Positions 1-64,000 of a stretch of 64,000 bases of DNA are shown in pieces; position 1 is the first letter of the stretch, and each line of letters starts with the position of its first letter. Below the pieces are notes generated by a model. It searched no databases. It was given only the letters and a program-made list of their open reading frames with translations, and was not told the DNA's origin. The stretch is taken from sequence record NC_031039.1; one strand, written 5' to 3'. Made by a program: the position numbers and the translations under genes.

Positions 1-55
1 CCCATTATTTTTCCCCATTTCTATTTAATATTTATATAGTTTTGTTTCTCAAATT

Positions 56-277
56 TTATAATTCTTTAAATAAAAGATAAAATAAAATAATAATGATTAT
101 TAAAATAATTCCAAAGGGAATGTATATAATAGGATCACTTAAATGAAGAATTGTGCTACTTTTATCATCTTCATAGAGGTAGTTAACAGGATGTGTAGGA
201 CTTAATAAATTATTTGGACTGGTAGGATTTAAAGGACTTGTTGGATTAGCAGGATTTAATTGACTAGATGGATTCAT
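56..277 (-). CDS. Small membrane protein with N-terminal NPxSP repeats
   Basis: SD AAGGAG precedes ATG at 277 (track start 313 lacks one); NPANPTSPLNPTSPNN repeats; C-terminal hydrophobic helix. Confidence 0.6.
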   Translation of the reverse strand: MNPSSQLNPANPTSPLNPTSPNNLLSPTHPVNYLYEDDKSSTILHLSDPIIYIPFGIILIIIIILFYLLFKEL

Positions 278-309
278 CTTATTCTCTCCTTTGTAGACAA
301 AAAATAAAA

Positions 310-337
310 ACATAAGAGACTTATAAGTCTCTTATGT
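310..337. terminator. Perfect 28-bp palindrome, terminator-like
   Basis: ACATAAGAGACTTATAAGTCTCTTATGT directly after the stop of the 342-1067 gene. Confidence 0.7.
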
Positions 338-341
338 CATT

Positions 342-1067
342 TTATACTGCTTTCTCTTCTGTTTCTGGTCTTTCTATAATTACATATGGAACGGCATTAA
401 ATCCTTTTTTCATTAGATTTTCATTAAAACCATCAATATCTTTATTGTTATAACCAGTTGATGGAATATAAATATCTACTTCTTCAAAACCATCATTACA
501 ATTTTCTACAATATCATTAATATTTGATAATTCATCTTCTACAATCATTTTTACATTCTTTAGATTCTTAATATAATCTGATTTCTTTTCATTTTTCCCA
601 ACAAAAATAATCTCTACTTTATTAGAATTTAAGAAAGTTTCAATAAATTTTCTTTTTCCTTCTTTGGTTCCTTCACTTGTTCTTGTTACAACATAGATTT
701 TATCTACGAATTTTTGTAATGATAATTTATAAATTCCTTCACACATTTTAGTTGGCATACAATCTTCATAAAATTCATCGTTATCATATAATGAATAAAA
801 TCTTTCAAATAATTCTTTTTCTTCTTTATCTGATAATACAAGATTTTCTTTTCTTAACCATTTATTTAAATGAAATTCTGGACGTGATAGTACTGTTTGA
901 TAATGTTCAAATGTACCAAATTCCAATCCTTCTAGTTTACTTAAATCAAAGTATTTTCCAAAATAATCAGCATTTTGCTGAATCTTATGAACCCATAAAG
1001 GACTAATGTCAGTTAATACCTCATCGCAGTCTGTAACAATTGAAAATGGTTCTTTAATAGAAAACAT
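342..1067 (-). CDS. HAD-superfamily 5'(3')-deoxyribonucleotidase-like phosphatase
   Basis: Motif I DCDEVLTD, motif II YVVTR, KSDY, motif IV IVEDELSN. Confidence 0.7.
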   Translation of the reverse strand: MFSIKEPFSIVTDCDEVLTDISPLWVHKIQQNADYFGKYFDLSKLEGLEFGTFEHYQTVLSRPEFHLNKWLRKENLVLSDKEEKELFERFYSLYDNDEFYEDCMPTKMCEGIYKLSLQKFVDKIYVVTRTSEGTKEGKRKFIETFLNSNKVEIIFVGKNEKKSDYIKNLKNVKMIVEDELSNINDIVENCNDGFEEVDIYIPSTGYNNKDIDGFNENLMKKGFNAVPYVIIERPETEEKAV

Positions 1068-1146
1068 TAAATCCTCTCCCTGTAATTATAATATGCACGA
1101 AGGAATATTAGAATAATACCATTATATTCTAATAATATAAATGCTT

Positions 1147-3099
1147 TTAGAATGTTAAGATATTGGTTGGAAATTGTGTCTGCTTAGTTGTTTCTAGTAT
1201 TTTAAATCCTAAAGATTCTAACATAATCATACCACTCTTAATATGGTCGTTAACCATCGTTTCAATATCAATAAATGGAGTAACCCACTCAGGTAATTTT
1301 TTGATTGATTTTGGTAGACACAGGATTGTAAAACCATGCTTAGAAAGATTTTCATTATCATAAATAGTTTCTTTAATGGTTTTATAGACATCCATTGGTA
1401 TTTTACCTGCTAAATCGTTTAAACTCTCAGTTGTCAATTTAATCAGATTTACTTTGGTAGGTAACACAATTTCATTATCAGGAAATAATTCATTCCAAAT
1501 AATAGTTCCTCTAATAGATTGCATTGCATAAGGATTAGCATATGATTCAATCTCATTAGCCTTGGAAGGAAGTGTATAAGTAATTTCTCCATTCATCAAT
1601 GAATTAGCAATTTCATTTTGTAAATGAACAAAGTTCCCAAATACTTTACTTAAATCAATTTTATCAGAAGATAAAATATTTTTATCCAGCATTTCAGTAA
1701 AGTAGTCTCTTACATTTTTGTTTACACTTACTTTTCTAATAGCTAAACCCTTAATATCAAGTTTAGGCTTTTCAAACATACGACCTTCTTGCATGATTAA
1801 TTTACCAGCATAACTTTTCTTATTACGAGTAAGCATTAGACGTTTATAGAAAAATTCATTTTTCATATTGATAATAGGACGTTTTTCAGAAGGAATATTT
1901 AGTTCAGATGTCATTTTCCAATAAACATTTTCAATTACCTTTGCCAATAAATATGATGCAATATTAACAACACTTACTTTACCTTCATCCGTCTCGTCTA
2001 CATTATCTGGGTAATTTTCTTTTAAGTATTTATAAAATGGATCTAACATTAAGAAGTTTGAGTCAGTATCTACTACTAATACTGTTTGTCTCTTTTCATT
2101 CTCTGCATTTTCATAACGATAGAAACTTAAATGATTATATAAAACCCATTCTTGAATATATGTCCATAACATTTCTAGTGAATCTTTAATATCTTTAGGT
2201 GGATCATTTGGATCTAAAAATTCTTTATTAATTACTTTTCCTAAAAGATTAGAGATCTCATTATTACCTAAGAATTCATAAAGATTATTTTTATAATAAA
2301 TTTTGTTAAGTGTTTGTTGATCCATTCTCTCAATAATATCTGAAAGAACCTTTACATCTGAATCATTTCTATTTCTCCATTTACGTAGGAGATATTGTAA
2401 TAATTCTCCGCTTTCAATATTTCTATTAATAATATGTGTATATACATATTTCTGTTCTTGAATGTTATTAATGTATAAAAGAACATCATTTAGATTTTCA
2501 AAGTGAAAGTTATTAGACATAAAATTCTCGAATGCATTTACAGCAGTCGTAATAATAATTACACCACTATATGTAATACTTGGACCAAAGTTTTGATTAA
2601 AGAAGATACTATTTTTCTCAACTGTTGCTCCATAAAATGAGTTAGCAAGAAGTTTAAAGGTTTTTTGCATTAAGTCTAGATTATTATATTCTGTTCTATC
2701 TTCATCATTAACATGCTCAAACATTTCTTTTTTTACTTTCTTACGTGATACCAGTAGATAATCAACCATATCAGAAAGTAAATTTACACCTTCATTATGT
2801 TTTCTATAGAATGCTCCGTAACCAGTAATTATTGGTTTCTTTTCTTCTAACCATTCAGTAACACTTAATAAATTTTTTACACTTTTTTGCTCACCATCGT
2901 TAAATACAACATTTTTACCCTGAATAGTACTATTAATTTCCTTGTCTAAGAATTCTTCAATCTCTTCTTCACTAATATTAGGAAATGAAAGAAGTAATTG
3001 TTTCTTTGCCTGTTCTTTATATTTTTCTAAGAAATTTGGATATGAATTTACATAATTTTTAGTTTCCTGCAAATTTTTCTCCTCCCAAGTATTTATCAA
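1147..3099 (-). CDS. Family B DNA polymerase, polymerase (fingers/palm/thumb) subunit of a split enzyme
   Basis: Motif B QKTFKLLANSFYG, motif C VDTDS, KKSYAG and KGLAIRK; no exonuclease motifs or motif A seen. Confidence 0.85.
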   Translation of the reverse strand: MINTWEEKNLQETKNYVNSYPNFLEKYKEQAKKQLLLSFPNISEEEIEEFLDKEINSTIQGKNVVFNDGEQKSVKNLLSVTEWLEEKKPIITGYGAFYRKHNEGVNLLSDMVDYLLVSRKKVKKEMFEHVNDEDRTEYNNLDLMQKTFKLLANSFYGATVEKNSIFFNQNFGPSITYSGVIIITTAVNAFENFMSNNFHFENLNDVLLYINNIQEQKYVYTHIINRNIESGELLQYLLRKWRNRNDSDVKVLSDIIERMDQQTLNKIYYKNNLYEFLGNNEISNLLGKVINKEFLDPNDPPKDIKDSLEMLWTYIQEWVLYNHLSFYRYENAENEKRQTVLVVDTDSNFLMLDPFYKYLKENYPDNVDETDEGKVSVVNIASYLLAKVIENVYWKMTSELNIPSEKRPIINMKNEFFYKRLMLTRNKKSYAGKLIMQEGRMFEKPKLDIKGLAIRKVSVNKNVRDYFTEMLDKNILSSDKIDLSKVFGNFVHLQNEIANSLMNGEITYTLPSKANEIESYANPYAMQSIRGTIIWNELFPDNEIVLPTKVNLIKLTTESLNDLAGKIPMDVYKTIKETIYDNENLSKHGFTILCLPKSIKKLPEWVTPFIDIETMVNDHIKSGMIMLESLGFKILETTKQTQFPTNILTF

Positions 3100-3259
3100 T
3101 TTTTAGTTATCATTTCTCTTAAAAATATCTAAGATTAAAAATAACTAATCAATATAATAATATATTTTTAAAAAGAGTTTTATTTAAACAATTAAATATA
3201 AAAGTATTTATTTCAAATAAACATTAAATTATATTAATCTGAAAGGAAAGTGATTTTCA

Positions 3260-3559
3260 ATGTCATCATTCTTCAACTTACTCACTGAGTCAAATACTAG
3301 TGATATTATTCTTGAGCAAACTTTTCAAGAAGCTAACGTAGTTCGTATGGATAAACAAACTCTTAAAAAACGTTTGCTTACTCAGGCTACACTATTAGCG
3401 GCTAAAGATGCTAACGATCCAATTTATCAAAAATATGTTAAAGCGGCTAAACAAAAACGCCATTTCCGTTCTCAAATTCAACAAAAATATGGTGCTAAAG
3501 GTCAAGCTAAAGTCCGTGAGTTCCTTAAACAGCAACAACAAGCTAAACAAGCTCGTTAA
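3260..3559 (+). CDS. Late small basic protein, probably virion head-associated
   Basis: Two AACA-N6-TA motifs upstream (3187, 3220); LLTE/ILE propeptide-like N-terminus; basic C-terminus. Confidence 0.5.
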   Translation: MSSFFNLLTESNTSDIILEQTFQEANVVRMDKQTLKKRLLTQATLLAAKDANDPIYQKYVKAAKQKRHFRSQIQQKYGAKGQAKVREFLKQQQQAKQAR

Positions 3560-3638
3560 TTTTCGGATCATAGAAATATGAATGAGAAAGATTACTATTA
3601 ATGTAATCAGATTTGAAAGTGAAGAATAATTTTAAATT

Positions 3639-3670
3639 ATCCTTAAGATCTTATTAAAGATCTTAAGGAT
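3639..3670 (+). terminator. Intrinsic terminator-like hairpin
   Basis: ATCCTTAAGATCTT-atta-AAGATCTTAAGGAT. Confidence 0.65.
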
Positions 3671-3737
3671 ACTTATATACCGTTTACATATAATACTTAG
3701 TTATTTTTAAGATATTAAAAAACATAAAAAGTGATGT

Positions 3738-3750
3738 AAATATATATTAT
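3738..3750 (+). promoter_or_regulatory. Phage early-type promoter AAATATATATTAT (representative copy)
   Basis: Exact 13-mer in intergenic gaps at 3738(+), 15406(+), 16414(+), 28049(-), 40214(+), 57705(+); variants at 9388(+) and 3157(-); core resembles phiKZ early TATATTAC. Confidence 0.75.
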
Positions 3751-3804
3751 TAACTTGTATTTTTCCATGTTTCATGTTATAATTAATCAACGGAGGGATC
3801 ATCA

Positions 3805-5700
3805 TTGGAAAAGACTTATAATTTAAATGATATTCTATTATCAAATGAGTATGAAAAAATTAAAGAGGATATCAAGGAAGAAATAATTAATGATATGGCA
3901 TCTAAGAAAGTAAAGTATAGTAATACTTCTGAATTTGCTAAAAATGACTTTCTTAAAGATGAATTCATTGATTTAGTTGTTGATGGGGAAACATATGAAA
4001 TTACATATGGAAATCTAATCACATTATTAATTGTTGCAAGACCATTTAATCACTTTAAAGTACCAATGACTGAAGATTTATTATTTGATCTATCTGATTT
4101 AAAAGAATACCAAAATTATTATACTACATTGCTGGAACATTTTGGTTACAGTAATGAAATTAAATCCATTATTAAAGATGTTATTAGTGAGTTAGCAATT
4201 TTCTCTGGGGATATTAATGTAACATTTGGTAATACAGTTTCTATTAAATCACTTATTGACTTGGGAAATAAAGTAAAGAGATTTAGAGAATTATTACATT
4301 ATCGTTTACCAAATGATGAAGCATTGGAGTTTAATGATATTGAGGCTATTATTAAAAAGAATTTAGATGAAATTATGAAAATTCTTTCTGAAACTGATAA
4401 TATGCTAAGATATTATATTGATTCAGGTGCTGGTATTAACTCAAAACAATTTGGTCAAGTATTATCATTAGTAGGTTCTAAACCGGATTTATTTGGTAAA
4501 ATTATTCCTTATCCAATTAATACTAGTTTCCTAAGAGGATTAGATGTACGGTCTTTCTATATTAATGCTTTAGGGGCAAGAAAAGCTTTAATCACAAACT
4601 ATCAACAAGTAAGAAACTCTGGCTATCTAACAAGAAAAATTAGTATGTTATTGATGGATACAAAATTAATTGATTTAGATGATTGTGGAAGCCATGAAAA
4701 CAACTATCTTTCAATTAATGTTGAGAATAAAGATGTTCTAAAAAGATTCTCTAAAAGAAGTTATTTAAATAATAATGGTGAATTAGTTGAAATTGATATT
4801 AATGATGAAAGTCTAATTGGACAGGTAATAAAAATTCCTTCTCCAACTACTTGTGCATCTAATGAAGGCGTTTGTCGTAAATGTTATGGTAAATTGTTTG
4901 ATATCAATAAAGATTTAAATATTGGCATGATTGCAGTTCTACTATTAACAGATCCATTAACTCAGCGTTTATTAAGTGCAAAACACTTACTAGAGACTCG
5001 GTCTTCTAAGATCGATTGGGGAACTAATTTTGAAGAGAACTTTATCGTAAACAGAAACTTAATTTATCCTAAAGTTTATAATGGAACGGTTATTATTAAA
5101 GAAGATGATTTTAAAGAAGATGAGGAAACAGAAGAACAAGTATTTGATACATTTACTTTAAAAAGTGGTAATAGATTTATTTCTATTAGTTCACCAATGA
5201 GATTATTCCTAAATAAAGACCTTAAGAAACAACTTGATGAAAGCTTTTATAATATAGAAGAAATGCAATTTGAAATTCCATTAAATAAGCTTGATGAAGG
5301 CGATAGTTTTGCAACATTCATCATGGATAATAACGAATTATCAAAACCATTAAGGGAAATTAAAGATCTTATTGAAACTAATAAATATATTAAAGATCAT
5401 AATGTTAATGAAGTGGTAAACTATTTTATTTACCTCTTAAATGAATCAGGTATCAATATTCAGTCTGTTCATTCAGAGTTAATCATTAGAGAAATGATGA
5501 AACTAGATGATTCAGATAGAACACAATTTAAAAATGATAAAATGCCGGATTATGAAATCTTCCGTATTACAGATGCTAATTTAAAGGGAGATAGTCTATC
5601 AAGATCATTATTATTTGAGCAAGTTAAGAAACAGCTAACTACACTAGATTATGATACATTTAATAAAACAAAATCTTCAATTTTAGATAAACTACTTTAA
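3805..5700 (+). CDS. rpoC: Phage multisubunit RNA polymerase beta' subunit, C-terminal half (probably non-virion RNAP)
   Basis: Bridge helix QQVRNSGYLTRK..DLDDCG, Zn motif PTTC-x6-CRKCYG, trigger loop IGMIAV..TDPLTQRLLSAKH; TTG start after GGAGG; early-type promoter. Confidence 0.9.
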   Translation: MEKTYNLNDILLSNEYEKIKEDIKEEIINDMASKKVKYSNTSEFAKNDFLKDEFIDLVVDGETYEITYGNLITLLIVARPFNHFKVPMTEDLLFDLSDLKEYQNYYTTLLEHFGYSNEIKSIIKDVISELAIFSGDINVTFGNTVSIKSLIDLGNKVKRFRELLHYRLPNDEALEFNDIEAIIKKNLDEIMKILSETDNMLRYYIDSGAGINSKQFGQVLSLVGSKPDLFGKIIPYPINTSFLRGLDVRSFYINALGARKALITNYQQVRNSGYLTRKISMLLMDTKLIDLDDCGSHENNYLSINVENKDVLKRFSKRSYLNNNGELVEIDINDESLIGQVIKIPSPTTCASNEGVCRKCYGKLFDINKDLNIGMIAVLLLTDPLTQRLLSAKHLLETRSSKIDWGTNFEENFIVNRNLIYPKVYNGTVIIKEDDFKEDEETEEQVFDTFTLKSGNRFISISSPMRLFLNKDLKKQLDESFYNIEEMQFEIPLNKLDEGDSFATFIMDNNELSKPLREIKDLIETNKYIKDHNVNEVVNYFIYLLNESGINIQSVHSELIIREMMKLDDSDRTQFKNDKMPDYEIFRITDANLKGDSLSRSLLFEQVKKQLTTLDYDTFNKTKSSILDKLL

Positions 5701-5707
5701 TTAATAA

Positions 5708-5746
5708 AAAACAGTATAAAGGTCTATATGATCTTTATACTGTTTT
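5708..5746 (+). terminator. Intrinsic terminator after RNAP beta' gene
   Basis: AAAACAGTATAAAG...CTTTATACTGTTTT followed by T-rich tract. Confidence 0.7.
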
Positions 5747-5822
5747 ATTTTTACATATTAATGTATAAATAAATAAAAATATAGATAACAAAATATCAGA
5801 AATAAATTTAGGGAGAGATTTT

Positions 5823-6413
5823 ATGTTAGCCTTTCAAGATCAAAAAGAATTCAGAAATCATATTAATGATTTTACAAAAAGACAAGAAGAAATTGATGAA
5901 CTTATGATAGATATTACCGAGTATATAAAAGAATATTTATGTACTAATTATATTATTGGTGAAAAATTAGTTTTAGTACCTGATGAGCGTAAAATTGATA
6001 TTTATTTCTTAGAGGAAGTTGATTCATTACTTATGTGTAGCATTGATATTTTTAGTATGGTTATTACAGGTTATAAAATAGATCCTAGATTATTAAAGAA
6101 ACATAAAAAAATGATTGAAAAACAGTATAAAGATATGCATGACGCTAAAAAAGGACTTACAAAACGTTTATCATTTTTAAAATCTATTAAACTCCCAATT
6201 AAAAAAAGATATGAACAAATAGAAAGAATTGAATATGAAATCATTCAGACAGATATTGTAATTGGCTATATAAACGACTATATTTATTTTACTAATACTA
6301 GAGATGATTTAGTCAATCAAATTTCTTATGATATACAAATCAATTTTAATGAAGAAAATGATAAATATCCATTTTTAAAATTCTCTAGAGAGTATGAATT
6401 TCTTGGTTCTTAA
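5823..6413 (+). CDS. Hypothetical protein
   Basis: 196-aa ORF with GGGAG SD; no motif recognised. Confidence 0.6.
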   Translation: MLAFQDQKEFRNHINDFTKRQEEIDELMIDITEYIKEYLCTNYIIGEKLVLVPDERKIDIYFLEEVDSLLMCSIDIFSMVITGYKIDPRLLKKHKKMIEKQYKDMHDAKKGLTKRLSFLKSIKLPIKKRYEQIERIEYEIIQTDIVIGYINDYIYFTNTRDDLVNQISYDIQINFNEENDKYPFLKFSREYEFLGS

Positions 6414-6429
6414 TAGGAGAGGATAATAT

Positions 6430-7863
6430 ATGATAAGAGTACAACCAACTAGAATTCTTGTTGAAAATTATAAAGCTGGTGAAAGTGATAAACTAGAGAA
6501 ATCACTATCTGTATGGGATAAAACTATTTTTCAATATACCTTTTCAGCATTTTTAATTGATGAAGATACAAATCAATTATTAATTCCTGGAGGTTATGAT
6601 TACACTAAATTAAAAAAGTGTTTTCCAAGAGATAAGATAGTTAATGAAAGATTAAATGTTGATCCTTATAATAAAGTAACCTTTTCACTAAAATATCCTC
6701 CTAGAGATTCAATACAACAAGATGCAATTAAATTTCTTTTACAAACAAATGATTCACAGAAATTCTTATGTTTACCAACAGGTAAAGGAAAGACATACTG
6801 TTCTATTAACTACGTATTTAAGTCTAAGAAATTACCAATGGTATTTGTAGACCAAGAGAACTTAATGGAGCAATGGAAGAAGAGTATTCTAAATTTTACG
6901 TCAGTAAAAGAGGAAGAGATATTTCTTATTAGTGGTAGAAATAGTATTGATAAGTTAATGAAAATGAAAAAGAAAGAGCTAAAGCAATATAAGTGGTTCA
7001 TTGCTATTCATAAAACTATTGGTAACTATATTGACGATAATCCAGATAATATTGATAAGTTAATGAAACACTTAGGCATAGGTGTTAAATTGTATGATGA
7101 AGCACATGTCGAATATAAAAATATATTCTATATTGATTCATTAACTAATACTGAAAGTGTTTATATAACAGCTACTCCATCCCGAAGTGATCCAATTGAA
7201 AATAAAGTTTATCAAAATATTTTCAATGATGTTCCAATGTATAAAGTTAAAGAAGATGAAATTGTTAATTATCACAATATAATTATTGTGAAATTTAACA
7301 GCAAACCTAGTATTGATGATCAAGCCAAGATGAAATCAAAATACGGTTTTGATACAAATAGATGGTGTAAATATATTCTGGATAATATTAAATATGAAGA
7401 ATTTATGAATCATATTACAAAAAATATTATTGAAAGAGTAAATAAGAATTTTGATAAAAAAACAGTACTATTATTTCATACAATGGCTGGCAATGATGTT
7501 ATTATTAATGATCTTAAAGAAACTTACCCAAATATAGAAATTGGAAGATATAATTCCAGTATTAAGGACAAGGATAAACGCTTAAAGGAATTAGAAAAAG
7601 ATATAATAGTAACAACAGATGTATCATTTGGGAAAGCTATTGATGTTAAAGGATTAGAGATACTTATAAATACGGTTCCATTTGGATCAAAAGTTCTAAC
7701 TGAGCAGTTATTAGGTAGATTAAGGGAGATTGAAGGAAAAGAAGTATGGTATATTGATCTTGTAGATATTGGTTTTGATAGTTGTAAAAAACAATTAAAA
7801 CAGAGACAAAATATATATAATAAAAAAGCAAAGAGAATTTATGAATTAGACTTGACAAAATAG
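6430..7863 (+). CDS. Superfamily 2 helicase (UvsW-like)
   Basis: LPTGKGKT, DEAH, TAT, QLLGRLR motifs. Confidence 0.9.
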   Translation: MIRVQPTRILVENYKAGESDKLEKSLSVWDKTIFQYTFSAFLIDEDTNQLLIPGGYDYTKLKKCFPRDKIVNERLNVDPYNKVTFSLKYPPRDSIQQDAIKFLLQTNDSQKFLCLPTGKGKTYCSINYVFKSKKLPMVFVDQENLMEQWKKSILNFTSVKEEEIFLISGRNSIDKLMKMKKKELKQYKWFIAIHKTIGNYIDDNPDNIDKLMKHLGIGVKLYDEAHVEYKNIFYIDSLTNTESVYITATPSRSDPIENKVYQNIFNDVPMYKVKEDEIVNYHNIIIVKFNSKPSIDDQAKMKSKYGFDTNRWCKYILDNIKYEEFMNHITKNIIERVNKNFDKKTVLLFHTMAGNDVIINDLKETYPNIEIGRYNSSIKDKDKRLKELEKDIIVTTDVSFGKAIDVKGLEILINTVPFGSKVLTEQLLGRLREIEGKEVWYIDLVDIGFDSCKKQLKQRQNIYNKKAKRIYELDLTK

Positions 7864-7880
7864 ATAAAAAATGGTATAAT
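7852..7880 (+). promoter_or_regulatory. Consensus host sigmaA-type promoter overlapping a 17-bp inverted repeat
   Basis: TTGACA(7852)-17 nt-TATAAT(7875) with TG at 7872; inverted repeat 7869-7906. Confidence 0.45.
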
Positions 7881-7951
7881 CATATCTAAATATGATTATA
7901 CCATTTAAAATATTCATTTTAAAAGTATTATGGGGGAAAGAAGGAAGATAA

Positions 7952-8842
7952 ATGATCATCACACATTATGATGCAGATGGAAAAACATGTTTAGTTCTAG
8001 CCAAAAAATATATGAATGGAATAGGTAGTTATCGAATTTGTGACTACTCAAATGTGGATGAGGTAGTAAATGATTATCTAGATGCTATTGAAAACTGGCA
8101 ATGCACTGATTCAGTTTTAGTCATTACAGATATTACTATTTCTAAAGAAACCGCAGAGAGAATTGAAAGTTTAAAACACTTATTCAATTTTATTATGCTA
8201 ATTGACCATCATCCAGCAAATCACTATTATCTCAAGAAATATGAGTGGTGCTTACTATTTAAGGATAATACCAGTGCTTCTAAGGAATTATATCAATATT
8301 TAAAGCAAAAAGGTTTAATCAATATGAATGATGACAGCTATGATGAACTAATTGACTCTGTTAATTCATTAGAAACATGGGATTATGATAACGAGAATGC
8401 TAAGATTATTAATGATTTATCTTATAACTTAAAGACTCATGACTTTTTGGCAAGATTCTTAATCAATCCATCTCTCACATTGAGTAAGAAAGAAAAGATT
8501 ATTCTTGGAATGAGACAAGATGATATTCAGGCAACTATTCAAAAAGTTAAACCAATAATTAAAGGTAAAACATGTTATATTTTTGTAGATAGATATGTTA
8601 CTGAAATTACAGAACATATATTTGGGAATTTTGATAATGTAGATGTACTTATTGCTATTAATCCAATGAATCATTCTATCTCGTATAGAAGTAGAGATGC
8701 TAGAAATGATGTTTCAAAGGTAGCAAGTGAGAATGGTGGAGATGGAAGAAAAACAACTAGTGGTAGTCCTATTAGCGAAGACGCAATGTTAAAAATTGTT
8801 GATATTTTATTAAAGGATGGTGCTAAAGATTATGCAAAGTAA
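7952..8842 (+). CDS. DHH-family phosphoesterase
   Basis: THYDADG, TDI, LIDHHP motifs; DHHA1-like C-terminus. Confidence 0.85.
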   Translation: MIITHYDADGKTCLVLAKKYMNGIGSYRICDYSNVDEVVNDYLDAIENWQCTDSVLVITDITISKETAERIESLKHLFNFIMLIDHHPANHYYLKKYEWCLLFKDNTSASKELYQYLKQKGLINMNDDSYDELIDSVNSLETWDYDNENAKIINDLSYNLKTHDFLARFLINPSLTLSKKEKIILGMRQDDIQATIQKVKPIIKGKTCYIFVDRYVTEITEHIFGNFDNVDVLIAINPMNHSISYRSRDARNDVSKVASENGGDGRKTTSGSPISEDAMLKIVDILLKDGAKDYAK

Positions 8843-9389
8843 AAATGAAATTTCATTGGGATTAAGTGTTAAAATCACAAACAAAAATAAGAATGCAAAG
8901 ATTATTAGTCTTTGCATTTCTGATCTTGGAGGTAAAAACTTATTTTATGCAGAATTTAATGATTATTCTGAGCACTTTTTAGATTATTATGCTAAGAATG
9001 ATATCATTCCTAATTTATTATTTAATGAGAAAAATGATTTTATTATAGAGAGTAACAATCATTTTCACATCAAATCTAATAGTGATATAATAAGAAAAGA
9101 AGTTTCAAAATGGCTGGCAAACTATTATCTAAAACATAAGAAGAAGATTAAGTTTATTATTGATGATAAACAATTTAGCTGGCTGTTCTTTTCAGAATTA
9201 ATTGATTATGAAATTTTTCCTAAATTTATGTTATCCAATGATACAATTGATTTAGATTCTCTTCTAGAGTTCCTAAATATTAATCTATCAGGAACATCAT
9301 TAGAGAAAAAATCCAATGCTATTATTAGCGCCAAAGGGAACATTAGTATTTGGAAGCAACTATTTGATGTATATCAAAATAAAAGATAA
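8817..9389 (+). CDS. Degenerate DEDDh 3'-5' exoribonuclease-like (Rv2179c-like) protein
   Basis: IISLCI..LGGKNLFYAEFNDY matches the phage family pattern but acidic catalytic motifs are absent. Confidence 0.45.
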   Translation: MVLKIMQSKNEISLGLSVKITNKNKNAKIISLCISDLGGKNLFYAEFNDYSEHFLDYYAKNDIIPNLLFNEKNDFIIESNNHFHIKSNSDIIRKEVSKWLANYYLKHKKKIKFIIDDKQFSWLFFSELIDYEIFPKFMLSNDTIDLDSLLEFLNINLSGTSLEKKSNAIISAKGNISIWKQLFDVYQNKR

Positions 9390-9414
9390 ATTTATATTAT
9401 AATAGTGTCTTTAA

Positions 9415-9887
9415 ATGAAAAGGAGGAGTAGCATGAATACTTATTATGATTATTCAAATCAGACTAAGAAGACGTTAAAAACTAATGAAAGAAGTCTCTC
9501 TAGGAAAGAAAGGAGGGAATTAGCAAAACTAGAAGAAAGAGAAAGGAGGCTTTATGATAAGAAGCAGAGGGAAATTGCAAAACGATTGGGGTTCATTAAA
9601 TGATAGATGTTTTTATTCAAGGTAAATTTAATATTAAAAGATTAAAAAAGTATTTCCATGATAATACTAAAACAATGTTTCTAAATGTAAATGAAAAAAA
9701 TTATCTTATAGCATTTGATAATAAAGAGCAAAAAGAGATAAATACTAGGGAATTGAGAAACTGTATAGAATGTCTACAGGATCACATGGATAATGTACCA
9801 TTAGATAGCTGGACAGATAGTGTTGCAGGTATTAATTATGGTACATATTTTGGACAAAATTTATCCTTAAGAGTATATATTTTGTAG
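9415..9887 (+). CDS. Two small hypothetical proteins (9415-9603, 9600-9887)
   Basis: SD-led overlapping ORFs after promoter variant AAATTTATATTAT at 9388. Confidence 0.55.
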
Positions 9888-9972
9888 ATTAATTTTCATA
9901 AAAAGTTAGAAAAAATTAAACATAAAAATGTATCAAAAAAAAAAAATAATTAGAAATATGGGGGAACACTTA

Positions 9973-10998
9973 ATGAGCAGACTAGACACAGTAGAAAGAA
10001 TTGAAAAAACTTTATTTTCAGTAGGAAATCTATTCTCCGTGAAAAATGTAATTCTTAATGGAAATAAAGGAAAGAACGATAATAAATTAAATTCTATTTA
10101 TACACGCTCATATGATTCACAAAAATATTCAGATAGAAGTACGTTAGATCAAATCCAAATCAGAACTTCTGATTTCCTTGTATTTTCATATCATGACTTT
10201 CAAAATAAAATTAATGAGGATATTTTTATCAGCTATCCTCATATGATGAACTTTATGACAATCTTAACATCTGCTTATAATATGGTTAATACTGATGAGG
10301 TTTATCAAGGAAATAATATTAATCCAAAATATGCAAATGTTTCTTTGACAACAAATCCTCTTGGTGGAGGTAAACAATTAGCTTTTATTCCTACTATTAT
10401 TCAACGAGATCAAGTATATACTAATGGTGTTATTTTATTCCTTGGATCAGAAGATTATGCAATTGAATTAGATGCTTCTCAACTAGGCGCTCTTTATTAT
10501 ATCTTAAATAATTTCAACCTATTATCTGAAAGCTCTACTTTGTTCCTTACAGGATTAATGTTTGATTCAGCTGTAGAAGGTTCTGAACCATCTGTCAACA
10601 CATTTAGCTCTGCGCCTAAAAATAATGCTGGCTTTAACGCTAAACCTAAACGTGGAATCTTTGGTGGGAATAATGGTGCTTCTAGAGGTAATGGTAATAC
10701 ATTCGGTGGAAATAAGAGCGAAGAATCAAGCCCTAAACGTAATGCAGGATTTAAACCGCAAACAAAGAATGTTACTCCAGATGAGTTAGAAAGTGCCATT
10801 GAGAATGGAACTGATCTAAATCCTCCTATTCCTAGTGATGACGATATCCCATTCACTGGTGGAATTGAAGATGATTCTCCTATTGAAACTGGAAGAGAGA
10901 ATAATGATTCTCCTATTAGTTTTAATGATGTAATGGCTGGAGCAACAGAGATCGAAGTTCCTGATCTTGATGATAAAGACGGCGGCATTAATTTCTAA
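9973..10998 (+). CDS. Putative single-stranded DNA-binding protein
   Basis: GGGGA SD before ATG 9973; beta-rich N-domain, G/N/P-rich linker, acidic tail with DDDIPF and terminal DDKDGGINF. Confidence 0.5.
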   Translation: MSRLDTVERIEKTLFSVGNLFSVKNVILNGNKGKNDNKLNSIYTRSYDSQKYSDRSTLDQIQIRTSDFLVFSYHDFQNKINEDIFISYPHMMNFMTILTSAYNMVNTDEVYQGNNINPKYANVSLTTNPLGGGKQLAFIPTIIQRDQVYTNGVILFLGSEDYAIELDASQLGALYYILNNFNLLSESSTLFLTGLMFDSAVEGSEPSVNTFSSAPKNNAGFNAKPKRGIFGGNNGASRGNGNTFGGNKSEESSPKRNAGFKPQTKNVTPDELESAIENGTDLNPPIPSDDDIPFTGGIEDDSPIETGRENNDSPISFNDVMAGATEIEVPDLDDKDGGINF

Positions 10999-11027
10999 GA
11001 TTACAAAGCAAAGGGTGAAACAGAACT

Positions 11028-11366
11028 ATGACAAACAGCAATGATTTCCTAGATAAAATCTCTCAAATTAGTAATACAAAAGAAACAGAAAAGAAAAAAC
11101 CTTCTAGAAAAGGACGTAAGGTTGAAGTAGAAGTATTGGAATTTGAAATTGATGAAGAAAAAGACACTGAGCTAGCAGTATTTGTTAAACAGATAGTTAA
11201 TAAAGCTCAGATTACCAATCAAGATGTATATAATGTATTAGGAAGAGTTGAAGGTTGGAATCTAATTAATGGACTACGAAAGGGTAGTGTTAGTTGGGGA
11301 AGAGTAAAGAAATGGTGTGAAATAATTGGATATAGGGTAGAAATTACTCTATCAAAAATTGATTAA
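11028..11366 (+). CDS. Putative XRE/Cro-like HTH DNA-binding protein
   Basis: C-terminal NLINGLRKGSVSWGRVKKWCEIIGYRVEITL pattern. Confidence 0.45.
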   Translation: MTNSNDFLDKISQISNTKETEKKKPSRKGRKVEVEVLEFEIDEEKDTELAVFVKQIVNKAQITNQDVYNVLGRVEGWNLINGLRKGSVSWGRVKKWCEIIGYRVEITLSKID

Positions 11367-11370
11367 TATA

Positions 11371-11402
11371 AATAAGGATAGACATATATGTCTATCCTTA
11401 TT
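11371..11402. terminator. Bidirectional terminator (perfect 32-bp palindrome)
   Basis: Between convergent genes; flanked by A and T tracts. Confidence 0.8.
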
Positions 11403-11407
11403 TTTTT

Positions 11408-11926
11408 TTATTTTTCTGGATTTGATTCAATTACAGCATCTTTTAATTTAGAGAGTGTATCATTATATCCATAATTTACACCACGAGAGTCCAAGATTTC
11501 TTTAAGTTCTTTTTTAGTTGCTTCTTCAAGATCTTCCATTGTATATGCTATGTCAGAATCAATTTCCTCTAGTTCTTCTTCTGAAATTTCTTCTTGTTCT
11601 TCAACTAATGTTTCTTCTTCTTGAGACTCTTTAGGATCTTCTACAGAAACTTCTTGTTCTTCAACTAATGTTTCTTCTTCTTGAGACTCTTTAGGATCTT
11701 CTACAGAAACTTCTTGTTCTTCAACAGATTCTTCCACTTGAGGTTTTGGCTGTTCCTGAATTTTTTGAGGTTTTTCTTCTTCATAACGAACTACATTAAA
11801 ACCTAGTTTAGTCAACAATTCATACTGACCTACAGTAATACTAATAGGACGGTTAATTGGACCTTTTCCAATAGTAGGAATAAGTTTAGAGTCAGTAATT
11901 GTTACACGAATTCTTTGTTTACTCAT
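11408..11926 (-). CDS. Acidic repeat protein with C-terminal HeH/Rho-N-like domain
   Basis: 20-aa tandem repeat; LEEATKKELKEILDSRGVNY..TLSKLKDAV. Confidence 0.55.
   Translation of the reverse strand: MSKQRIRVTITDSKLIPTIGKGPINRPISITVGQYELLTKLGFNVVRYEEEKPQKIQEQPKPQVEESVEEQEVSVEDPKESQEEETLVEEQEVSVEDPKESQEEETLVEEQEEISEEELEEIDSDIAYTMEDLEEATKKELKEILDSRGVNYGYNDTLSKLKDAVIESNPEK
11591..11725. repeat. Exact 60-nt tandem repeat (2.25 copies)
   Basis: 11591-11650 = 11651-11710, plus partial copy to 11725. Confidence 0.95.
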
Positions 11927-11941
11927 ATACTGTATCCTCCC

Positions 11942-12541
11942 TTAAAGTAAGTCTAGATCTAATAATGACTCTCCGATGGCTTCTAATTCTTCATCATCTT
12001 CGTCATCTTCATCTGCTAATTCTTCAATTTCTTTATCATCAGCAATAGTCTCTTTTTCTTCATTAATTAAAATTTCTTCAAGTTCATCCAATGCTTCATC
12101 AAGAATAATGTCATCATCTTCGTCATCATCCTCAAAATCAAGAACTTCTTCATTAGAAGTTGCTTCTTCTAATTCAAGTTCTTCTAATGTAACTTCATCT
12201 TCTTCTTCTTTGACAACCTCTTCATCTTCAGAGATGATTTCTTCATCTAATAGTTCTTCAGATAACTCTGCACCTTCTAATAGATCATCTTCGTCATCAT
12301 CATCCATATATAAACCTGAAGTGTCATCATCTTCGTCATCAAGATCATTAACATCTAAGTCTACATCAAGATCATCAATGTCAACTGATAAATCCTGACC
12401 GTCAATTTTTGCTTCATCAAGAACTTCATCTTCAGTTGTCTCAACTGTTTCTAGTTCTTCCTCTAAACCCTCAAGTTCCTCATCAATATTAAGCAACTCA
12501 GTATCTTCATTAAGCATCTTATTTTTAATAGTTTTAAACAT
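11942..12541 (-). CDS. Hyperacidic late protein (prohead core-like or DNA mimic)
   Basis: Roughly half D/E residues; AACA-N6-TA at 12579-12590; SD AGGAG. Confidence 0.6.
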   Translation of the reverse strand: MFKTIKNKMLNEDTELLNIDEELEGLEEELETVETTEDEVLDEAKIDGQDLSVDIDDLDVDLDVNDLDDEDDDTSGLYMDDDDEDDLLEGAELSEELLDEEIISEDEEVVKEEEDEVTLEELELEEATSNEEVLDFEDDDEDDDIILDEALDELEEILINEEKETIADDKEIEELADEDDEDDEELEAIGESLLDLDLL

Positions 12542-12581
12542 TTAAGTCTGCTCCTTCCTTAAATAAGGTAATTATACTTAT

Positions 12582-13769
12582 TTAATTGTTTAAAATTGTA
12601 TTCTTTATTTCTTTTAGTATGAAGAGAATACATGGAATAATCATATAATTATCCAATGTCTCCTTTATTTTTTCCTTAGTAATAAAATTAACAATTTCTT
12701 CTTCTACTAAAGCATTGTTTAAAAAATTAATTATAAAATTATTTATTTTATAATTATCATCAGCATAAGGTTCATTTGTTTTAATTCTTTTAATAAAATC
12801 ACTAATAAATAAAGGTAATAAATCACTAGAATCTGATTCAGAATAACTAATATGAAGAATGTTATACTTGTTTTTATAGAGATTAAATATGCTCTTACTA
12901 TCATTAATTTCTTCAAGAGTATAGTTTAAATTCTCTAAATTATCTGTACTTTTTTCTTCAATGGCTGAGTAGATACTATTATCATAGGCGAAAAATTCAT
13001 CCATGCTTTCATTTAGTAGCGGTTCTATTTTAATATTTTTCAAGAATGTTTTAGAATTGATAAATAGATTATTACTTTGGATAAATTTCATAAGCATATT
13101 ATCGTATAATTGATTCTTGAAAAGAAAAGTATTATAGAACTTATTATAAAATAACTTTGTATACTGTTTTGATAAGATATTAAATGCATCATCTATTTTA
13201 CCTAACAGGAGAAAATCTGTGGTCTTAAGAATACTCTTAGCTTCTTTACCAATATTCTCATAAACAACTTTATATTCTTCAGTTAATTGTCTCTCTTCCA
13301 GTATTCCAAGATTATCACCTGATAGTATATAAGTAATTCTATAGAATACTTTATTATCAATACTGCTAGTCTCAACATTACTAATTCTAAATAGATAATC
13401 TTTATTTAGATAATTAACTAGGAAATAGTCATTTGGGAGTGGTTTAAGAGTATTAGGTAGAACGATTGCAGTACTTTCTACTGATGTATCTAGACCATTT
13501 TCAGTATCATATTCTAAATTAGGATCAATTTGCTCCATATTATAAATAGGGAAATTTTCAATTTTATTAAATTTTATAGGAGACTCTACACCAATAACTT
13601 CCATAACACCTTGTAGTGTTTGATCTTCCATAGAATTCATTATATCTTTAGAATAATAAGTGACAAAGTTTGGAGAACCTTCTATGAACCGAGAGAAATC
13701 TTTAGTGGTACTCGTAAAATTGTTTATATATTTTTCGATTACATCTTTTTCTTCAATAAATCGACCCAT
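12582..13769 (-). CDS. Virion structural protein (possibly neck/head closure)
   Basis: Late promoter motif at 13804-13815; beta-rich N-terminal domain; function inferred only. Confidence 0.45.
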   Translation of the reverse strand: MGRFIEEKDVIEKYINNFTSTTKDFSRFIEGSPNFVTYYSKDIMNSMEDQTLQGVMEVIGVESPIKFNKIENFPIYNMEQIDPNLEYDTENGLDTSVESTAIVLPNTLKPLPNDYFLVNYLNKDYLFRISNVETSSIDNKVFYRITYILSGDNLGILEERQLTEEYKVVYENIGKEAKSILKTTDFLLLGKIDDAFNILSKQYTKLFYNKFYNTFLFKNQLYDNMLMKFIQSNNLFINSKTFLKNIKIEPLLNESMDEFFAYDNSIYSAIEEKSTDNLENLNYTLEEINDSKSIFNLYKNKYNILHISYSESDSSDLLPLFISDFIKRIKTNEPYADDNYKINNFIINFLNNALVEEEIVNFITKEKIKETLDNYMIIPCILFILKEIKNTILNN

Positions 13770-13855
13770 TATTTTAACCTCCTTTAAATTAATATAAAGC
13801 CAATATTCATTTGTTCAGTTATTATTTACATGATAAACTTTGATTCATTTGTTGA

Positions 13856-13867
13856 AACATACTATTA
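13856..13867 (+). promoter_or_regulatory. AR9-type late promoter AACA-N6-TA (representative copy)
   Basis: Found just upstream of structural/late genes at 3187+, 3220+, 12579-, 13804-, 13856+, 25101-, 31790-, 35098-, 36380-, 40112-, 51518+, 53990-, 57668-, 58001+, 60395+; matches the published AR9 non-virion RNAP consensus. Confidence 0.8.
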
Positions 13868-13906
13868 GTGATTTAAAAATAAAATAAGAAGGAGGGAGAA
13901 TAAGAA

Positions 13907-14716
13907 ATGCAAAAAATTGAGAATGAACTAAATAATCTTTTATATGAGTCTATAGAAATACAAAATTTAATCAATGAAATATATTATATTGAAAGAAGTT
14001 TAATTTTATCTGAATATAATGATATTTCTAATAATACAGCTATATTAAATGAAAATTTAACTGATAGTATATTAAGAGTTTTACAAAAAATAAAATTACT
14101 CATTAATAAAATTATTATTTGGTTTAAAGATATATTTAGCAAGGTAATAACAAAAATTAAGAATGATACTCCCAACTATAATTTAAATAGTAAAAAAAGA
14201 GTAATATCAGAAATTGATATTATACTAAGTATTAATAATTTACTTAGATCTTATGAGGATGTAAGTGTTGATTTGAGTTCAATCAACCTTTTATTGTCGG
14301 CTAGTATTAATAATACAAAGCTAAATAATGTTAATATACCAAATATGAAAAAGACAATTAATAATAAGAAAAAATCAATTAAAGATTCTTGTGAAAATAT
14401 TGTAGTTAAAAGAACAAATTTAACATATATAGCTAGCGATATTAATGCTATTATAAAAAATAAAAATATTTTAGTAAATTATTTAAATAAAAAATGTAAT
14501 AAACAGATTCAAAATCAAATTATAGTTATGAAAGAATATTATCATACTTTGACTAGGATGAATAATTCTGGAATTGATCAAGGTAAATTATATATAACTA
14601 TAAATTCTCTTGCAGAATTTATTAGCATTTCAATAAGTTCATACTCTCAACTGCTTACAGCAGGTATTTCTATTCTCTCTGAAAGTACAAAAGTGTTAGA
14701 ACAATTTACAGAATAA
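13907..14716 (+). CDS. Putative internal head protein (paralog family with 60451 and 61637)
   Basis: LxE-rich N-terminus then amphipathic KIKLLINKIIIWFKDIF helix; late promoter. Confidence 0.5.
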   Translation: MQKIENELNNLLYESIEIQNLINEIYYIERSLILSEYNDISNNTAILNENLTDSILRVLQKIKLLINKIIIWFKDIFSKVITKIKNDTPNYNLNSKKRVISEIDIILSINNLLRSYEDVSVDLSSINLLLSASINNTKLNNVNIPNMKKTINNKKKSIKDSCENIVVKRTNLTYIASDINAIIKNKNILVNYLNKKCNKQIQNQIIVMKEYYHTLTRMNNSGIDQGKLYITINSLAEFISISISSYSQLLTAGISILSESTKVLEQFTE

Positions 14717-14734
14717 TAGAGAGGTAGATTTATA

Positions 14735-14950
14735 ATGCGTGGTAGAAGTAGATATTATAAACATTCAATCATGTCCAATGCGACATTCGGAGAGTTAACT
14801 ATCAGAAATAAAGATATGGAATTAATTATTCCACAAAAATATATTACTTTAGAAGGTAAGATTTATCAGAATATTCAGAAACTTATTGATAAAGGTAATA
14901 TAGTTGAGTTAAAAGAAAGAGGAATTAAAATAAATAATCTAATGTCATAA
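14735..14950 (+). CDS. Hypothetical protein
   Basis: 71-aa ORF with GAGG SD. Confidence 0.5.
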   Translation: MRGRSRYYKHSIMSNATFGELTIRNKDMELIIPQKYITLEGKIYQNIQKLIDKGNIVELKERGIKINNLMS

Positions 14951-14977
14951 GAGACATTAGATTATTTTATTATTTTG

Positions 14978-15361
14978 TCAAGAAACTTTCTGTTCTACTT
15001 TAAAATGAAATAGTGTATTTACATAATCATTTGTTTCTGGATTTTGAGAGATAACAAAGACCTTATCCTCATCTTTATCTTCACATACAATATCACTAGT
15101 ATTACAAATATCCAGATTTGAAATTGCATTAATGATTAACTTTTTATAGTTTTTATCCTTCATTCTTACAATAAAACGACAAGATGGTTTATCTCTAAAT
15201 TCTTTATATTTTTCTCTTAATACTTTTAACATCTCTAGATAAATGTAATCTTCCATAATTTCATTATTATCCATGAATGAACCTTCAACTAATTTAATAA
15301 TTTCCATTTTTATGCACCCCTCTAGATATTGGATTAATCTAACTAAATGTTGATTATTCAC
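14978..15361 (-). CDS. Hypothetical protein
   Basis: 127-aa ORF convergent on 14735; start uncertain. Confidence 0.5.
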   Translation of the reverse strand: MNNQHLVRLIQYLEGCIKMEIIKLVEGSFMDNNEIMEDYIYLEMLKVLREKYKEFRDKPSCRFIVRMKDKNYKKLIINAISNLDICNTSDIVCEDKDEDKVFVISQNPETNDYVNTLFHFKVEQKVS

Positions 15362-15461
15362 ATAAAAAAATTAAAAATTTCAGAGACGTATTAAAATTTT
15401 AGATGAAATATATATTATTAAAGTGAAGAGGATGTTATATTTATTAAAGGAGAGGTAAATT

Positions 15462-16385
15462 ATGATTTGTGAGAAAGAAAGAGAGATCACAGTAGAAGAG
15501 AGAATTAGGAATGTAAGAAAATTAAATGTTAGTAGAGAAGTATTGGAAGAGATGGTAAAGAGACACTATAGAAAAGTTCCTGTAGATTTAATTCTAAAGA
15601 ATACATTTATGGTTCCATTATATACTGAAGCTTTACCAAAATGTATTATATATCGAAAAGACAGATATCCTAAAAATCGTTATGTTGGTCTTAAAGAGAC
15701 TATTAAGAAACAACATTTTCAGATGTATCATATTATATCAAATATTAAAGAAGAAGAAAGAACTGTCGCTGAACAACAATTTTTGAATTATATAGATAGT
15801 AAGGACTTCTATAGTCTTCAGATGAAACTTCTCACCATATTTATTTCCACATCAGCAATGACTAATCCAAATACTAACTATCTCCAAAACTTCAGTAATA
15901 GCGTACTTAAAGTAATAAATAAGATTAAGAATGAAAGAAAAATTGAATTTATTGGACAAGCAGAAACAAAATTTAATTTTTATTTCTCTGATCATTTTCA
16001 ATTTGATAGAATGATACATCGTGGTATTCCCTATCATAATCTAGAAATGGCATTAACGCCAATCGTTCAGTTTGAAAACTATAATAAATTTAAGAAAGGG
16101 ACAGTGATAGCATCACAACTAAACTTAGGTGATACTGAAATTAGTCCTATTATCCTAGTAGGTGTTACTAAGAATGAAGATAAAGAAATTGAATTCACAA
16201 TTATTACAGTACTTTATAATCAGGATAAAAATTATGTAATAAAAGATTGTGATGATTTTATATGTAGATATTATCATGAAGAACAGAAAAGATATAGAAG
16301 TATTAATTATAAAAGTAATAAGAAAGTATTTAGAAAATATTTCCCTACTATTAAGGTAGTAGACGAGGAGGAAGGCATTTATTAA
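15462..16385 (+). CDS. Early hypothetical protein
   Basis: Early promoter at 15406, AGGAGAGG SD, terminator hairpin after the stop. Confidence 0.65.
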   Translation: MICEKEREITVEERIRNVRKLNVSREVLEEMVKRHYRKVPVDLILKNTFMVPLYTEALPKCIIYRKDRYPKNRYVGLKETIKKQHFQMYHIISNIKEEERTVAEQQFLNYIDSKDFYSLQMKLLTIFISTSAMTNPNTNYLQNFSNSVLKVINKIKNERKIEFIGQAETKFNFYFSDHFQFDRMIHRGIPYHNLEMALTPIVQFENYNKFKKGTVIASQLNLGDTEISPIILVGVTKNEDKEIEFTIITVLYNQDKNYVIKDCDDFICRYYHEEQKRYRSINYKSNKKVFRKYFPTIKVVDEEEGIY

Positions 16386-16459
16386 TGCCTTTCTTTTTTT
16401 TATTGAAAAAATTAAATATATATTATAAAAAAGAATAAAATTATTAAGGGGGAAGTATA

Positions 16460-17171
16460 ATGGAAATTGTTGTAAAAGCATTAAATGTTTCTTCAGAAGT
16501 ACATGAAGTGGAAAAATTATTTAGACTCTACGATAATGGGTATAAAAATGTTCTTTATGGTAATTATCAAAATGATGTGTGTTTGCTATCTAAAGATGTT
16601 ATTCCAAAGGATATAATTAAAAATATTAATGATAATATACTAGAAGAAATTTATTTGGAATTACTTTGGTTGAGTAAATCTCCTGTTTTTATAATTAATA
16701 AACTTAAATATACAGAAGTTTTAAGTTATGATGATGATGGCAATTTAATCGTAAAAGCTAACAATGATAGTTTAAAAGATATTAAATTTTATGTAGAAAA
16801 AGGTGAATAAAATGGAAATCATTGTAAAAGCATTAACTGCTGTAGCTGAAGTAACAGAATTGGAAACTCTATATGAACATTTTAAGAATGGTTATACTCA
16901 TATTCTTGCGTCTAATTATCAAGATGACTTATGTTTAGTAGCTAAAGGTAATATTGAAGGAGATATAATTGAAGAATTAAAAAATGAATTGTCTGAAGAG
17001 GCATTTGAAGAATTAATGTGGATTAGTAAAGAATTTAATTTAGTAGATAGATTTAAAGATGAATTATATCATATTGAAGTATTATATAATGAAGATGATT
17101 ATCTGATTGCTAGAATTAAAGATAATGATTATCTAAAAGATATTAAATTTCATGTGGAAAAAGGAGATTAA
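16460..17171 (+). CDS. Tandem paralogous early proteins (16460-16810, 16803-17171)
   Basis: MEIVVKAL/MEIIVKAL starts, shared YQxDxCL and LKDIKF(Y/H)VEKG(E/D) ends. Confidence 0.75.
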
Positions 17172-17687
17172 AACAGGAGAACATATGTTTAAGTGTCTTA
17201 AGAAAATTTTAAATAAAACTAAAAAGATTAAATGTGATCATCATGGAATTGAAATGGGATCAAAAGGACGTATTGCTGATCCAATACATTATTTTAAATG
17301 TAATAAATGTGGCTTATATTGTGATAATAATATTATGAAAAGTAGAAAAAATAAAAATAATTATATAGAATTAATGGATCTCTACTTTAATAATCAATTA
17401 GCAGTTAGAGATAAAGATTTTAATAATGGCGAATTAAGTTATTTTGAGGATTATTTTAATAGTTTTAGATTGTAAGAGAATAATTAATTATTCTCTTAAT
17501 ATCATCATGAATATACATAAAAGGAGTAATAAAAATGGATATCTATGAATCATTTTGTTTTTCACTATTAGGATTTGGTTTAGCGATTGCAGTTGTATGT
17601 GTAACATTAAGTGTTATCTTAGTATTAAATACCAATATTCTTATTAAAAGACAAATTGAAAAGTTGGAGGATAAAATAAATGACTAA
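17152..17687 (+). CDS. Zinc-binding hypothetical (17152-17475) and 50-aa membrane protein (17535-17687, not in track)
   Basis: CDHH..CNKC motif; AAGGAG-led ORF MDIYESFCFSLLGFGLAIAVV. Confidence 0.5.
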
Positions 17688-18144
17688 AATTATCTCAGGT
17701 TTTCCAGGAATTGGTAAGAGTACTCTCTATAATAATACTGATTTAAAAGTTTTAGACTCTGATAGTAGTAATTTTTCATGGTCACGTCCGGGAGTACGCA
17801 ATAAGGATTTTCCACAAAATTATATCGATCATATTAAAGAAAATATGGGTAAAGTGGATATTATTCTTGTATCTTCACATGATGTCGTAAGAGAAGCGCT
17901 TAATGATAATAATATTGATTATTATATTGTATATCCTGATATTAAATTAAAAGATGAATATCTTAAACGTTATAAAGAAAGAGGAAATGATGATAAGTTT
18001 TTATCTTTCATAGAGAAAAATTGGGAATCCTTTATTAATGCAATTGAAGATGAAAATAACGCAACATTGATTAAATTGCATTCTAATGAATACTTATCTG
18101 ATATTATTAAATTATTTAAAAATATTGAAGGGATGGGGTTGTGA
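17680..18144 (+). CDS. P-loop NTPase / nucleotide kinase-like protein
   Basis: IISGFPGIGKST Walker A, LDSDSS. Confidence 0.7.
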   Translation: MTKIISGFPGIGKSTLYNNTDLKVLDSDSSNFSWSRPGVRNKDFPQNYIDHIKENMGKVDIILVSSHDVVREALNDNNIDYYIVYPDIKLKDEYLKRYKERGNDDKFLSFIEKNWESFINAIEDENNATLIKLHSNEYLSDIIKLFKNIEGMGL

Positions 18145-18370
18145 AATGAAAAGAGACTAAAGACATAAAAGTAGTTATTCATATACTATTAGTAGTATAT
18201 CAAATATTAAATTTTCTGATAAAAAGATAAATGAAATAAAGTCTATATTCTAGAACTAGAAATGAAGATATTACCAGAAGATTGATAATTTATTTATGGC
18301 AGAGATGGTGGTTATTCAAATATGGCTGAAGTATTCAATAATAAAAATAAATAAAAGAGGTTAAAAATAA

Positions 18371-18784
18371 ATGGATAAACATCAGAATATTATAGAATTT
18401 ATTGGATTGATTAGAGGAAGTGATGCTAAAGAAATACTCGGTTCTAAATATAGGGGAGTTAGAGATGATCAACACTCTGCTTCTTATATAATTAAGGAAA
18501 TATATACTAATGGTAATTGCGGTCAATTAGTAAAATTGCTTAAACATGTATATCCTGAAACTAAACCAATATTAATTACAAATTTTATAGATCCTAAGAC
18601 TAAAGAAAAATTTCCAATGTATCATATAGTTGCTGATATTGATAACAAGATATACGATATTGATGGAGAATTCATGAACAGTAATTTAAATAATTACGAA
18701 CACAAATATTTATCAGATGATGAGTTTAAAAATGAAAAATTAGAGAATTATTCCTTTAAAAATAGAGGAGCACTTGAGAATTAA
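18371..18784 (+). CDS. Hypothetical protein with possible Cys-His-Asp triad
   Basis: YTNGNCGQL...YHIV...IYDIDG. Confidence 0.5.
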   Translation: MDKHQNIIEFIGLIRGSDAKEILGSKYRGVRDDQHSASYIIKEIYTNGNCGQLVKLLKHVYPETKPILITNFIDPKTKEKFPMYHIVADIDNKIYDIDGEFMNSNLNNYEHKYLSDDEFKNEKLENYSFKNRGALEN

Positions 18785-18803
18785 AGTGAGGTAGTAAAAT
18801 TCT

Positions 18804-19956
18804 ATGAGTAAATGGACAAAAAAAGTAGATGTATTTAATGATGCAGAATTTATTTTGGGAAAACCTTATAAAATTATTTTAAGTAATGATGATAAAGAGA
18901 TTGTCTATGGATTATTGTCTGATATAAGTGACTATTCATTGCAATTTATTATTTATGATAGTGATACAGGACATAAGAGAATCTCATTTAATATTCATGA
19001 GTTTTTAAATAATGATTTTATGATTGTTGAGTTAGATGACGATAATGAATTGGAATTATATTCAGGGCAAATTTATCAGATGATTTATGATACAGAAATT
19101 GCTGGTTATATGGTATCAAGTGGTGCATTTATTAAAATTGATTCAATTACAGAATATCCCAATCGTAAAATATATAATATTACTATTAAGAATAAAGGTT
19201 ATATAAAAGAATTTAAACTTGCTAAAAATCACCTTCAAAAAATTAATACAAATTCAATGAAAATTGAAATGAGTGAAGATGAATGGGATAATTTAATTGA
19301 TTATTCAACTAATAAAGATGAGGGAGTTGTAGAATAATGAAATGTCCTGATTGTGAAGGTACAGGATATGATACTTGGTTTGTTGGAGATAAAAAGATAC
19401 AAGATCATAATACCCCATGTATTAATTGTAATGGATATGGTAAAATTAAGGAGGATAATAAATGAGCGTTCAGTGGACTAAAAAAGTAGAAATAGATGTA
19501 TTTAATGGACAAAAATTTAATATTGGTAATGCTTATAAAATTTTTGCAGATAATTCCACTTATACTGGTTTATTGAAAAAAGTTACTGATGATCAATTAG
19601 ATTTTACAACTCTGAATCATGATGTTTTTGTTAGCATTGGTGATATATTAGGTGGTAGTGTAAGAATTATTGAAATGAGCGCATATAATAAAATAGATTA
19701 TAAACCGGGACAAGTTTTCAAATTAATTAGTGGTATGACAATTTGTGGGGAACGAGTCTTTAGTAATTCACTAATAATAATTGATTCCATACTTTTAGGT
19801 TCTGAAGGAAAAGATTACTATAATATTGTTATTAAAAATAAAGGTCAAATAACGAGAGAATTAAGTATAACTAAAGATAATTTTATAGAAATTGATAAAA
19901 ACTCAGAGCAAATAAGGATGACATCTAATGAATGGAAAAATATACAATTTGATTGA
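18804..19956 (+). CDS. Tandem paralogs (18804-19337, 19462-19956) flanking a 42-aa DnaJ-type zinc-finger ORF (19337-19465)
   Basis: Shared WTKKV.D.VFN...F.(L/I)G..YKI and IKNKG.I; small ORF MKCPDCEGTG...CINCNGYG with overlapping start/stop junctions. Confidence 0.7.
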
Positions 19957-20236
19957 TTATCTAAACACAAGTACAAATTCATTAGTAGTGGGAAGGAAAT
20001 ATGGAAAAATCACACGTAAATTAATGGACTTAAATAGATTAGATAAAACTACTGATACCATAGATATTATTTTTCCAGATACTATATTTATGGTATCTCC
20101 TTCATTCTTTCTAGGAATGTTTGAAGATATTTTTATACTATTGGAAAAAGAAAAATTTTTAAAAAAATATAATATAGTTTGTACTTTGTTTATAAAAGAA
20201 TCATTATATAGTGCTATTAATAGAGCTATCAAATAG
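19928..20236 (+). CDS. STAS-like (DUF4325-type) protein
   Basis: GRKYG..R...LD....I.IIFPD.I..VSPSFFLGMF pattern. Confidence 0.55.
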   Translation: MNGKIYNLIDYLNTSTNSLVVGRKYGKITRKLMDLNRLDKTTDTIDIIFPDTIFMVSPSFFLGMFEDIFILLEKEKFLKKYNIVCTLFIKESLYSAINRAIK

Positions 20237-20650
20237 GAGTGTTAAAATGGTTAATATCATAGTACTACTAATTGTTTTATTTTTAATATTTATTGCAACT
20301 TTCGTCTATCAAGAATTTGCAAATACAGGATACGCAATGAGTGATTTTCTAACTGCTATACAAATTATTTCTGGAGGATTAATGTTTTGTATTCTTGCTA
20401 AGTTAATATTTGAAATGTAAATTTATTGTTTAAAAATTGATTTTTCTATAACTAAAATAGAGATTTAGTAACAATTTATCAGAGGAGGAATGTGTAATTG
20501 AAAGTAATGATTGGTTCAACAATGATAGTACTTGCAATCTTATTTCTCTTGTGGTTAGCAATCAGTCCATTATTTGAGAAAATAGGTAGAAGTACCAGAA
20601 AAGTAAAAAATAATATTTTTAAGGGTGATGAGAATGACAGTGAGAAATAA
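20211..20650 (+). CDS. Two small membrane proteins (20211-20420; 20498-20650, not in track)
   Basis: Hydrophobic helices; GGAGG SD before TTG at 20498. Confidence 0.55.
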
Positions 20651-21440
20651 GATTATTGGTGGTATCGTTGCAGGAGTAGTATTAATTGCTGGTTTAATTA
20701 TCTCTATCTTTATGGTTGAGAAAATTCCAAATGGATATGTTGGTGTAGTTTATTCCCCTAATGGTGGAGTAAAAGAGACTACACTTGATCAAGGTTGGCA
20801 TTGGATCAAGCCTTTTGATAAAGTTACAGAATATCCAGTTCGCATGCAAACAGTAAATAATAAAGACATCAAAGTAGCAACATCTGATGGTAAAAACATT
20901 GAAATGGATATTGCTTATAACTATGTTGTACAACCAGATAAAGTAGTAGATGTATTTAATAAGTTTGGTTCAGTTAAAGTTGAACAAATTGAGAATTCAT
21001 ATCTTAAATCACGTTTATGGGATGCCTCTCGTAAAGTGATCTCTAAATATTCAGTAATTGATACTTATGGTCAAAAATCTTCAGAAGCGGCTAGTGAAAT
21101 TCAAAAAACATTTGCTGAAGATATGAAGAAATATGGTTTTATTATTGATGATCTTACTTTAGGTGTGCCAAAGCCAGATAAAGCTACTCAAGATGCAATT
21201 GATGCTAGAGTTAAATCTTCTCAGGAATTAGAACGTTCTCAAACTGAAATCAAGATTGCTAAAGCAGATGCTGAGAGGAAGAAAATTGAAGCTCAAGGTG
21301 TTGCAGATGCCAATGAGATCATTAAGAAGTCTATGTCTAAAGAAATTATTATGAATAAATGGATTGAAAAGTGGGATGGTAAAATGCCAAAAGCAACTGG
21401 TACTAACTCACTTCTTCAACTTCCTTTAGAAGACAAATAA
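20625..21440 (+). CDS. SPFH/prohibitin (band 7) membrane protein
   Basis: N-terminal TM, GYVGVVYS..GG..TL.QGWH..PF, coiled-coil AEA..KIEAQG.A.AN. Confidence 0.9.
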   Translation: MMRMTVRNKIIGGIVAGVVLIAGLIISIFMVEKIPNGYVGVVYSPNGGVKETTLDQGWHWIKPFDKVTEYPVRMQTVNNKDIKVATSDGKNIEMDIAYNYVVQPDKVVDVFNKFGSVKVEQIENSYLKSRLWDASRKVISKYSVIDTYGQKSSEAASEIQKTFAEDMKKYGFIIDDLTLGVPKPDKATQDAIDARVKSSQELERSQTEIKIAKADAERKKIEAQGVADANEIIKKSMSKEIIMNKWIEKWDGKMPKATGTNSLLQLPLEDK

Positions 21441-21465
21441 CTTTAAAATAGGAATTAGAGTCTAG

Positions 21466-23291
21466 TTGACTCTAATTCCTATTATTAATTTACATAGGAG
21501 GATTTTAATGACTGATATTTACTATAAGCTGTTATATTATATTAGCGAGAATGGTAAACCAAAAGTAACAGTAGCAACATTACAGTGGTTTGATGAACTT
21601 GACGATAATGATAAGTATCTAAAAGATGAAGATGGGGATGACCTACTGTTTTACAATGAAGAAGAAGCTGTTCAATGGTTATTGGATAATTTTCAAGAAA
21701 ATGAAATTGATTCAGAATATCTAAATAAGTAAAGGAAAATAATATGAATCAAAAAATATTACCAGTAAGAATCGTCTTTACACCTATGTCTAAATGTCCT
21801 TATTGTAATGATAAAATGATTAATCATAATTATCATCTATGTCATATAAATTACAATAATATTAAAGGTACTATGAATATAAGAACTAATGAACAAGGAG
21901 AAGAAAACTTATGTTTAAATTATTCTCAAAGAAAAATAAACCTAAATTCTGTAAAGAATGTGGTAAGGAATTTATTAGTGAACATTGGGCAGTCTGTCAA
22001 AATTGTCTTAAAAAAAGAAACTGGTGGTCTTAAAAGTAAAGGGAGGAATTAATTATGAAAACAACAATTACTGCTGAGGAATTAGTACAAGCGTATAAGA
22101 AGACCGGTATTAAACCAATAAATAAAGTATATGTAAATCCAGTGATTAACTGTGGGTGTGCTTTATCAGTTCTATCCATTAATAATAGTAATGGTAATTT
22201 GTCATTAAGTAAAATTAATGCTATTAGAGATACTGAGGAATTGGAGAAAATCTTTAGAGATAAAATTGGTCTTGATCCAAGTTATAATATTGATGCCTTC
22301 ATGGATGGTTTTGATTGTATTATGAGTGGAAAAATGGATACTAAAGAATGGAATGAAGGCTATAAATGTGCAAATATAGTTAAAGAAGAATTTTCAATCA
22401 ATGATCTAAGTCAGGGAGTTTAATCATGGAAGATATGATTCTATTTAGTATTGAGTTAACACCATCTGAACGTGATATTTATGAAGTAGAATTAAAGAAT
22501 AGAATTTCTAATTTGATGAAATTAAGAGTAGTTAAAAGTAATAGTAAAGAAATAGATAAACGTATTTATGTCCTTAGAAAGATTTTAAAAAAATTAAGGG
22601 ATAATGGAGGACAAGAATAATGGAAAAGAAATCTGTAAAAGACTTATTAAAATTAAGAATTAATAAAATCTCATTAGATAATGAATTTAGCAAAATAAAT
22701 GAAGATGATATCGAAAAAATTACTAATGAAATTCTTGATAATATTGATAAAACAATATTAACTAAACATGATTTTGATCATTATTTAAGAAATAATGTAA
22801 ATCCTCATATTATTGATGATATTGTTCTAGAAGCAATAAAAAAGTATCTATATGGGACAATAAAACCATATTATACACCAGATACTAAAAACTATGTATT
22901 TTTACTATTAATGAACAATGGAACCTACGAAAGAGATTTTGATGAATCTGGTATTGGATATTCAGATGAACAAATTGAGAAAAATGAAAATCTAGCTGTT
23001 TTAAAAACATTCTTAACTATTATTAGTCTTGAAACAATCACTGGTGGAGAAGAGAATGTTGAAAAGCATGTTAAGCAATTAATGAAAGATTATGGAGTAA
23101 GTAGAGATAGAATTAAGCATTTTTCTATTAATTAAAGGAGGATTATCATGAAATTTAAATTAACTGACTTACAAGGAAATAAAATCATGACTTATCATGC
23201 AAATAGTAAAACTGAGGCTACTAATTATTTTAGGAATTATTTAAATACAATAGGTAAAAACCTTAGAGGACTAAAAGTAATTGGGGAATAA
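21466..23291 (+). CDS. Cluster of six small early hypothetical proteins (21466-21732, 21744-22052, 22055-22423, 22426-22620, 22620-23135, 23148-23291)
   Basis: Tightly packed SD-led ORFs ending at the terminator 23294-23331. Confidence 0.55.
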
Positions 23292-23293
23292 TA

Positions 23294-23331
23294 AATAAAG
23301 GATAGAGACTATTTAGTCTTTATCCTTTATT
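23294..23331. terminator. Bidirectional terminator between convergent operons
   Basis: AATAAAGGATAGAGACT...AGTCTTTATCCTTTATT then poly-T. Confidence 0.8.
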
Positions 23332-25099
23332 TTTTTTTTGTATACTCAAAGACTAAATTTCCACAATCCCAAATTCTATCATAACCAGCTTCTCTCATAA
23401 TTTGAATTTCTGTTTTATCATTACTATAAATTTCTGGAAATAATTCTTTTAATCTTTGTTTTCTATAGTTGTATCTATGTGAAAGACTCAATTTATTTTT
23501 ATTAAAATACCAATAATTTGGCTGAGAGTTATGCATAAAGTGAAAGCTATTTTTATGATATACATTTCCTTCTGACCATCTTAAATCAGCATATGTTATG
23601 ATTTTATTCCAATCATAATTCTTTTTAAAATAACTGAATAATTTTCCAAAACTACCTATTACATTATAGTCTCTTTCTGTAGCAAATCTACTTAATTCAT
23701 AGTCATATTTATTCCCTTTTTGCCCTAAGCTAACTCTAGGTTTACAGAATGTCATTACTGCTACTAACTCATCACCCTCATTCCTTGGATACCATAGTCC
23801 TAGTTTAATAGTAGAGTTATCAGATCCTTGAATATGATTTTTATCTAAAAAATCTCTTTTCACATTATTCTGAATTTCTTCTATATAACATTTTCTAGCA
23901 TATATTTTTTCTCCATTATTTAAACCTAAAATATGTTTTATCTTTCCCTTTATAAGTTCTTTATTATCAATCCACTCATTCTCAAATAAATGAATTAATC
24001 TTATACCCTTTTCATTACATTTTTTCAATTTATTTAAATGGTAGTTTCTATCTTTTCCTTGAGATTCACCATGCCAATATAAACCGTTATATTCAATTGC
24101 TATTTTCTTTGAAGGTATATAAATATCCAGTTCTAAACCTTCAAGTATTTTTCTGTCTGATAGAATTACATTAGTGCTATTGGGGAGAATTTGTTTAATA
24201 TAATCATATAATTCAATCTCATCTTTTGAATTATGTTTCTTTAGTTGACATCTGGGACAATCTCTTTTAACTTTTTTACCTCTTGAATTACCATGTAAAA
24301 TATCGACCGGTCTAACCTCCCAAGAATAACCACATGAATGCTCAATAACTATTGGAGTTTTATTATTAATATATCTACTCTTAATTGTATAATCATTACT
24401 ATTAAATATTCTATAAAAATCTTCTTTAAAACCATTAGATCCTTTATTTTTTGGTTTTTTATTACATATATTACACCTTTTTCTTTTTAGGAAATTAGTT
24501 GGTGTAATAAAGAAATTATGAGAATCACTAGTATTGTGTCTCATCTCAATTTTATCTTGAGAGCTAATATATTCTCCTAATACAGTATATTCATCTCCTA
24601 CTAAATCATATACTTCTTTAATAAACATTTCAGTAGTCTTTGTCTTTTTCCTTTTTATTAGTTTCTTAGTACAATCAGGACATCTTGAACCCTTACTGAG
24701 AAAGTCATTAGGTCTTTTTTTAAATTCCTTATTACAGATGTTATGTCTAAGTAATACTAGTTTAGAACTATTAATATATTCTCCTAATACAGTATATTCA
24801 TCCCCTACTAAATCATACACTTCTTTAATAAACATTTCAGTAGTCTTATTTTTTCTTTTAGATATTCTCTCTGATTTATGTAAAGGACATCTATTACCTG
24901 CATTTAAAAAGCCATTTGGTGTGACATAGTATTCATGACTGCATTTTTCATGTTTCATTTTTATTTTATTATTAGTTCCAGTATATTCTCCTAATACAGT
25001 ATATTCATCCCCTACTAATTCATACACTTCTTTAATAAACATTTCAGTAGTCTTCTTTTTAGGCAAAACAATCATCCTTTTATATAAATTGGATTTCAA
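23327..25099 (-). CDS. Free-standing homing endonuclease-like protein (zinc-ribbon repeats + PD-(D/E)xK + Hef-like C-terminus)
   Basis: Repeats KTTEMFIKEVY.LVGDEYTVLGEY..H..C...RCP.C; ELDIYIPSKKIAIEYNGLYWH; C-terminal YELSRFA..YADLRWS..IWDCG. Confidence 0.75.
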   Translation of the reverse strand: MKSNLYKRMIVLPKKKTTEMFIKEVYELVGDEYTVLGEYTGTNNKIKMKHEKCSHEYYVTPNGFLNAGNRCPLHKSERISKRKNKTTEMFIKEVYDLVGDEYTVLGEYINSSKLVLLRHNICNKEFKKRPNDFLSKGSRCPDCTKKLIKRKKTKTTEMFIKEVYDLVGDEYTVLGEYISSQDKIEMRHNTSDSHNFFITPTNFLKRKRCNICNKKPKNKGSNGFKEDFYRIFNSNDYTIKSRYINNKTPIVIEHSCGYSWEVRPVDILHGNSRGKKVKRDCPRCQLKKHNSKDEIELYDYIKQILPNSTNVILSDRKILEGLELDIYIPSKKIAIEYNGLYWHGESQGKDRNYHLNKLKKCNEKGIRLIHLFENEWIDNKELIKGKIKHILGLNNGEKIYARKCYIEEIQNNVKRDFLDKNHIQGSDNSTIKLGLWYPRNEGDELVAVMTFCKPRVSLGQKGNKYDYELSRFATERDYNVIGSFGKLFSYFKKNYDWNKIITYADLRWSEGNVYHKNSFHFMHNSQPNYWYFNKNKLSLSHRYNYRKQRLKELFPEIYSNDKTEIQIMREAGYDRIWDCGNLVFEYTKKK

Positions 25100-25129
25100 C
25101 TATTATTTTGTTTAGTTGAAATCCAATTT
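25086..25129 (-). promoter_or_regulatory. 17-bp inverted repeat whose 10-nt loop is exactly the late promoter AACA-N6
   Basis: Arms 25086-25102 and 25113-25129; minus-strand loop AACAAAATAA followed by TA. Confidence 0.6.
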
Positions 25130-25145
25130 GTTTATCAATAAAAAA

Positions 25146-28100
25146 TTATTCTGAATATATTTTACCAATTTCTCGTTTAAGATGTACTAATGCTTTGTTT
25201 AAATATAGAGCATTATAAATATCAACGGTCATGCGTGAAACGATACTTAATGGACTCATAATGGCTTCAATGTTCTCATCTGGATCATTCTCACTAAAAG
25301 GCTCTTGATCTTTAGGAATAACATCAGATACAATTGTCTTAAGTGCTGTATAATACGTAATCTTATCTCCAATACCAAGTTCATCATCATACTCAATATA
25401 AATCTCAATGAGTAGTCCATCTACCTCAGTACCTTTAATTTTCTCACCTGATTGCTTTTGAATAGGTTTAAGATTAACAGAAGTCAGATCATTAGTAACA
25501 GACTTAATCTTATCTTCTTTCTTCTTACTATCTTTAATATAGTTCTTCAGAATCTTTTGTACTGAAGGAGAAAACTCACTGATATCCTTATTGTAATACA
25601 TTACAACATCTACAATCTTACCAGTATATTTAGAACTTACCTTGTTCTTAGATAACTCATTAATAGTCTCATTAAAGTCATCTCCTAGTTTATCTAAGAG
25701 TTGGTTGAGTGATTTATCTTCAAAGGAGTTTTCAAAGATAATCAATGGATCACCAGTCTTAACCATATCGCCTTTCTTAACAATAAAGTCAATGTTTGAG
25801 TTAACTCCAAGAGCAAGTTCTTTCTTCATAGTAATTTTAGTAGATAGGTCTTGAGATAAGCTTTCTGTGATAATACTACTATCTTCATACGTGTAATCTG
25901 CGCTTGCTAGTGCTACTTTACAAAGCTTCCCTGTAGTATACGTGATATCATCTTTCTTATCGCCAAGGAAGTAACTTGGATTCTTCGCTAGGATATCATC
26001 TTTTTTGAATTTCTCTCCTACTTTGATAATGAGTTCTTTACGATTAGCAATGTAAACAATTATCTTCCACCAAATTCGCTAGTTTTGGTGCGCCCTCTAA
26101 CGGACTGCTCCATGTTACCATGAAGTTGAGACTATATCTTCAAAGTTCCCTGTTTCCCAGTATACATAAATAAAAGTATACCAGATTTCATCTCAGAAAC
26201 CTGCCACCAATCGCTTGTGGGGTACTCTACTCATCTTTATTAATAAGATTTTCGATAGTCGTTGAACGTTCTCTATTAGTTTAATAGAGCTTCGCTTCTG
26301 ATTATCCTTTTAATAAGGACTTCCCAGAAATTAAAGGAATTTAACGTGAGCCTTTAAACCCACCATTACTATTCTTACTCATATGCTCGGAGAGATCAAT
26401 GACGTCTTTCTTACCATCATTATAACGAACGACAGCTAGTTCATGTTCTTCATCTATGGACTCTAGAACCCCATCTTTTTTTGCTCTAAACACAAAGTCG
26501 TCACTTAGAATATAAGCAACAGTCTTCTCTACACCACTACCAAATAGAGGTTTAGATTGCTTTGTGGTAGGAATGATCGTTAACTTCCATTAGATTCGCT
26601 ACGTCTAATGCGTTCTCTTATGAACTGCTCTATATTTCTATAGAGACGAGACTATATCACTATCCTTATCTATTAAGGATAACCCCCATTTCCATTTAAG
26701 GGATTCTCACCCACTCCAATCGCTTGAGCCGTACTCCTATTGCGGAATTTCACCGCTACTCACAATCCTAAGATTGCTTTCGGATAGTCGTTGAACCTTA
26801 CTCATAAAGAGTCTTGGATGCTGATTGCCCATATATCCTTTAGATTGTTACACTTTGGTACTAAAGGCTTTAGGATTTTCCAGCAGTTAAAGGGTTTTGC
26901 TAGCAATATTACTACTACTAGGCACGAATCATGCTTTTGCTGCGTTGTTTGCATTCCAACGCGCGGTGGGTCGGCATGACGAGCAGTAAAGGAGTTTAAT
27001 AACTCTGCCGGACCATAGATATTTGTCGTATTATTTTTTGTATTTGGATTGGTGTCTAAGAATCCTCGTGTGTTTTTGAATGCTGGATCAAAAGTTAACT
27101 GTCTAACCCATTACCTTCATATAGGTTCGCTACGCCTATACCGTTCTCTTATGAACTGCTCTATGTTACCATAGAGATGAGACTATATCTTTATCTAGTC
27201 AAAAAAAAAAGAAAGGAGATGACTAGATATCTCCCATTTCCATTTAAGGGATTCTCACCCACTCCAATCGCTTGAGCCGTACTCCTATTGTGTGTTAACC
27301 ACTAAAGGATAGTCGTTGAACGTTACTCTCGTTATAATTAAAAATAATTTATAAAACCGTTTTTCTCAGCAATTTCTTTTCTAAAAGTAATTGCTAGTTC
27401 TTTAGCTTTTTCAAAACCATATTTATTGACTGCAAATGTTTTAATAAATTTTTTATGATTAACACGGATTTCAGATTCCCATCTATTTTTCTTTTTAGAA
27501 TATCTTATTCCTTTAATTCCAGAAGTATTATCGTTTCTTAGTGATGTATTTCTATTATTCATCATTTGAGAAACCTCACGCAAATTACTTTTTCTATTAT
27601 TTAAACTATTTCTATCTATATGATCAATTACATTATTATTATCTTTAATATCCATTAGGTATCTATGAAGCTTTCCACCTGAATTACTTGAAATATAAAA
27701 TGAATTATTTCTTTTAGACCAGATAGCTCTCCAAACATGCTTATTTATTTTATCAATATCTTCAATATCAATTTGAGATTTTACGATACCATATGTTTTT
27801 GAAAAAGTAACTAATAATGCATGATCATCTAATACTTCAATAAAATTATATGCTCTTTTTCCTTCTTTTAATGTTTTCATAGCTATACGCTCACTATAAT
27901 CTCCATATAAAACTTCTGAATAATGTGCAAGGGAATTTGATTTCTTTTCTTTATTATAGAAACTTACTCTCCATAATTTTTGTTCTTTTAGATATATTAT
28001 TTTATTTTTTTCCATAATAGTAGCTCTCCTTTTTAACTTACTACTATTATAATATATATTTAACGAGAGTCTTCGATACGGATTGTCCTATTATTAGGAG

Positions 28101-31100
28101 TTTCCCGTAGTTAGAGAGATTTTATCATTATATATCACTATATAAGGGGGCAGTTTAATTCACCCCAACTTTCATTATCTTCCACTAGATTCGCTACATC
28201 TAATGCGTTCTCTTATGAACTGCTTCATGTTACCATGAAGATGAGACTATATCATCATCCTATTAGGATGCCTCCCATTTCCAACTCCAATCGCTTGAGT
28301 TGTACTCTACTCCCTTCCTTCTAACTAGCGTTATCACAACGATCTGTTAGAGTGGTTTCGATAGTCGTTGAACCTTACTCTAATGAGTCTTGGATGCTGA
28401 TTGTCCTTAAAGGATTTTCCAGCAGTTAAAGAGGTTTACTTATAATATTTCTATTATAAGGGACTATTATAAATCTTGTCTGGGAATTCAAGAATTATAA
28501 TAATTCAATCCGAGTCGGGTGTTGACATTGCCATGATTCCACGCATACTAGGGTCATAAGCACGAATATCAGTTGTGTAAGCATCCGTTTTCTTCATATA
28601 GGTTCGCTACACCTATACCGTTCCTTAGAACTGCTCTAAGTTTCCTTAGAGACGAGACTATATCATCACTTAAAAAGTGCCTCCCATTTCCAGCCTCAAT
28701 CGCTTAGACTGTACTCTACTCCCTTCCACTAACTAGCATTATTGTAATGATCTGTTAGAGTGGTTTCGATAGTCGTTGAACCTTTACCTTATTACAAATA
28801 ATTTGTAACTTAGGTACTTGGTTGCTTATGATTACCCAATCCTTTAAATTTTTACCATACCTGAATTGTTATATTCAGCCATCTATTATGTTTCCATATA
28901 GATTTGGTATTAAAGGCTCTAAGGGTGTTCCAGCAGTTAAAGAGGTTTTAATTGGACTAAACACTTTAATCCAAGTTTCTTCCTGAAAGCCCCTTGTAAG
29001 TAGCCGCACCACCCTTTTCAATTTCCAAAGAAGGGTTAAGGACACTATATTCATCGACAGTAGGTGAATTCATTAATGTCTTTAATAGAATATCCTGTGG
29101 AACAGACATCTTAATAGGATTACCAGCTTTCAGTGTATCCTTATACGTTTTAAATGAATCTGCCAAGATTTTATATAAGTAGGCATTTACTTGCTCAGTA
29201 CCACGAATTCGATATGAACTCATATCATTCAGTGGACTATAGCTCATATCTTCCAATAAGGTATTCGCATACAACAATATGTCATAGATATTCTCAGGTA
29301 ATTCTAACTGTTTCAGTACATCTAATGTGATAGGATCAACCATTAGAGATAGAGTATTATGAAGACCTTTACCCATATTTCTGCTACCGAACATCTCATA
29401 GAAAGTTTCAATATAAGGATCTTTAGAGTTCATTTCTTCAAATGTATACTCTTCAGTAGCCATTGTACTTAGACCACTTAATAATAGGGAATTTCTCAAT
29501 AAAGAATTATTATAATATAGGTATCCATCTTTAAAACGGATCTTGTCATAGTCATCATCAATTGTAATTCTCTTATTCTTAGTATCAAAGCTATATTCAA
29601 TATTATATCTTTCTAATAAATCTTCTAATCCTAATTCATATCCAAGAAGAACCACAAGGGGAATCATTCTATTATTGATACGAACTCGGTTATATGCTAG
29701 AGACTTAGAATTACTTAAAGAAGATAATTTTTTATAAGCTTCCTCACTAAGTGAAGTAACAATAACTTTAATAATGAGTTCTGAAAGACTCATATCAGTA
29801 TTTTCTTGTTTCTTATTATTAATCAGATAAACTCTTTTACTTGAACGCTTAAGAGCAATAACGTTTTCATTATCTTTTGTATGACCGATTGGTAAGAATT
29901 GTTTATCGTCAATATTAATCTTAGCAAGCTTAGCCATATTATCAAGATCACTTTTCAATAAATCTTCTACTTCTTTTTGACTGAACATAAGTTTATATTC
30001 ATCATTCTCTAAGCTTAGAAGGAAGGAAGAGATCTCATTATATTCAAGAGTTGTTTCATATCCCTCATTAATTGTAAGAGCATTACCTAAGCGATAATTA
30101 AACTTCTTACCTGATACCTTAAATTCATTTAAATCCATACCAAAGAGTTTCTTAAGTTTCTCAGTTTTATGAGATAGTTTAGAACCAAAACGCATGACAA
30201 AGAATTTATTATAGTTAGTAGTAATCTGAACTTCATCAGGTTTTGTTTTTACAATTGGTAGAGATAGAATTTGTTTCAAAATCAATTTTTTACCACCATT
30301 AATATTCATAAACCTACCATCTCTGATAATAGGATAATCGAATTTAACAGTATGCTTTACATTACGGTCATCTTGGAAAGTAACAGTATAAGTTAGTTTC
30401 TTTGATAAATCAGTAGATGTGTCTTCTGTTTTAATATCACTTACAAATAATTTAACATCACTATCTCCATTAAATGATGAAAGAACTGCAACTAAGTCTT
30501 TTTTCATCTGTTTCTCAAAGTAGCTCATATCAAAATCTTTAAGATTTGAATATCTAGTTTCTTCTTGAATGACATTTGTATTGGTAATTGGCTTTCGGTC
30601 AATACTTGTTGATTTAAAGTCATCAATAATATCCTGAATATTAATATCATCAAGAGTAACTTGTTTTTGTTTTTCTTTTAAACGTTCAAGAGTCTTTCTC
30701 TGTTTAATTTCATCTCCACCAGTAGACTGAAGCTCTTTAAGAGTTGAAACATCAGCTTTTAATTCCTTACTGTTATTTAAGATATCAATGATTTCATCTT
30801 CACTTTTATCAAGAATATCTTCATCACTTGAATCAATAGCTTTTTCAATATCATCACCAATCTTATCAGTAACTTCAATTGCACTACTAGATAGTTTTGT
30901 ATTTCCATCGATTTGGAAATTACTTAATAATTTTTCTTTAACTTTTTCAGATTTTTCTTTTACTAATGCATCTCTCTTGTTTTCTGTTTCTTGAGTTGCC
31001 TCTTCCTTACCTAGAGGTTTTTCATCATTATTAGTCTTCTGATGATTTGCTGTTTTAATAAGAATATTTAATGCATTAAGGAATCTATTTGCAAGAAGAT

Positions 31101-31764
31101 TAGAAAGTTCATCATTAATATTAAATTTAATAAATGTATTATTAACAGTAGTGTAAAAAATAAAATCTACATTTTTAAGTTCTTTCTTCTGTTCCTCTGT
31201 TAATAGCTTTCTCTTAATTGCCATATAGATATAAGCAAAAGGTGTTCTTGCATTATTTAAGTCAAAGAATGATGGATCAAGAACATTGTCAGGAACAGGA
31301 ATTGCTACTGCTTTATTCTCATATGATGCACCCTCTTTAATTTTAGATATAAGAAAATCAAAATACATTTCAACTCGTTTTCTTCCACGAACTTTAATCT
31401 CTACTTCATTCTCAAGATGCTCATTTGTAATATCATAGATCAAGTTAAGATCATTATAATTAGTTAAAGCACGTTTAGTATAAATAATACTAGAGCATTT
31501 TGCTTTTACCTCATCATAATATTTCTTTTGATCTACAATAATTCTTTTATTCTTCTGAATGGTATTGAATGCTCTTGGAATATATACTCCTCTAAAAAAA
31601 GAAGGACTGAATATATTAGAATTAATAAAATCAAATATCTCACTTTGATTATTTCCTGAAAAGAAAATCAAATTTGAATTACGGTCATTTTTCCTTTTTT
31701 TAATGGATGAAAGTTTTATATTAGAGTACACTCTCAATTCCTTGAGATTATCAAGATAAAACAA
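25146..31764 (-). CDS. rpoB: Phage RNA polymerase beta subunit, N-terminal half (probably virion RNAP); six exons, about 1397 aa after splicing
   Basis: Exons 31764-28969, 28585-28508, 28172-28162, 27108-26931, 26577-26358, 26056-25146 join in frame giving GLSGRNLD|DAYT..STPDSD|KVGV|VRQLTFDP..HADPPRVGMQTTQQKH|IIP..NSNGG|FYI..YTYEDS, collinear with beta motifs GPGG, TPEG, DDANRALMG.NMQRQ, RSNQ, GYNYED; late promoter at 31790. Confidence 0.9.
26057..26357 (-). mobile_element. Group I intron 5 of RNAP beta (301 nt)
   Basis: P1 GUGGGU|/GCUCAC; P10 UAAA/UUUA; P7 elements; terminal G. Confidence 0.9.
26578..26930 (-). mobile_element. Group I intron 4 of RNAP beta (353 nt)
   Basis: P1 GCAU|/GUGC; P10 GAU/AUC; P7 elements; terminal G. 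Confidence 0.9.
27338..28015 (-). CDS. Intron-encoded HNH-AP2 homing endonuclease
   Basis: LHRYLM..IDHIDRNSLNNRKSNLR (HNH); NTSGIKG..W...F.V.KYG...A (AP2); possible second AP2-like segment at the N-terminus; own SD AAGGAG. Confidence 0.9.
   Translation of the reverse strand: MEKNKIIYLKEQKLWRVSFYNKEKKSNSLAHYSEVLYGDYSERIAMKTLKEGKRAYNFIEVLDDHALLVTFSKTYGIVKSQIDIEDIDKINKHVWRAIWSKRNNSFYISSNSGGKLHRYLMDIKDNNNVIDHIDRNSLNNRKSNLREVSQMMNNRNTSLRNDNTSGIKGIRYSKKKNRWESEIRVNHKKFIKTFAVNKYGFEKAKELAITFRKEIAEKNGFINYF
28014..28061 (-). promoter_or_regulatory. Intron-internal early-type promoter plus start-codon-sequestering hairpin
   Basis: AAATATATATTAT at 28061-28049; perfect 10-bp stem 28041-28050/28014-28023 with the SD in the loop. 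Confidence 0.7.
28162..28172 (-). other. 11-nt micro-exon AAAGTTGGGGT (K-V-G-V)
   Basis: Lies between terminal G of intron 2 and P1 of intron 3; needed to keep the frame. Confidence 0.85.
28173..28507 (-). mobile_element. Group I intron 2 of RNAP beta (335 nt)
   Basis: Long P1 GGAU|U/AGUCC; conserved P4 AACUGCUGGAA and P7 elements; terminal G. Confidence 0.85.
28586..28968 (-). mobile_element. Group I intron 1 of RNAP beta (383 nt)
   Basis: P1 GGAU|UAA/UUAGUCC with U.G pair; P7 GACUAUC/GAUAUAGUC; terminal G; P10 AAGUGUU/GAUGCUU. Confidence 0.9.
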
Positions 31765-31818
31765 TTATACCCACTTCCTTTCTTAACAATATCTATTTGT
31801 TTACATAAGAAATTAAAA

Positions 31819-31852
31819 ATAAAAAGATAAGGTTTTATCCTTATCTTTTTAT
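31819..31852 (-). terminator. Terminator after the tail-fibre operon
   Basis: ATAAAAAGATAAGG...CCTTATCTTTTTAT. Confidence 0.75.
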
Positions 31853-31855
31853 TAT

Positions 31856-32724
31856 TTATTCTGTTACAGTTTCATCATTACTAGTTCTATTTAAATTATC
31901 TTTATTATAAATAGTAATAATATCATTTTCTATAATATCAGATTCATCTGAAAACGAGAATTCTCTTTTTATATATTTAATTAAATCATCTTTATCTTTA
32001 AAATTTTCCTGAGTATAAGGATCAAATGGTTGATAATAAAACTGTTGTCCACTAGGAATAAAGTAACCATCTGTAACCCATCTTCCATCTTTTTCTTGTC
32101 TGAGTATAAATTGCTTATCATGACTTTCCATAGTTGACACCCCTATACAGTTTTCGTTTCATATTCACTAGAAACCTTCAAGTTAATCAATACTTCGCTC
32201 TTATTTTTAAGAACTACTGTAATAACAAAATCACCAAGAACTAATGGAGTTCCTTTGATCATTTCACTATCAGCATCATAATACAAACTTGAAGGCAATC
32301 CTTTAACCTGTTTAATAAGAGATACTTCACTTGTATTTAATTTTACGGTTAGTGAATGTCCTGAAACTGCATTAATTGAAAAGTCTTGTAGACCATTTAC
32401 AGAAGGTTTTAGGTAAATAGTATAGTCCATTTTAACATCAATTGTTGATTTAAGTGAAGTTACATTAGTCAAAAATACTTTATCTTTTTTATTTTCTTTA
32501 ACAATCAGATTGGAAAAACCACTTAATACAGGTTTATTAGAATTAAAATTACATAAAGTTGCTTGCGTTTTTCCTATAGAGTCAGTAATATTTCTAACAT
32601 AAAAGGTATTTGTTATTATATGGTTATCAGGATTATTTAAATCCGTAATTTTTCCATCTTTAACATTAAGTTCATTTTTTATTTTAAAACCATTTAAATA
32701 AGTTAATCTAGTTTTAACAATCAC
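31856..32724 (-). CDS. Two tail-associated proteins (31856-32140; 32143-32724 with putative Ig-like domain)
   Basis: GLPSSLYYD...IKGTP..GDF.ITV resembles the He_PIG putative Ig motif; late operon. Confidence 0.5.
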
Positions 32725-32729
32725 TTTAC

Positions 32730-35095
32730 TTAACTCCCTTCATAAGAAGTATAAGTAGAAATGGCTCCTGAACCAGTTATTATAATTGGTACTCTCGTAG
32801 GTGATGTTGAGCTTGTAGAAACATTATATGATTTATCTTGACTATCTCTAAATATTGCATTTCCTTCAAGCATTAATTTAATCTCTGTTTCTTTTAATTG
32901 TCCTGTCATATCTCTTGCCTCGACTAATATTGCACTTTCAATATTTTGATCCACATAGGTAATATCTGTATCTTCGAAACTAACTGAGACATCAACTGAC
33001 AAGAAAGGACTAATCATTTCTAAATTAGCACCTTCTTTATTTCTTATAAACCAAACTCTTTCTAAATCATCAATGCCTATAGATCTAATTGGATCAGTAA
33101 TATTCTCAATCAATGAAAATCTCTTTGTAGTGGAATCAGTAGTATATACCCAAAAACCATTATTTTTAACAATAACAATAAATTGATCACCTAGAGGGAA
33201 AATTGCCTTAACGCCATCCAAATGAATATCTTTGAATGGTAGAGAATCTTTTAAAGTTAAATTTAATTCAGTATCATCAAATTCTAAAAGATGAATTGGG
33301 AACTCTTTTGTTTTATAGGTATCTGCAAGATATGATGCATTTAATGAACCAGATCTTGGGTTTGAAACTGATGCACGTTTATAATAGTTAATCCAATCGG
33401 TATAAAAGATTTCATTTAAATGCGAGAATACATTTCCAATATATAGGTATTTAGTATTATTAACAGTGATTGAACCAATTTGAATTGAGTAAAGATTTAA
33501 ACCATAATCTTGATAATTGTAAAGTGTTTTTAAATCTAATCCGTTAATACTAAGATTTGTCACCGTACCTACTTTTCCATTAGGAATATCTATAGGTAAC
33601 TTACATAAAGAACTGCTTGAACCAGTTATATATTCCATTTGTAAATAATATAAACAGCTTTCTTTAGAATCAAAATATGGTATTTGTCTAGCAAATGTGG
33701 AATATCCTGTTGTTGATCCAGCATGAATATTTTTACTGAATAAAACCGTTTCAACTAATGTTGGTGAAATCTTCTTTACTAGCAATCTTGTTTTTGGACC
33801 AGACATTGTATATGTTGTACCATCTTCTTTTGTTATAGTTTCATTATTAAAAATATAACCTTGTGTTAAAATAATTAAACTGCCATTAGAAGTTTTACCT
33901 AGAATATTTAAAATTTCTTCTCCATTTAAAGTGTAACTTTTAGTTAAGTTTAAGTTTTTATCAAAAAGTAGAATACTATCATTTAAATTAACGGTATTAT
34001 ATGCTGTTGATGTTGAAGCTAAACTGTATTGATTAAGAGCAGCGGCAGAATAAGTGCAATTGGAATAGTAGTTTCCATTCACTATTGTAATAGAAGAACT
34101 TCTATTTAGTTCAAAATACTCTTTTCCGTATAAATCAATTTTAGCATTTTCACCATTAGCTGGAGGAGAACTAGTACCTCCAATATTATTTATCCCAAAT
34201 CCTCCATAATTTATCATATTTCTAACAACAATGAATGAGCTTTCATCTAGTTTAACTAATGATGTTTTTCCTAATCCATTCGAAAATCTATAAGTATTTA
34301 AAATTTTTCCATACTTATATTGATAGATAGCAGTTGCTGTATTTCCAGAACTTTCTGATACTCTAATTTCTGTACCATCATTAAATGAAATTGAATTTTG
34401 AAAAATGGTTTCATCTTTGCGATATGGTATACGTCCTCCTACAAAAGCTGTTCTACCATCATAATTTATACTATGAGTTCTTGTTCTAGTATTAATATTA
34501 TTTGCATTATATGGGGAAGAATAACTAAAGTATGGTGATCTTGCAACTTTCTCTTCTTGTAAAGAATTCTTATTATACGTCTTACCATTAATTAAAATTG
34601 TATTACTCTCTTCCTGAAACAAAGGAAAAGAAGTAAAATTATCTCTTGTAATTGAGAAATTTCCTTGACCAATTGAATAAATTACACTCATAAATATCCT
34701 CCTTAGATACTTTTAATAGAATAAGTTAAAGTACAGTTTCCTCCTATGGAAATGACAAGATCACTTCTTTGTGAAGAAAATGCCATTACTTTTCCTGCAT
34801 CTATATTTCCTTCATGTAATACTGAACCTAATGATGTAATCTTAAAAGGAATAGCTATAGAATTTTTGTTTTTAATATTAATACTACAACTTATTACAGA
34901 TGTTCCCCCAATCGTATTTAATATATTAGACATATTAAATATTTCAGTTAAATTTGTTATATTAGTAAAATCTTTAGTCTCACTTTTTGAGTTTACTGAT
35001 AGGGAATTCTTTTGTAAGCTAAGAATATCTTCCTTAATAGTGTTACCAATGATACCCTTTATTTGATTCTGATTAATCAATAAGTTCACCTCCAC
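32730..35095 (-). CDS. Beta-rich tail/receptor-binding proteins (32730-34691; 34703-35095)
   Basis: S/T/G/N/Y-rich beta composition; late promoter at 35098. Confidence 0.45.
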
Positions 35096-35178
35096 TCTAA
35101 ATAATTGTTTTTAATTTAGTAAAAATATAAAAAATAAGCATACCCTTTTTTAGAGGTATGCTTATCTTGTTTTCTCAA

Positions 35179-36351
35179 TTATTTGACTCTTAATTTTTGC
35201 CCTACATAGATTTTATTAACATCAGCTAATTTATTCCATGATTTAATTTGATCAATTGAAGAGCCAAATTTCTTAGCAATAGCTGATACATTATCTCCTG
35301 CTTTTACAGTATAATACTGTACAGATGATTTAGTGGAACTACCACTAGTAGGAATTTTAAGTGTTTGTCCTACAGAAATTTTATTTGGATCTTTAATTCC
35401 ATTAGCTGATGCGATAGCATTAACTGTAGAGCCAAATTTCTTAGCAATAGCAGTTAAATTATCTCCTGCTTTTACTTTATAAGTTGTAGAAGAACTAGAT
35501 GTCTTAGTAGAACTTACTGATTTAGAATTACCGCTAAGTTTAAGAACTTGACCTACATAGATTTTATTTGGATCTTTAATTCCATTAATACTTTGAAGAG
35601 TAGAAACAGAAACTCCAAATTTACTAGCAATTTTGGAAAGAACATCACCTTTTTGCACTGTGTACGTACCAGAAGGTTTACTTTCTTTTTTAGGTGCTGA
35701 CACTGTAACTGGTTTTACAGCAGATTCTGTTTTAACAACTTTTTTAACTCCACCAGTAAACCAAGTAAGTGATTTATCACCATTTAGTAAATTCATGTCA
35801 AGAGTACCGTTATACCATGATACTTTCCCATATTCGGTATATTGCCAGATGCAACAAGGGAAATCTGGTTTTTTATTAGCTGTACCATCATTACGACCAT
35901 AACGAGGAATCCATAAGAAGTCAGCATCAACTTTATTCAGTCCATAAGACATATAAAGATTGTGAGATACATAATAACCAGTCTTATAACCAGCTTTTCT
36001 ACAAGTATCAATAAATGCTTGTGAAGCTTCTCTAAGATTAGCAGTTCCGCAAGATGCAACTGTATCATCCTCAACATCAAGAGCTAGAAATTTAGCATCT
36101 TTATCAATACGGCTTAAGAAATCATTTGCTTCAATAATAGCATCTTTAACTGATACATAGTGTCCATAAGCATAATGACCAAAAGGAATGCCATATTTCT
36201 TACAATTAGCCACATGATTTTTGTATTCTCGGTCAATAGTCTTTGAACCATATTGAACACGAATAATCATAAGATCTACTTCTTTAGCCGCTCTTGCCCA
36301 ATCAATTGCACTTGAAGGTTGGTGGTGAGAAATATCAATAATGTAACCCAT
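35179..36351 (-). CDS. Endolysin: GH25 muramidase with three LysM domains
   Basis: IDISHHQ, ALDVED, IWQYT; three YTV(Q/K).GD.LS.IA.KFG..V..I...N.I.DPNKI.VGQ.L repeats. Confidence 0.92.
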
Positions 36352-36416
36352 ATATAAAAGTTCCTCCTTTAATTAAGATTAATAAAATGTTACTTTAATA
36401 ATGCGATAAAATAATA

Positions 36417-38189
36417 TTAGACAGCTATAGGTATATTATTAATCTGTCTATCGTCTTCAAGCATCCAAGGCTTACCTTCATATAGACTATTAGCTAAAGT
36501 AGTACTCTTAGATGATGTTGAGACTAATGGTGCTGTCATAGATGCACTTTCTGTTGCCGCATATGCCTGTAGATCATTTATTAATACTTTTTCAGTGTTT
36601 ACTAAATTTAATCCACGTCCACCTGAAATGTTAGTTGTAATATAAATACGTTCAAATCGATGACCCATACCACCTGTTATTTGGATTGGTACAATATATT
36701 TAGATTCTAATACCTTAATATCCTTCATAAATAAACGATATTTTGTTGCCACTCCAAGTATACTTAAATTCTTAGATTTTTTGACAGTAATATTATCAAA
36801 TAGAACTTGACTTTCTGCATCGAAATCTATACCATAAGATTGGTTTTCAATATCATTAAAATCTACAAGAATATTCAAAAAGTTCACTTCTGATGATCTA
36901 ATTCGAATTCCTGAATAACATCCTATTGAATGGAAATCTTTAATTCGAATGTCTGTTGATCTAAAAATATCTAAACCTCTTGTTGATGAATTATAAGCCT
37001 CATTTCCTATTAAGGAAATATTTGTAGAAGTATCAACTAAGAAGGCAATCCCGTTCTCATTCATTACCTTATTACCTGAAATGGTTACATTATCAGCATA
37101 ATAGACAACTATGCCAACTGCAGATTCATGCATCTCATCAATTATATTACCAATAATATTAACACCTTTTCCTCGTGCATCAATACCCTTATTAAATCCT
37201 TTAATTGTATTTCCTATGATTAAAGCATTATTACATTTCTGAGAAGATGATACACCATCTCCCTGAATGGCAGTATTCTTACCATCAGTACGAACCATTG
37301 TATTATTAGAAATAAGTGTATCAGTACCACTTCCATAATTAATTACATGGTCAGCCTGATTGTTTACAATACGTACACCATAACCATTGAAGTTACTTAC
37401 TGAAGCATTTATATTCCCTATAAATGTACATCCTTCAATAAGTACATCTCTAATTTCCTCATAGTCAATAGAACCTTCTCCATAACCTTCAATATCAATA
37501 CCAAAACGAGGGGCACAACCATCATCAGCACCAGCTTTAGTAATTATACAATTCTTAATTCTAACTACCTCTGCCGCTGTAACTGAAATATTATTACGTC
37601 TATTATTGGAAATAAAACATTTCTCAATATGAATATTATAACAATGATGGTATTCTGATCCTGTATAGTTAAGTAATCCTTTAGCACCAAGAAAAATTCC
37701 ATCACCTGTAAAATCCATGATTTTTAGTTTTTCAACATAACCATCATGAGCACCATGAAAATAAATACCATATCCCCATTCATGAGTTTTCTTGTTTCCA
37801 TCTTTTCCTTGAAAACTATAATCATGGTCATAACGTTCTCCGATTAAGTAACCTCCTCCTGAGAATGAAACATTTTTCTCATTAGGAGCTACATAGAATA
37901 AAGTATAGCCATAAGAATCATTAGGTGCTACTTTTAATATAGTATCAGGGGTGATTTCAATTTCTATATTTCCCGGAACACGAATTCCAGCACCAATTTC
38001 AGGACTTGTTGTAGTATTACTTACTCCATTAACCATATAGATTCCTTTAGGTAAGGTAATTTTATAATAACCTTCTGATTTTGCATACTCAATGGCTTTA
38101 ATAAAATTATCTCTATTAATAGTAGCATTAATTGGATCTGTACCTTCAACAATTCCCCACTGTGTTGGATCAATTACATAACTATTCAA
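36417..38189 (-). CDS. Right-handed beta-helix (pectin-lyase-like) protein, putative depolymerase/tailspike
   Basis: AIEYAK..LPKGIY, DGIFLG, ISNNRRNNISV, repeated IxGN/IxNN turns. Confidence 0.8.
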   Translation of the reverse strand: MNSYVIDPTQWGIVEGTDPINATINRDNFIKAIEYAKSEGYYKITLPKGIYMVNGVSNTTTSPEIGAGIRVPGNIEIEITPDTILKVAPNDSYGYTLFYVAPNEKNVSFSGGGYLIGERYDHDYSFQGKDGNKKTHEWGYGIYFHGAHDGYVEKLKIMDFTGDGIFLGAKGLLNYTGSEYHHCYNIHIEKCFISNNRRNNISVTAAEVVRIKNCIITKAGADDGCAPRFGIDIEGYGEGSIDYEEIRDVLIEGCTFIGNINASVSNFNGYGVRIVNNQADHVINYGSGTDTLISNNTMVRTDGKNTAIQGDGVSSSQKCNNALIIGNTIKGFNKGIDARGKGVNIIGNIIDEMHESAVGIVVYYADNVTISGNKVMNENGIAFLVDTSTNISLIGNEAYNSSTRGLDIFRSTDIRIKDFHSIGCYSGIRIRSSEVNFLNILVDFNDIENQSYGIDFDAESQVLFDNITVKKSKNLSILGVATKYRLFMKDIKVLESKYIVPIQITGGMGHRFERIYITTNISGGRGLNLVNTEKVLINDLQAYAATESASMTAPLVSTSSKSTTLANSLYEGKPWMLEDDRQINNIPIAV

Positions 38190-38283
38190 TCTTATTCCCC
38201 CTAATATTCGTTTAAAGGTTAATGGTAAATAAAAGATTAAATATACTTAGTAGTGTTGATATTTCAACACTACTAAAGAATTA

Positions 38284-40090
38284 TTAGGACATTATTACTA
38301 CACGATATTGATTCAATGTAGGCGCTTGAGAGAAGCTAACAGTGATATTATTTTCATCTATTCTTACAATATCTGTGCTAATATTAGCGAATGTTTCATT
38401 ATCGAATACTTGCACAATAACATCACGAGTATTAAAATTATGATTAACTGTAAAAGATGTAGCAGTTCCATCCCCAATTGTTGATACAAATTTAGGATTT
38501 AAACTACCTACAATTTTTAGACCATCAGCATCTGTTGCTAAACGTGAATCATTTAATTTAACTTTTAAGCTACCATCAGTATTTTGCTCTAAACCAAGAC
38601 CAGCTAAGTCTGTACCTAATTTAGTCTTAGTAATTGACTTATCAATTACCTCTAATTGATTCCCAACATTAAGACCGATAGAGACATTATCAATTTTTAC
38701 ATTAAATGTATCATCAATATTTTCTAAACCTCTACCAGCATTAATTATATTTAGATTGGCGATTGTCCAAGTATTATTAACATACTTGAAAAATTGTTTT
38801 TCACTTTGACTAAACAACAATACACCATCACCTTTAGATGAGACATCATAGGTGACAACAAATTTAGATCCATCATATTGAACTATGTCTCCAGCTTCTA
38901 AACCTTCAATTTCTCCAAATGATGAATCAAGAGTGGTTGGATCTTTAATTACATAACGATCTCCAACAACAGGAGAATCAATTACCAATGTAGCATCAGA
39001 TTGGATTGCTTTTACATCATTTTGAAAATCAAAATCAGTAATTGCTTTATCAATCTTATTTTCTACAAAGGATTTACTTACTAAATCAGATCCTTCAGTC
39101 GGACTAAGTAAATTGACAATTTTAGCCACTCCACCCAAATCAATATTACTAAGAACTTTCATGACAACACCATCCTTTATACCAGAATAATTTTTTGTTC
39201 TATCAATCGATTATCAAAGTGAATATTTCATCATCGTCTGTTGGAGTTTTTAATAAAATAGAATTAGTATTCTGGTCTTCAGTATAGTCAATATTTAAGT
39301 CTTGAAATACACCATTCCTATATATTTTTAATGAACCACCAGTATTAAAGCTAAAAGGTACTGTAAAAGATGATTGACCTTTTAATGGGGTTATTGTCTC
39401 TCTTTTCTTACTATTAGAACCATCAGTTATAGGTTTAAATATGGAACCATTCCAAATATAAATTTTATAATTATCTTTTGTAAGATATAATTTATTTTGT
39501 ATTTTTTCAGTTAAGGAATTTAATTCATCTTCACTTTCTACAACTATGAGATCTGATATTTTTAATTTTTGTCCATTACTTCCTACTATATATAAATTTC
39601 TTTCATTAGTAAAAATAATAGTTCCTATAGTATTAATTGAATTTAATAATGATTCTTTAATAGCTCTAAATGATAATTTCAATTATTTTACCTCCTTATT
39701 CTTTTAGTTAATAATTTTTTAAAAAATTTATAAATTAAATTCTTCCCATTCAAGAGATACACTATCACTTGCAATAAATTTTTCTTCTGCTACAGAGTAT
39801 GATAGAATCGACTTATCTTTTATATTGGTCATATCTACATCCGACATTTCAGATAATTTGGAAATAATTTTCTCTGCTTCCCATTTATTACTAATAGAAT
39901 TGTAAGTTAGAACGAATCCATTCTCAATAGTTGGGTTAATACTAACATCAGATAGAGAAGAAAGGTTTAACTTACTTTCGATCTCTTGAATAATTCTATC
40001 AGGAGACCATGCATGATCCGTTCCAGTAGTATTATCATCTATAACAATACCACTTACTTTATTTTGGTAAAATCTAGGCACTATAATCAC
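38284..40090 (-). CDS. Tail fibre/baseplate accessory proteins (38284-39162, 39203-39682, 39728-40090)
   Basis: IGDG..TSFTVNHNFNTRDVIVQV; L.IYRNGVFQ..DY; repeated LSDV.I...G.VL.Y...W motifs; late promoter at 40112. Confidence 0.6.
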
Positions 40091-40310
40091 ATCCCTATAT
40101 TATTTAGATTTTAATAAGTTGTTCTCGTTTGTTCTAACTATTATTAATTCTTTTTAAAATTTAAAAGAATAGATAACAGTTATATAGTTTGGAGAAATTT
40201 CAAACTGAAAAATAAATATATATTATTTTATTGAAAAATCTAAGATAATAGGTAACAAGCTATTACTTTAGATTAAATAAAAATTACTTATATTACAGGA
40301 GGAATTTATC

Positions 40311-41078
40311 ATGGCATTGAAAAAGAAAGTAGTTCGCCCTAAAACATCTGGGGAAGTAGCGGCAGAAAAAGCAAAAGAGGAAGAAGTACAACAGCCAGTA
40401 GTAGAAACAACTGAGGAACCTAAAGTAGAAGCTAAAGAAGAAAAGAAAGCTACACCTAAGAAAAATGTTGCTAAAGCTACTAAAGAAGAAAAAGCTGAAG
40501 CTACATATACCGAAGAAAAACAAGAAGAGCCAGTAGAAGAAGTAGTTGAGGAACCTAAAGAAGAGAAAAAAGAAACTAAAACATCTCCTAAGAAAAAACC
40601 AGCAAGTAAAAAAGAAGCTAATAAAACTATTGCTCTTAAATCAGTTAATGACTCAGAAGAAGAAAGTGATAACTCTGGTGGTCGTCGTGCTACTAGAAAA
40701 TCTGTAATGAAACAAGTTCAAAAACATTTGGAAGATCAAGGAATTTCTATCACCCTAGACGCAGTTACAACTGTTGTAGGTGCTTTTGAAGAAGTTCTAG
40801 ATGAAGTAACAAATCATAAAGATTTCAAATTCATGAACTCAATGATTAAACGTCAAGAGCGTTCTGGACAAGTTTATAAATCTCCAAAGGCTGGATATGA
40901 TTCCTATAAAGCTGATCGTGTAGTAAAAACATTTACAAAAGATACAACTAATGTAGACAAGTTCCGTGGGCAATATCTGAAAGATGAAGGTAAATTTATT
41001 GCTGATGGTAAGTTCAACTATGACACTGGTGAATTTGATCCAGTAGAACTTGAAATTGAAGTTGGTAAGAAAAAATAA
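40311..41078 (+). CDS. HU/IHF-like DNA-binding protein with long K/E/A/P low-complexity N-terminus
   Basis: C-terminal two helices then beta-arm IKRQERSGQVYKSPK; early promoter at 40214. Confidence 0.55.
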   Translation: MALKKKVVRPKTSGEVAAEKAKEEEVQQPVVETTEEPKVEAKEEKKATPKKNVAKATKEEKAEATYTEEKQEEPVEEVVEEPKEEKKETKTSPKKKPASKKEANKTIALKSVNDSEEESDNSGGRRATRKSVMKQVQKHLEDQGISITLDAVTTVVGAFEEVLDEVTNHKDFKFMNSMIKRQERSGQVYKSPKAGYDSYKADRVVKTFTKDTTNVDKFRGQYLKDEGKFIADGKFNYDTGEFDPVELEIEVGKKK

Positions 41079-41085
41079 TATAAGA

Positions 41086-41124
41086 TAATGAAGGTAAATG
41101 AGATAATCTCATTTACCTTCATTA
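41086..41124 (+). terminator. 18-bp stem terminator-like hairpin
   Basis: TAATGAAGGTAAATGAGA-taa-TCTCATTTACCTTCATTA. Confidence 0.7.
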
Positions 41125-41182
41125 ATATTGTAAGGGGAATTATTTTTTGGATGAAGAAAATAAAGATTAAGGGGATCTATAT

Positions 41183-41680
41183 ATGAGACCAGATTTTACT
41201 GATAGAAATATTATCTATAATAAAAACATTTACGGAATAGGATATTATAATAAAAAGAGAAAGAGATATGAATGGTTAGATGAATCTGTAAGTAATCTTC
41301 CGTTATTTACTTTTTCATTGAGAGATCTGATTAGACTAATTTCAAGAGATGAACAATCTAAATTAGACAATGGTTGGGAAATTTATCAAATGAAGGTAAC
41401 TCTGGAGGATATTTCAAATATTTCGGGATCACCAACAGACCTAGAAAATTTAATGGTTAGTATGTCTAAAGAAATTTGTTTTCCAGTCATTAATAGAATC
41501 TATTTTGCTATTTTTAATGGAGAAGGAGTTTATTGGACACTTGACTCATTAAGTAAAAATCTTGACAACCAGAAATTTGTTAAATTTGAAATTACTGAAA
41601 TGCCTACACTAGTTGAGAGAACCAATGACCATCATATTACCTTAAATAATTGTAGTTATGATATAACTATTTTAAACTAA
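41183..41680 (+). CDS. Hypothetical protein, paralog of the N-terminal domain of 41719
   Basis: IYGIG/LYAIG, LIRLIS.D/LIKLISDD, WEIYQ/WNIYE shared. Confidence 0.55.
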   Translation: MRPDFTDRNIIYNKNIYGIGYYNKKRKRYEWLDESVSNLPLFTFSLRDLIRLISRDEQSKLDNGWEIYQMKVTLEDISNISGSPTDLENLMVSMSKEICFPVINRIYFAIFNGEGVYWTLDSLSKNLDNQKFVKFEITEMPTLVERTNDHHITLNNCSYDITILN

Positions 41681-41718
41681 TTCTTAAAATGATTTAATAG
41701 ATATATAAGATTTATTTT

Positions 41719-42687
41719 TTGGGAGGAAATATAACAATGAAAAAGGTTTTATATGCAATAGGAACACCATTAGGAGAAACTGGTAAATTTAGTTTTATAC
41801 CTAATGCCAATAATGATGGTCCAATGTTTGTTGAAGATAAAGAAAAATTGATTAAACTAATTTCAGATGATCCAGTAGCTTTTGATACATGGAATATATA
41901 CGAATTTCCAGTGTTAGTGCATGACATAGACTATTATAGTGATTTTAGAGAAAAATCTTCTTTTACTTTAAGAAAAAATGAAAAATTTACTTGTTACTAT
42001 AATAGTATTACTAAAGAGTTATTATGGAATTTTAAGCCTGATGAATTATTATGTGGAAAACCTGTTAGAATAACGATTTTAGATAATCCTAGAATTATTA
42101 ATGATAAAATAATCAATGACAATACCAATTATACTTCAAGAATTTCAGAAGATATTCTTGAATTTAATTTCGATTTATTTATGAAAGTACAAAGAGAGAT
42201 TTATTTAAAATATGAATTAAATACTAAAGATGAAGGAATTCACTTAACTGATAGATATTTTATGCAAATCTTTGAAGAGATTCATGAAGTAAAAAGAGAA
42301 GAAAATGATATGAAGGTAATAGAAGAAATATTAGATATTGTTATGTACCTCGGAAGTACATATTGCACATTTGATAAAAACCTAATTGATCATGGTAAAA
42401 AAGTTTTTGTCAAGAAAGGCTATGAATATGGTTTTACTAAAAGAGATATTCACACTTTAATGGATAGAGTATCTTCTAGTTTAATGGTTGTAAGACGTTT
42501 GTATCCAGAAAGAAAATGGCATAGAAAGAATAGTAATACTATTGAAAACAGAGATAAAATTGCTATGGATACAATTAGAGAATTAATTTGGGAATTATTA
42601 GAATATGTATTATTCATTAATCTAAATGGATTTAATGGTGTTATTGATTCTATGATGATTACTAAGCAACTAAAAAATCTAAAATAA
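41719..42687 (+). CDS. All-alpha NTP pyrophosphatase (dimeric dUTPase/MazG-like) fused to an N-terminal domain
   Basis: EEIHE...EEILD metal-binding pair, RKWHRK, C-terminal KQLKN. Confidence 0.6.
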   Translation: MGGNITMKKVLYAIGTPLGETGKFSFIPNANNDGPMFVEDKEKLIKLISDDPVAFDTWNIYEFPVLVHDIDYYSDFREKSSFTLRKNEKFTCYYNSITKELLWNFKPDELLCGKPVRITILDNPRIINDKIINDNTNYTSRISEDILEFNFDLFMKVQREIYLKYELNTKDEGIHLTDRYFMQIFEEIHEVKREENDMKVIEEILDIVMYLGSTYCTFDKNLIDHGKKVFVKKGYEYGFTKRDIHTLMDRVSSSLMVVRRLYPERKWHRKNSNTIENRDKIAMDTIRELIWELLEYVLFINLNGFNGVIDSMMITKQLKNLK

Positions 42688-42713
42688 AAGTTGTTATAAA
42701 GGGAGAGACTAAG

Positions 42714-43070
42714 ATGGCTGAATATTTGAAAATACCTAGTAAATTTAATGAAATTATAGAATTATTAAATAAACATGGATATAAAGATATTACTTGGAGT
42801 ACTACAAACGGATTTTACATTAGAGACTGTGCTGGAATGTCTATTGATGTTAGATTTAATTTTAATATTAATAGATTTCTCGTAACTATAAGAGGAAGAA
42901 ATTATGAAAATATTAATATTGATGAATTACAAAAATATATTGACGAATTAAATGAGACTAAAAATCTAATTGATAAGTTAAATAAACTCCTTGAAGTAGA
43001 CGATATCCCTGTACCAGATCTAGATAGTGGTACTCCCACTGAAAAAACTGAAGATGAACATGATTTTTAA
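42714..43070 (+). CDS. Hypothetical protein
   Basis: 118-aa SD-led ORF with acidic tail. Confidence 0.55.
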   Translation: MAEYLKIPSKFNEIIELLNKHGYKDITWSTTNGFYIRDCAGMSIDVRFNFNINRFLVTIRGRNYENINIDELQKYIDELNETKNLIDKLNKLLEVDDIPVPDLDSGTPTEKTEDEHDF

Positions 43071-43310
43071 TAATAATTAATAAGGGGATTAACGAATGAA
43101 GATGGAGAATGGAAGTTAATAATCATTAATTTTAATGAAAATAATTAACAAAAAAATAATAATGGGTAATAAGGGTTATAATAATATAACTCTTATTATT
43201 CTATTATTAATATTAAAATATTAATTTTTTATTATATAAACAATATTATATAATATAATTTATAAATAATTATTTTTTTTTTATTTTATAAGTAAAGAAG
43301 GTGAAATAGT

Positions 43311-46300
43311 ATGCCAATGAGAGTACTACCAAAATTCGTTAAAAATGTAGGTAGATCACTTGGAAGATCAACAGCTTCAGCATTTGGTGATATGATGCCT
43401 AGTATGAAGAATTCAGGTATTGATAGTAAAAATTATATTGCTGAAGTATATAATTCTTCCAGAGAGAAAGTAACTCCTAATGAAGTTAAACAGACCTACA
43501 TTTATAAATCTGGTCAGCAATTAATTAATAATGCAATTAGAGATCTTAAATCAGGTAATTTCTATAATAAAGAAAGACAACAACAAGCATCTAATGATTC
43601 TTTCAAAGAGATGTTTGGTATTGATTTAGATAATCTTACTAATTTTGAAGATCAAAATAAAGAAACAACAAAAGAGAAAGATGGAAAAACTATTCACAAT
43701 ACCAGTAATAATACTCAACAAAATGTTTTTGTGAATAATAGTGATCCATCTACTTCTAAAAGCATTCAGCAATTAACAACTATTTCATCTTCAGCTATGA
43801 AGATGAGTCATTATAATTCTAGTGCTTTGAGTAAACAAATTTCTACATTAATTGAATTCCAGCATAATAACACTAACAGATTCTATACAGAGATGTCAAG
43901 TAAAATGGCTGATATTACAAGAGATGTTAGTCAGATGACCGGATTCCTTGGTGTGATGGCTGAGGTTTCAGTAGGTGGAACTAGAAGAACACAAGGCGAG
44001 TCCATGCTTGCAACATTATTAGGGTTAGAAGGATTTAGTGTTAGTGGAATGAAGGATATGTATAGGAAAAAATATTCTAATTCTACTGGTGGAATGAAAG
44101 ATACATTTAATCTTGTTATTAAACCTTATATTGATGAAGTTGTTGCAAATCCAATTGGAGCTTTAACTAAAAATGCAATTAAGTTAGCTTTACCAAGAGC
44201 TTTAAAATCAGCTGTTGGTGATATGGATCAAATGTTTAAATTTCTTCCTACTATGATCCAAGGAAAAGCTAAAGATTGGGAAGGTAGCGATAATGTCTTT
44301 AAGAGAAATGCCGCAAAAATATTTGGCATTGATCTAAAAGAAGATAAGGGATTTAACTTTTCTAATTATGAAAAAGGAAAGGTAGCATTTGATGGTGTAA
44401 CTAGACGCTCTATTGTTAATGTAATTCCATCATTGTTATCTAAAATTTTGGCTAGTGTTAGCAATAATTCAACTCATAAAGAAGAACTTATCTATGATTA
44501 TGATAAAGGAAAATTTACTACTAGAAAACGTGTAATAAAAGAAATGAATAGTGATATTAAAAACTTCACTATTGATAACTATGATCTTACTAATTATAAA
44601 GAACAGATTGCAAGAGAGAATCAATCTAAATTTTCAAGCAGTGAAGAATTATCTGCTTTTATGGAAAGAGTTGATAAAGCTCTTTTATCCATGGTTAAAA
44701 ATAGCAAAATGATTCATGGTAATAGCAAGGCATCTGATATTTCGGAGGATGAAGATGTTGCTAATGCTATCTTAAATAACTTCAAGGGTCAAACAAATGC
44801 TAATAAGTCTAAATATCAATATGATCTACTAAGTGCTTCAAAAGCTTATTCCGATATTTATAGAAGAATTGAGCAAAATGAATCATTCAATAATGCCTTT
44901 GATATGACAAAAGAAGAAAGAATATTTGAGCCTGAAACTAATAAAGAAATGGCTAGAAGAGTAAAATCAAATATTGATAGATTCTTTGGTGTTGGTCAAG
45001 GACCAGTAGAAAATAATATGAGTAAAAAGAATCCTCTTTATTGGTTAACTGAAGGTATTAAGAGAGTTAATGGAAAAACTTCTGAATTTTTTTATGGACA
45101 GGATAATAATGAATATGCATATACTAGACCTCAACAACCTTCTTCTAATCAGCAAAATACAGTAAATAGAGGATCTAAGATAAAAGATTTTGCTAGTAGA
45201 GTAGTAAATACAGGAAGTAATGCTATTTCTAGGTTAAATACAAGAAATGGTTTAGTGCCTGAGAGAAGAACTTCACCTTCAATTCCTGTTATCTCAAATA
45301 CTGAGGATACTAGTAGTAACAATACAACAAGAGAATTAAGTAATTTAAATCAAAATATTGAAGAAGTAAATAATGAAATTAGTGGAGATAGAGGTATCAC
45401 CAGAAGCATCTTCCTGTTAAATAGAAATATTGAACGTAATAATAGAATTATGGAAGGTAGAAATGATGAGAAAACATCCTCTTCCACTAATTCAACTGCC
45501 ATTAGAACTACGAATGTACAAAACCCAGATCTTTCCATTCTCCCTAAGATTAATGATAATATTCTTCATATTATAGCATTACTAGAAGCTAAATTTAGTG
45601 GAGATGGCTTACCAGTAGGTAGGATTGGAAAATTCAAAAATATTATTGGTAGTTATAAGGATAAAACTCTTAATTTCTTTGAAAAGTTATTTGGAAGAGG
45701 AAGATCTAATTCAGGAGGTTTCTTCTCTAGAACAGCAGAAAAAGTTAAAGGCTTTATTGGAATGGTATTTGGTAATTCAGGTTCCAGAACTTCACTTTTA
45801 TCTAAATTATTTGGTGGTGCAATGGATTCTATTAAAGGTGCTAATGGAAGACAATCTATTACATCAAGACTTCTAGGAAGAGATGGCATTATCACCAAGT
45901 TTGTTTCTGGTACATTAACAACTGTTTTGGATGTTGCGTCTAAAACAATTCCAAAAGCAACTAAATTTGCAGGAGAGGTAACAAAAGGATTTTTAAATTT
46001 TGGTAAAAGTGCTTTTTCACTAATACTTGGAGCAGGTAAAAAAGGATTAGATAAAGCTAAAGAACTTCGATCAAATAGATCTGCAAGTAGAGCAGGAAGA
46101 AGCGGAAATAGAAATATTAAAGGAATGAGAGGCTTACTTGGTCTTTTAACAAGTACTACTGGGAGTGTTATAGGAGGAGCAGGTAGCCTTATTGGTGGAA
46201 GCTTAAGCCTTGGTATGAGAGGCATTTCAAAAGTAGGAGATATCGCTTCAGGTATTGGTAATAAACTATCTGGTCGTAAAGGGCATAAAAAAAGTAAATC

Positions 46301-49088
46301 TTCTTCTAATAGAAGATCTTTTTCAATGCCAGATATTATAGATAGAGTATTTAATCGTAAAAGTGATTCACTGCATGTCTTTGTAGATGGCGGTTCTCTA
46401 GATAAAATCCGAGAAGTAGTTAAGGTTCAGACACATATTAGTGATGGAAACTCTGCAGTAGAACAAATTGCAGAGTTTAAAAAAAGACGTCAAAATAATG
46501 AAAATAGCCTTCTTCAAAACTTAAAAGGTGGTAGAAAGAAAAGAAATAGAAATAACCTTACAGGTGAACAGTCTTCTGGTGGAGGTTTTTTAAGCGGAAC
46601 ACTGAGTAATATTGCAGGTGATATTATTGGTGAGGTAATTGGAAATAAAATTGCTGGACGTGGAGGAAGAGATACTGGTACTAGAGCTGGAAGAAGAGCT
46701 GGACGGAGAGGAATCTTTGGTAGAATTGGCGGTCTCTTTAATCGCAATAGAGGTGGTGCATCTGAAGCTATTGAAGGAGCAACTGATTTAGCACAAAACT
46801 CTACTAGAATGGGAAGAAATCAATCAACTGGACGAGGAATTAGAGGTATGTTCAGTCGAATTGGTGGAGGATTATCTCGTCTAGGTGGACGAGGAATGGC
46901 AGGAATTGGTGCTTTAGGTGCTGGTGCAGGATTGGCATCTGGGGGTGCTGGAGTTGCTCAAGCCGCAACTACAGGCGCATCAGCTACACAGGCGGCTACT
47001 ACGGCGGCAGGTGCTAGTGGAGTAGCAGGATCGGCTTCTGGAGGCGCTAAAGGACTTCTTAGAGGAGCCGGAACAGCACTTAGAGGGGCAGGTAGATTAG
47101 CAAAATTCATTCCGGGAGTAGGATTAGTTGCTACAGCAGGAATGGGTGTTATGGATGCTATTAATGGCGTTCAGAACGCTAACCAAATATTTGGAACTGA
47201 AAAAGCTACTTTAGGACAAAAAGTATCTGCAGGAGCAGGTAGTGTTATAAGTGGACTTACATTTGGTTTAGCTGATAAAGAAAAAGTTTCAAAAGGGATT
47301 TATGGATTTGGTAACAAGATTAAAGATTTTGGTTCAAAAGCATTAAGTACAGTTAAGAAAAATCCTTTATTACTCGCCGGAGGTATTGGTGGAGGATTAG
47401 GATTAGGTGCTTTAGGACTTTCTAAGATGTTTGGAAAAAAAGAGGATGAAGATCAAAAAAGAGATGCTGAAAAGGGAGAAAACAGTAAGCAACCTATTAA
47501 TAAAATCTCTGCTTGGGTCGAAAAACTAGGTAAATTCTTCTCAATTGGTGCTGGTGGTACATTCTTTAGTGGTATCTGGGGAATGATTACTGGTAAAACA
47601 GGTGGTATCTTTGATAAGATTGGTAACTGGTTTAAAGGCTTATTTGGTGGAGGAAAAGATGATAGTACTTCAGGTGGCGATTCTTATACTGGTAAAATTG
47701 GTTCTGGTATTGGAGCACTAGCCGCTAAATATGAGTCTAGTGGTAATGCTGGAACGGTAGCAAATAGTTCTGGTGATATTGGTGGGCAATCATTTGGTAA
47801 ATATCAACTTGCAAGAAATACTGGGTCTTATAAATCTTTTATTAATAAGCTTAGTGATTATGGTCATGAAGATTGGGAAAAACAATTAAAATCAGCTTAT
47901 AATAGTACCTCTCAAAGTGCGGCAGTGTGGAAGAAGATATATAAGGAAAATCCAAAAGAATTTGAAAAAGTTCAAGATCAATATTTTGCAGATCAATATT
48001 TTAGACCAGCGGCAGGTAAAATCAAATCTGCAATTGGTTTAGATGTTGGTAAACGTTCTACGGCTGTTCAAGCGGTATTATTATCTACTGCTGTTCAACA
48101 TGGAACTGCTGGTGCTGTTAATGTTTGGAAGAATGCACTTGGTAGTAAAGCAAATGATATGTCTGATTCTGAAATTATTAATGCAGTTTATAAAGAGCGT
48201 GCGGCTAATAATGGTATGAAATATTTCCCTAGTTCTTCTGCCGCTATTCGTAAAGGTGTTGTGAACCGATTCTCAAGAGAGAAAAAAGATGCATTAGCAA
48301 TGTTAGCTAAAGATGGTGGAGAAAAAGCAAATACTTCATCTGATAGTGATAAAGATACAAAAGATTCTTCAACAACAGGTTCAACAGCATCTAAGGTTAT
48401 GAATGATCGCAGTCAATTTTACGATAATCCATTTGACTCAGCTTCTTCAGGTGGAGGCTATACAAATAGTACAGCAGGTTATGACTCAGCACCTTCTTCA
48501 TCATATAAGAGTATTGGTGGATTTAGTCTTGGTTCATCTGCTGGAAAAGCATTAACTTCTGGTTCTGCATATGTGGCAAATTTACTTTCAACATCTGATA
48601 AAGCAATGGGAGACTTAAGATGGTCAATTGGAAATAATACTATTTCTAAAGCAAATAGTATTAAGAATAGCTATCTAAATTCCAATTCTTCAAGTAATCC
48701 ATTTTCTGCATTAGGAATTGGCACAGGAACAACATCAAATATTAAATCGACTGCATCAAGTTCATTAGTAAGTCCATTAAGCTCTATTCCAAAACTTTCA
48801 AGTTCTTCTTCAGAAAGTAACACTGGAAGTACTATAACTGGAAATGATTTTACTGAAATGCTTAAGAACTCTGATGAAATTGCTCAAATGCAAAGTATTC
48901 TTAAACAAATTAATGAGAACAGCAAACAAGGAAATAGTATTCTGGCTAAGATGCTTGAAGCCATTATTGATATTAGAGATAATAAAAGTTTTGGTGGAAC
49001 AACAGTAGTCAATAATACTTCTTCAGGTTCAAATTACAGTTCTTCAAGTATTTCTCCAGAGACAGATAGTATGTTAAAGGGTTATTAA
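43311..49088 (+). CDS. Tape-measure protein with VgrG3-like lysozyme domain
   Basis: 1925 aa; helical and G/R/A-rich segments; KYESSG..GD.GG.SFGKYQ..WSTAVQHG-type motif (LSTAVQHG) at about 47716-48305. Confidence 0.75.
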   Translation: MPMRVLPKFVKNVGRSLGRSTASAFGDMMPSMKNSGIDSKNYIAEVYNSSREKVTPNEVKQTYIYKSGQQLINNAIRDLKSGNFYNKERQQQASNDSFKEMFGIDLDNLTNFEDQNKETTKEKDGKTIHNTSNNTQQNVFVNNSDPSTSKSIQQLTTISSSAMKMSHYNSSALSKQISTLIEFQHNNTNRFYTEMSSKMADITRDVSQMTGFLGVMAEVSVGGTRRTQGESMLATLLGLEGFSVSGMKDMYRKKYSNSTGGMKDTFNLVIKPYIDEVVANPIGALTKNAIKLALPRALKSAVGDMDQMFKFLPTMIQGKAKDWEGSDNVFKRNAAKIFGIDLKEDKGFNFSNYEKGKVAFDGVTRRSIVNVIPSLLSKILASVSNNSTHKEELIYDYDKGKFTTRKRVIKEMNSDIKNFTIDNYDLTNYKEQIARENQSKFSSSEELSAFMERVDKALLSMVKNSKMIHGNSKASDISEDEDVANAILNNFKGQTNANKSKYQYDLLSASKAYSDIYRRIEQNESFNNAFDMTKEERIFEPETNKEMARRVKSNIDRFFGVGQGPVENNMSKKNPLYWLTEGIKRVNGKTSEFFYGQDNNEYAYTRPQQPSSNQQNTVNRGSKIKDFASRVVNTGSNAISRLNTRNGLVPERRTSPSIPVISNTEDTSSNNTTRELSNLNQNIEEVNNEISGDRGITRSIFLLNRNIERNNRIMEGRNDEKTSSSTNSTAIRTTNVQNPDLSILPKINDNILHIIALLEAKFSGDGLPVGRIGKFKNIIGSYKDKTLNFFEKLFGRGRSNSGGFFSRTAEKVKGFIGMVFGNSGSRTSLLSKLFGGAMDSIKGANGRQSITSRLLGRDGIITKFVSGTLTTVLDVASKTIPKATKFAGEVTKGFLNFGKSAFSLILGAGKKGLDKAKELRSNRSASRAGRSGNRNIKGMRGLLGLLTSTTGSVIGGAGSLIGGSLSLGMRGISKVGDIASGIGNKLSGRKGHKKSKSSSNRRSFSMPDIIDRVFNRKSDSLHVFVDGGSLDKIREVVKVQTHISDGNSAVEQIAEFKKRRQNNENSLLQNLKGGRKKRNRNNLTGEQSSGGGFLSGTLSNIAGDIIGEVIGNKIAGRGGRDTGTRAGRRAGRRGIFGRIGGLFNRNRGGASEAIEGATDLAQNSTRMGRNQSTGRGIRGMFSRIGGGLSRLGGRGMAGIGALGAGAGLASGGAGVAQAATTGASATQAATTAAGASGVAGSASGGAKGLLRGAGTALRGAGRLAKFIPGVGLVATAGMGVMDAINGVQNANQIFGTEKATLGQKVSAGAGSVISGLTFGLADKEKVSKGIYGFGNKIKDFGSKALSTVKKNPLLLAGGIGGGLGLGALGLSKMFGKKEDEDQKRDAEKGENSKQPINKISAWVEKLGKFFSIGAGGTFFSGIWGMITGKTGGIFDKIGNWFKGLFGGGKDDSTSGGDSYTGKIGSGIGALAAKYESSGNAGTVANSSGDIGGQSFGKYQLARNTGSYKSFINKLSDYGHEDWEKQLKSAYNSTSQSAAVWKKIYKENPKEFEKVQDQYFADQYFRPAAGKIKSAIGLDVGKRSTAVQAVLLSTAVQHGTAGAVNVWKNALGSKANDMSDSEIINAVYKERAANNGMKYFPSSSAAIRKGVVNRFSREKKDALAMLAKDGGEKANTSSDSDKDTKDSSTTGSTASKVMNDRSQFYDNPFDSASSGGGYTNSTAGYDSAPSSSYKSIGGFSLGSSAGKALTSGSAYVANLLSTSDKAMGDLRWSIGNNTISKANSIKNSYLNSNSSSNPFSALGIGTGTTSNIKSTASSSLVSPLSSIPKLSSSSSESNTGSTITGNDFTEMLKNSDEIAQMQSILKQINENSKQGNSILAKMLEAIIDIRDNKSFGGTTVVNNTSSGSNYSSSSISPETDSMLKGY

Positions 49089-49105
49089 TAGAGAGGTGAT
49101 TTATT

Positions 49106-51441
49106 ATGGCAGATGAACAGCAAAACGTTGATGAACAACAGTCACAGATAATTGGAGATGAGTTTTTCCAAGAAGGTAACTCTAATTCAGATTCAAAAGG
49201 TGGATTTGGAACAAGTGTAGAATATACTGATGGTTTTGAAGCGTTAATTGGATCTTCTAAGGGTGGTTCTGGTTCTTATGCTACACCTACATGGAATCCA
49301 TATAAATCAGATAGTGTATTAGGATTACCTTTATACTATAATGATTTAGCGGATCCTTCGGGAAGAGTATACAATCAAACCATTATTCAAGATATTCCTA
49401 ATATATACATGGTTCCCGGAATTCCATCTATTAATAGAAATATGATTGACGTAGCAGGAAAACGTATTATTCCTGCTACTCTTTCTCGTGCATTAATGGA
49501 TTTTCAAAATAATCCAAATAGTATTTTTAATTTTGGAGTTAGAGGAGTAAAAAGTGGTAATGACCTTCGTTTCATAGGGTTTAAAGCAGATTATTCTGAA
49601 TACTTTAAATATGTACAAACTATGTTAAGTACTATACATTCATATATGGCAATGGATGGCATATTTGATTTATATAGATTCTCAGATGACTTTAATAATA
49701 GTTTTAAAAATTATGGATTATGTTTTTATGCAGATAAATCTACAACTATTTCTGAGTCAGCTGATAATACTTATGCGGCTTCTAGAACAGCAGAAATGGT
49801 AAGTGAGAAAGCGGCTACTTTAAGGGAAGCAGATTTATTATATCCTACAGGAAGTACAACATCTCGTATTGTTGACTCAATTAAAGCGGCTAATCCAATT
49901 GGTGTACTAGAATCATTAGGTTCATTTGATGGAATTATCACTCGTACATCAAATGCATTATTTCGTGTTGTAAATGGATCACAATTAATGTTCCCTGACT
50001 TTTGGCAAGATTCTAGATTTGATAAATCTTATAATATTAGTTTCAAATTTTATAGTCCTTATGGTGATAGAGAAAGTATATTTAGATATGTGTATGTACC
50101 TTTTATAGCACTATTAGCATTAGCATTGCCTTAAATGACGGGGCAATTAAAACTCTTTTAACTGCTGGAACATCCTTAGAGCTTATTAGACTACAACGTG
50201 ACTGGTGACAGTGAGCGTGAATGTTTAAAAACTAATAAGATTGGACAATCAGCAACTAGTTAAAACTTCCACATGGAAGTTACTAGCTCAACGACTATCG
50301 AAACCACATCATTTGATGGAAGGAAGTAGAGTACCCCACAAGCGTGGTTACATTTAGGCATAAATGTAAGTATAGTAAACTAATACTATATGGGAAACAA
50401 AGAGCATGATGAAGGCAAAAAGCTGGAGTGAAGATATAGTCTCAACTTCTATGGAAACATAGAGCAGTTCATAAGAGAACGCACTGAAGTAGCGACTCAG
50501 TGGAAGGTTATGCGTCAAGACGGTTTATTAGGATATCAGCAACCATTCTTTGTAAGAATGTCTCGTCCGGGTTAACTAAATAGCTCGGCTTATGAGTAAT
50601 CATAAGAAACAATCATTCTCTAATTGCTGGAAAGTCTTAACATGTTGTGATGAAGATAATCAGCAGCGAAGATTATTAGTTTTAGATTGTGTAATAAAAA
50701 ATTATATCAATAGTAAAATAAACAAAATAATATAAAAATAATTATTGTAAGATTAATAATATTCCACTTTTAAGAATACCATATAAATATAGGGATACTG
50801 TTGATATAATTCTAGAAGACTTCTTTACTAATAATAACGTTCAACGACTATCCGAAAGTAATCGTTAGATTATGAGTAGCCTAAAAATAGGCAATAGGAG
50901 TACGGCTCAAGTGTTTGGAGTGGGTGAAAATCCCTTAAATGGAAACGGGAATCCCCTCTTTAGAGAGGGTGAAGATATAGTCTCATCTCTATGGAAACAT
51001 AGAGCAGTTCATAAGAGAACGCATTAGATGTAGCGAATCTAATGGAAGGTAATGTATTTTGACATAGATATGGGAGTAGTAACAAGCTTAACTATCACTA
51101 AAGGCGGAGCTGATAGTCTTTGGACAGTTGACGGTCATCCGCAAATGATTGAAGTTAATATGAACGTAGTAGATTTATATCCACAAATGATCCAAATTAA
51201 AGATATTGGTTTACTTGCATATAATCTGGGAATTGCATCATTCTTAGAAAACATGGCAGGAATAAGACCAGACCAATTAAGTTTTCTTAAATTTAAATCA
51301 TTAATTAATAGAAAACTATCAAATTCATTATTGTTTACTACTTTCCTTGATGGAGGTTCAGGAATTAAAGATAGAGTTGGTAATAAATTTGCTGACTTCT
51401 TCTATGAACTACAAGGTAAGTTTAATAATATATTAAGATAA
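49106..51441 (+). CDS. Tail tube initiator/baseplate protein; three exons, about 490 aa after splicing
   Basis: Exons 49106-50131, 50513-50572, 51055-51441 join as LALALP|RQDGLLGYQQPFFVRMSRPG|YFDIDMGVVTSLTITKGG; follows the tape-measure gene. Confidence 0.75.
50132..50512 (+). mobile_element. Group I intron A (381 nt)
   Basis: P1 UUGCCU|/GGGCAA; perfect P10 UGACG/CGUCA; P7 GACUAUC/GAUAUAGUC; terminal G. Confidence 0.9.
50573..51054 (+). mobile_element. Group I intron B (482 nt) with AT-rich P6 extension
   Basis: P1 CCGGGU|/GCUCGG; P10 AAAUA/UAUUU; P7 elements; terminal G. Confidence 0.9.
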
Positions 51442-51478
51442 ATTAAGAAAGAACCTTTATTTAGGTTCTTTCTTAATT
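51441..51478 (+). terminator. Terminator of the tape-measure operon
   Basis: AATTAAGAAAGAACCT...AGGTTCTTTCTTAATT. Confidence 0.75.
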
Positions 51479-51558
51479 AATACAATTCTAAATTCCTAAC
51501 TTTTAAAGAATATGCCTAACAGATTAATAGAAATTAAATCTGATTGGAGGTAGAATTC

Positions 51559-52158
51559 TTGGCATTTAAAAAAGGTAGTATTTCACAAACTACCAAATCG
51601 CAAAAAAAGAAATTAGAAAAAATTAAAAATACTGAAATTGAGTTAATAATTAATGAATTAGATGATAATCAAGTAGTTGTTAATATTAACATGAATAGCA
51701 TAATAGAACCATATGTAAGAAATAGATTGGCAGGTAATTCATCACATCTATATGATCCATTAAATACTTATAAGAAACAGATAAGACGAAAATTAAAAGA
51801 ACAACTAGAAAATTATGAAAACTTTAAAATGGGAGAAGGTAAAATTACTTTCATTATAGATGTATATACTGTTCCACCTAAGTCATTTACAAAAAGACAG
51901 TTAGTATATGCTATATTTAAGAGAATTATAAGACCTATTGTTAAACCAGACTTAGATAATGTTGCTAAAACTGCAATGGATGTTTGTTCTAAATTATTTT
52001 GGAAAGATGATAATCAAGTAGTAGAACTTAAAGTGAGAAAATTTTATGGGGAAAACCAAGCAACTTATATTAAATTTTACATGGATTTAAAGCCAGATGA
52101 AATTCGGGGAAGAGCAAATGAGGAGGAAAATGAACTATGGAAAACGCTAAATCTTTAG
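51559..52158 (+). CDS. rusA: RusA-family Holliday junction resolvase
   Basis: KPDLDNVAK..MD...WKDDNQV; TTG start at 51559 after GGAGG. Confidence 0.85.
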   Translation: MAFKKGSISQTTKSQKKKLEKIKNTEIELIINELDDNQVVVNINMNSIIEPYVRNRLAGNSSHLYDPLNTYKKQIRRKLKEQLENYENFKMGEGKITFIIDVYTVPPKSFTKRQLVYAIFKRIIRPIVKPDLDNVAKTAMDVCSKLFWKDDNQVVELKVRKFYGENQATYIKFYMDLKPDEIRGRANEEENELWKTLNL

Positions 52159-53090
52159 CGGATACATCAAAGTATCTCAACCAAAGTGACATTGAAAATA
52201 TTGTGAAAGTAAATAAAATTAAAAAGGATATTACTAGTTTTTTTGATATGGATTTATTCATCAATAAGATGAGAGATATTATTGATGAATCTGAACATTT
52301 TGACTTTAGAAGTAAAACTTCACGATTATATATTGAAAAAGAAAGACCAAATTTTATTTTAAAATATGTATCAGATGAACTAACAAATAAAATTAATTCT
52401 GTACAAGGTTCTGATCCAGAAGAAACTGAGTCAATTCAAATTGATATTATTACTGAATACATCTTTAATGATGTTATCTCTAAATTTTCTACTTTTGTTA
52501 CTGATTGTATTAAAGACACAGAAAAATTAAATGATTTATTTTCAGATATTCCAGATGATATCAAAGATATTCTAATTTCAAATATTTATACAATTAGACC
52601 TGATATCAAGGGAAATAACATTCAAGTACTTTATTTTATTTAATAAAAAAGATTACAGGGGGTTTTCATAATGTGGAAACAAGCATTAAAATTAAAAGGT
52701 ACAAAAGATTTAATTGATGAAGAAATTATTAACTTAGATGATGTAATTCTAACAAAACCTGTTTACAATAAAGTAAAGAATACTATTGAAAAAGCAATTG
52801 CACGCAATGAATTAGTTACTACTAATTTAAAAGGAGTAGGAAAGACAACTGCTGTTATTAAATTAGCTAAGAAGTATGATCTGAGTGTAGTTACTCTTCA
52901 TTCTGAAGTGGAAGAATTATCAGAAAAGTTTAATTATGGTAGAATTTATTCTTTACAGATGATAACTGGAAATTTAGATGATTATAAAAACCATAAATTT
53001 ATTGTAGACTGCGGAAGAAATACTGAGGGAGTAATTAATGCATTAAGAAATAATGGTCTTAATGTAATTTCAGGTGTTATATGTAATTAA
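52137..53090 (+). CDS. Hypothetical protein (52137-52643) and small P-loop-like protein (52671-53090)
   Basis: KGVGKTT in the second ORF; first start uncertain. Confidence 0.5.
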
Positions 53091-53092
53091 TA

Positions 53093-53132
53093 AAAACGAT
53101 AAATCATATTATATAATATGATTTATCGTTTT
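53093..53132. terminator. Bidirectional terminator (perfect 40-bp palindrome)
   Basis: AAAACGATAAATCATATTATATAATATGATTTATCGTTTT between convergent genes. Confidence 0.8.
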
Positions 53133-53135
53133 ACT

Positions 53136-53975
53136 CTATTTATTAAAGAATCTAGGAAGGGCTTTTCTTAATTGTTCTCCATCAAACTCTACTAATCTTA
53201 GAGTATTTAGTGTTTCCAATAGAGTATAATCAAATAGGCTTTCAGCCATTGCTTGTTCAAGAATTTCCTGATCTACTTCAGTCTTTTCATTCTCTTTTAA
53301 AGCCATTTTAACATTTTGAACCTGAAGATTTTTAAATAGAGTATCTTTTGGTTTAATTGGGCTTTCAGATTCACTAATAGCTACAGCAATATCTCTTTCA
53401 GTTTTAACAACATTAACTACTTTATTGGTAATTACCTCGGATACATACTCAACATACGTTTTAATATCCTTATTAAATGATTCACTAACGATTTTTACAT
53501 CCTCTTCATTATCTTTAACTGGGAACATTTTTTCAATATGATATTCAATTGATTCCATAACACTTTGCATTGTAGTACTTTTAACCATTTCAAAAGTTCC
53601 ATTTGAAATAAGATTATCAGTAATTCCTTTAACTTGTTTAGTCATATATTCTTTGTTTAATTTTTTGACATCTTCATCAAGAGGTAGAGCGTTATATACT
53701 ACACTAGATAAAAAATGTTCAAGTAATTCTTTAGACTGTTGACTTTCAAATTGTTTCTTTTCAATAAGTCTAGCTCTCTTTTGTCTAGCACGTTTATTAC
53801 CAGCTAGGAAGGCAACTTCATTATTTGTCTCTTCAATATTATTTATAACGCTCTCATTAAATACTTCTTCCTGTTTTTTACCTTCAGATAAAACTTCAGA
53901 AAATCCAAGTGATTGATTAAACCGTCTCTTTCTAAACTTTGTATTTTTACTGGAAAATGTTTCCATTAAGTTCAC
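53136..53975 (-). CDS. Late virion protein, probably head
   Basis: Late promoter at 53990; LSE/FNE/VSE sites. Confidence 0.45.
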   Translation of the reverse strand: MNLMETFSSKNTKFRKRRFNQSLGFSEVLSEGKKQEEVFNESVINNIEETNNEVAFLAGNKRARQKRARLIEKKQFESQQSKELLEHFLSSVVYNALPLDEDVKKLNKEYMTKQVKGITDNLISNGTFEMVKSTTMQSVMESIEYHIEKMFPVKDNEEDVKIVSESFNKDIKTYVEYVSEVITNKVVNVVKTERDIAVAISESESPIKPKDTLFKNLQVQNVKMALKENEKTEVDQEILEQAMAESLFDYTLLETLNTLRLVEFDGEQLRKALPRFFNK

Positions 53976-53982
53976 CCTCTTT

Positions 53983-56697
53983 TTAGATATAATTAATTGT
54001 TATCGTATGTGTATAATACTGTTCAACACCCAAATCAGTATTATTTGAAGATAATTGCTTTCTTAGGTTTAAATATTCAGGTACATAATCAATAATTTCT
54101 TGTTTAGTCATATCTAAGAATGATGAATGACTAGATTCAATCTTTTGTACAACTTTATCATTAATTGAATTAAACTCAATATATCTTATGATATCAAAAT
54201 TTTCTTCTAATCGTCTGATTAAATTAGAAATAGGGAAAATTTCTTCATCATTACAGCTTTCTACAAAATCTGAAATATAGCTTTTAATTGCAATATCTGT
54301 TTCACTTGTAACGGCATTATTAGCGTATATAGTGAGATTAAGATCAAGATCAATTCTATCCAGACCCTTTAATATATACTTATTCTGAGTACTATCCCAA
54401 ACTTTTCCTGTATCATACCAAGATGATTTACCATAAGTGTTATAAAATTTAACATCAATACTTGTATTATTCTCAAGTTTATCCATATTGTCCGTTAGAG
54501 ATAAAATAAATTTATCCATTAAATCATAGACTAACGGATAATTATATTGAAAATAAGTATATTCAATTAATGGAATCGATTTTAATTTAAAACCACTTTC
54601 AGTTGGAAATATATTACTCTCAATTACATTAGACATATTTGAGAATAGATTTATAGGATCATCATTTCTTAGTAGACATACTACACCAAAATCAGTCATA
54701 TCTGGCATTTTTAATACATCTGTAGTCTTTTCAGTACTAAAATCATTTTTATAGAGAATTACAACATCAAGATTAACATCACTATCAATAAATGCATTTT
54801 TAACAGTAGTCATCCCTTCATTATCCAAAATAGGACTTGAATCAAGAGTATAAAGACTATTATAAATATTCAATTTGTTATTGCTAATTGAATTCCACTT
54901 TTCTGTTGCTAGATACCCTTCATATAATAACTCTGTATCACTAGTTCTATTGAAATCAAAATAGCCATATATTTCCCCAGTAGTTGATTTAAGTATCCCT
55001 CGTATCTTAACATTATCATCAAAATTGTCATCAATTAAGTTTGTTACAAGTGATAGATTAAATTTATATACATCTTCTGACATATTATCTCTAGTTAAAT
55101 CAAAAGATGATACCATAAATTGATAAGGAATACTTGGATTAATATAATTATAGGATAAGCTAACATCTTTATTTGCATGAGTTTTATAGTAAATGGATGA
55201 TAAAACAGGATCCTTTTCTACTTTAATAAGATAAGGAATTGCATATACTAAATATTTTGGATTATTAAGATACTCTTCTACCTCTAATTTGTGCCAAACC
55301 ATAAAATAGATATCATTTTCAATATCATAAATTACTGCACTATTTTCTGGAATAATATAATTATTATTTGACATTTCATTATTACTAATAAATAATGAAG
55401 GAATAGTTGTTGTTGGCATCACCATATTCTCATTGTTTCTCAAAAGAATATATGAATTCCATAGTCTCTTAATTGCATCATTTCTCTTTTTAATGAACTT
55501 AATCTTACTGTTATTTATCTTATCAGAAGAATTAATCTTATTGAAGTATAAGTCTAGATCATAATCTGTAATAAGATTATCTCTCACTAAATAATCTTCA
55601 ATTAATTTATTTTTAATATCAGCATAAGAAGGTTTATCAGCACCTCCAGAAGCATCAGTAATAGGTTGAATATAAATAGGTATTCTACCCATTTCAGTAT
55701 CATTTAGATAGTTGATAAGAATTTCTCCACTAAATGAGAAATTAGCGGTTGATCCGTCAGTAGTAAATATTTCTACTTCTAAAGTTGAATTAAAACGTGG
55801 TCTGAAATTATTTGGTAAGGCAGAAAATGATATTTCAATTTTATTGTCATCTATAAAAGTGTAATAACAATACTTTTCATCTTCAGGAGGTGTATAAGTG
55901 TTATTAAAGTAAGTTTTTAATAATTCACGTTCTCCATTATATGTGTAGTATACATTAAAATAGGCAAGTTGTCCTTGATAGTTAATATCATAAAATAAAT
56001 TTTCCGATATATCTTCTGATGAGACAGTGATTGAACTGGTATCTTTTTCCATTTGATAAATATCTACACCCATGAAAATATATTTCTCACCATTATAGTT
56101 GGCTTCCCATAGTTTTAGATAGGGATTCTTAACTGTAAAAAATGGAAAAGTAGATTCATCGTACATGTATCTAGCGATTACACTATAATCATTATTAACA
56201 TTATTTGCCTTAAAGATTAATTGAATTGGAAATGGAATCATGAAATTATAATCCCCAACACTAAGCAAATAATCATTATTTATGATAAACTCATAAGCAC
56301 TATCAGAATCTGATAGATTCTCATCTGAATCAATTTTTCTAAATTTTGTACTATTTATAACATCACTTTTCTTTACACTAAAGTTAATCTTCATATGTGA
56401 TGGTGTTGCCATAGAGATCTGTGAATTTTGTACTTTAGCAAAATTATAAATAGATTTTGGAATAGATGCTGTGTTTAGGAAATGTTCATCATACAGGATA
56501 TTTCTATGATAAATATTATTCTTTATCTCATTGGACATAACTTCATTATTATATCCAAATAAACCTGCTTTAAGTAAACTAATACTCACTTCATCATTAT
56601 CATCAATTCCAAAATATTTTTTAGCGATTTCTAGCCATTTATCCTCAATACTATAAGATGTATTATTGACTGTTATAATACTATTCTCTTCTGCCAT
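53983..56697 (-). CDS. Baseplate wedge protein (T4 gp6/baseplate J-like)
   Basis: GLFGY.NE..E.FLNTA.IP.SIY..A...A.PS N-terminus; GGADKPS..IK; TDYDLD. Confidence 0.6.
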   Translation of the reverse strand: MAEENSIITVNNTSYSIEDKWLEIAKKYFGIDDNDEVSISLLKAGLFGYNNEVMSNEIKNNIYHRNILYDEHFLNTASIPKSIYNFAKVQNSQISMATPSHMKINFSVKKSDVINSTKFRKIDSDENLSDSDSAYEFIINNDYLLSVGDYNFMIPFPIQLIFKANNVNNDYSVIARYMYDESTFPFFTVKNPYLKLWEANYNGEKYIFMGVDIYQMEKDTSSITVSSEDISENLFYDINYQGQLAYFNVYYTYNGERELLKTYFNNTYTPPEDEKYCYYTFIDDNKIEISFSALPNNFRPRFNSTLEVEIFTTDGSTANFSFSGEILINYLNDTEMGRIPIYIQPITDASGGADKPSYADIKNKLIEDYLVRDNLITDYDLDLYFNKINSSDKINNSKIKFIKKRNDAIKRLWNSYILLRNNENMVMPTTTIPSLFISNNEMSNNNYIIPENSAVIYDIENDIYFMVWHKLEVEEYLNNPKYLVYAIPYLIKVEKDPVLSSIYYKTHANKDVSLSYNYINPSIPYQFMVSSFDLTRDNMSEDVYKFNLSLVTNLIDDNFDDNVKIRGILKSTTGEIYGYFDFNRTSDTELLYEGYLATEKWNSISNNKLNIYNSLYTLDSSPILDNEGMTTVKNAFIDSDVNLDVVILYKNDFSTEKTTDVLKMPDMTDFGVVCLLRNDDPINLFSNMSNVIESNIFPTESGFKLKSIPLIEYTYFQYNYPLVYDLMDKFILSLTDNMDKLENNTSIDVKFYNTYGKSSWYDTGKVWDSTQNKYILKGLDRIDLDLNLTIYANNAVTSETDIAIKSYISDFVESCNDEEIFPISNLIRRLEENFDIIRYIEFNSINDKVVQKIESSHSSFLDMTKQEIIDYVPEYLNLRKQLSSNNTDLGVEQYYTHTITINYI

Positions 56698-56708
56698 TGT
56701 GTCTCCTC

Positions 56709-57641
56709 CTATTTAAAGAATTTAAGTTTAAATGATGTCTTTGGATGTAGAGAATCATTTTCATAAGGATCAGTTTTAACAACAAGAACTTTAGTTGCTT
56801 TCACATTAGATTCAGTAAAGTTATAAGGTAATAAATCATTCGTTGTATAGGGAATAACACCTTTATTAGAACCTTCAGTTGAATATCTTAACGCTTCAGA
56901 ATCTAATGTTGCTACTTTATTAAAGTCCATAAGGATTGCTGGATCTAGATCTTCTTTGAACGAGTAACTATATTCTACTGATATTTCTGGAATATCATGA
57001 TCCTTGCCATCAGTTGCTAGGTTAGCATAGGGAACTGAAATAGGAACTGCACCAGTATATTTAGAGAAATATAAAATAGTCTCACCATCAAAATCTAAAA
57101 GAAAGTAGTAAATTGAACTCACATAGTCTAAATATCTCTTTTTTATAGCATCTTTTGAAGGTGAAAATGTACCACGTCTTACATTTTCAGTATATTCTAC
57201 CCATGCCTTATGTAACTTAATAATGGGTAGACTTTTATATTCCTCAAATTTAACAGTAGTAGTATCACCAACTAGACTATCTACAAGTGAAATTGGTAAA
57301 GTTTGTTTATATCCATAGAATGTTTCTCCAACATCAATTGTCCTTGCCGCTAAATCCTTACCATCCATTCCTCTAAATGCATTTGTTAAAATTTTAATAA
57401 ATGGACTAACTGTTTTTCCATTAGTAGTTAGTGCATTAAAAAGATCAGGTTCTAATGTTTCTAAATACATTAGAAAACTATCTCTTCGAGTGTTAAGTTT
57501 ATCTAGATTTAATTTTGGTGTAGTAATAAAAATGTATGGTATACCTTTTACTAATACATCATGATCTTTTGGATCTCCTCTTCTATATACATCATATTCT
57601 TTGATTATATCAATATGAGGATATAAGTTGAACTCAGACAT
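56709..57641 (-). CDS. Tail tube-like/baseplate hub protein
   Basis: GETFYG...T.V.F.E......LHKAWVEY pattern of the gp19/gp54 fold; late promoter at 57668. Confidence 0.5.
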   Translation of the reverse strand: MSEFNLYPHIDIIKEYDVYRRGDPKDHDVLVKGIPYIFITTPKLNLDKLNTRRDSFLMYLETLEPDLFNALTTNGKTVSPFIKILTNAFRGMDGKDLAARTIDVGETFYGYKQTLPISLVDSLVGDTTTVKFEEYKSLPIIKLHKAWVEYTENVRRGTFSPSKDAIKKRYLDYVSSIYYFLLDFDGETILYFSKYTGAVPISVPYANLATDGKDHDIPEISVEYSYSFKEDLDPAILMDFNKVATLDSEALRYSTEGSNKGVIPYTTNDLLPYNFTESNVKATKVLVVKTDPYENDSLHPKTSFKLKFFK

Positions 57642-57721
57642 TTATAAACCTCCTAAAAGCGAATCTTTATTTAATTGTTCTAAGTAAAAGAAAACTCATT
57701 TTTCAAATATATATTATAAGA

Positions 57722-57985
57722 ATGTTGAAGTAAGTAAATATCAGAGTATATAGACCTTAATAAATCTCTAAATAGGAAGCATACAACCACCTTGATGACG
57801 CTTCCGCTTCTTCAACATATAAAGATGGAGGAAGATAAACTCATGTTTAAGGCATTAAGAACAGTATTGTCAATCATTGGATTACAATAAATTGGGAACC
57901 CTAAAACTAGGTTTATATACTATAACGCCATTAGCGATTAAGTTCGCTAATGGCAAATAGGTGGTTATATTTTTTTATTTTTTTC
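57722..57985 (+). ncRNA. Candidate structured RNA with two long-range (pseudoknot) pairings
   Basis: Early promoter at 57705; stems 57722-30/57810-18, 57775-80/57800-05, 57927-37/57944-54; long-range pairs 57746-57/57909-20 and 57785-92/57959-66; poly-U end. Confidence 0.55.
57843..57890 (+). CDS. 15-aa amphipathic peptide MFKALRTVLSIIGLQ
   Basis: GGAGG at 57827-31, ATG 57843, TAA 57888-90; translation unproven. Confidence 0.4.
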   Translation: MFKALRTVLSIIGLQ

Positions 57986-58064
57986 TTTTCCTCCTTTGTT
58001 AACAAATAATTAATGCTAAATAAATATCATTTAATAATGATAGAAAGGAAAGGTTGAGAAACGA

Positions 58065-60377
58065 ATGGATATTAATACACTAATGAATTTTATCTCTGCT
58101 TTCGGTTTCGGAAAAGATTTAAATAAAGATAAATCACCGAGAACTAAAGATTGGGAGACTGCGGCTGAAATTCTTGGCGCTACAGCTACTGCAAGAAGAG
58201 GTAGTATTAAATATAGAGCAAAAGATTTAATTGCTCACTATCCTGTTTTATTTTCTGATAATCTTACTTCTCATTCAGTACAGCTTGTAAATCGTGCATT
58301 AGAACATGAATATGTAAATATGTTAAAGCTACTTATTCAAAATGATGGTGCAGACGGTTTTGAAAATACTGCATCATATTTAAAAGGATACCATCAAAAT
58401 ATTAGTCATGATGCAAATCTTGATTCTCATTTATCTAAAAGTACAGATGAACTAGAAAGAAGATTTTCAGAGTCTGTAATTACTGAAAATGATTTAAGAG
58501 ATGCTAATAAAAAATTACTTGAAAGTTTTAGTGATGATTTAAACCTTCAAGTATTAAATGATTCTACTGTTAGTAAAGAATATAAAAATTTATTAGAAGA
58601 TAAAAAAGATGATTCAAATAACAAAAAAGTTGAAAAAGAATTATCTGCAAAACCAAAAATTGATAATACAGAAATTAAAAAAGCAAATGAATTAACTCCA
58701 ACTAATGTTTCTGTGGATATTGATTATGAAACTAATAATGGAACAGTTCATAAGACCATTTCATTTGGAGTTAAATGTGTTGCTCACCTTCTTGATTCTC
58801 AAGATATCGAGTATTTTCTCCCAAATGCTGTAATTACTAAAACACCAATCATGCGTATGATTCAATGGACATCAGGGGAGATTAAATTCTTTAAAGATTT
58901 CTTATTTTCTATTGATGAAATTAAAAGAACTGCTGTTAAATCAAATGATAAAAATAGCTTCTGGTGGAGAAAACTACAAACAATCTCAAAAGTAGCTCAT
59001 GCTCGTCCTTCTTTATTTGCATTAAGTAAAGGAAGAAAACTAGGGAAAGCTCCTATTCCTACCTCTACAATGGTAATCAGTAAAGAAAATGTAGACAATA
59101 TTCGTCATAAACATGGTATTGATCTTCTTGCAAAACCTTCATTCGTTAAAAAGATTATGAAGAATTTCTTCTTAATGACTTTTATCATTGTTGATGAAAG
59201 TATTGAAACGGTATATATCTTTAATGAAGATACCAGCGATTTCAGTCATTATTCTTTCAGATCATTAGAAGGTTTCTCAAAACAAAAAAATATTGATATA
59301 AAAGATATTTATAGTCTTTTAAAATAAAAGAGGTGAGTATATATGTTTTTTGAAAAGAAAACCACTCTATTAGAACAAAATGATGAATTTTTAGGTGGAA
59401 TTCTTATTCGTGAAGATAGCGAATGGAGTAAGTACAAAATTCAAAGTTTAGCTGAAGATATTAAATCTGATGTTACAGACCGTGTTGTCACAAACTTATT
59501 TAGTGACATTAAATCAAAAGCACTTAGTGTTGATTTCGCTATAGTTGATAAGTCAAAGGGTGATATCACTCGCCTAGCTAATTACAATACTATTTCTAAT
59601 GCTATTTCCTTTATTAAAAAAGGAGTTAGTGGACAAAGTGATGACGCTCAAATTGTCAAAGCTGTGAGTCAGCTTGAATTCACTTTAAATACTCTTATTA
59701 AATATAAAAAAGATTTTCAGCGTGGATTTATGTTAAATGATTCAATTACTCGTTACCTGTATAATTCTATCGTTATTGCTATTATTCAAGGAACTTCCTA
59801 TTTGGTTTCAGAGACTGTCCAGCTAACAAAAGATAATCTAAATTTGTATAATGTCACTTATAGAGATTCCAAAGAAATCTTTAATAACAATCACATTAAA
59901 TCAATCTCAGTATTTAATCAATTGGAACGAAAAGGTCAGCTGGTTAAGTTATTTAAAGAATCACATAACTTGGCTGAAAATACTTTAATCAACATTGGTA
60001 AAGATGTATTGAAGCGCCTATCTGATCTTGGTGGAGTTACTAAGTGGATTGCAATTCTTGGTTTAATTGGATTTTCTTTGACCTTTATTAGAAGTATTAT
60101 TTTCTTGTATTTCAATTCAAGAGTTAAATTATCTCAGTATCTTACACATTTAAAAGATTTTGTTGAAATGAATTCATCAACTCTTGAACATGATGCTAAA
60201 AAAGTAAGAGAACGTCAAGAAAAAATTGCTCAAGCTCTTGGAAAATTATCTGATCGAATTCGAGTTGACCAAAACGTAGCAAATGACAGAGCAAATAGTC
60301 AAATTGAAGAATCAAATAAAATTATTGCTATTGATAACAGCCCATCTAATAATAGCACTAGTTTAGATTTATATTAA
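58065..60377 (+). CDS. Two late head-associated virion proteins (58065-59327, 59343-60377)
   Basis: Late promoter at 58001; LLE/ITE/IRE putative protease sites. Confidence 0.55.
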
Positions 60378-60450
60378 AATTATAAATACAAATAAACATA
60401 TAATTAGTAAAATTAAATAATAACCTAATTCCGAAGGGAGAAAATAAATA

Positions 60451-62527
60451 ATGAAAAATCTGTTTCTATTAGAAGATGTTGAGTTGGATGAAACAAAAGA
60501 AGAGGAAAAAGAAGTTGTAACTGAAGCAGTTATTGAAGATAAAACTGGTCTTATTGCTCTTACTCTTGAGGCTGAAATGAGCTGGAATAACCTTCATACT
60601 GAAATCGTCAAAGAAGAATTTCAAGCAATCATGAAAGAAGATGAAGAACAGGCAACTAAAAGTCGTTCAGAATTCTTCAAGAAAGCAATTGCTTTCTTCC
60701 AAGAATTATGGAAAAAATTTGTACAAGTTATTCGGAATCTAGTATCTCGTCTTCAAGTACAGTTTACTAATGGGGAAAAATTCTTAGCTTCTCGTAAGGA
60801 AAAATTAGCTCGTTATCAAGGTGATAAAACTGTTTCTATCTACAATTGGAAAGTTAAAGGAATGCTTGGAATTGCTAAAGAATTCCCAACTAATCGTTTA
60901 GGTGGCAGTCTTGTAGGAGCTATTAATCAAGCCGCTAAGAGTGGAAAAGCTGTTTCAGCTGATGAAATTGCTAAAGGATTAGGTTTTGAATCCTTCTCTG
61001 CTATTGATAAAGGTGTAGTTGCTAAAGCTCGTGGAAATGAAAAAGTTGAAGTTAAAGTTAGTCCACAAGTTCTTTCATCTGCGGCTAATGATGTCAAATC
61101 TGCTAAACAAATTCTAGGTATTGTTAATCAACTTGGAAAACAATCTCAAGGAATCATCCAAGAAGGACGTAAAGCGGCTACCGCTGGCTTAAATGCAAAA
61201 GATCCTCAAGATCAACAAAAACAAAGTGCGGCTGTTCAAACTGCAAAAGCAGCTCAATCAGTTCTTAACAAAGTACTAAATGTATTTGTTAAACTTGAAG
61301 TTGAGTGTTATGGAGATTCTATGCGTATTGTTTCTGCGGCTACTTCTGGTGGAAGTGCAGGAATGAAAGCTGATAAAAAGGCTTCTAAAAATGCGGCTAA
61401 AGGAAAACGTGGAAACGAACTAGCAGTAAGTGAAGATGTTGAACTTGATGAAGAACAACCAATTCTTACTCTTGAAGATTTTGAAGAAGATGAAGAAACA
61501 AAAGAAGAAGAGATTGCACTAGAAGATCTAGAGGATCTCAATTTAGAAGATCTAGAAGAAATTGAATAATATAAATGAGGATACGATTCTAATATGAATC
61601 GTATCCTTTTTAATAAAGTATAAGGGGGAATTATTAATGGAATTTTTAAATGACTCAATAATGACAACTGATATATTAGAAGCAGAAATGAATTTTAATA
61701 ATATCTATCATGAACTTTTATCTGAGGAAATTAGTTTATTTCTAAATGAGGATGACCCTATTGATCACAATCCAAATCCTACTGACTATAAAATGAGGAT
61801 AAAAGAAGTTGCAAATAAATTGTTGCAAGCCATAATAGATATTTGGATTGCTTTTATATCTAGAATTAAAGATGTAGTAAATAAAATTATTATCCATATG
61901 AAATTAGCAGATAAATTTATGGATCAAAATAGAAAATATCTTCAAGAATTTGAAAAGACAAATATGTATTTTTCAGATAAAAAGATTAAAGTAAGTCCAC
62001 TATTATTTGATCATCGAAGATTTGATACCGTAATGAATGCTGTTAGATCAGTTAAGATTGTTTCTGATGATATTATGAAGGTAAAAATTAGACCAGAGGA
62101 TATTAGTAAGGATACCATTCAGAAAGAATTAAGTATGAAATTAAGTAATGCTAAAAAAGAAATCAATAAAATGATTGTTGAAAAAGAAGAAGTAACACCA
62201 AATAAAGATTTATATGAAAAAAGTAAATTATTCTTACTTAAAGGTTATGATAGTTTAGTAGCTGAATTTAGTAAAATGTATAAGACTACAGATTCAATTA
62301 TTAGAACTAGTAAAAATAATTTTATAAGTAAATTTAATGTTGATACTTCTACAAGAGATGGAAAATTAGCTGTTAATGGTTATATTGAAATCTCAAGAAT
62401 GTGTGTTTCAACTGTTATTGAATGTTATTCTAGAATGCTTAGTCTCTTGAATCAATTATATACTGATTCATTTACAGTATGTAGGATGACAGTAGCTGAA
62501 GTTAAAAAAAGAAGAAATAATGACTAA
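60451..62527 (+). CDS. Two paralogous internal head proteins (60451-61569, 61637-62527)
   Basis: Acidic LxE-rich propeptides then F.KKAI.F..ELWKKF / L.QAIIDIWIAF helix; late promoter at 60395. Confidence 0.55.
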
Positions 62528-62532
62528 TGTCA

Positions 62533-63723
62533 TTATTTCTTTTTAAAGTATAATTTAGCCTGTAAGTCTGAATATCCATTACTTCCTACATTAAATATAG
62601 AACTAGATTTTAGAATATGATATTCCCCACTATAGTTACTGTAGTTATTAGCGGCAAAATTAAAATAAAATTGGTTATTACATGATATAGCATCTATATC
62701 AATAGCGTCTAAAGTGCATGTCAAAAAAATTCCTTTTTTAGAATTTGTTACAATTTCCTTTTCTTTATGCTTATTATTATACCTATTATAATAAACTCTT
62801 GTTTTAATTTCATTAGTACCATAATCATTTCTCACAATATCGCTGTTACTTTGAGAAATAATAATATTATGAGTACCAAGGAATTCTTTTCTAGAATCAG
62901 AATAGTTTATAAATTTTATATTAGAGATATGAACTTTAGCTGAGTAGAAATCTCCAGATTCTGTTACTGTATCATTATAGAATAATGAATCTCCTTCAGC
63001 AGTATCACTAACAACCTTTATATGAGTATTTTTATATTTACCTTCTAATACAGGTAAATTAGAATTATCATGTTTATTAATAATATAATATGCATTAAAA
63101 TCTAGGAATATTCTTAGTCCATAATTATATATTCCATAAACAGTATCAAGATATTTCATTGATCTAATAATATTATTAGGAGGTAGTATAATTTGATCAT
63201 ATATAATTTGATTATCTGGTTTTTCAAATATAATTGGTTTTGATGGAAATTTTTGTGCAAGATATAAAATTGTACTCTCAATATCAGAGTCTTTTAAAAC
63301 TGTGTTAACTAGTCTTTTATTATTCGATAAATCTTCTTCACTCATTAATAAAAAAGTAGTTCTTAAACTAGGAATCTGATCAGTAACACTATTTAAACCT
63401 TCAGGCATATTAATTGGAGAAATATCCTTATCAACTGGTATAAAAATTTTATTTTTCATATAATACGTAAAGATAGTTGTATCATTACTCTCCAAATTTT
63501 CATGTTTGTATTTTTTAATAGTTATTGAGAATTTACATGAATCATTTTTCTGAATTAGATAATAACTTTCAAAATCTAATTCTACATTTAATCTTAAAAT
63601 AGGAAATACATTATTATCATAATCATTAATTATTTCTATGCTCCTAAACATACTGTCTAATACTATTGGATTATCAATTCCGTCAATGGCAACAAATCCT
63701 TCTATTAAATAAGAAGCATCCAT
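62533..63723 (-). CDS. Putative baseplate hub/tail protein
   Basis: 396-aa beta-rich ORF, GGAGG SD; I.NDYDNNVFP.L.L.V pattern; assignment weak. Confidence 0.4.
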   Translation of the reverse strand: MDASYLIEGFVAIDGIDNPIVLDSMFRSIEIINDYDNNVFPILRLNVELDFESYYLIQKNDSCKFSITIKKYKHENLESNDTTIFTYYMKNKIFIPVDKDISPINMPEGLNSVTDQIPSLRTTFLLMSEEDLSNNKRLVNTVLKDSDIESTILYLAQKFPSKPIIFEKPDNQIIYDQIILPPNNIIRSMKYLDTVYGIYNYGLRIFLDFNAYYIINKHDNSNLPVLEGKYKNTHIKVVSDTAEGDSLFYNDTVTESGDFYSAKVHISNIKFINYSDSRKEFLGTHNIIISQSNSDIVRNDYGTNEIKTRVYYNRYNNKHKEKEIVTNSKKGIFLTCTLDAIDIDAISCNNQFYFNFAANNYSNYSGEYHILKSSSIFNVGSNGYSDLQAKLYFKKK

Positions 63724-63760
63724 TATAATTACCTCCTTATAAAAAAAAAGATAGCAAACG

Positions 63761-63991
63761 CTATCTTTTTAAACATTTACAATCTTTATCACATAGTGAA
63801 TGTAAACTATGATTTTCTTCTCTTAATTTATCTCTCTCTTTTTTAATATTAGAAAAATGAAATAAATGAAGAAATATTAACATTAAAATCAGAATTGTAA
63901 TAAAACGAATTACAATATATTTCATAATACTATTATTATTCATACTTTTCCCCTTCAAAAACATACTCCAATAAGATTGGATATCTGTCAA
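63761..63991 (-). CDS. Small membrane protein with Cys-rich C-terminus
   Basis: One hydrophobic helix, short coiled coil, CDKDCKC; start uncertain. Confidence 0.4.
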   Translation of the reverse strand: MTDIQSYWSMFLKGKSMNNNSIMKYIVIRFITILILMLIFLHLFHFSNIKKERDKLREENHSLHSLCDKDCKCLKR

Positions 63992-64000
63992 AATATTTAC

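What the first reader, a model, noticed from the sequence alone, without database searches (positions are those of the whole stretch)
50132..51054. Two group I introns flanking a 60-nt exon in a tail/baseplate structural gene
Seen: ORFs 49106-50134 and 51052-51441 are exons 1 and 3; a hidden 20-codon exon (50513-50572) joins them in frame, with perfect P10 pairings. The track's start ATG at 51052 is the intron's terminal AUG. Established: phage group I introns are mostly in DNA/nucleotide metabolism genes; structural-gene cases such as Twort orf142 are rare. Inference: tail assembly depends on ribozyme splicing.
Basis: partly seen in the sequence, partly recalled or inferred. Interest (0 to 1): 0.75.

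Follow-up and report, generated by a model that had tools for sequence, protein, structure and literature searches.

The report
Two known introns in AR9 baseplate gene

Summary
Confirmed, and already known. The window is Bacillus jumbo phage AR9, genome bases 124001-188000. The gene is AR9_g205 (RefSeq BI022_gp204), a "virion protein". GenBank already annotates it as a three-piece join.

Both interruptions match the Rfam group I intron model (56.1 and 47.7 bits). Each has a U·G splice-site pair in a 6-bp P1, an abutting 5-bp P10, a P7 helix and a terminal G.

Phage Goe21 lacks intron 2 to the base, and a Logan contig lacks both introns to the base. About 30 uninterrupted homologues (445-522 aa) align across both junctions without a gap. 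Distant relatives carry an intron at the first site, one of them with a compensatory P1 change.

The protein is a homologue of phiKZ gp182 and Goslar gp203. These form the hexameric ring between the tail-tube initiator and the baseplate hub, the same layer as T4 gp48/gp54. The gene is transcribed late.

In relatives both introns carry homing-endonuclease genes. AR9 has lost one entirely and keeps a deleted remnant of the other.

The only new points are corrections to the PBS1, Goe21 and Internexus annotations and the functional assignment.

The parts
48936..48936 (+). Published late transcription start site for this gene (AR9 genome position 172936, 170 nt before the start codon). It lies inside the 3' end of the tape-measure gene.
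   Evidence: Table S3 of PMC5312081. The 22 nt ending at the TSS map uniquely to 48915-48936.
49106..50131 (+). Exon 1, 342 codons, of AR9_g205 / BI022_gp204 (virion protein, baseplate spacer-ring homologue). Its last base is the U of the splice-site U·G pair.
   Evidence: PHROG 20401 profile positions 1-340.
50132..50512 (+). Intron 1, group I, 381 nt, no ORF. It begins with an in-frame TAA and ends with G.
   Evidence: RF00028 at 56.1 bits, above the gathering score. Absent to the base in L004. Orthologous introns at the same site in L006, L007 and L009.
50136..50146 (+). Internal guide sequence of intron 1. 50136-50140 pairs with the first 5 nt of exon 2 (P10). 50141-50146 pairs with the last 6 nt of exon 1 (P1).
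   Evidence: Read. P1 compensatory change in L009.
50293..50297 (+). Intron 1 P7 5' strand (GACUA). It pairs with UAGUC at 50437-50441.
   Evidence: alignment to the RF00028 core.
50513..50572 (+). Exon 2, 60 nt, 20 codons (residues 343-362).
   Evidence: Maps contiguously between exon 1 and exon 3 in about 30 uninterrupted homologues. Five of its 20 residues are invariant across 30 homologues, counting its last two, P361 and G362.
50573..51054 (+). Intron 2, group I, 482 nt. It begins with an in-frame TAA and ends with AUG, which ORF finders take as a start codon.
   Evidence: RF00028 at 47.7 bits, E 1.1e-10, just under the gathering score of 50. Absent to the base in Goe21 and L004.
50578..50588 (+). 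Internal guide sequence of intron 2. 50578-50582 pairs with the first 5 nt of exon 3 (P10). 50583-50588 pairs with the last 6 nt of exon 2 (P1).
   Evidence: Read.
50592..50868 (+). Remnant of the intron-2 homing-endonuclease gene, broken by one internal deletion of about 0.6 kb relative to the intact 301-codon ORF of phage Internexus. The annotated 47-codon ORF AR9_g206 is its start.
50846..50850 (+). Intron 2 P7 5' strand (GACUA). It pairs with UAGUC at 50978-50982.
51055..51441 (+). Exon 3, 128 codons plus stop.
   Evidence: PHROG 20401 profile positions 361-472.

Best explanation
The region is the late gene AR9_g205 (RefSeq BI022_gp204) of Bacillus phage AR9. It encodes a 490-aa virion protein homologous to phiKZ gp182 and Goslar gp203. 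Those proteins form the hexameric ring between the tail-tube initiator ring and the trimeric baseplate hub.

Two subgroup-IA-like group I introns of 381 and 482 nt interrupt the gene. They sit 60 nt apart in the most conserved part of the protein, the predicted barrel-forming beta-sheet domain.

Inferred mechanism: in the late transcript each ribozyme folds. Its guide sequence pairs with the last 6 nt of the upstream exon (P1, U·G at the splice site) and the first 5 nt of the downstream exon (P10). Guanosine-initiated transesterification then removes the intron and joins the three exons into one reading frame. Unspliced RNA would be translated only to residue 342, because each intron opens with TAA.

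The introns are mobile elements at different stages of decay:
- Intron 1: endonuclease gene intact in Goe21 and Internexus, absent from AR9 and PBS1, and the whole intron absent from one close relative.
- Intron 2: endonuclease gene intact in Internexus, deleted remnant in AR9, and the whole intron absent from Goe21 and the same relative.

Shown here: gene structure, exact junctions, ribozyme core elements, homology of the product, and distribution among relatives. From the literature: late transcription and virion association. Inferred: the self-splicing chemistry itself, and that tail assembly needs it.
For: - Identity: 100% match to AR9.
- Prior annotation: a three-piece join in KU878088 and NC_031039. 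The deposited protein P0040 (AMS01289.1 / YP_009283109.1, 490 aa) is identical to my join of the exons.
- Ribozymes: RF00028 matches for both introns. P1, P10, P7 and the terminal G can be read.
- Intron-less alleles: Goe21 lacks intron 2 exactly. Logan contig L004 lacks both exactly.
- Uninterrupted homologues: exon peptides map end to end on about 30 proteins, for example P0002 at 3-340, 341-360 and 361-489. The PHROG 20401 profile leaves exactly 20 positions between exon 1 and exon 3.
- Shared site: the 342/343 site is occupied by an intron in relatives with 54-71% protein identity. P1 covaries, UUGCCU/GGGCAA against UUACCU/GGGUAA. Thirteen compensatory pairs are predicted between AR9 and L009.
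- Homing signature: synonymous differences cluster at the empty sites, 9 of 18 within a 120-nt zone.
- Endonucleases: intron ORFs of relatives hit homing or HNH endonuclease PHROGs at E down to 2e-89.
- Product: profile hits to phiKZ gp182 (1.8e-22) and Goslar gp203 (6.7e-21), fold hits, and their described roles in PMC13250141 and bioRxiv 10.64898/2026.04.21.720040.
- Expression: late promoter, and FPKM of 1.6, 237 and 1425 at 5, 20 and 40 min.
Against: - No RNA or protein data for this particular gene could be examined here. The AR9 genome paper (Lavysh et al. 2016, Virology 495:185) is not held, so I could not check whether g205 was among the genes whose splicing was tested.
- Intron 2 scores 2.3 bits under Rfam's gathering score.
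- The structure model is of modest quality (mean pLDDT 56.5, core 75-86). Placing exon 2 on one barrel strand is therefore an inference.
- The sample type of the Logan contig is unknown.
Confidence: 0.95

Rival explanations
1. There is no splicing. The region encodes two separate virion proteins of 342 and 129 aa with non-coding or junk spacers between them, as the PBS1, Goe21 and Internexus records annotate it.
For: The PBS1 RefSeq record lists gp096 and gp098 as separate 'virion structural proteins'. Goe21 and Internexus list separate hypothetical proteins.
Against: - The 129-aa ORF starts at the intron's terminal AUG, with no upstream signal of its own.
- The 20 codons between are conserved in frame in about 30 single-ORF homologues.
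- Both spacers match the group I model.
- Intron-less alleles fuse the pieces exactly.
- The AR9 authors annotated a join.
Confidence: 0.02
2. The main product skips exon 2. Splicing runs from the 5' site of intron 1 to the 3' site of intron 2 and gives an in-frame 470-aa protein, or the two forms coexist as isoforms.
For: Exon 1 joined to exon 3 would also be in frame (342 + 128 codons). The two introns share an almost identical 3' domain (87 nt at 90% identity), so the 3' splice-site contexts are alike.
Against: - Intron 1's P10 guide (UGACG) matches the start of exon 2, not that of exon 3.
- Exon 2 holds five invariant residues (Q344, Y350, P353, F354 and the exon's last two, P361 and G362) and is present in every uninterrupted homologue.
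- Intron-less alleles keep exon 2.
Confidence: 0.03
3. The introns are removed but are no longer autonomous ribozymes. They depend on a phage or host protein to fold.
For: Intron 2 falls just below the Rfam gathering score and carries AT-rich debris of a deleted endonuclease gene in a peripheral loop. Both AR9 introns lack an intact ORF that could act as a maturase.
Against: - All core elements are intact (P1, P3-P8 alignment, P7, J8/7 motif, terminal G).
- Relatives show compensatory changes that keep helices.
- From my own memory, the abstract of the AR9 genome paper calls the AR9 intervening sequences self-splicing. I could not check this here.
Confidence: 0.08

Closest known systems
AR9_g205 / BI022_gp204 as deposited (KU878088.1, NC_031039.1; Lavysh et al. 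2016)
   Same: It is the same object: the same three exons and the same 490-aa product.
   Different: Nothing differs in the gene model. The record calls the product only 'virion protein' and gives the two small ORFs inside intron 2 (g206, g207) as hypothetical proteins. Here g206 is shown to be the start of a deleted homing-endonuclease gene, and the product is assigned to the phiKZ gp182 family.
Staphylococcus phage Twort orf142, with three group I introns in one late gene (Landthaler and Shub 1999; cited from my own knowledge)
   Same: Several group I introns packed into one late, non-DNA-metabolism phage gene with short exons.
   Different: A different phage, a different gene, and two introns rather than three. 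No sequence comparison was made here.
The five group I introns in the AR9 virion RNA polymerase beta-subunit gene (window 26108-29011, minus strand)
   Same: Same genome and same intron family. All seven introns share the roughly 85-nt 3' domain at 77-90% identity. The last 220 nt of intron 2 are 84% identical to the intron at about 26580-26800.
   Different: Those introns sit in a transcription gene and one holds an intact HNH endonuclease gene. The pair studied here sits in a structural gene and has no intact endonuclease gene.
phiKZ gp182 (baseplate 'spacer' ring, PDB 9xqs), Goslar gp203 (tail tube initiator complex, PDB 11lx) and the T4 gp48/gp54 layer
   Same: Profile-level homology over residues 210-415 (E 1.8e-22 and 6.7e-21), and 9xqs is the best fold hit. 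In AR9 the gene lies directly after the tape-measure gene. In phiKZ the described role is a hexameric 24-stranded barrel that links the tube initiator to the hub.
   Different: The AR9 protein is shorter (490 aa against 664 and 713 aa). Only the C-terminal half is alignable. Likeness to T4 gp48/gp54 is by fold and position only (rank 10).
T4 td / nrdB / sunY and SPO1 DNA polymerase introns, the classic phage group I introns with homing endonucleases (from my own knowledge)
   Same: Group I ribozyme with an endonuclease ORF in a peripheral loop, insertion into highly conserved coding sequence, and presence/absence polymorphism among close relatives.
   Different: Those interrupt nucleotide- or DNA-metabolism genes. 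These interrupt a baseplate gene.

Membership tests
Group I intron (RF00028) | Match to the family covariance model | tested here: met
   Intron 1: 56.1 bits against a gathering score of 50. Intron 2: 47.7 bits, E 1.1e-10, just below the gathering score. For intron 2 the score alone would be borderline; the other rows settle it.
Group I intron (RF00028) | 5' splice site after a U that forms a U·G pair in P1 with an internal guide sequence | tested here: met
   U50131·G50141 and U50572·G50583, each in a 6-bp P1. P1 covaries in L009.
Group I intron (RF00028) | Terminal G, and P10 pairing of the guide with the 3' exon | tested here: met
   G50512 and G51054. Each intron has a perfect 5-bp P10 abutting P1.
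Group I intron (RF00028) | Conserved catalytic core (P3-P8, P7 guanosine-binding helix, J8/7) | tested here: met
   Full-length model alignments covering positions 1-253. P7 GACUA/UAGUC is present in both introns.
Group I intron (RF00028) | Removal restores an uninterrupted conserved reading frame | tested here: met
   The joined exons equal the deposited 490-aa protein. Intron-less alleles exist, and about 30 homologues are contiguous across both junctions.
Group I intron (RF00028) | Guanosine-dependent self-splicing of the RNA | not testable with these tools
   Only indirect evidence: a later paper speaks of experimentally determined mature mRNA sequences in AR9. The AR9 genome paper is not held.
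Mobile (homing) group I intron | Homing-endonuclease ORF in a peripheral loop, with presence/absence polymorphism among close relatives | tested here: met
   ORFs of 314, 341 and 301 codons in Goe21 and Internexus hit phrog_559, phrog_9084 and phrog_7140. AR9 itself has none in intron 1 and a deleted remnant in intron 2. The AR9 copies are therefore probably no longer mobile on their own.
phiKZ gp182 / Goslar gp203 baseplate ring protein | Sequence homology to solved members | tested here: met
   Profile of 30 homologues against PDB sequences: 9xqs_K at 1.8e-22 and 11lx_H at 6.7e-21, over profile positions 210-415.
phiKZ gp182 / Goslar gp203 baseplate ring protein | Same fold (beta-sheet domain that forms a hexameric barrel) | tested here: inconclusive
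   9xqs K and L are the top Foldseek hits (E 2e-9), but TM is only about 0.2 because the model is poor outside the core. Four predicted strands per monomer would fit the 24-stranded hexamer described.
phiKZ gp182 / Goslar gp203 baseplate ring protein | Present in the virion, at the centre of the baseplate | not testable with these tools
   The authors label it 'virion protein' (Table S4). Its location in the AR9 baseplate has not been seen.

The most novel reading that the evidence does not exclude
The two ribozymes 60 nt apart are more than tolerated parasites. One possibility is that splicing efficiency, or an exon-2-skipped isoform, tunes how much functional spacer-ring protein is made late in infection. 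Another is that the excised introns persist as abundant RNAs with a role of their own. The only hint is that published FPKM values for the small features inside intron 2 exceed that of the gene itself at 40 min (3410 and 5481 against 1425). This may equally be an artefact of normalising very short features.
Probability: 0.04. Interest if true: 0.55.

Novelty: already known. Interest (0 to 1): 0.15.

Why it matters
As a discovery it adds little, because the gene model has been public since 2016. Three things are still useful.

1. It shows that the sequence-only reader recovered a 20-codon micro-exon and both splice sites to the base.
2. It gives grounds for correcting the PBS1, Goe21 and Internexus records, which list the exons as separate genes and miss the micro-exon.
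3. It links the AR9 "virion protein" to the recently solved phiKZ and Goslar baseplate ring protein. It also documents, within one gene of one phage genus, intron states from empty site through endonuclease-bearing intron to endonuclease-less intron.

Tried and rejected
- **AR9 genome paper.** Reading it by the PMC id given in two reference lists failed because it is not held. The statement that AR9 introns were shown to self-splice therefore rests on my memory of its abstract and on an indirect remark.
- **Pfam.** It gave nothing for the protein or its pieces, and only sub-threshold hits for the intron ORFs of relatives. PHROGs and the PDB sequence search were informative instead.
- **Rfam on relatives.** With an E-value cut-off it did not find the ORF-bearing introns of Goe21, Internexus or L006, presumably because of the roughly 0.9-kb inserts. 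I placed them by DNA alignment to AR9 instead.
- **Terminator scan.** It found no terminator after the gene.
- **Logan contig L004 as spliced cDNA of AR9.** Rejected as the likelier reading. It is only about 99% identical, and the base before each junction is C or A rather than the U that the intron-bearing alleles need. It is more probably DNA of an intron-less relative. Its last 75 nt are unrelated sequence.

Full report
**1. What the window is**

Megablast of 49106-51441 gives a 100% full-length match to Bacillus phage AR9 (KU878088.1 / NC_031039.1) at 173106-175441. The window is therefore AR9 124001-188000. Close matches of 98-99.5% are PBS1, vB_BspM_Internexus and vB_BsuM-Goe21, all in genus Takahashivirus.

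**2. The observation**

- Exon 1 ends at U50131 and is followed by TAA. Exon 2 (50513-50572) also ends in U and is followed by TAA. Exon 3 starts at 51055, right after an AUG that ORF finders take as a start codon.
- Rfam's group I model matches 50111-50464 at 56.1 bits and 50563-51004 at 47.7 bits, E 1.1e-10.
- In both introns the model stops about 50 nt before the true 3' end. The stretch beyond it is a shared extension that all seven introns of the window possess.
- From the sequence itself, each intron has a 6-bp P1 with a U·G pair at the splice site, a perfect 5-bp P10 abutting it, a P7 helix GACUA/UAGUC, and a terminal G.

**3. Test of the splice model**

I joined the three predicted exons as they stand; the brief allows this for a splice model. 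The result is 490 codons plus a stop, identical to protein P0040 (AMS01289.1 / YP_009283109.1, "virion protein [Bacillus phage AR9]").

The three exon peptides, searched separately, map end to end on about 30 uninterrupted homologues of 445-522 aa. An example is Bacillus phage BpSp protein P0002 at 3-340, 341-360 and 361-489. PHROG 20401 aligns exon 1 to profile positions 1-340 and exon 3 to 361-472, which leaves exactly 20 positions between them.

Nature supplies the intron-less alleles:
- Goe21 has exon 2 fused directly to exon 3.
- Logan contig L004 (SRR29716578, about 99% identical) has all three exons fused.
- In these alleles the base before the empty site is C or A instead of the U of the intron-bearing alleles.
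- Synonymous differences pile up around the sites. In L004, 9 of 18 lie in a 120-nt zone against 9 in the other 1240 nt. This is the usual mark of homing sites and co-conversion.

**4. The same site in distant relatives**

Five homologues are only 334-352 aa long and end at the exon 1 boundary; I fetched the contigs of three of them. In all three an intervening sequence starts exactly after the codon for residue 342:
- L007 gives an RF00028 match of 47 bits.
- L009 has a 406-nt intron (32.5 bits, E 1.5e-6) followed by a fused exon 2+3.
- L006 has an ORF inside.

L009 changes the exon side of P1 from G to A and the guide side from C to U. An RNAalifold comparison of AR9 and L009 keeps 13 pairs through changes on both sides. 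With only two sequences this is supporting evidence, not a proof.

**5. Mobile-element state**

- In Internexus both introns carry ORFs of 341 and 301 codons. In Goe21 intron 1 carries one of 314 codons.
- All three hit homing or HNH endonuclease PHROGs, with phrog_559 at E 2e-89 to 9e-56.
- AR9 intron 1 has no such ORF.
- AR9 intron 2 keeps a remnant (50592-50868) broken by one internal deletion of about 0.6 kb. The annotated 47-codon ORF g206 is its beginning.
- The count for AR9 is therefore one broken gene, broken once, by deletion.

**6. The protein**

- Pfam finds nothing.
- A profile of 30 homologues hits three solved chains over positions 210-415, a stretch that spans both intron sites. 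They are phiKZ gp182 (9xqs, E 1.8e-22), Goslar "tail tube initiator complex protein gp203" (11lx, 6.7e-21) and a chain labelled "capsid decorator gp77" (36za, 5.9e-21).
- The AlphaFold model is mediocre overall (mean pLDDT 56.5) but reaches 75-86 in residues 300-410.
- Its best fold matches are the 9xqs chains. Next come entries for baseplates of contractile injection systems, P1, cyanophage A-1(L) "baseplate-initiators", the T4 baseplate-tail tube complex and pyocin R2.
- In phiKZ, gp182 is the "spacer", a hexamer whose beta-sheet domains form a 24-stranded barrel. The tube-initiator ring docks on it, and it connects to the gp27-like hub (PMC13250141).
- In Goslar, gp203 is one layer of a two-layer initiator complex likened to T4 gp48/gp54.
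- In AR9 the gene follows the tape-measure gene directly.
- The model predicts four long strands: one in exon 1 (304-316), one in exon 2 (355-360) and two in exon 3 (364-378, 393-402). Four strands times six monomers would give 24.
- Invariant residues cluster here: P342, Q344, Y350, P353, F354, P361, G362 and F364.
- The introns therefore sit in the most constrained part of the protein, as mobile introns usually do.

**7. Expression**

The transcription study of AR9 lists a late promoter with its start site at genome position 172936, which is window 48936 (confirmed), 170 nt before the start codon. FPKM values for g205 are 1.6, 237 and 1425 at 5, 20 and 40 min (PMC5312081 Tables S3 and S4). 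The gene is late, as expected for a baseplate part.

**8. How it most likely works**

The late transcript carries both ribozymes, and each removes itself by the standard two-step guanosine-initiated reaction guided by its P1 and P10. Only the doubly spliced mRNA encodes the full barrel domain. Unspliced RNA terminates translation at residue 342. The chemistry is inferred from family membership and was not shown here.

**9. Novelty**

The authors' own GenBank entry annotates AR9_g205 as a three-piece join, as does RefSeq. A later paper refers to experimentally determined mature mRNAs in AR9. From memory, the abstract of the AR9 genome paper states that the intervening sequences are self-splicing group I and group II introns. 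I could not open it. The finding is a correct rediscovery.

Small additions:
- The PBS1, Goe21 and Internexus records split the gene into separate ORFs.
- g206 is a remnant of an endonuclease gene.
- The product belongs to the phiKZ gp182 family.

**10. Declared slip**

One search printed alignment-segment bounds that bracket the deletion in the intron-2 endonuclease remnant. See the section Tried and rejected.

Noticed in passing
window 26108-29011, minus strand: Five more group I introns (RF00028, 50.8-102.4 bits) lie within 3 kb. They are in the gene for the N-terminal part of the virion RNA polymerase beta subunit, which RefSeq annotates as a six-piece join. One intron holds an HNH homing-endonuclease gene.
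   Followed up: partly
window 50428-50512, 50835-51054 and the minus-strand introns at about 26059-28670: All seven introns of the window share the last 85 nt or so (P7 3' strand to the terminal G) at 77-90% identity. The last 220 nt of intron 2 are 84% identical to the RNA polymerase gene intron at about 26580-26800. The AR9 introns thus look like one family that has spread within the genome.
   Followed up: partly
window 50464 vs 50512 and 51004 vs 51054: The Rfam model ends about 50 nt before the real 3' splice site in these introns, because of an extra hairpin after P9. Rfam coordinates alone would therefore misplace the 3' boundary.
   Followed up: yes
L012 (PBS1 NC_043027) 301-2696; L002 (Goe21) 2001-4794; L003 (Internexus) 2001-5902: These records annotate the exons as separate genes and miss the 20-codon exon. 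In Goe21 the annotated last ORF starts at the terminal AUG of intron 1.
   Followed up: yes
window 50429-50480: About 50 nt of the intron 1 core are 94-98% identical to sequences in Enterococcus and Staphylococcus phages, and 35-39-nt parts of it are 95-100% identical to a Pseudaeromonas and a Vibrio phage; a separate 50-60-nt stretch of intron 2 (about 50892-50951) is 88-89% identical to several Vibrio cholerae phages. These are presumably related introns there.
   Followed up: no
window 50592-50735 and 50872-51027 (AR9_g206, g207): Published FPKM values at 40 min for these two small features inside intron 2 (3410 and 5481) exceed that of the host gene (1425). This could mean excised intron RNA accumulates, or it could be a normalisation artefact of short features.
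   Followed up: no
PDB 36za chain rp: A 648-aa homologue of this baseplate protein family is labelled 'Capsid decorator gp77' in one deposited structure. This is at odds with the baseplate location of the phiKZ and Goslar homologues.
   Followed up: no
L009 6506-6892; window 52137-52643: In a distant relative the gene after RusA carries an Acb2/Tad1 hairpin Pfam hit, an anti-defence family. The AR9 gene in the same position (168 aa) has no Pfam hit.
   Followed up: partly
L004 2335-2409: The last 75 nt of the intron-less Logan contig are unrelated to AR9, which suggests a chimeric end or adapter. The called 453-aa protein P0001 is therefore artificially truncated.
   Followed up: partly
window 43311-49088: The 1925-aa tape-measure protein lies directly upstream. 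Its homologues in relatives carry lysozyme, NlpC/P60 or VgrG3-like C-terminal Pfam domains. The late start site of the studied gene lies inside its 3' end.
   Followed up: no

Follow-up and report, generated by a model that had tools for sequence, protein, structure and literature searches.

A predicted double-pseudoknot early RNA with a 15-codon open reading frame in Bacillus phage AR9 and related jumbo phages

Results

An early transcription unit between two late genes

The sequence analyzed here (the window) is a 64,000-nucleotide stretch of record NC_031039.1, from Bacillus phage AR9 (KU878088), in which window positions equal AR9 positions minus 124000. Two late genes, g213 (56709 to 57641, minus strand; annotated as "virion protein") and g214 (58065 to 59327, plus strand; a minor virion structural protein), diverge from a 423-nt gap that houses an early RNA. 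Homologs of g213 contain Pfam domain PF23971 (Phage_TTP_15) and are tail-tube-like, and late transcription start sites (TSSs) have been reported at 57669/70 (minus strand) and 58012 (plus strand) (Table S3 in Lavysh 2017, PMC5312081).

We found no long open reading frame (ORF) in the 423-nt gap, in agreement with an earlier note made from the sequence alone, and the early promoter that the note placed at 57705 to 57717 on the plus strand (AAATATATATTAT, used by the virion RNA polymerase [RNAP] and labeled "early promoter" in GenBank) is an exact match to the published AR9 early consensus, AAATATATATTAT-(6N)-G (Lavysh 2017, PMC5312081). This promoter has been described as P214 (AR9 181705 to 181717), and dRNA-seq placed its TSS at a G at AR9 181724 (window 57724), with a step height of 264 and a TEX enrichment of 3.87, the top value among all early promoters (PMC5312081). 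TSSPredator filed the TSS under g214 with a 340-nt untranslated region (UTR), the longest in the early table (PMC5312081). The promoter and TSS are therefore known already, and the transcript is there misassigned to g214; the RNA's own Shine-Dalgarno (SD) sequence, ORF, T-run, and conserved structured unit are not described in that study (Lavysh 2017, PMC5312081).

The assignment to g214 fits poorly with expression of the gene itself, which is silent at 5 min: it stands at 0.69 RPKM, compared with 17 to 3,900 for early genes, and we conclude from this that the early RNA ends before g214. The presumed termination site is a T-run (T7-A-T7, 57970 to 57984, plus strand) that corresponds to the poly-U tract of the earlier note and is conserved in position in all relatives described below. 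Downstream of the T-run, and outside the early RNA, lies the late promoter of g214, AACAAATAATTA (58001 to 58012, plus strand; TSS at 58012, AR9 182012 in Table S3 of Lavysh 2017), a motif present in 13 of 16 sequences. The whole early transcript, from TSS to T-run (57724 to 57984, plus strand), would be ~250 to 260 nt long, its 3′ end being predicted rather than mapped. Against this, the TSSPredator assignment supports the literature view of a long g214 5′ UTR; with g214 silent at 5 min and served by its own conserved late promoter past the T-run, we regard that view as very unlikely, and we judge a variant of it, a leader-peptide attenuator controlling early read-through, in the same way below.

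The unit is conserved among AR9-like jumbo phages

We sought relatives through the protein of the neighboring tail-tube-like gene, g213, and the search was thus independent of the RNA sequence. This gave, among the matches listed, 14 contigs from metagenomic and SRA assemblies, which have g213 identities of 51 to 74% and five of which are of jumbo-phage size (198 to 275 kb); the element is present in every one of these contigs. Together with AR9 and BpSp (KT895374), which carries the orthologous gap, the sample has 16 sequences. An early promoter with 6N-G, an SD, and an ORF lie between the g213 and g214 homologs in 14 of the 15 relatives; the fifteenth, contig L015, has an A at the start position and stops before g214, and the promoter motif with its 6N-G is accordingly kept in 15 of 16 sequences. 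The distance from TSS to T-run is 237 to 258 nt in 14 sequences (12 of the 14 contigs and BpSp among them), with an ~80-nt insertion in contig L028 and a length of 398 nt in L015, the most distant; full-length alignment was possible for 14 sequences. As predicted from these comparisons, the RNA is a family common to AR9-like jumbo phages.

A covariance model of the family identifies 57724 to 57982 in the window (211 bits, E 3e-34) as a single copy, and gives no paralog in a further 113 kb of AR9 (1 to 50000 and 188001 to 251042); by blastn, the AR9 record has a single matching place. Over 1,701 nt, AR9 is separated from phage Goe21 by 7 sites and from phage Internexus by 3, all of them outside the gap. 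Scanning IMG/VR for the DNA pattern TATATACTN{0,1}TAACGYCATTAG returned only AR9 and chance matches inside the coding regions of unrelated phages, and a protein-guided scan of GTDB genomes returned no relative.

The covariance model has no match in Staphylococcus phage Madawaska or in other relatives of ~45% identity. In Madawaska and two contigs (L016 and L006), where g213 is only 43 to 45% identical, the same slot is also occupied by promoters of the early type, followed by long leaders and by small ORFs coding for 42 to 169 amino acids. These have no sequence relationship to the AR9 unit, and ordinary terminators close the units of Madawaska and L016. Because the slot also holds these unrelated early units, its role as an "early island" predates the AR9 RNA family. 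That distant relatives have here an ORF of 44 to 52 amino acids followed by a canonical terminator is a further argument against a g214 UTR.

Five helices are maintained by compensatory changes

The AR9 RNA has a predicted folding energy of −65.4 kcal/mol (z = −4.05 relative to shuffles) and a fold of five helices (all plus strand). P1 starts at +1, and its 5′ strand (57724 to 57734; GTTGAAG, a bulged T, and AAG) pairs with a 3′ strand at 57807 to 57816 (CTT-CTTCAAC). The earlier note had drawn this 5′ stem as 57722 to 57730 with 57810 to 57818; the stem is present, its transcribed part is the P1 core (57724 to 57730 with 57810 to 57816), which covaries, and an AAG/CTT extension pairs 57732 to 57734 with 57807 to 57809. 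Enclosed by P1 is the P2 hairpin (57775 to 57805), with a GGAAGC/GCTTCC stem in AR9 (57775 to 57780 with 57800 to 57805) whose sequence varies widely among relatives. Junction J2 (57758 to 57774), containing a conserved TAATAAA, has conserved columns and a possible contact with the loop of P5. The P5 hairpin (57927 to 57954; stem 57927 to 57937 with 57944 to 57954) has a conserved hexaloop, TTAAGT; it was previously described as an 11-bp GC hairpin, and while the 11 bp hold, only 6 of the 11 are G+C.

Two loops of the 5′ domain were also said to be complementary to distant 3′ segments, and both pairings hold. For the first, PK1, the proposal of 57746 to 57757 with 57909 to 57920 extends to 13 bp with one G.U in AR9, and joins AGTATATAGACCT (57745 to 57757), which lies in the internal loop separating P1 from P2, to AGGTTTATATACT (57909 to 57921), a segment located 15 to 23 nt past the stop codon across the family. 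For the second, PK2, 11 of 12 positions pair in AR9 as proposed (57781 to 57792 with 57959 to 57970); the conserved core, which covaries, is 8 bp between AACCACCT in the P2 loop (57785 to 57792) and AGGTGGTT between P5 and the T-run (57959 to 57966).

Covariation among relatives had been suggested as a check on this structure, and it was found for all five helices in the 14-sequence alignment. Of the cells in a plain MAFFT alignment (A3, 14 sequences), 86.6% are paired, compared with 38 to 41% when partners are slid by 1 to 3 columns, and 32 of 48 pairs show changes on both sides, compared with 10 to 15 when slid; none of 500 shuffles reached these values. A second alignment (A5) was derived from a covariance model (R1) built on P1, P2, and P5 only, with PK1 and PK2 unmodelled, and here 90.7% of cells are paired (~39% when slid) and both partners have changed in 32 of 47 pairs. 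On this covariance-model alignment, P1 has 85.7% of cells paired (both partners changed in 6 of 10 pairs), PK1 has 95.2%, with compensatory changes in 8 of 12 pairs on this and the MAFFT alignment alike, and PK2 has 94.6% (5 of 8 pairs compensatory); for P5 the values are 99.4% and 8 of 11. RNAalifold recovered PK2 and P5 unaided from the MAFFT alignment, and the top four helices in an unguided all-against-all scan of the same plain alignment were P5, PK1, PK2, and P1.

We also used an alignment-free swapped-partner test, in which each 5′ strand is paired with the 3′ strand of every sequence. Cognate partners are favored over swapped ones for P1 (−11.9 versus −6.8 kcal/mol), P2 (−11.8 versus −6.4, with the cognate first in 13 of 15), PK1 (−16.1 versus −10.9), PK2 (−12.9 versus −10.7), and P5 (−17.8 versus −8.3), with 0 of 20,000 for each helix, and the cross-controls (PK1 5′ with PK2 3′, and PK2 5′ with PK1 3′) gave no signal in this test. 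Among the pairs, G.U outnumbers A.C by 45 to 21, which favors the plus-strand RNA. Comparative evidence thus strongly supports the prediction that P1, P2, P5, PK1, and PK2 are all kept by compensatory changes.

The paired segments occur in the order a...b...a′...b′, PK2 together with P2 forming an H-type pseudoknot, and because of this order PK1 crosses PK2 and each of the two also crosses P1. Since all three cross, their coexistence in one molecule is beyond the reach of covariation, with which alternative states or pairing between molecules could also be compatible. An oligomerizing RNA, one of the ideas of the earlier note, would form the crossing helices between molecules, giving dimers or rings as in phi29 pRNA; mutual crossing of P1, PK1, and PK2 is topologically easier in trans, and covariation is blind to cis versus trans pairing. 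The a...b...a′...b′ order and long flexible linkers nonetheless permit an intramolecular H-type arrangement, the packaging genes have no link to the RNA, none of our findings argues for oligomers in particular, and a phi29-type pRNA was rejected, there being no Rfam pRNA match and a conserved coding ORF, which would be unexpected in a pRNA; we consider oligomerization extremely unlikely.

A conserved micro-ORF is predicted to be translated

The GGAGG and short ORF recognized previously are both present and conserved in relatives. In AR9 the SD (57827 to 57831, plus strand) is 11 nt upstream of the ATG, with an A-rich linker preceding, and the micro-ORF, MFKALRTVLSIIGLQ, consists of 15 codons and a stop codon (57843 to 57890, plus strand). 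All 16 sequences have an SD (GGAGG, GGGGG, or GGAG) 7 to 11 nt 5′ of the start codon, which is ATG in 13 and TTG in 3, and an ORF of 14 to 17 codons occupies the same place in 15 of them (19 codons in L015). Conservation is at the amino acid level: the BLOSUM62 score per residue is +1.37 in frame, compared with −0.87 and −0.52 in the other frames, which are rich in stops, and with −0.38 ± 0.24 in a column-permuted null (0 of 1,000), and Leu, Ser, and Arg are each maintained via both of their codon families. This is strong comparative evidence that the micro-ORF is a gene, and we predict that it is translated.

The peptide consensus is M-x-K-L-h-x-x-h-h-x-h-h-S-(L/Y)-polar (where h is a hydrophobic residue), with a net charge of +1 to +3. 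It was originally proposed to be amphipathic, a description that we reject because the helical hydrophobic moment is not above that of shuffles in most members (0.41 in AR9 versus 0.27 ± 0.12); a basic N terminus with a hydrophobic core is the better description. No well-studied membrane peptide is as short as this one, which counts against the explanation that we favor below.

Leu, Ile, and Val are abundant in the peptide, which would suit an I/L/V-rich leader peptide controlling early read-through, and the order of promoter, short ORF, hairpin with T-run, and gene looks attenuator-like. Yet K3 and S13 are conserved by position, and not as codon runs alone, and the all-against-all scan gave no conserved alternative (antiterminator) helix, so that we find attenuation as hard to credit as the g214 UTR itself.

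Translation control and the 3′ end

The 3′ strand of P2 is pyrimidine-rich and anti-SD-like, and able to pair with the SD, and the 5′ strand resembles an SD; in the main fold the anti-SD-like strand is held within P2. The translation initiation region (TIR; SD plus start codon) can also pair with sequence past the stop codon, strongly in 8 of 14 sequences and weakly in AR9, where the SD is unpaired with a probability of 0.42 in the isolated linker, and this pairing has energies of −7.9 kcal/mol for cognate and −6.0 for swapped partners (14 of 20,000). SD sequestration is therefore inconsistent across the family, which also counts against our favored explanation. A further anti-SD pairing in the earlier note, of GGAGGAAGA with UUUUCCUCC (57986 to 57994), was not sustained: it lies beyond the T-run, is absent from all relatives, and is specific to AR9.

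Canonical AR9 early terminators have a long hairpin abutting the T-run. The 3′ arrangement of the AR9 RNA is atypical, because P5 sits 15 nt from the T-run with the PK2 3′ strand in between, and from this position PK2 may take part in 3′-end formation. Across the family the PK2 3′ strand lies 1 to 8 nt upstream of the T-run, and up to 12 nt when counted from its G+C-rich core; spacing that ranges from 1 to 12 nt weakens the case for a direct role of PK2 in termination.

These features bear on the suggestion that the transcript is a type I toxin-like mRNA, in which a 5′–3′ interaction would stabilize or control the mRNA of a membrane-toxic peptide acting in host shut-off or superinfection exclusion. 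In T1TAdb, type I toxin mRNAs are 150 to 400 nt long and code for toxins of 20 to 60 amino acids that are usually hydrophobic, the antitoxin is a cognate antisense RNA of 60 to 200 nt, and the primary transcript has a 5′ stem, a 3′ terminator stem-loop, a 5′–3′ long-distance interaction, and an SD sequestered by an anti-SD (PMC8594479). The AR9 RNA resembles these descriptors in being a short mRNA (~250 to 260 nt, with a predicted 3′ end) for a hydrophobic cationic peptide, and in having P1 as a 5′ stem at +1 and P5 as a 3′ stem-loop followed by the T-run, with PK1 and PK2 as long-distance 5′–3′ pairings. The pairing that would sequester the TIR speaks for the proposal in 8 of 14 members and is weak in AR9; translation of the timP toxin mRNA is controlled by a pseudoknot (PMC11228461). 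What does not fit is the peptide, which at 14 to 17 amino acids (19 in L015) falls below the toxin range and lacks the length needed for a transmembrane helix, and the antitoxin: Tables S2 and S3 of Lavysh 2017 contain no minus-strand TSS within 57724 to 57984 (PMC5312081), and we found no antisense RNA, although one encoded in trans at another genomic site could still serve. A lone late-promoter-like motif on the minus strand (AACATGAGTTTA, 57836 to 57847) was rejected as an antisense promoter: it depends on ATGTT, is AR9-specific, and occurs at chance level, the motif not being enriched. The open A-rich linker and strong consensus of the AR9 SD also suggest efficient rather than repressed translation. 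Of the toxin-like proposal, a short mRNA with 5′–3′ pairings stands, and membership in the type I toxins, which the peptide length and the antisense search oppose, does not; we consider it improbable overall.

Selection on unpaired nucleotides

Four-fold degenerate sites of g213 are saturated, and their 36% pairwise identity serves as a neutral reference. Paired columns of the RNA have 66% pairwise identity and the ORF 48%, and conservation is highest, at 72%, in those 3′-domain columns that are unpaired, which belong to the P5 loop (UUNNKU) and the junctions. The P5 loop and J2 are complementary (CUUAA with UUAAG) in 85.7% of cells, with a single compensatory change, and because there is just one, a kissing contact between them stays a candidate. 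The conserved unpaired nucleotides of P5 and the junctions suggest that there is a further contact, either tertiary or with a protein, and the RNA may therefore have a second role of its own; a function at the RNA level accounts for them no less well than mRNA stability alone would.

The main rival to our favored explanation starts from these nucleotides and takes the folded RNA itself as the effector (regulatory, decoy, protein-binding, or exonuclease-resistant), with the micro-ORF secondary, for example as a loop opener or folding timer. Stabilizing an mRNA does not usually take as much as five covarying helices in a compact, pseudoknotted arrangement, unpaired P5 loop and junction nucleotides stand at twice the neutral identity, the P5 loop is complementary to J2, and the TEX enrichment is the highest among early transcripts. 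Set against this are selection on the ORF at the amino acid level with a strong SD in every sequence, the lack of a known target or partner, the absence of an Rfam match, and the fact that no long conserved single-stranded seed, or conserved unstructured seed region of any kind, is evident in the RNA. We regard an RNA effector as possible but doubtful.

No match to a described RNA family

The earlier note recognized no known RNA family, and an Rfam search bears this out: no family reached its gathering score, the best being CyaR on the minus strand (27.5 versus 47 bits), and we discount this and the other sub-threshold matches (the S15 leader among them) as being at chance level. ARAGORN reported zero tRNA or tmRNA genes in 57500 to 58200, and a tmRNA or tRNA-like identity was rejected on this result, the lack of an Rfam match, and the ORF's own SD and start codon. 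Full-text literature searches on AR9, PBS1, Takahashivirus, and jumbo-phage non-coding RNAs returned no description of the transcript. With no match in Rfam or the searchable literature, we rate the pseudoknotted early RNA as a new RNA family.

Discussion

The explanation we favor, with somewhat more confidence than doubt, is that this locus codes for a self-contained early micro-mRNA in which a clamp holds the 3′ UTR against the 5′ domain and would control stability, 3′-end formation, and translation of the peptide. The virion RNAP would start at 57724 and make an RNA of ~250 nt ending at the T-run (57970 to 57984), before the g214 late promoter. A 5′ domain closed by P1 and enclosing P2 would offer two single-stranded segments that capture the 3′ UTR; PK1 (13 bp) and PK2 (8 bp, in the P2 loop) would tie the 3′ end to the 5′ end, with P5 between the 3′ segments, and the double pseudoknot would leave a loop of ~90 nt containing the strong SD and the 15-codon ORF, translated into a tiny hydrophobic, cationic peptide. 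We propose that the clamp shields both RNA ends from Bacillus subtilis exonucleases, helps to fix the 3′ end, and governs the timing and amount of ORF translation, with P2 keeping the anti-SD strand occupied. The peptide may work early in infection, as the host is taken over, with the membrane or a host protein as its target.

We also offer, tentatively and as a rather unlikely extension, that folded RNA and micropeptide act jointly as a new class of phage takeover module. For example, the double-pseudoknot ring could resist both 5′–3′ and 3′–5′ host exonucleases (like an xrRNA, and against RNase J1) or sequester a host factor by way of the invariant P5 loop, and the same RNA could be a closed-loop template that yields a 15-amino-acid effector.

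A published but misassigned start site here becomes a defined, conserved gene, and the early program of AR9/PBS1 gains a predicted 15-amino-acid protein. With TSS data and strong covariation, the RNA counts as one of the better-supported structured RNAs of a jumbo phage, and we found no family with the same architecture, a 3′ UTR fastened to the 5′ domain by a pair of covarying pseudoknot helices that enclose an ORF loop. The RNA provides an entry to the stabilization and termination of early mRNAs made by a virion-packaged multisubunit RNAP, to how very small proteins work, and to how coding and structure share one RNA; a pseudoknot-dependent 3′-end signal for the virion RNAP would, if true, be new.

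Compared with the published annotation (Lavysh 2017, PMC5312081), the promoter and TSS are the same, and the AR9 transcript described here does not reach g214 at 5 min. The RNA shares with hok and aapA1/aapA3 (PMC8594479), and with the timP mRNA pseudoknot (PMC11228461), a short structured mRNA coding for a small hydrophobic peptide, a 5′ terminal stem, a 3′ stem-loop, long-distance 5′–3′ pairing, and folding that could govern ribosome access. Unlike type I mRNAs, it has a peptide below the 20- to 60-amino-acid range, no antitoxin RNA that we could find, two independent long-range helices rather than one, inconsistent SD sequestration, and a lytic phage context.

The pRNA of phi29, the packaging RNA of a B. 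subtilis phage, is a non-coding RNA of 174 nt that forms intermolecular loop-loop pairs of 4 nt; it is located at the end of the genome and has the connector as its binding partner. Both are early structured RNAs of Bacillus phages in which loops pair with distant complementary segments; the AR9 RNA differs in its conserved ORF and in having no match to the Rfam pRNA.

Dual-function small RNAs offer a further comparison, and one of these is SR1/SR1P of B. subtilis. Another is Spot 42, which codes for the 15-amino-acid SpfP (PMC8916003). The AR9 RNA is like them in having its own promoter and a terminator (here presumably the T-run), and in combining a defined structure with a very short ORF (15 amino acids also in Spot 42), which in AR9 is predicted to be translated on comparative evidence. 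It has no sequence or structural homology to either, and it is unlike both in being phage-encoded, made early by the virion RNAP, and without a known base-pairing target, and in having its ORF enclosed by a predicted double pseudoknot that joins the 5′ and 3′ UTRs.

Divergent members of the RNA family

Two of the metagenomic and SRA-assembly contigs carry divergent versions of the early RNA. The L028 element (reverse complement of 1979-2500) retains the 5' stem P1, the long-range pseudoknot helices PK1 and PK2, the hairpins P2 and P5, and a 15-aa ORF, with an additional hairpin region of ~80 nt inserted after the ORF and before the PK1 3' strand. The L015 element (reverse complement of 1-504) retains the promoter, a 9-bp 5' stem, the Shine-Dalgarno (SD) sequence and a 19-aa hydrophobic ORF, and its 3' part is longer and unlike that of the rest of the family.

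The PK2 5' strand (57785-57792) reads AACCACCU in AR9, while two relatives have AAUCACCC; it is similar to the 3' end of 16S rRNA (...AUCACCUCC), and the PK2 3' strand (57959-57966), AGGUGGUU, is similar to the extended Gram-positive SD; an SD-like sequence is also present in the P2 5' strand. These likenesses may be a coincidence in an A+T-rich genome, or they may hint at a ribosome interaction.

Other sites in AR9

Elsewhere in the window, a late-promoter-like 12-mer, AACATTTCAGTA, is present in three identical copies at 24624, 24831, and 25038, and their spacing of exactly 207 nt points to a tandem repeat with a 207-nt unit at 24624-25049. A perfect A/T-rich palindrome at 53093-53132 (18 bp with a 4-nt loop) has a terminator-like score on both strands and is probably a bidirectional terminator. 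Outside the window, g283 (AR9 246121-246306; L031 8121-8306) is annotated as a 61-aa 'hypothetical protein' gene; its read densities are 116547, 1018650, and 283868 at 5, 20, and 40 min, the top values of the genome by a wide margin and at least 30-fold over any other protein-coding gene in the part of the table covered (Table S4 of Lavysh 2017, PMC5312081). We note that g283 may be an abundant stable RNA, or contain one.

The g213-g214 gap and its neighbors

Thirteen of the 16 sequences carry the late promoter of g214, AACAAATAATTA (58001-58012 in AR9, with its TSS at 58012), which has the same position in the relatives. It sits shortly 3' of the early-RNA T-run, and the presumed early terminator and the late promoter thus lie back to back. 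On the other side of the gap, leftward-transcribed g213 (56709-57641) is annotated simply as 'virion protein'; since Pfam family PF23971 (Phage_TTP_15) is present in all of its homologues, g213 is likely the tail tube protein or a relative thereof.

Other small ORFs occupy the homologous gap in distant relatives: ORFs of 42, 169, and 52 aa in Staphylococcus phage Madawaska (4137-5872), a 44-aa ORF upstream of position 3001 in L016, and one of ~50 aa in L006 (2486-2775). AR9-type early promoters precede the small ORFs in Madawaska and L016, and a structured leader of ~270 nt lies before the ORF in L016 and in the last Madawaska unit, where there is also possible complementarity between the 5'UTR and 3'UTR (GAGTGAGTT / AACTCACTC). 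The g213-g214 slot is a conserved 'early island' amid late genes.
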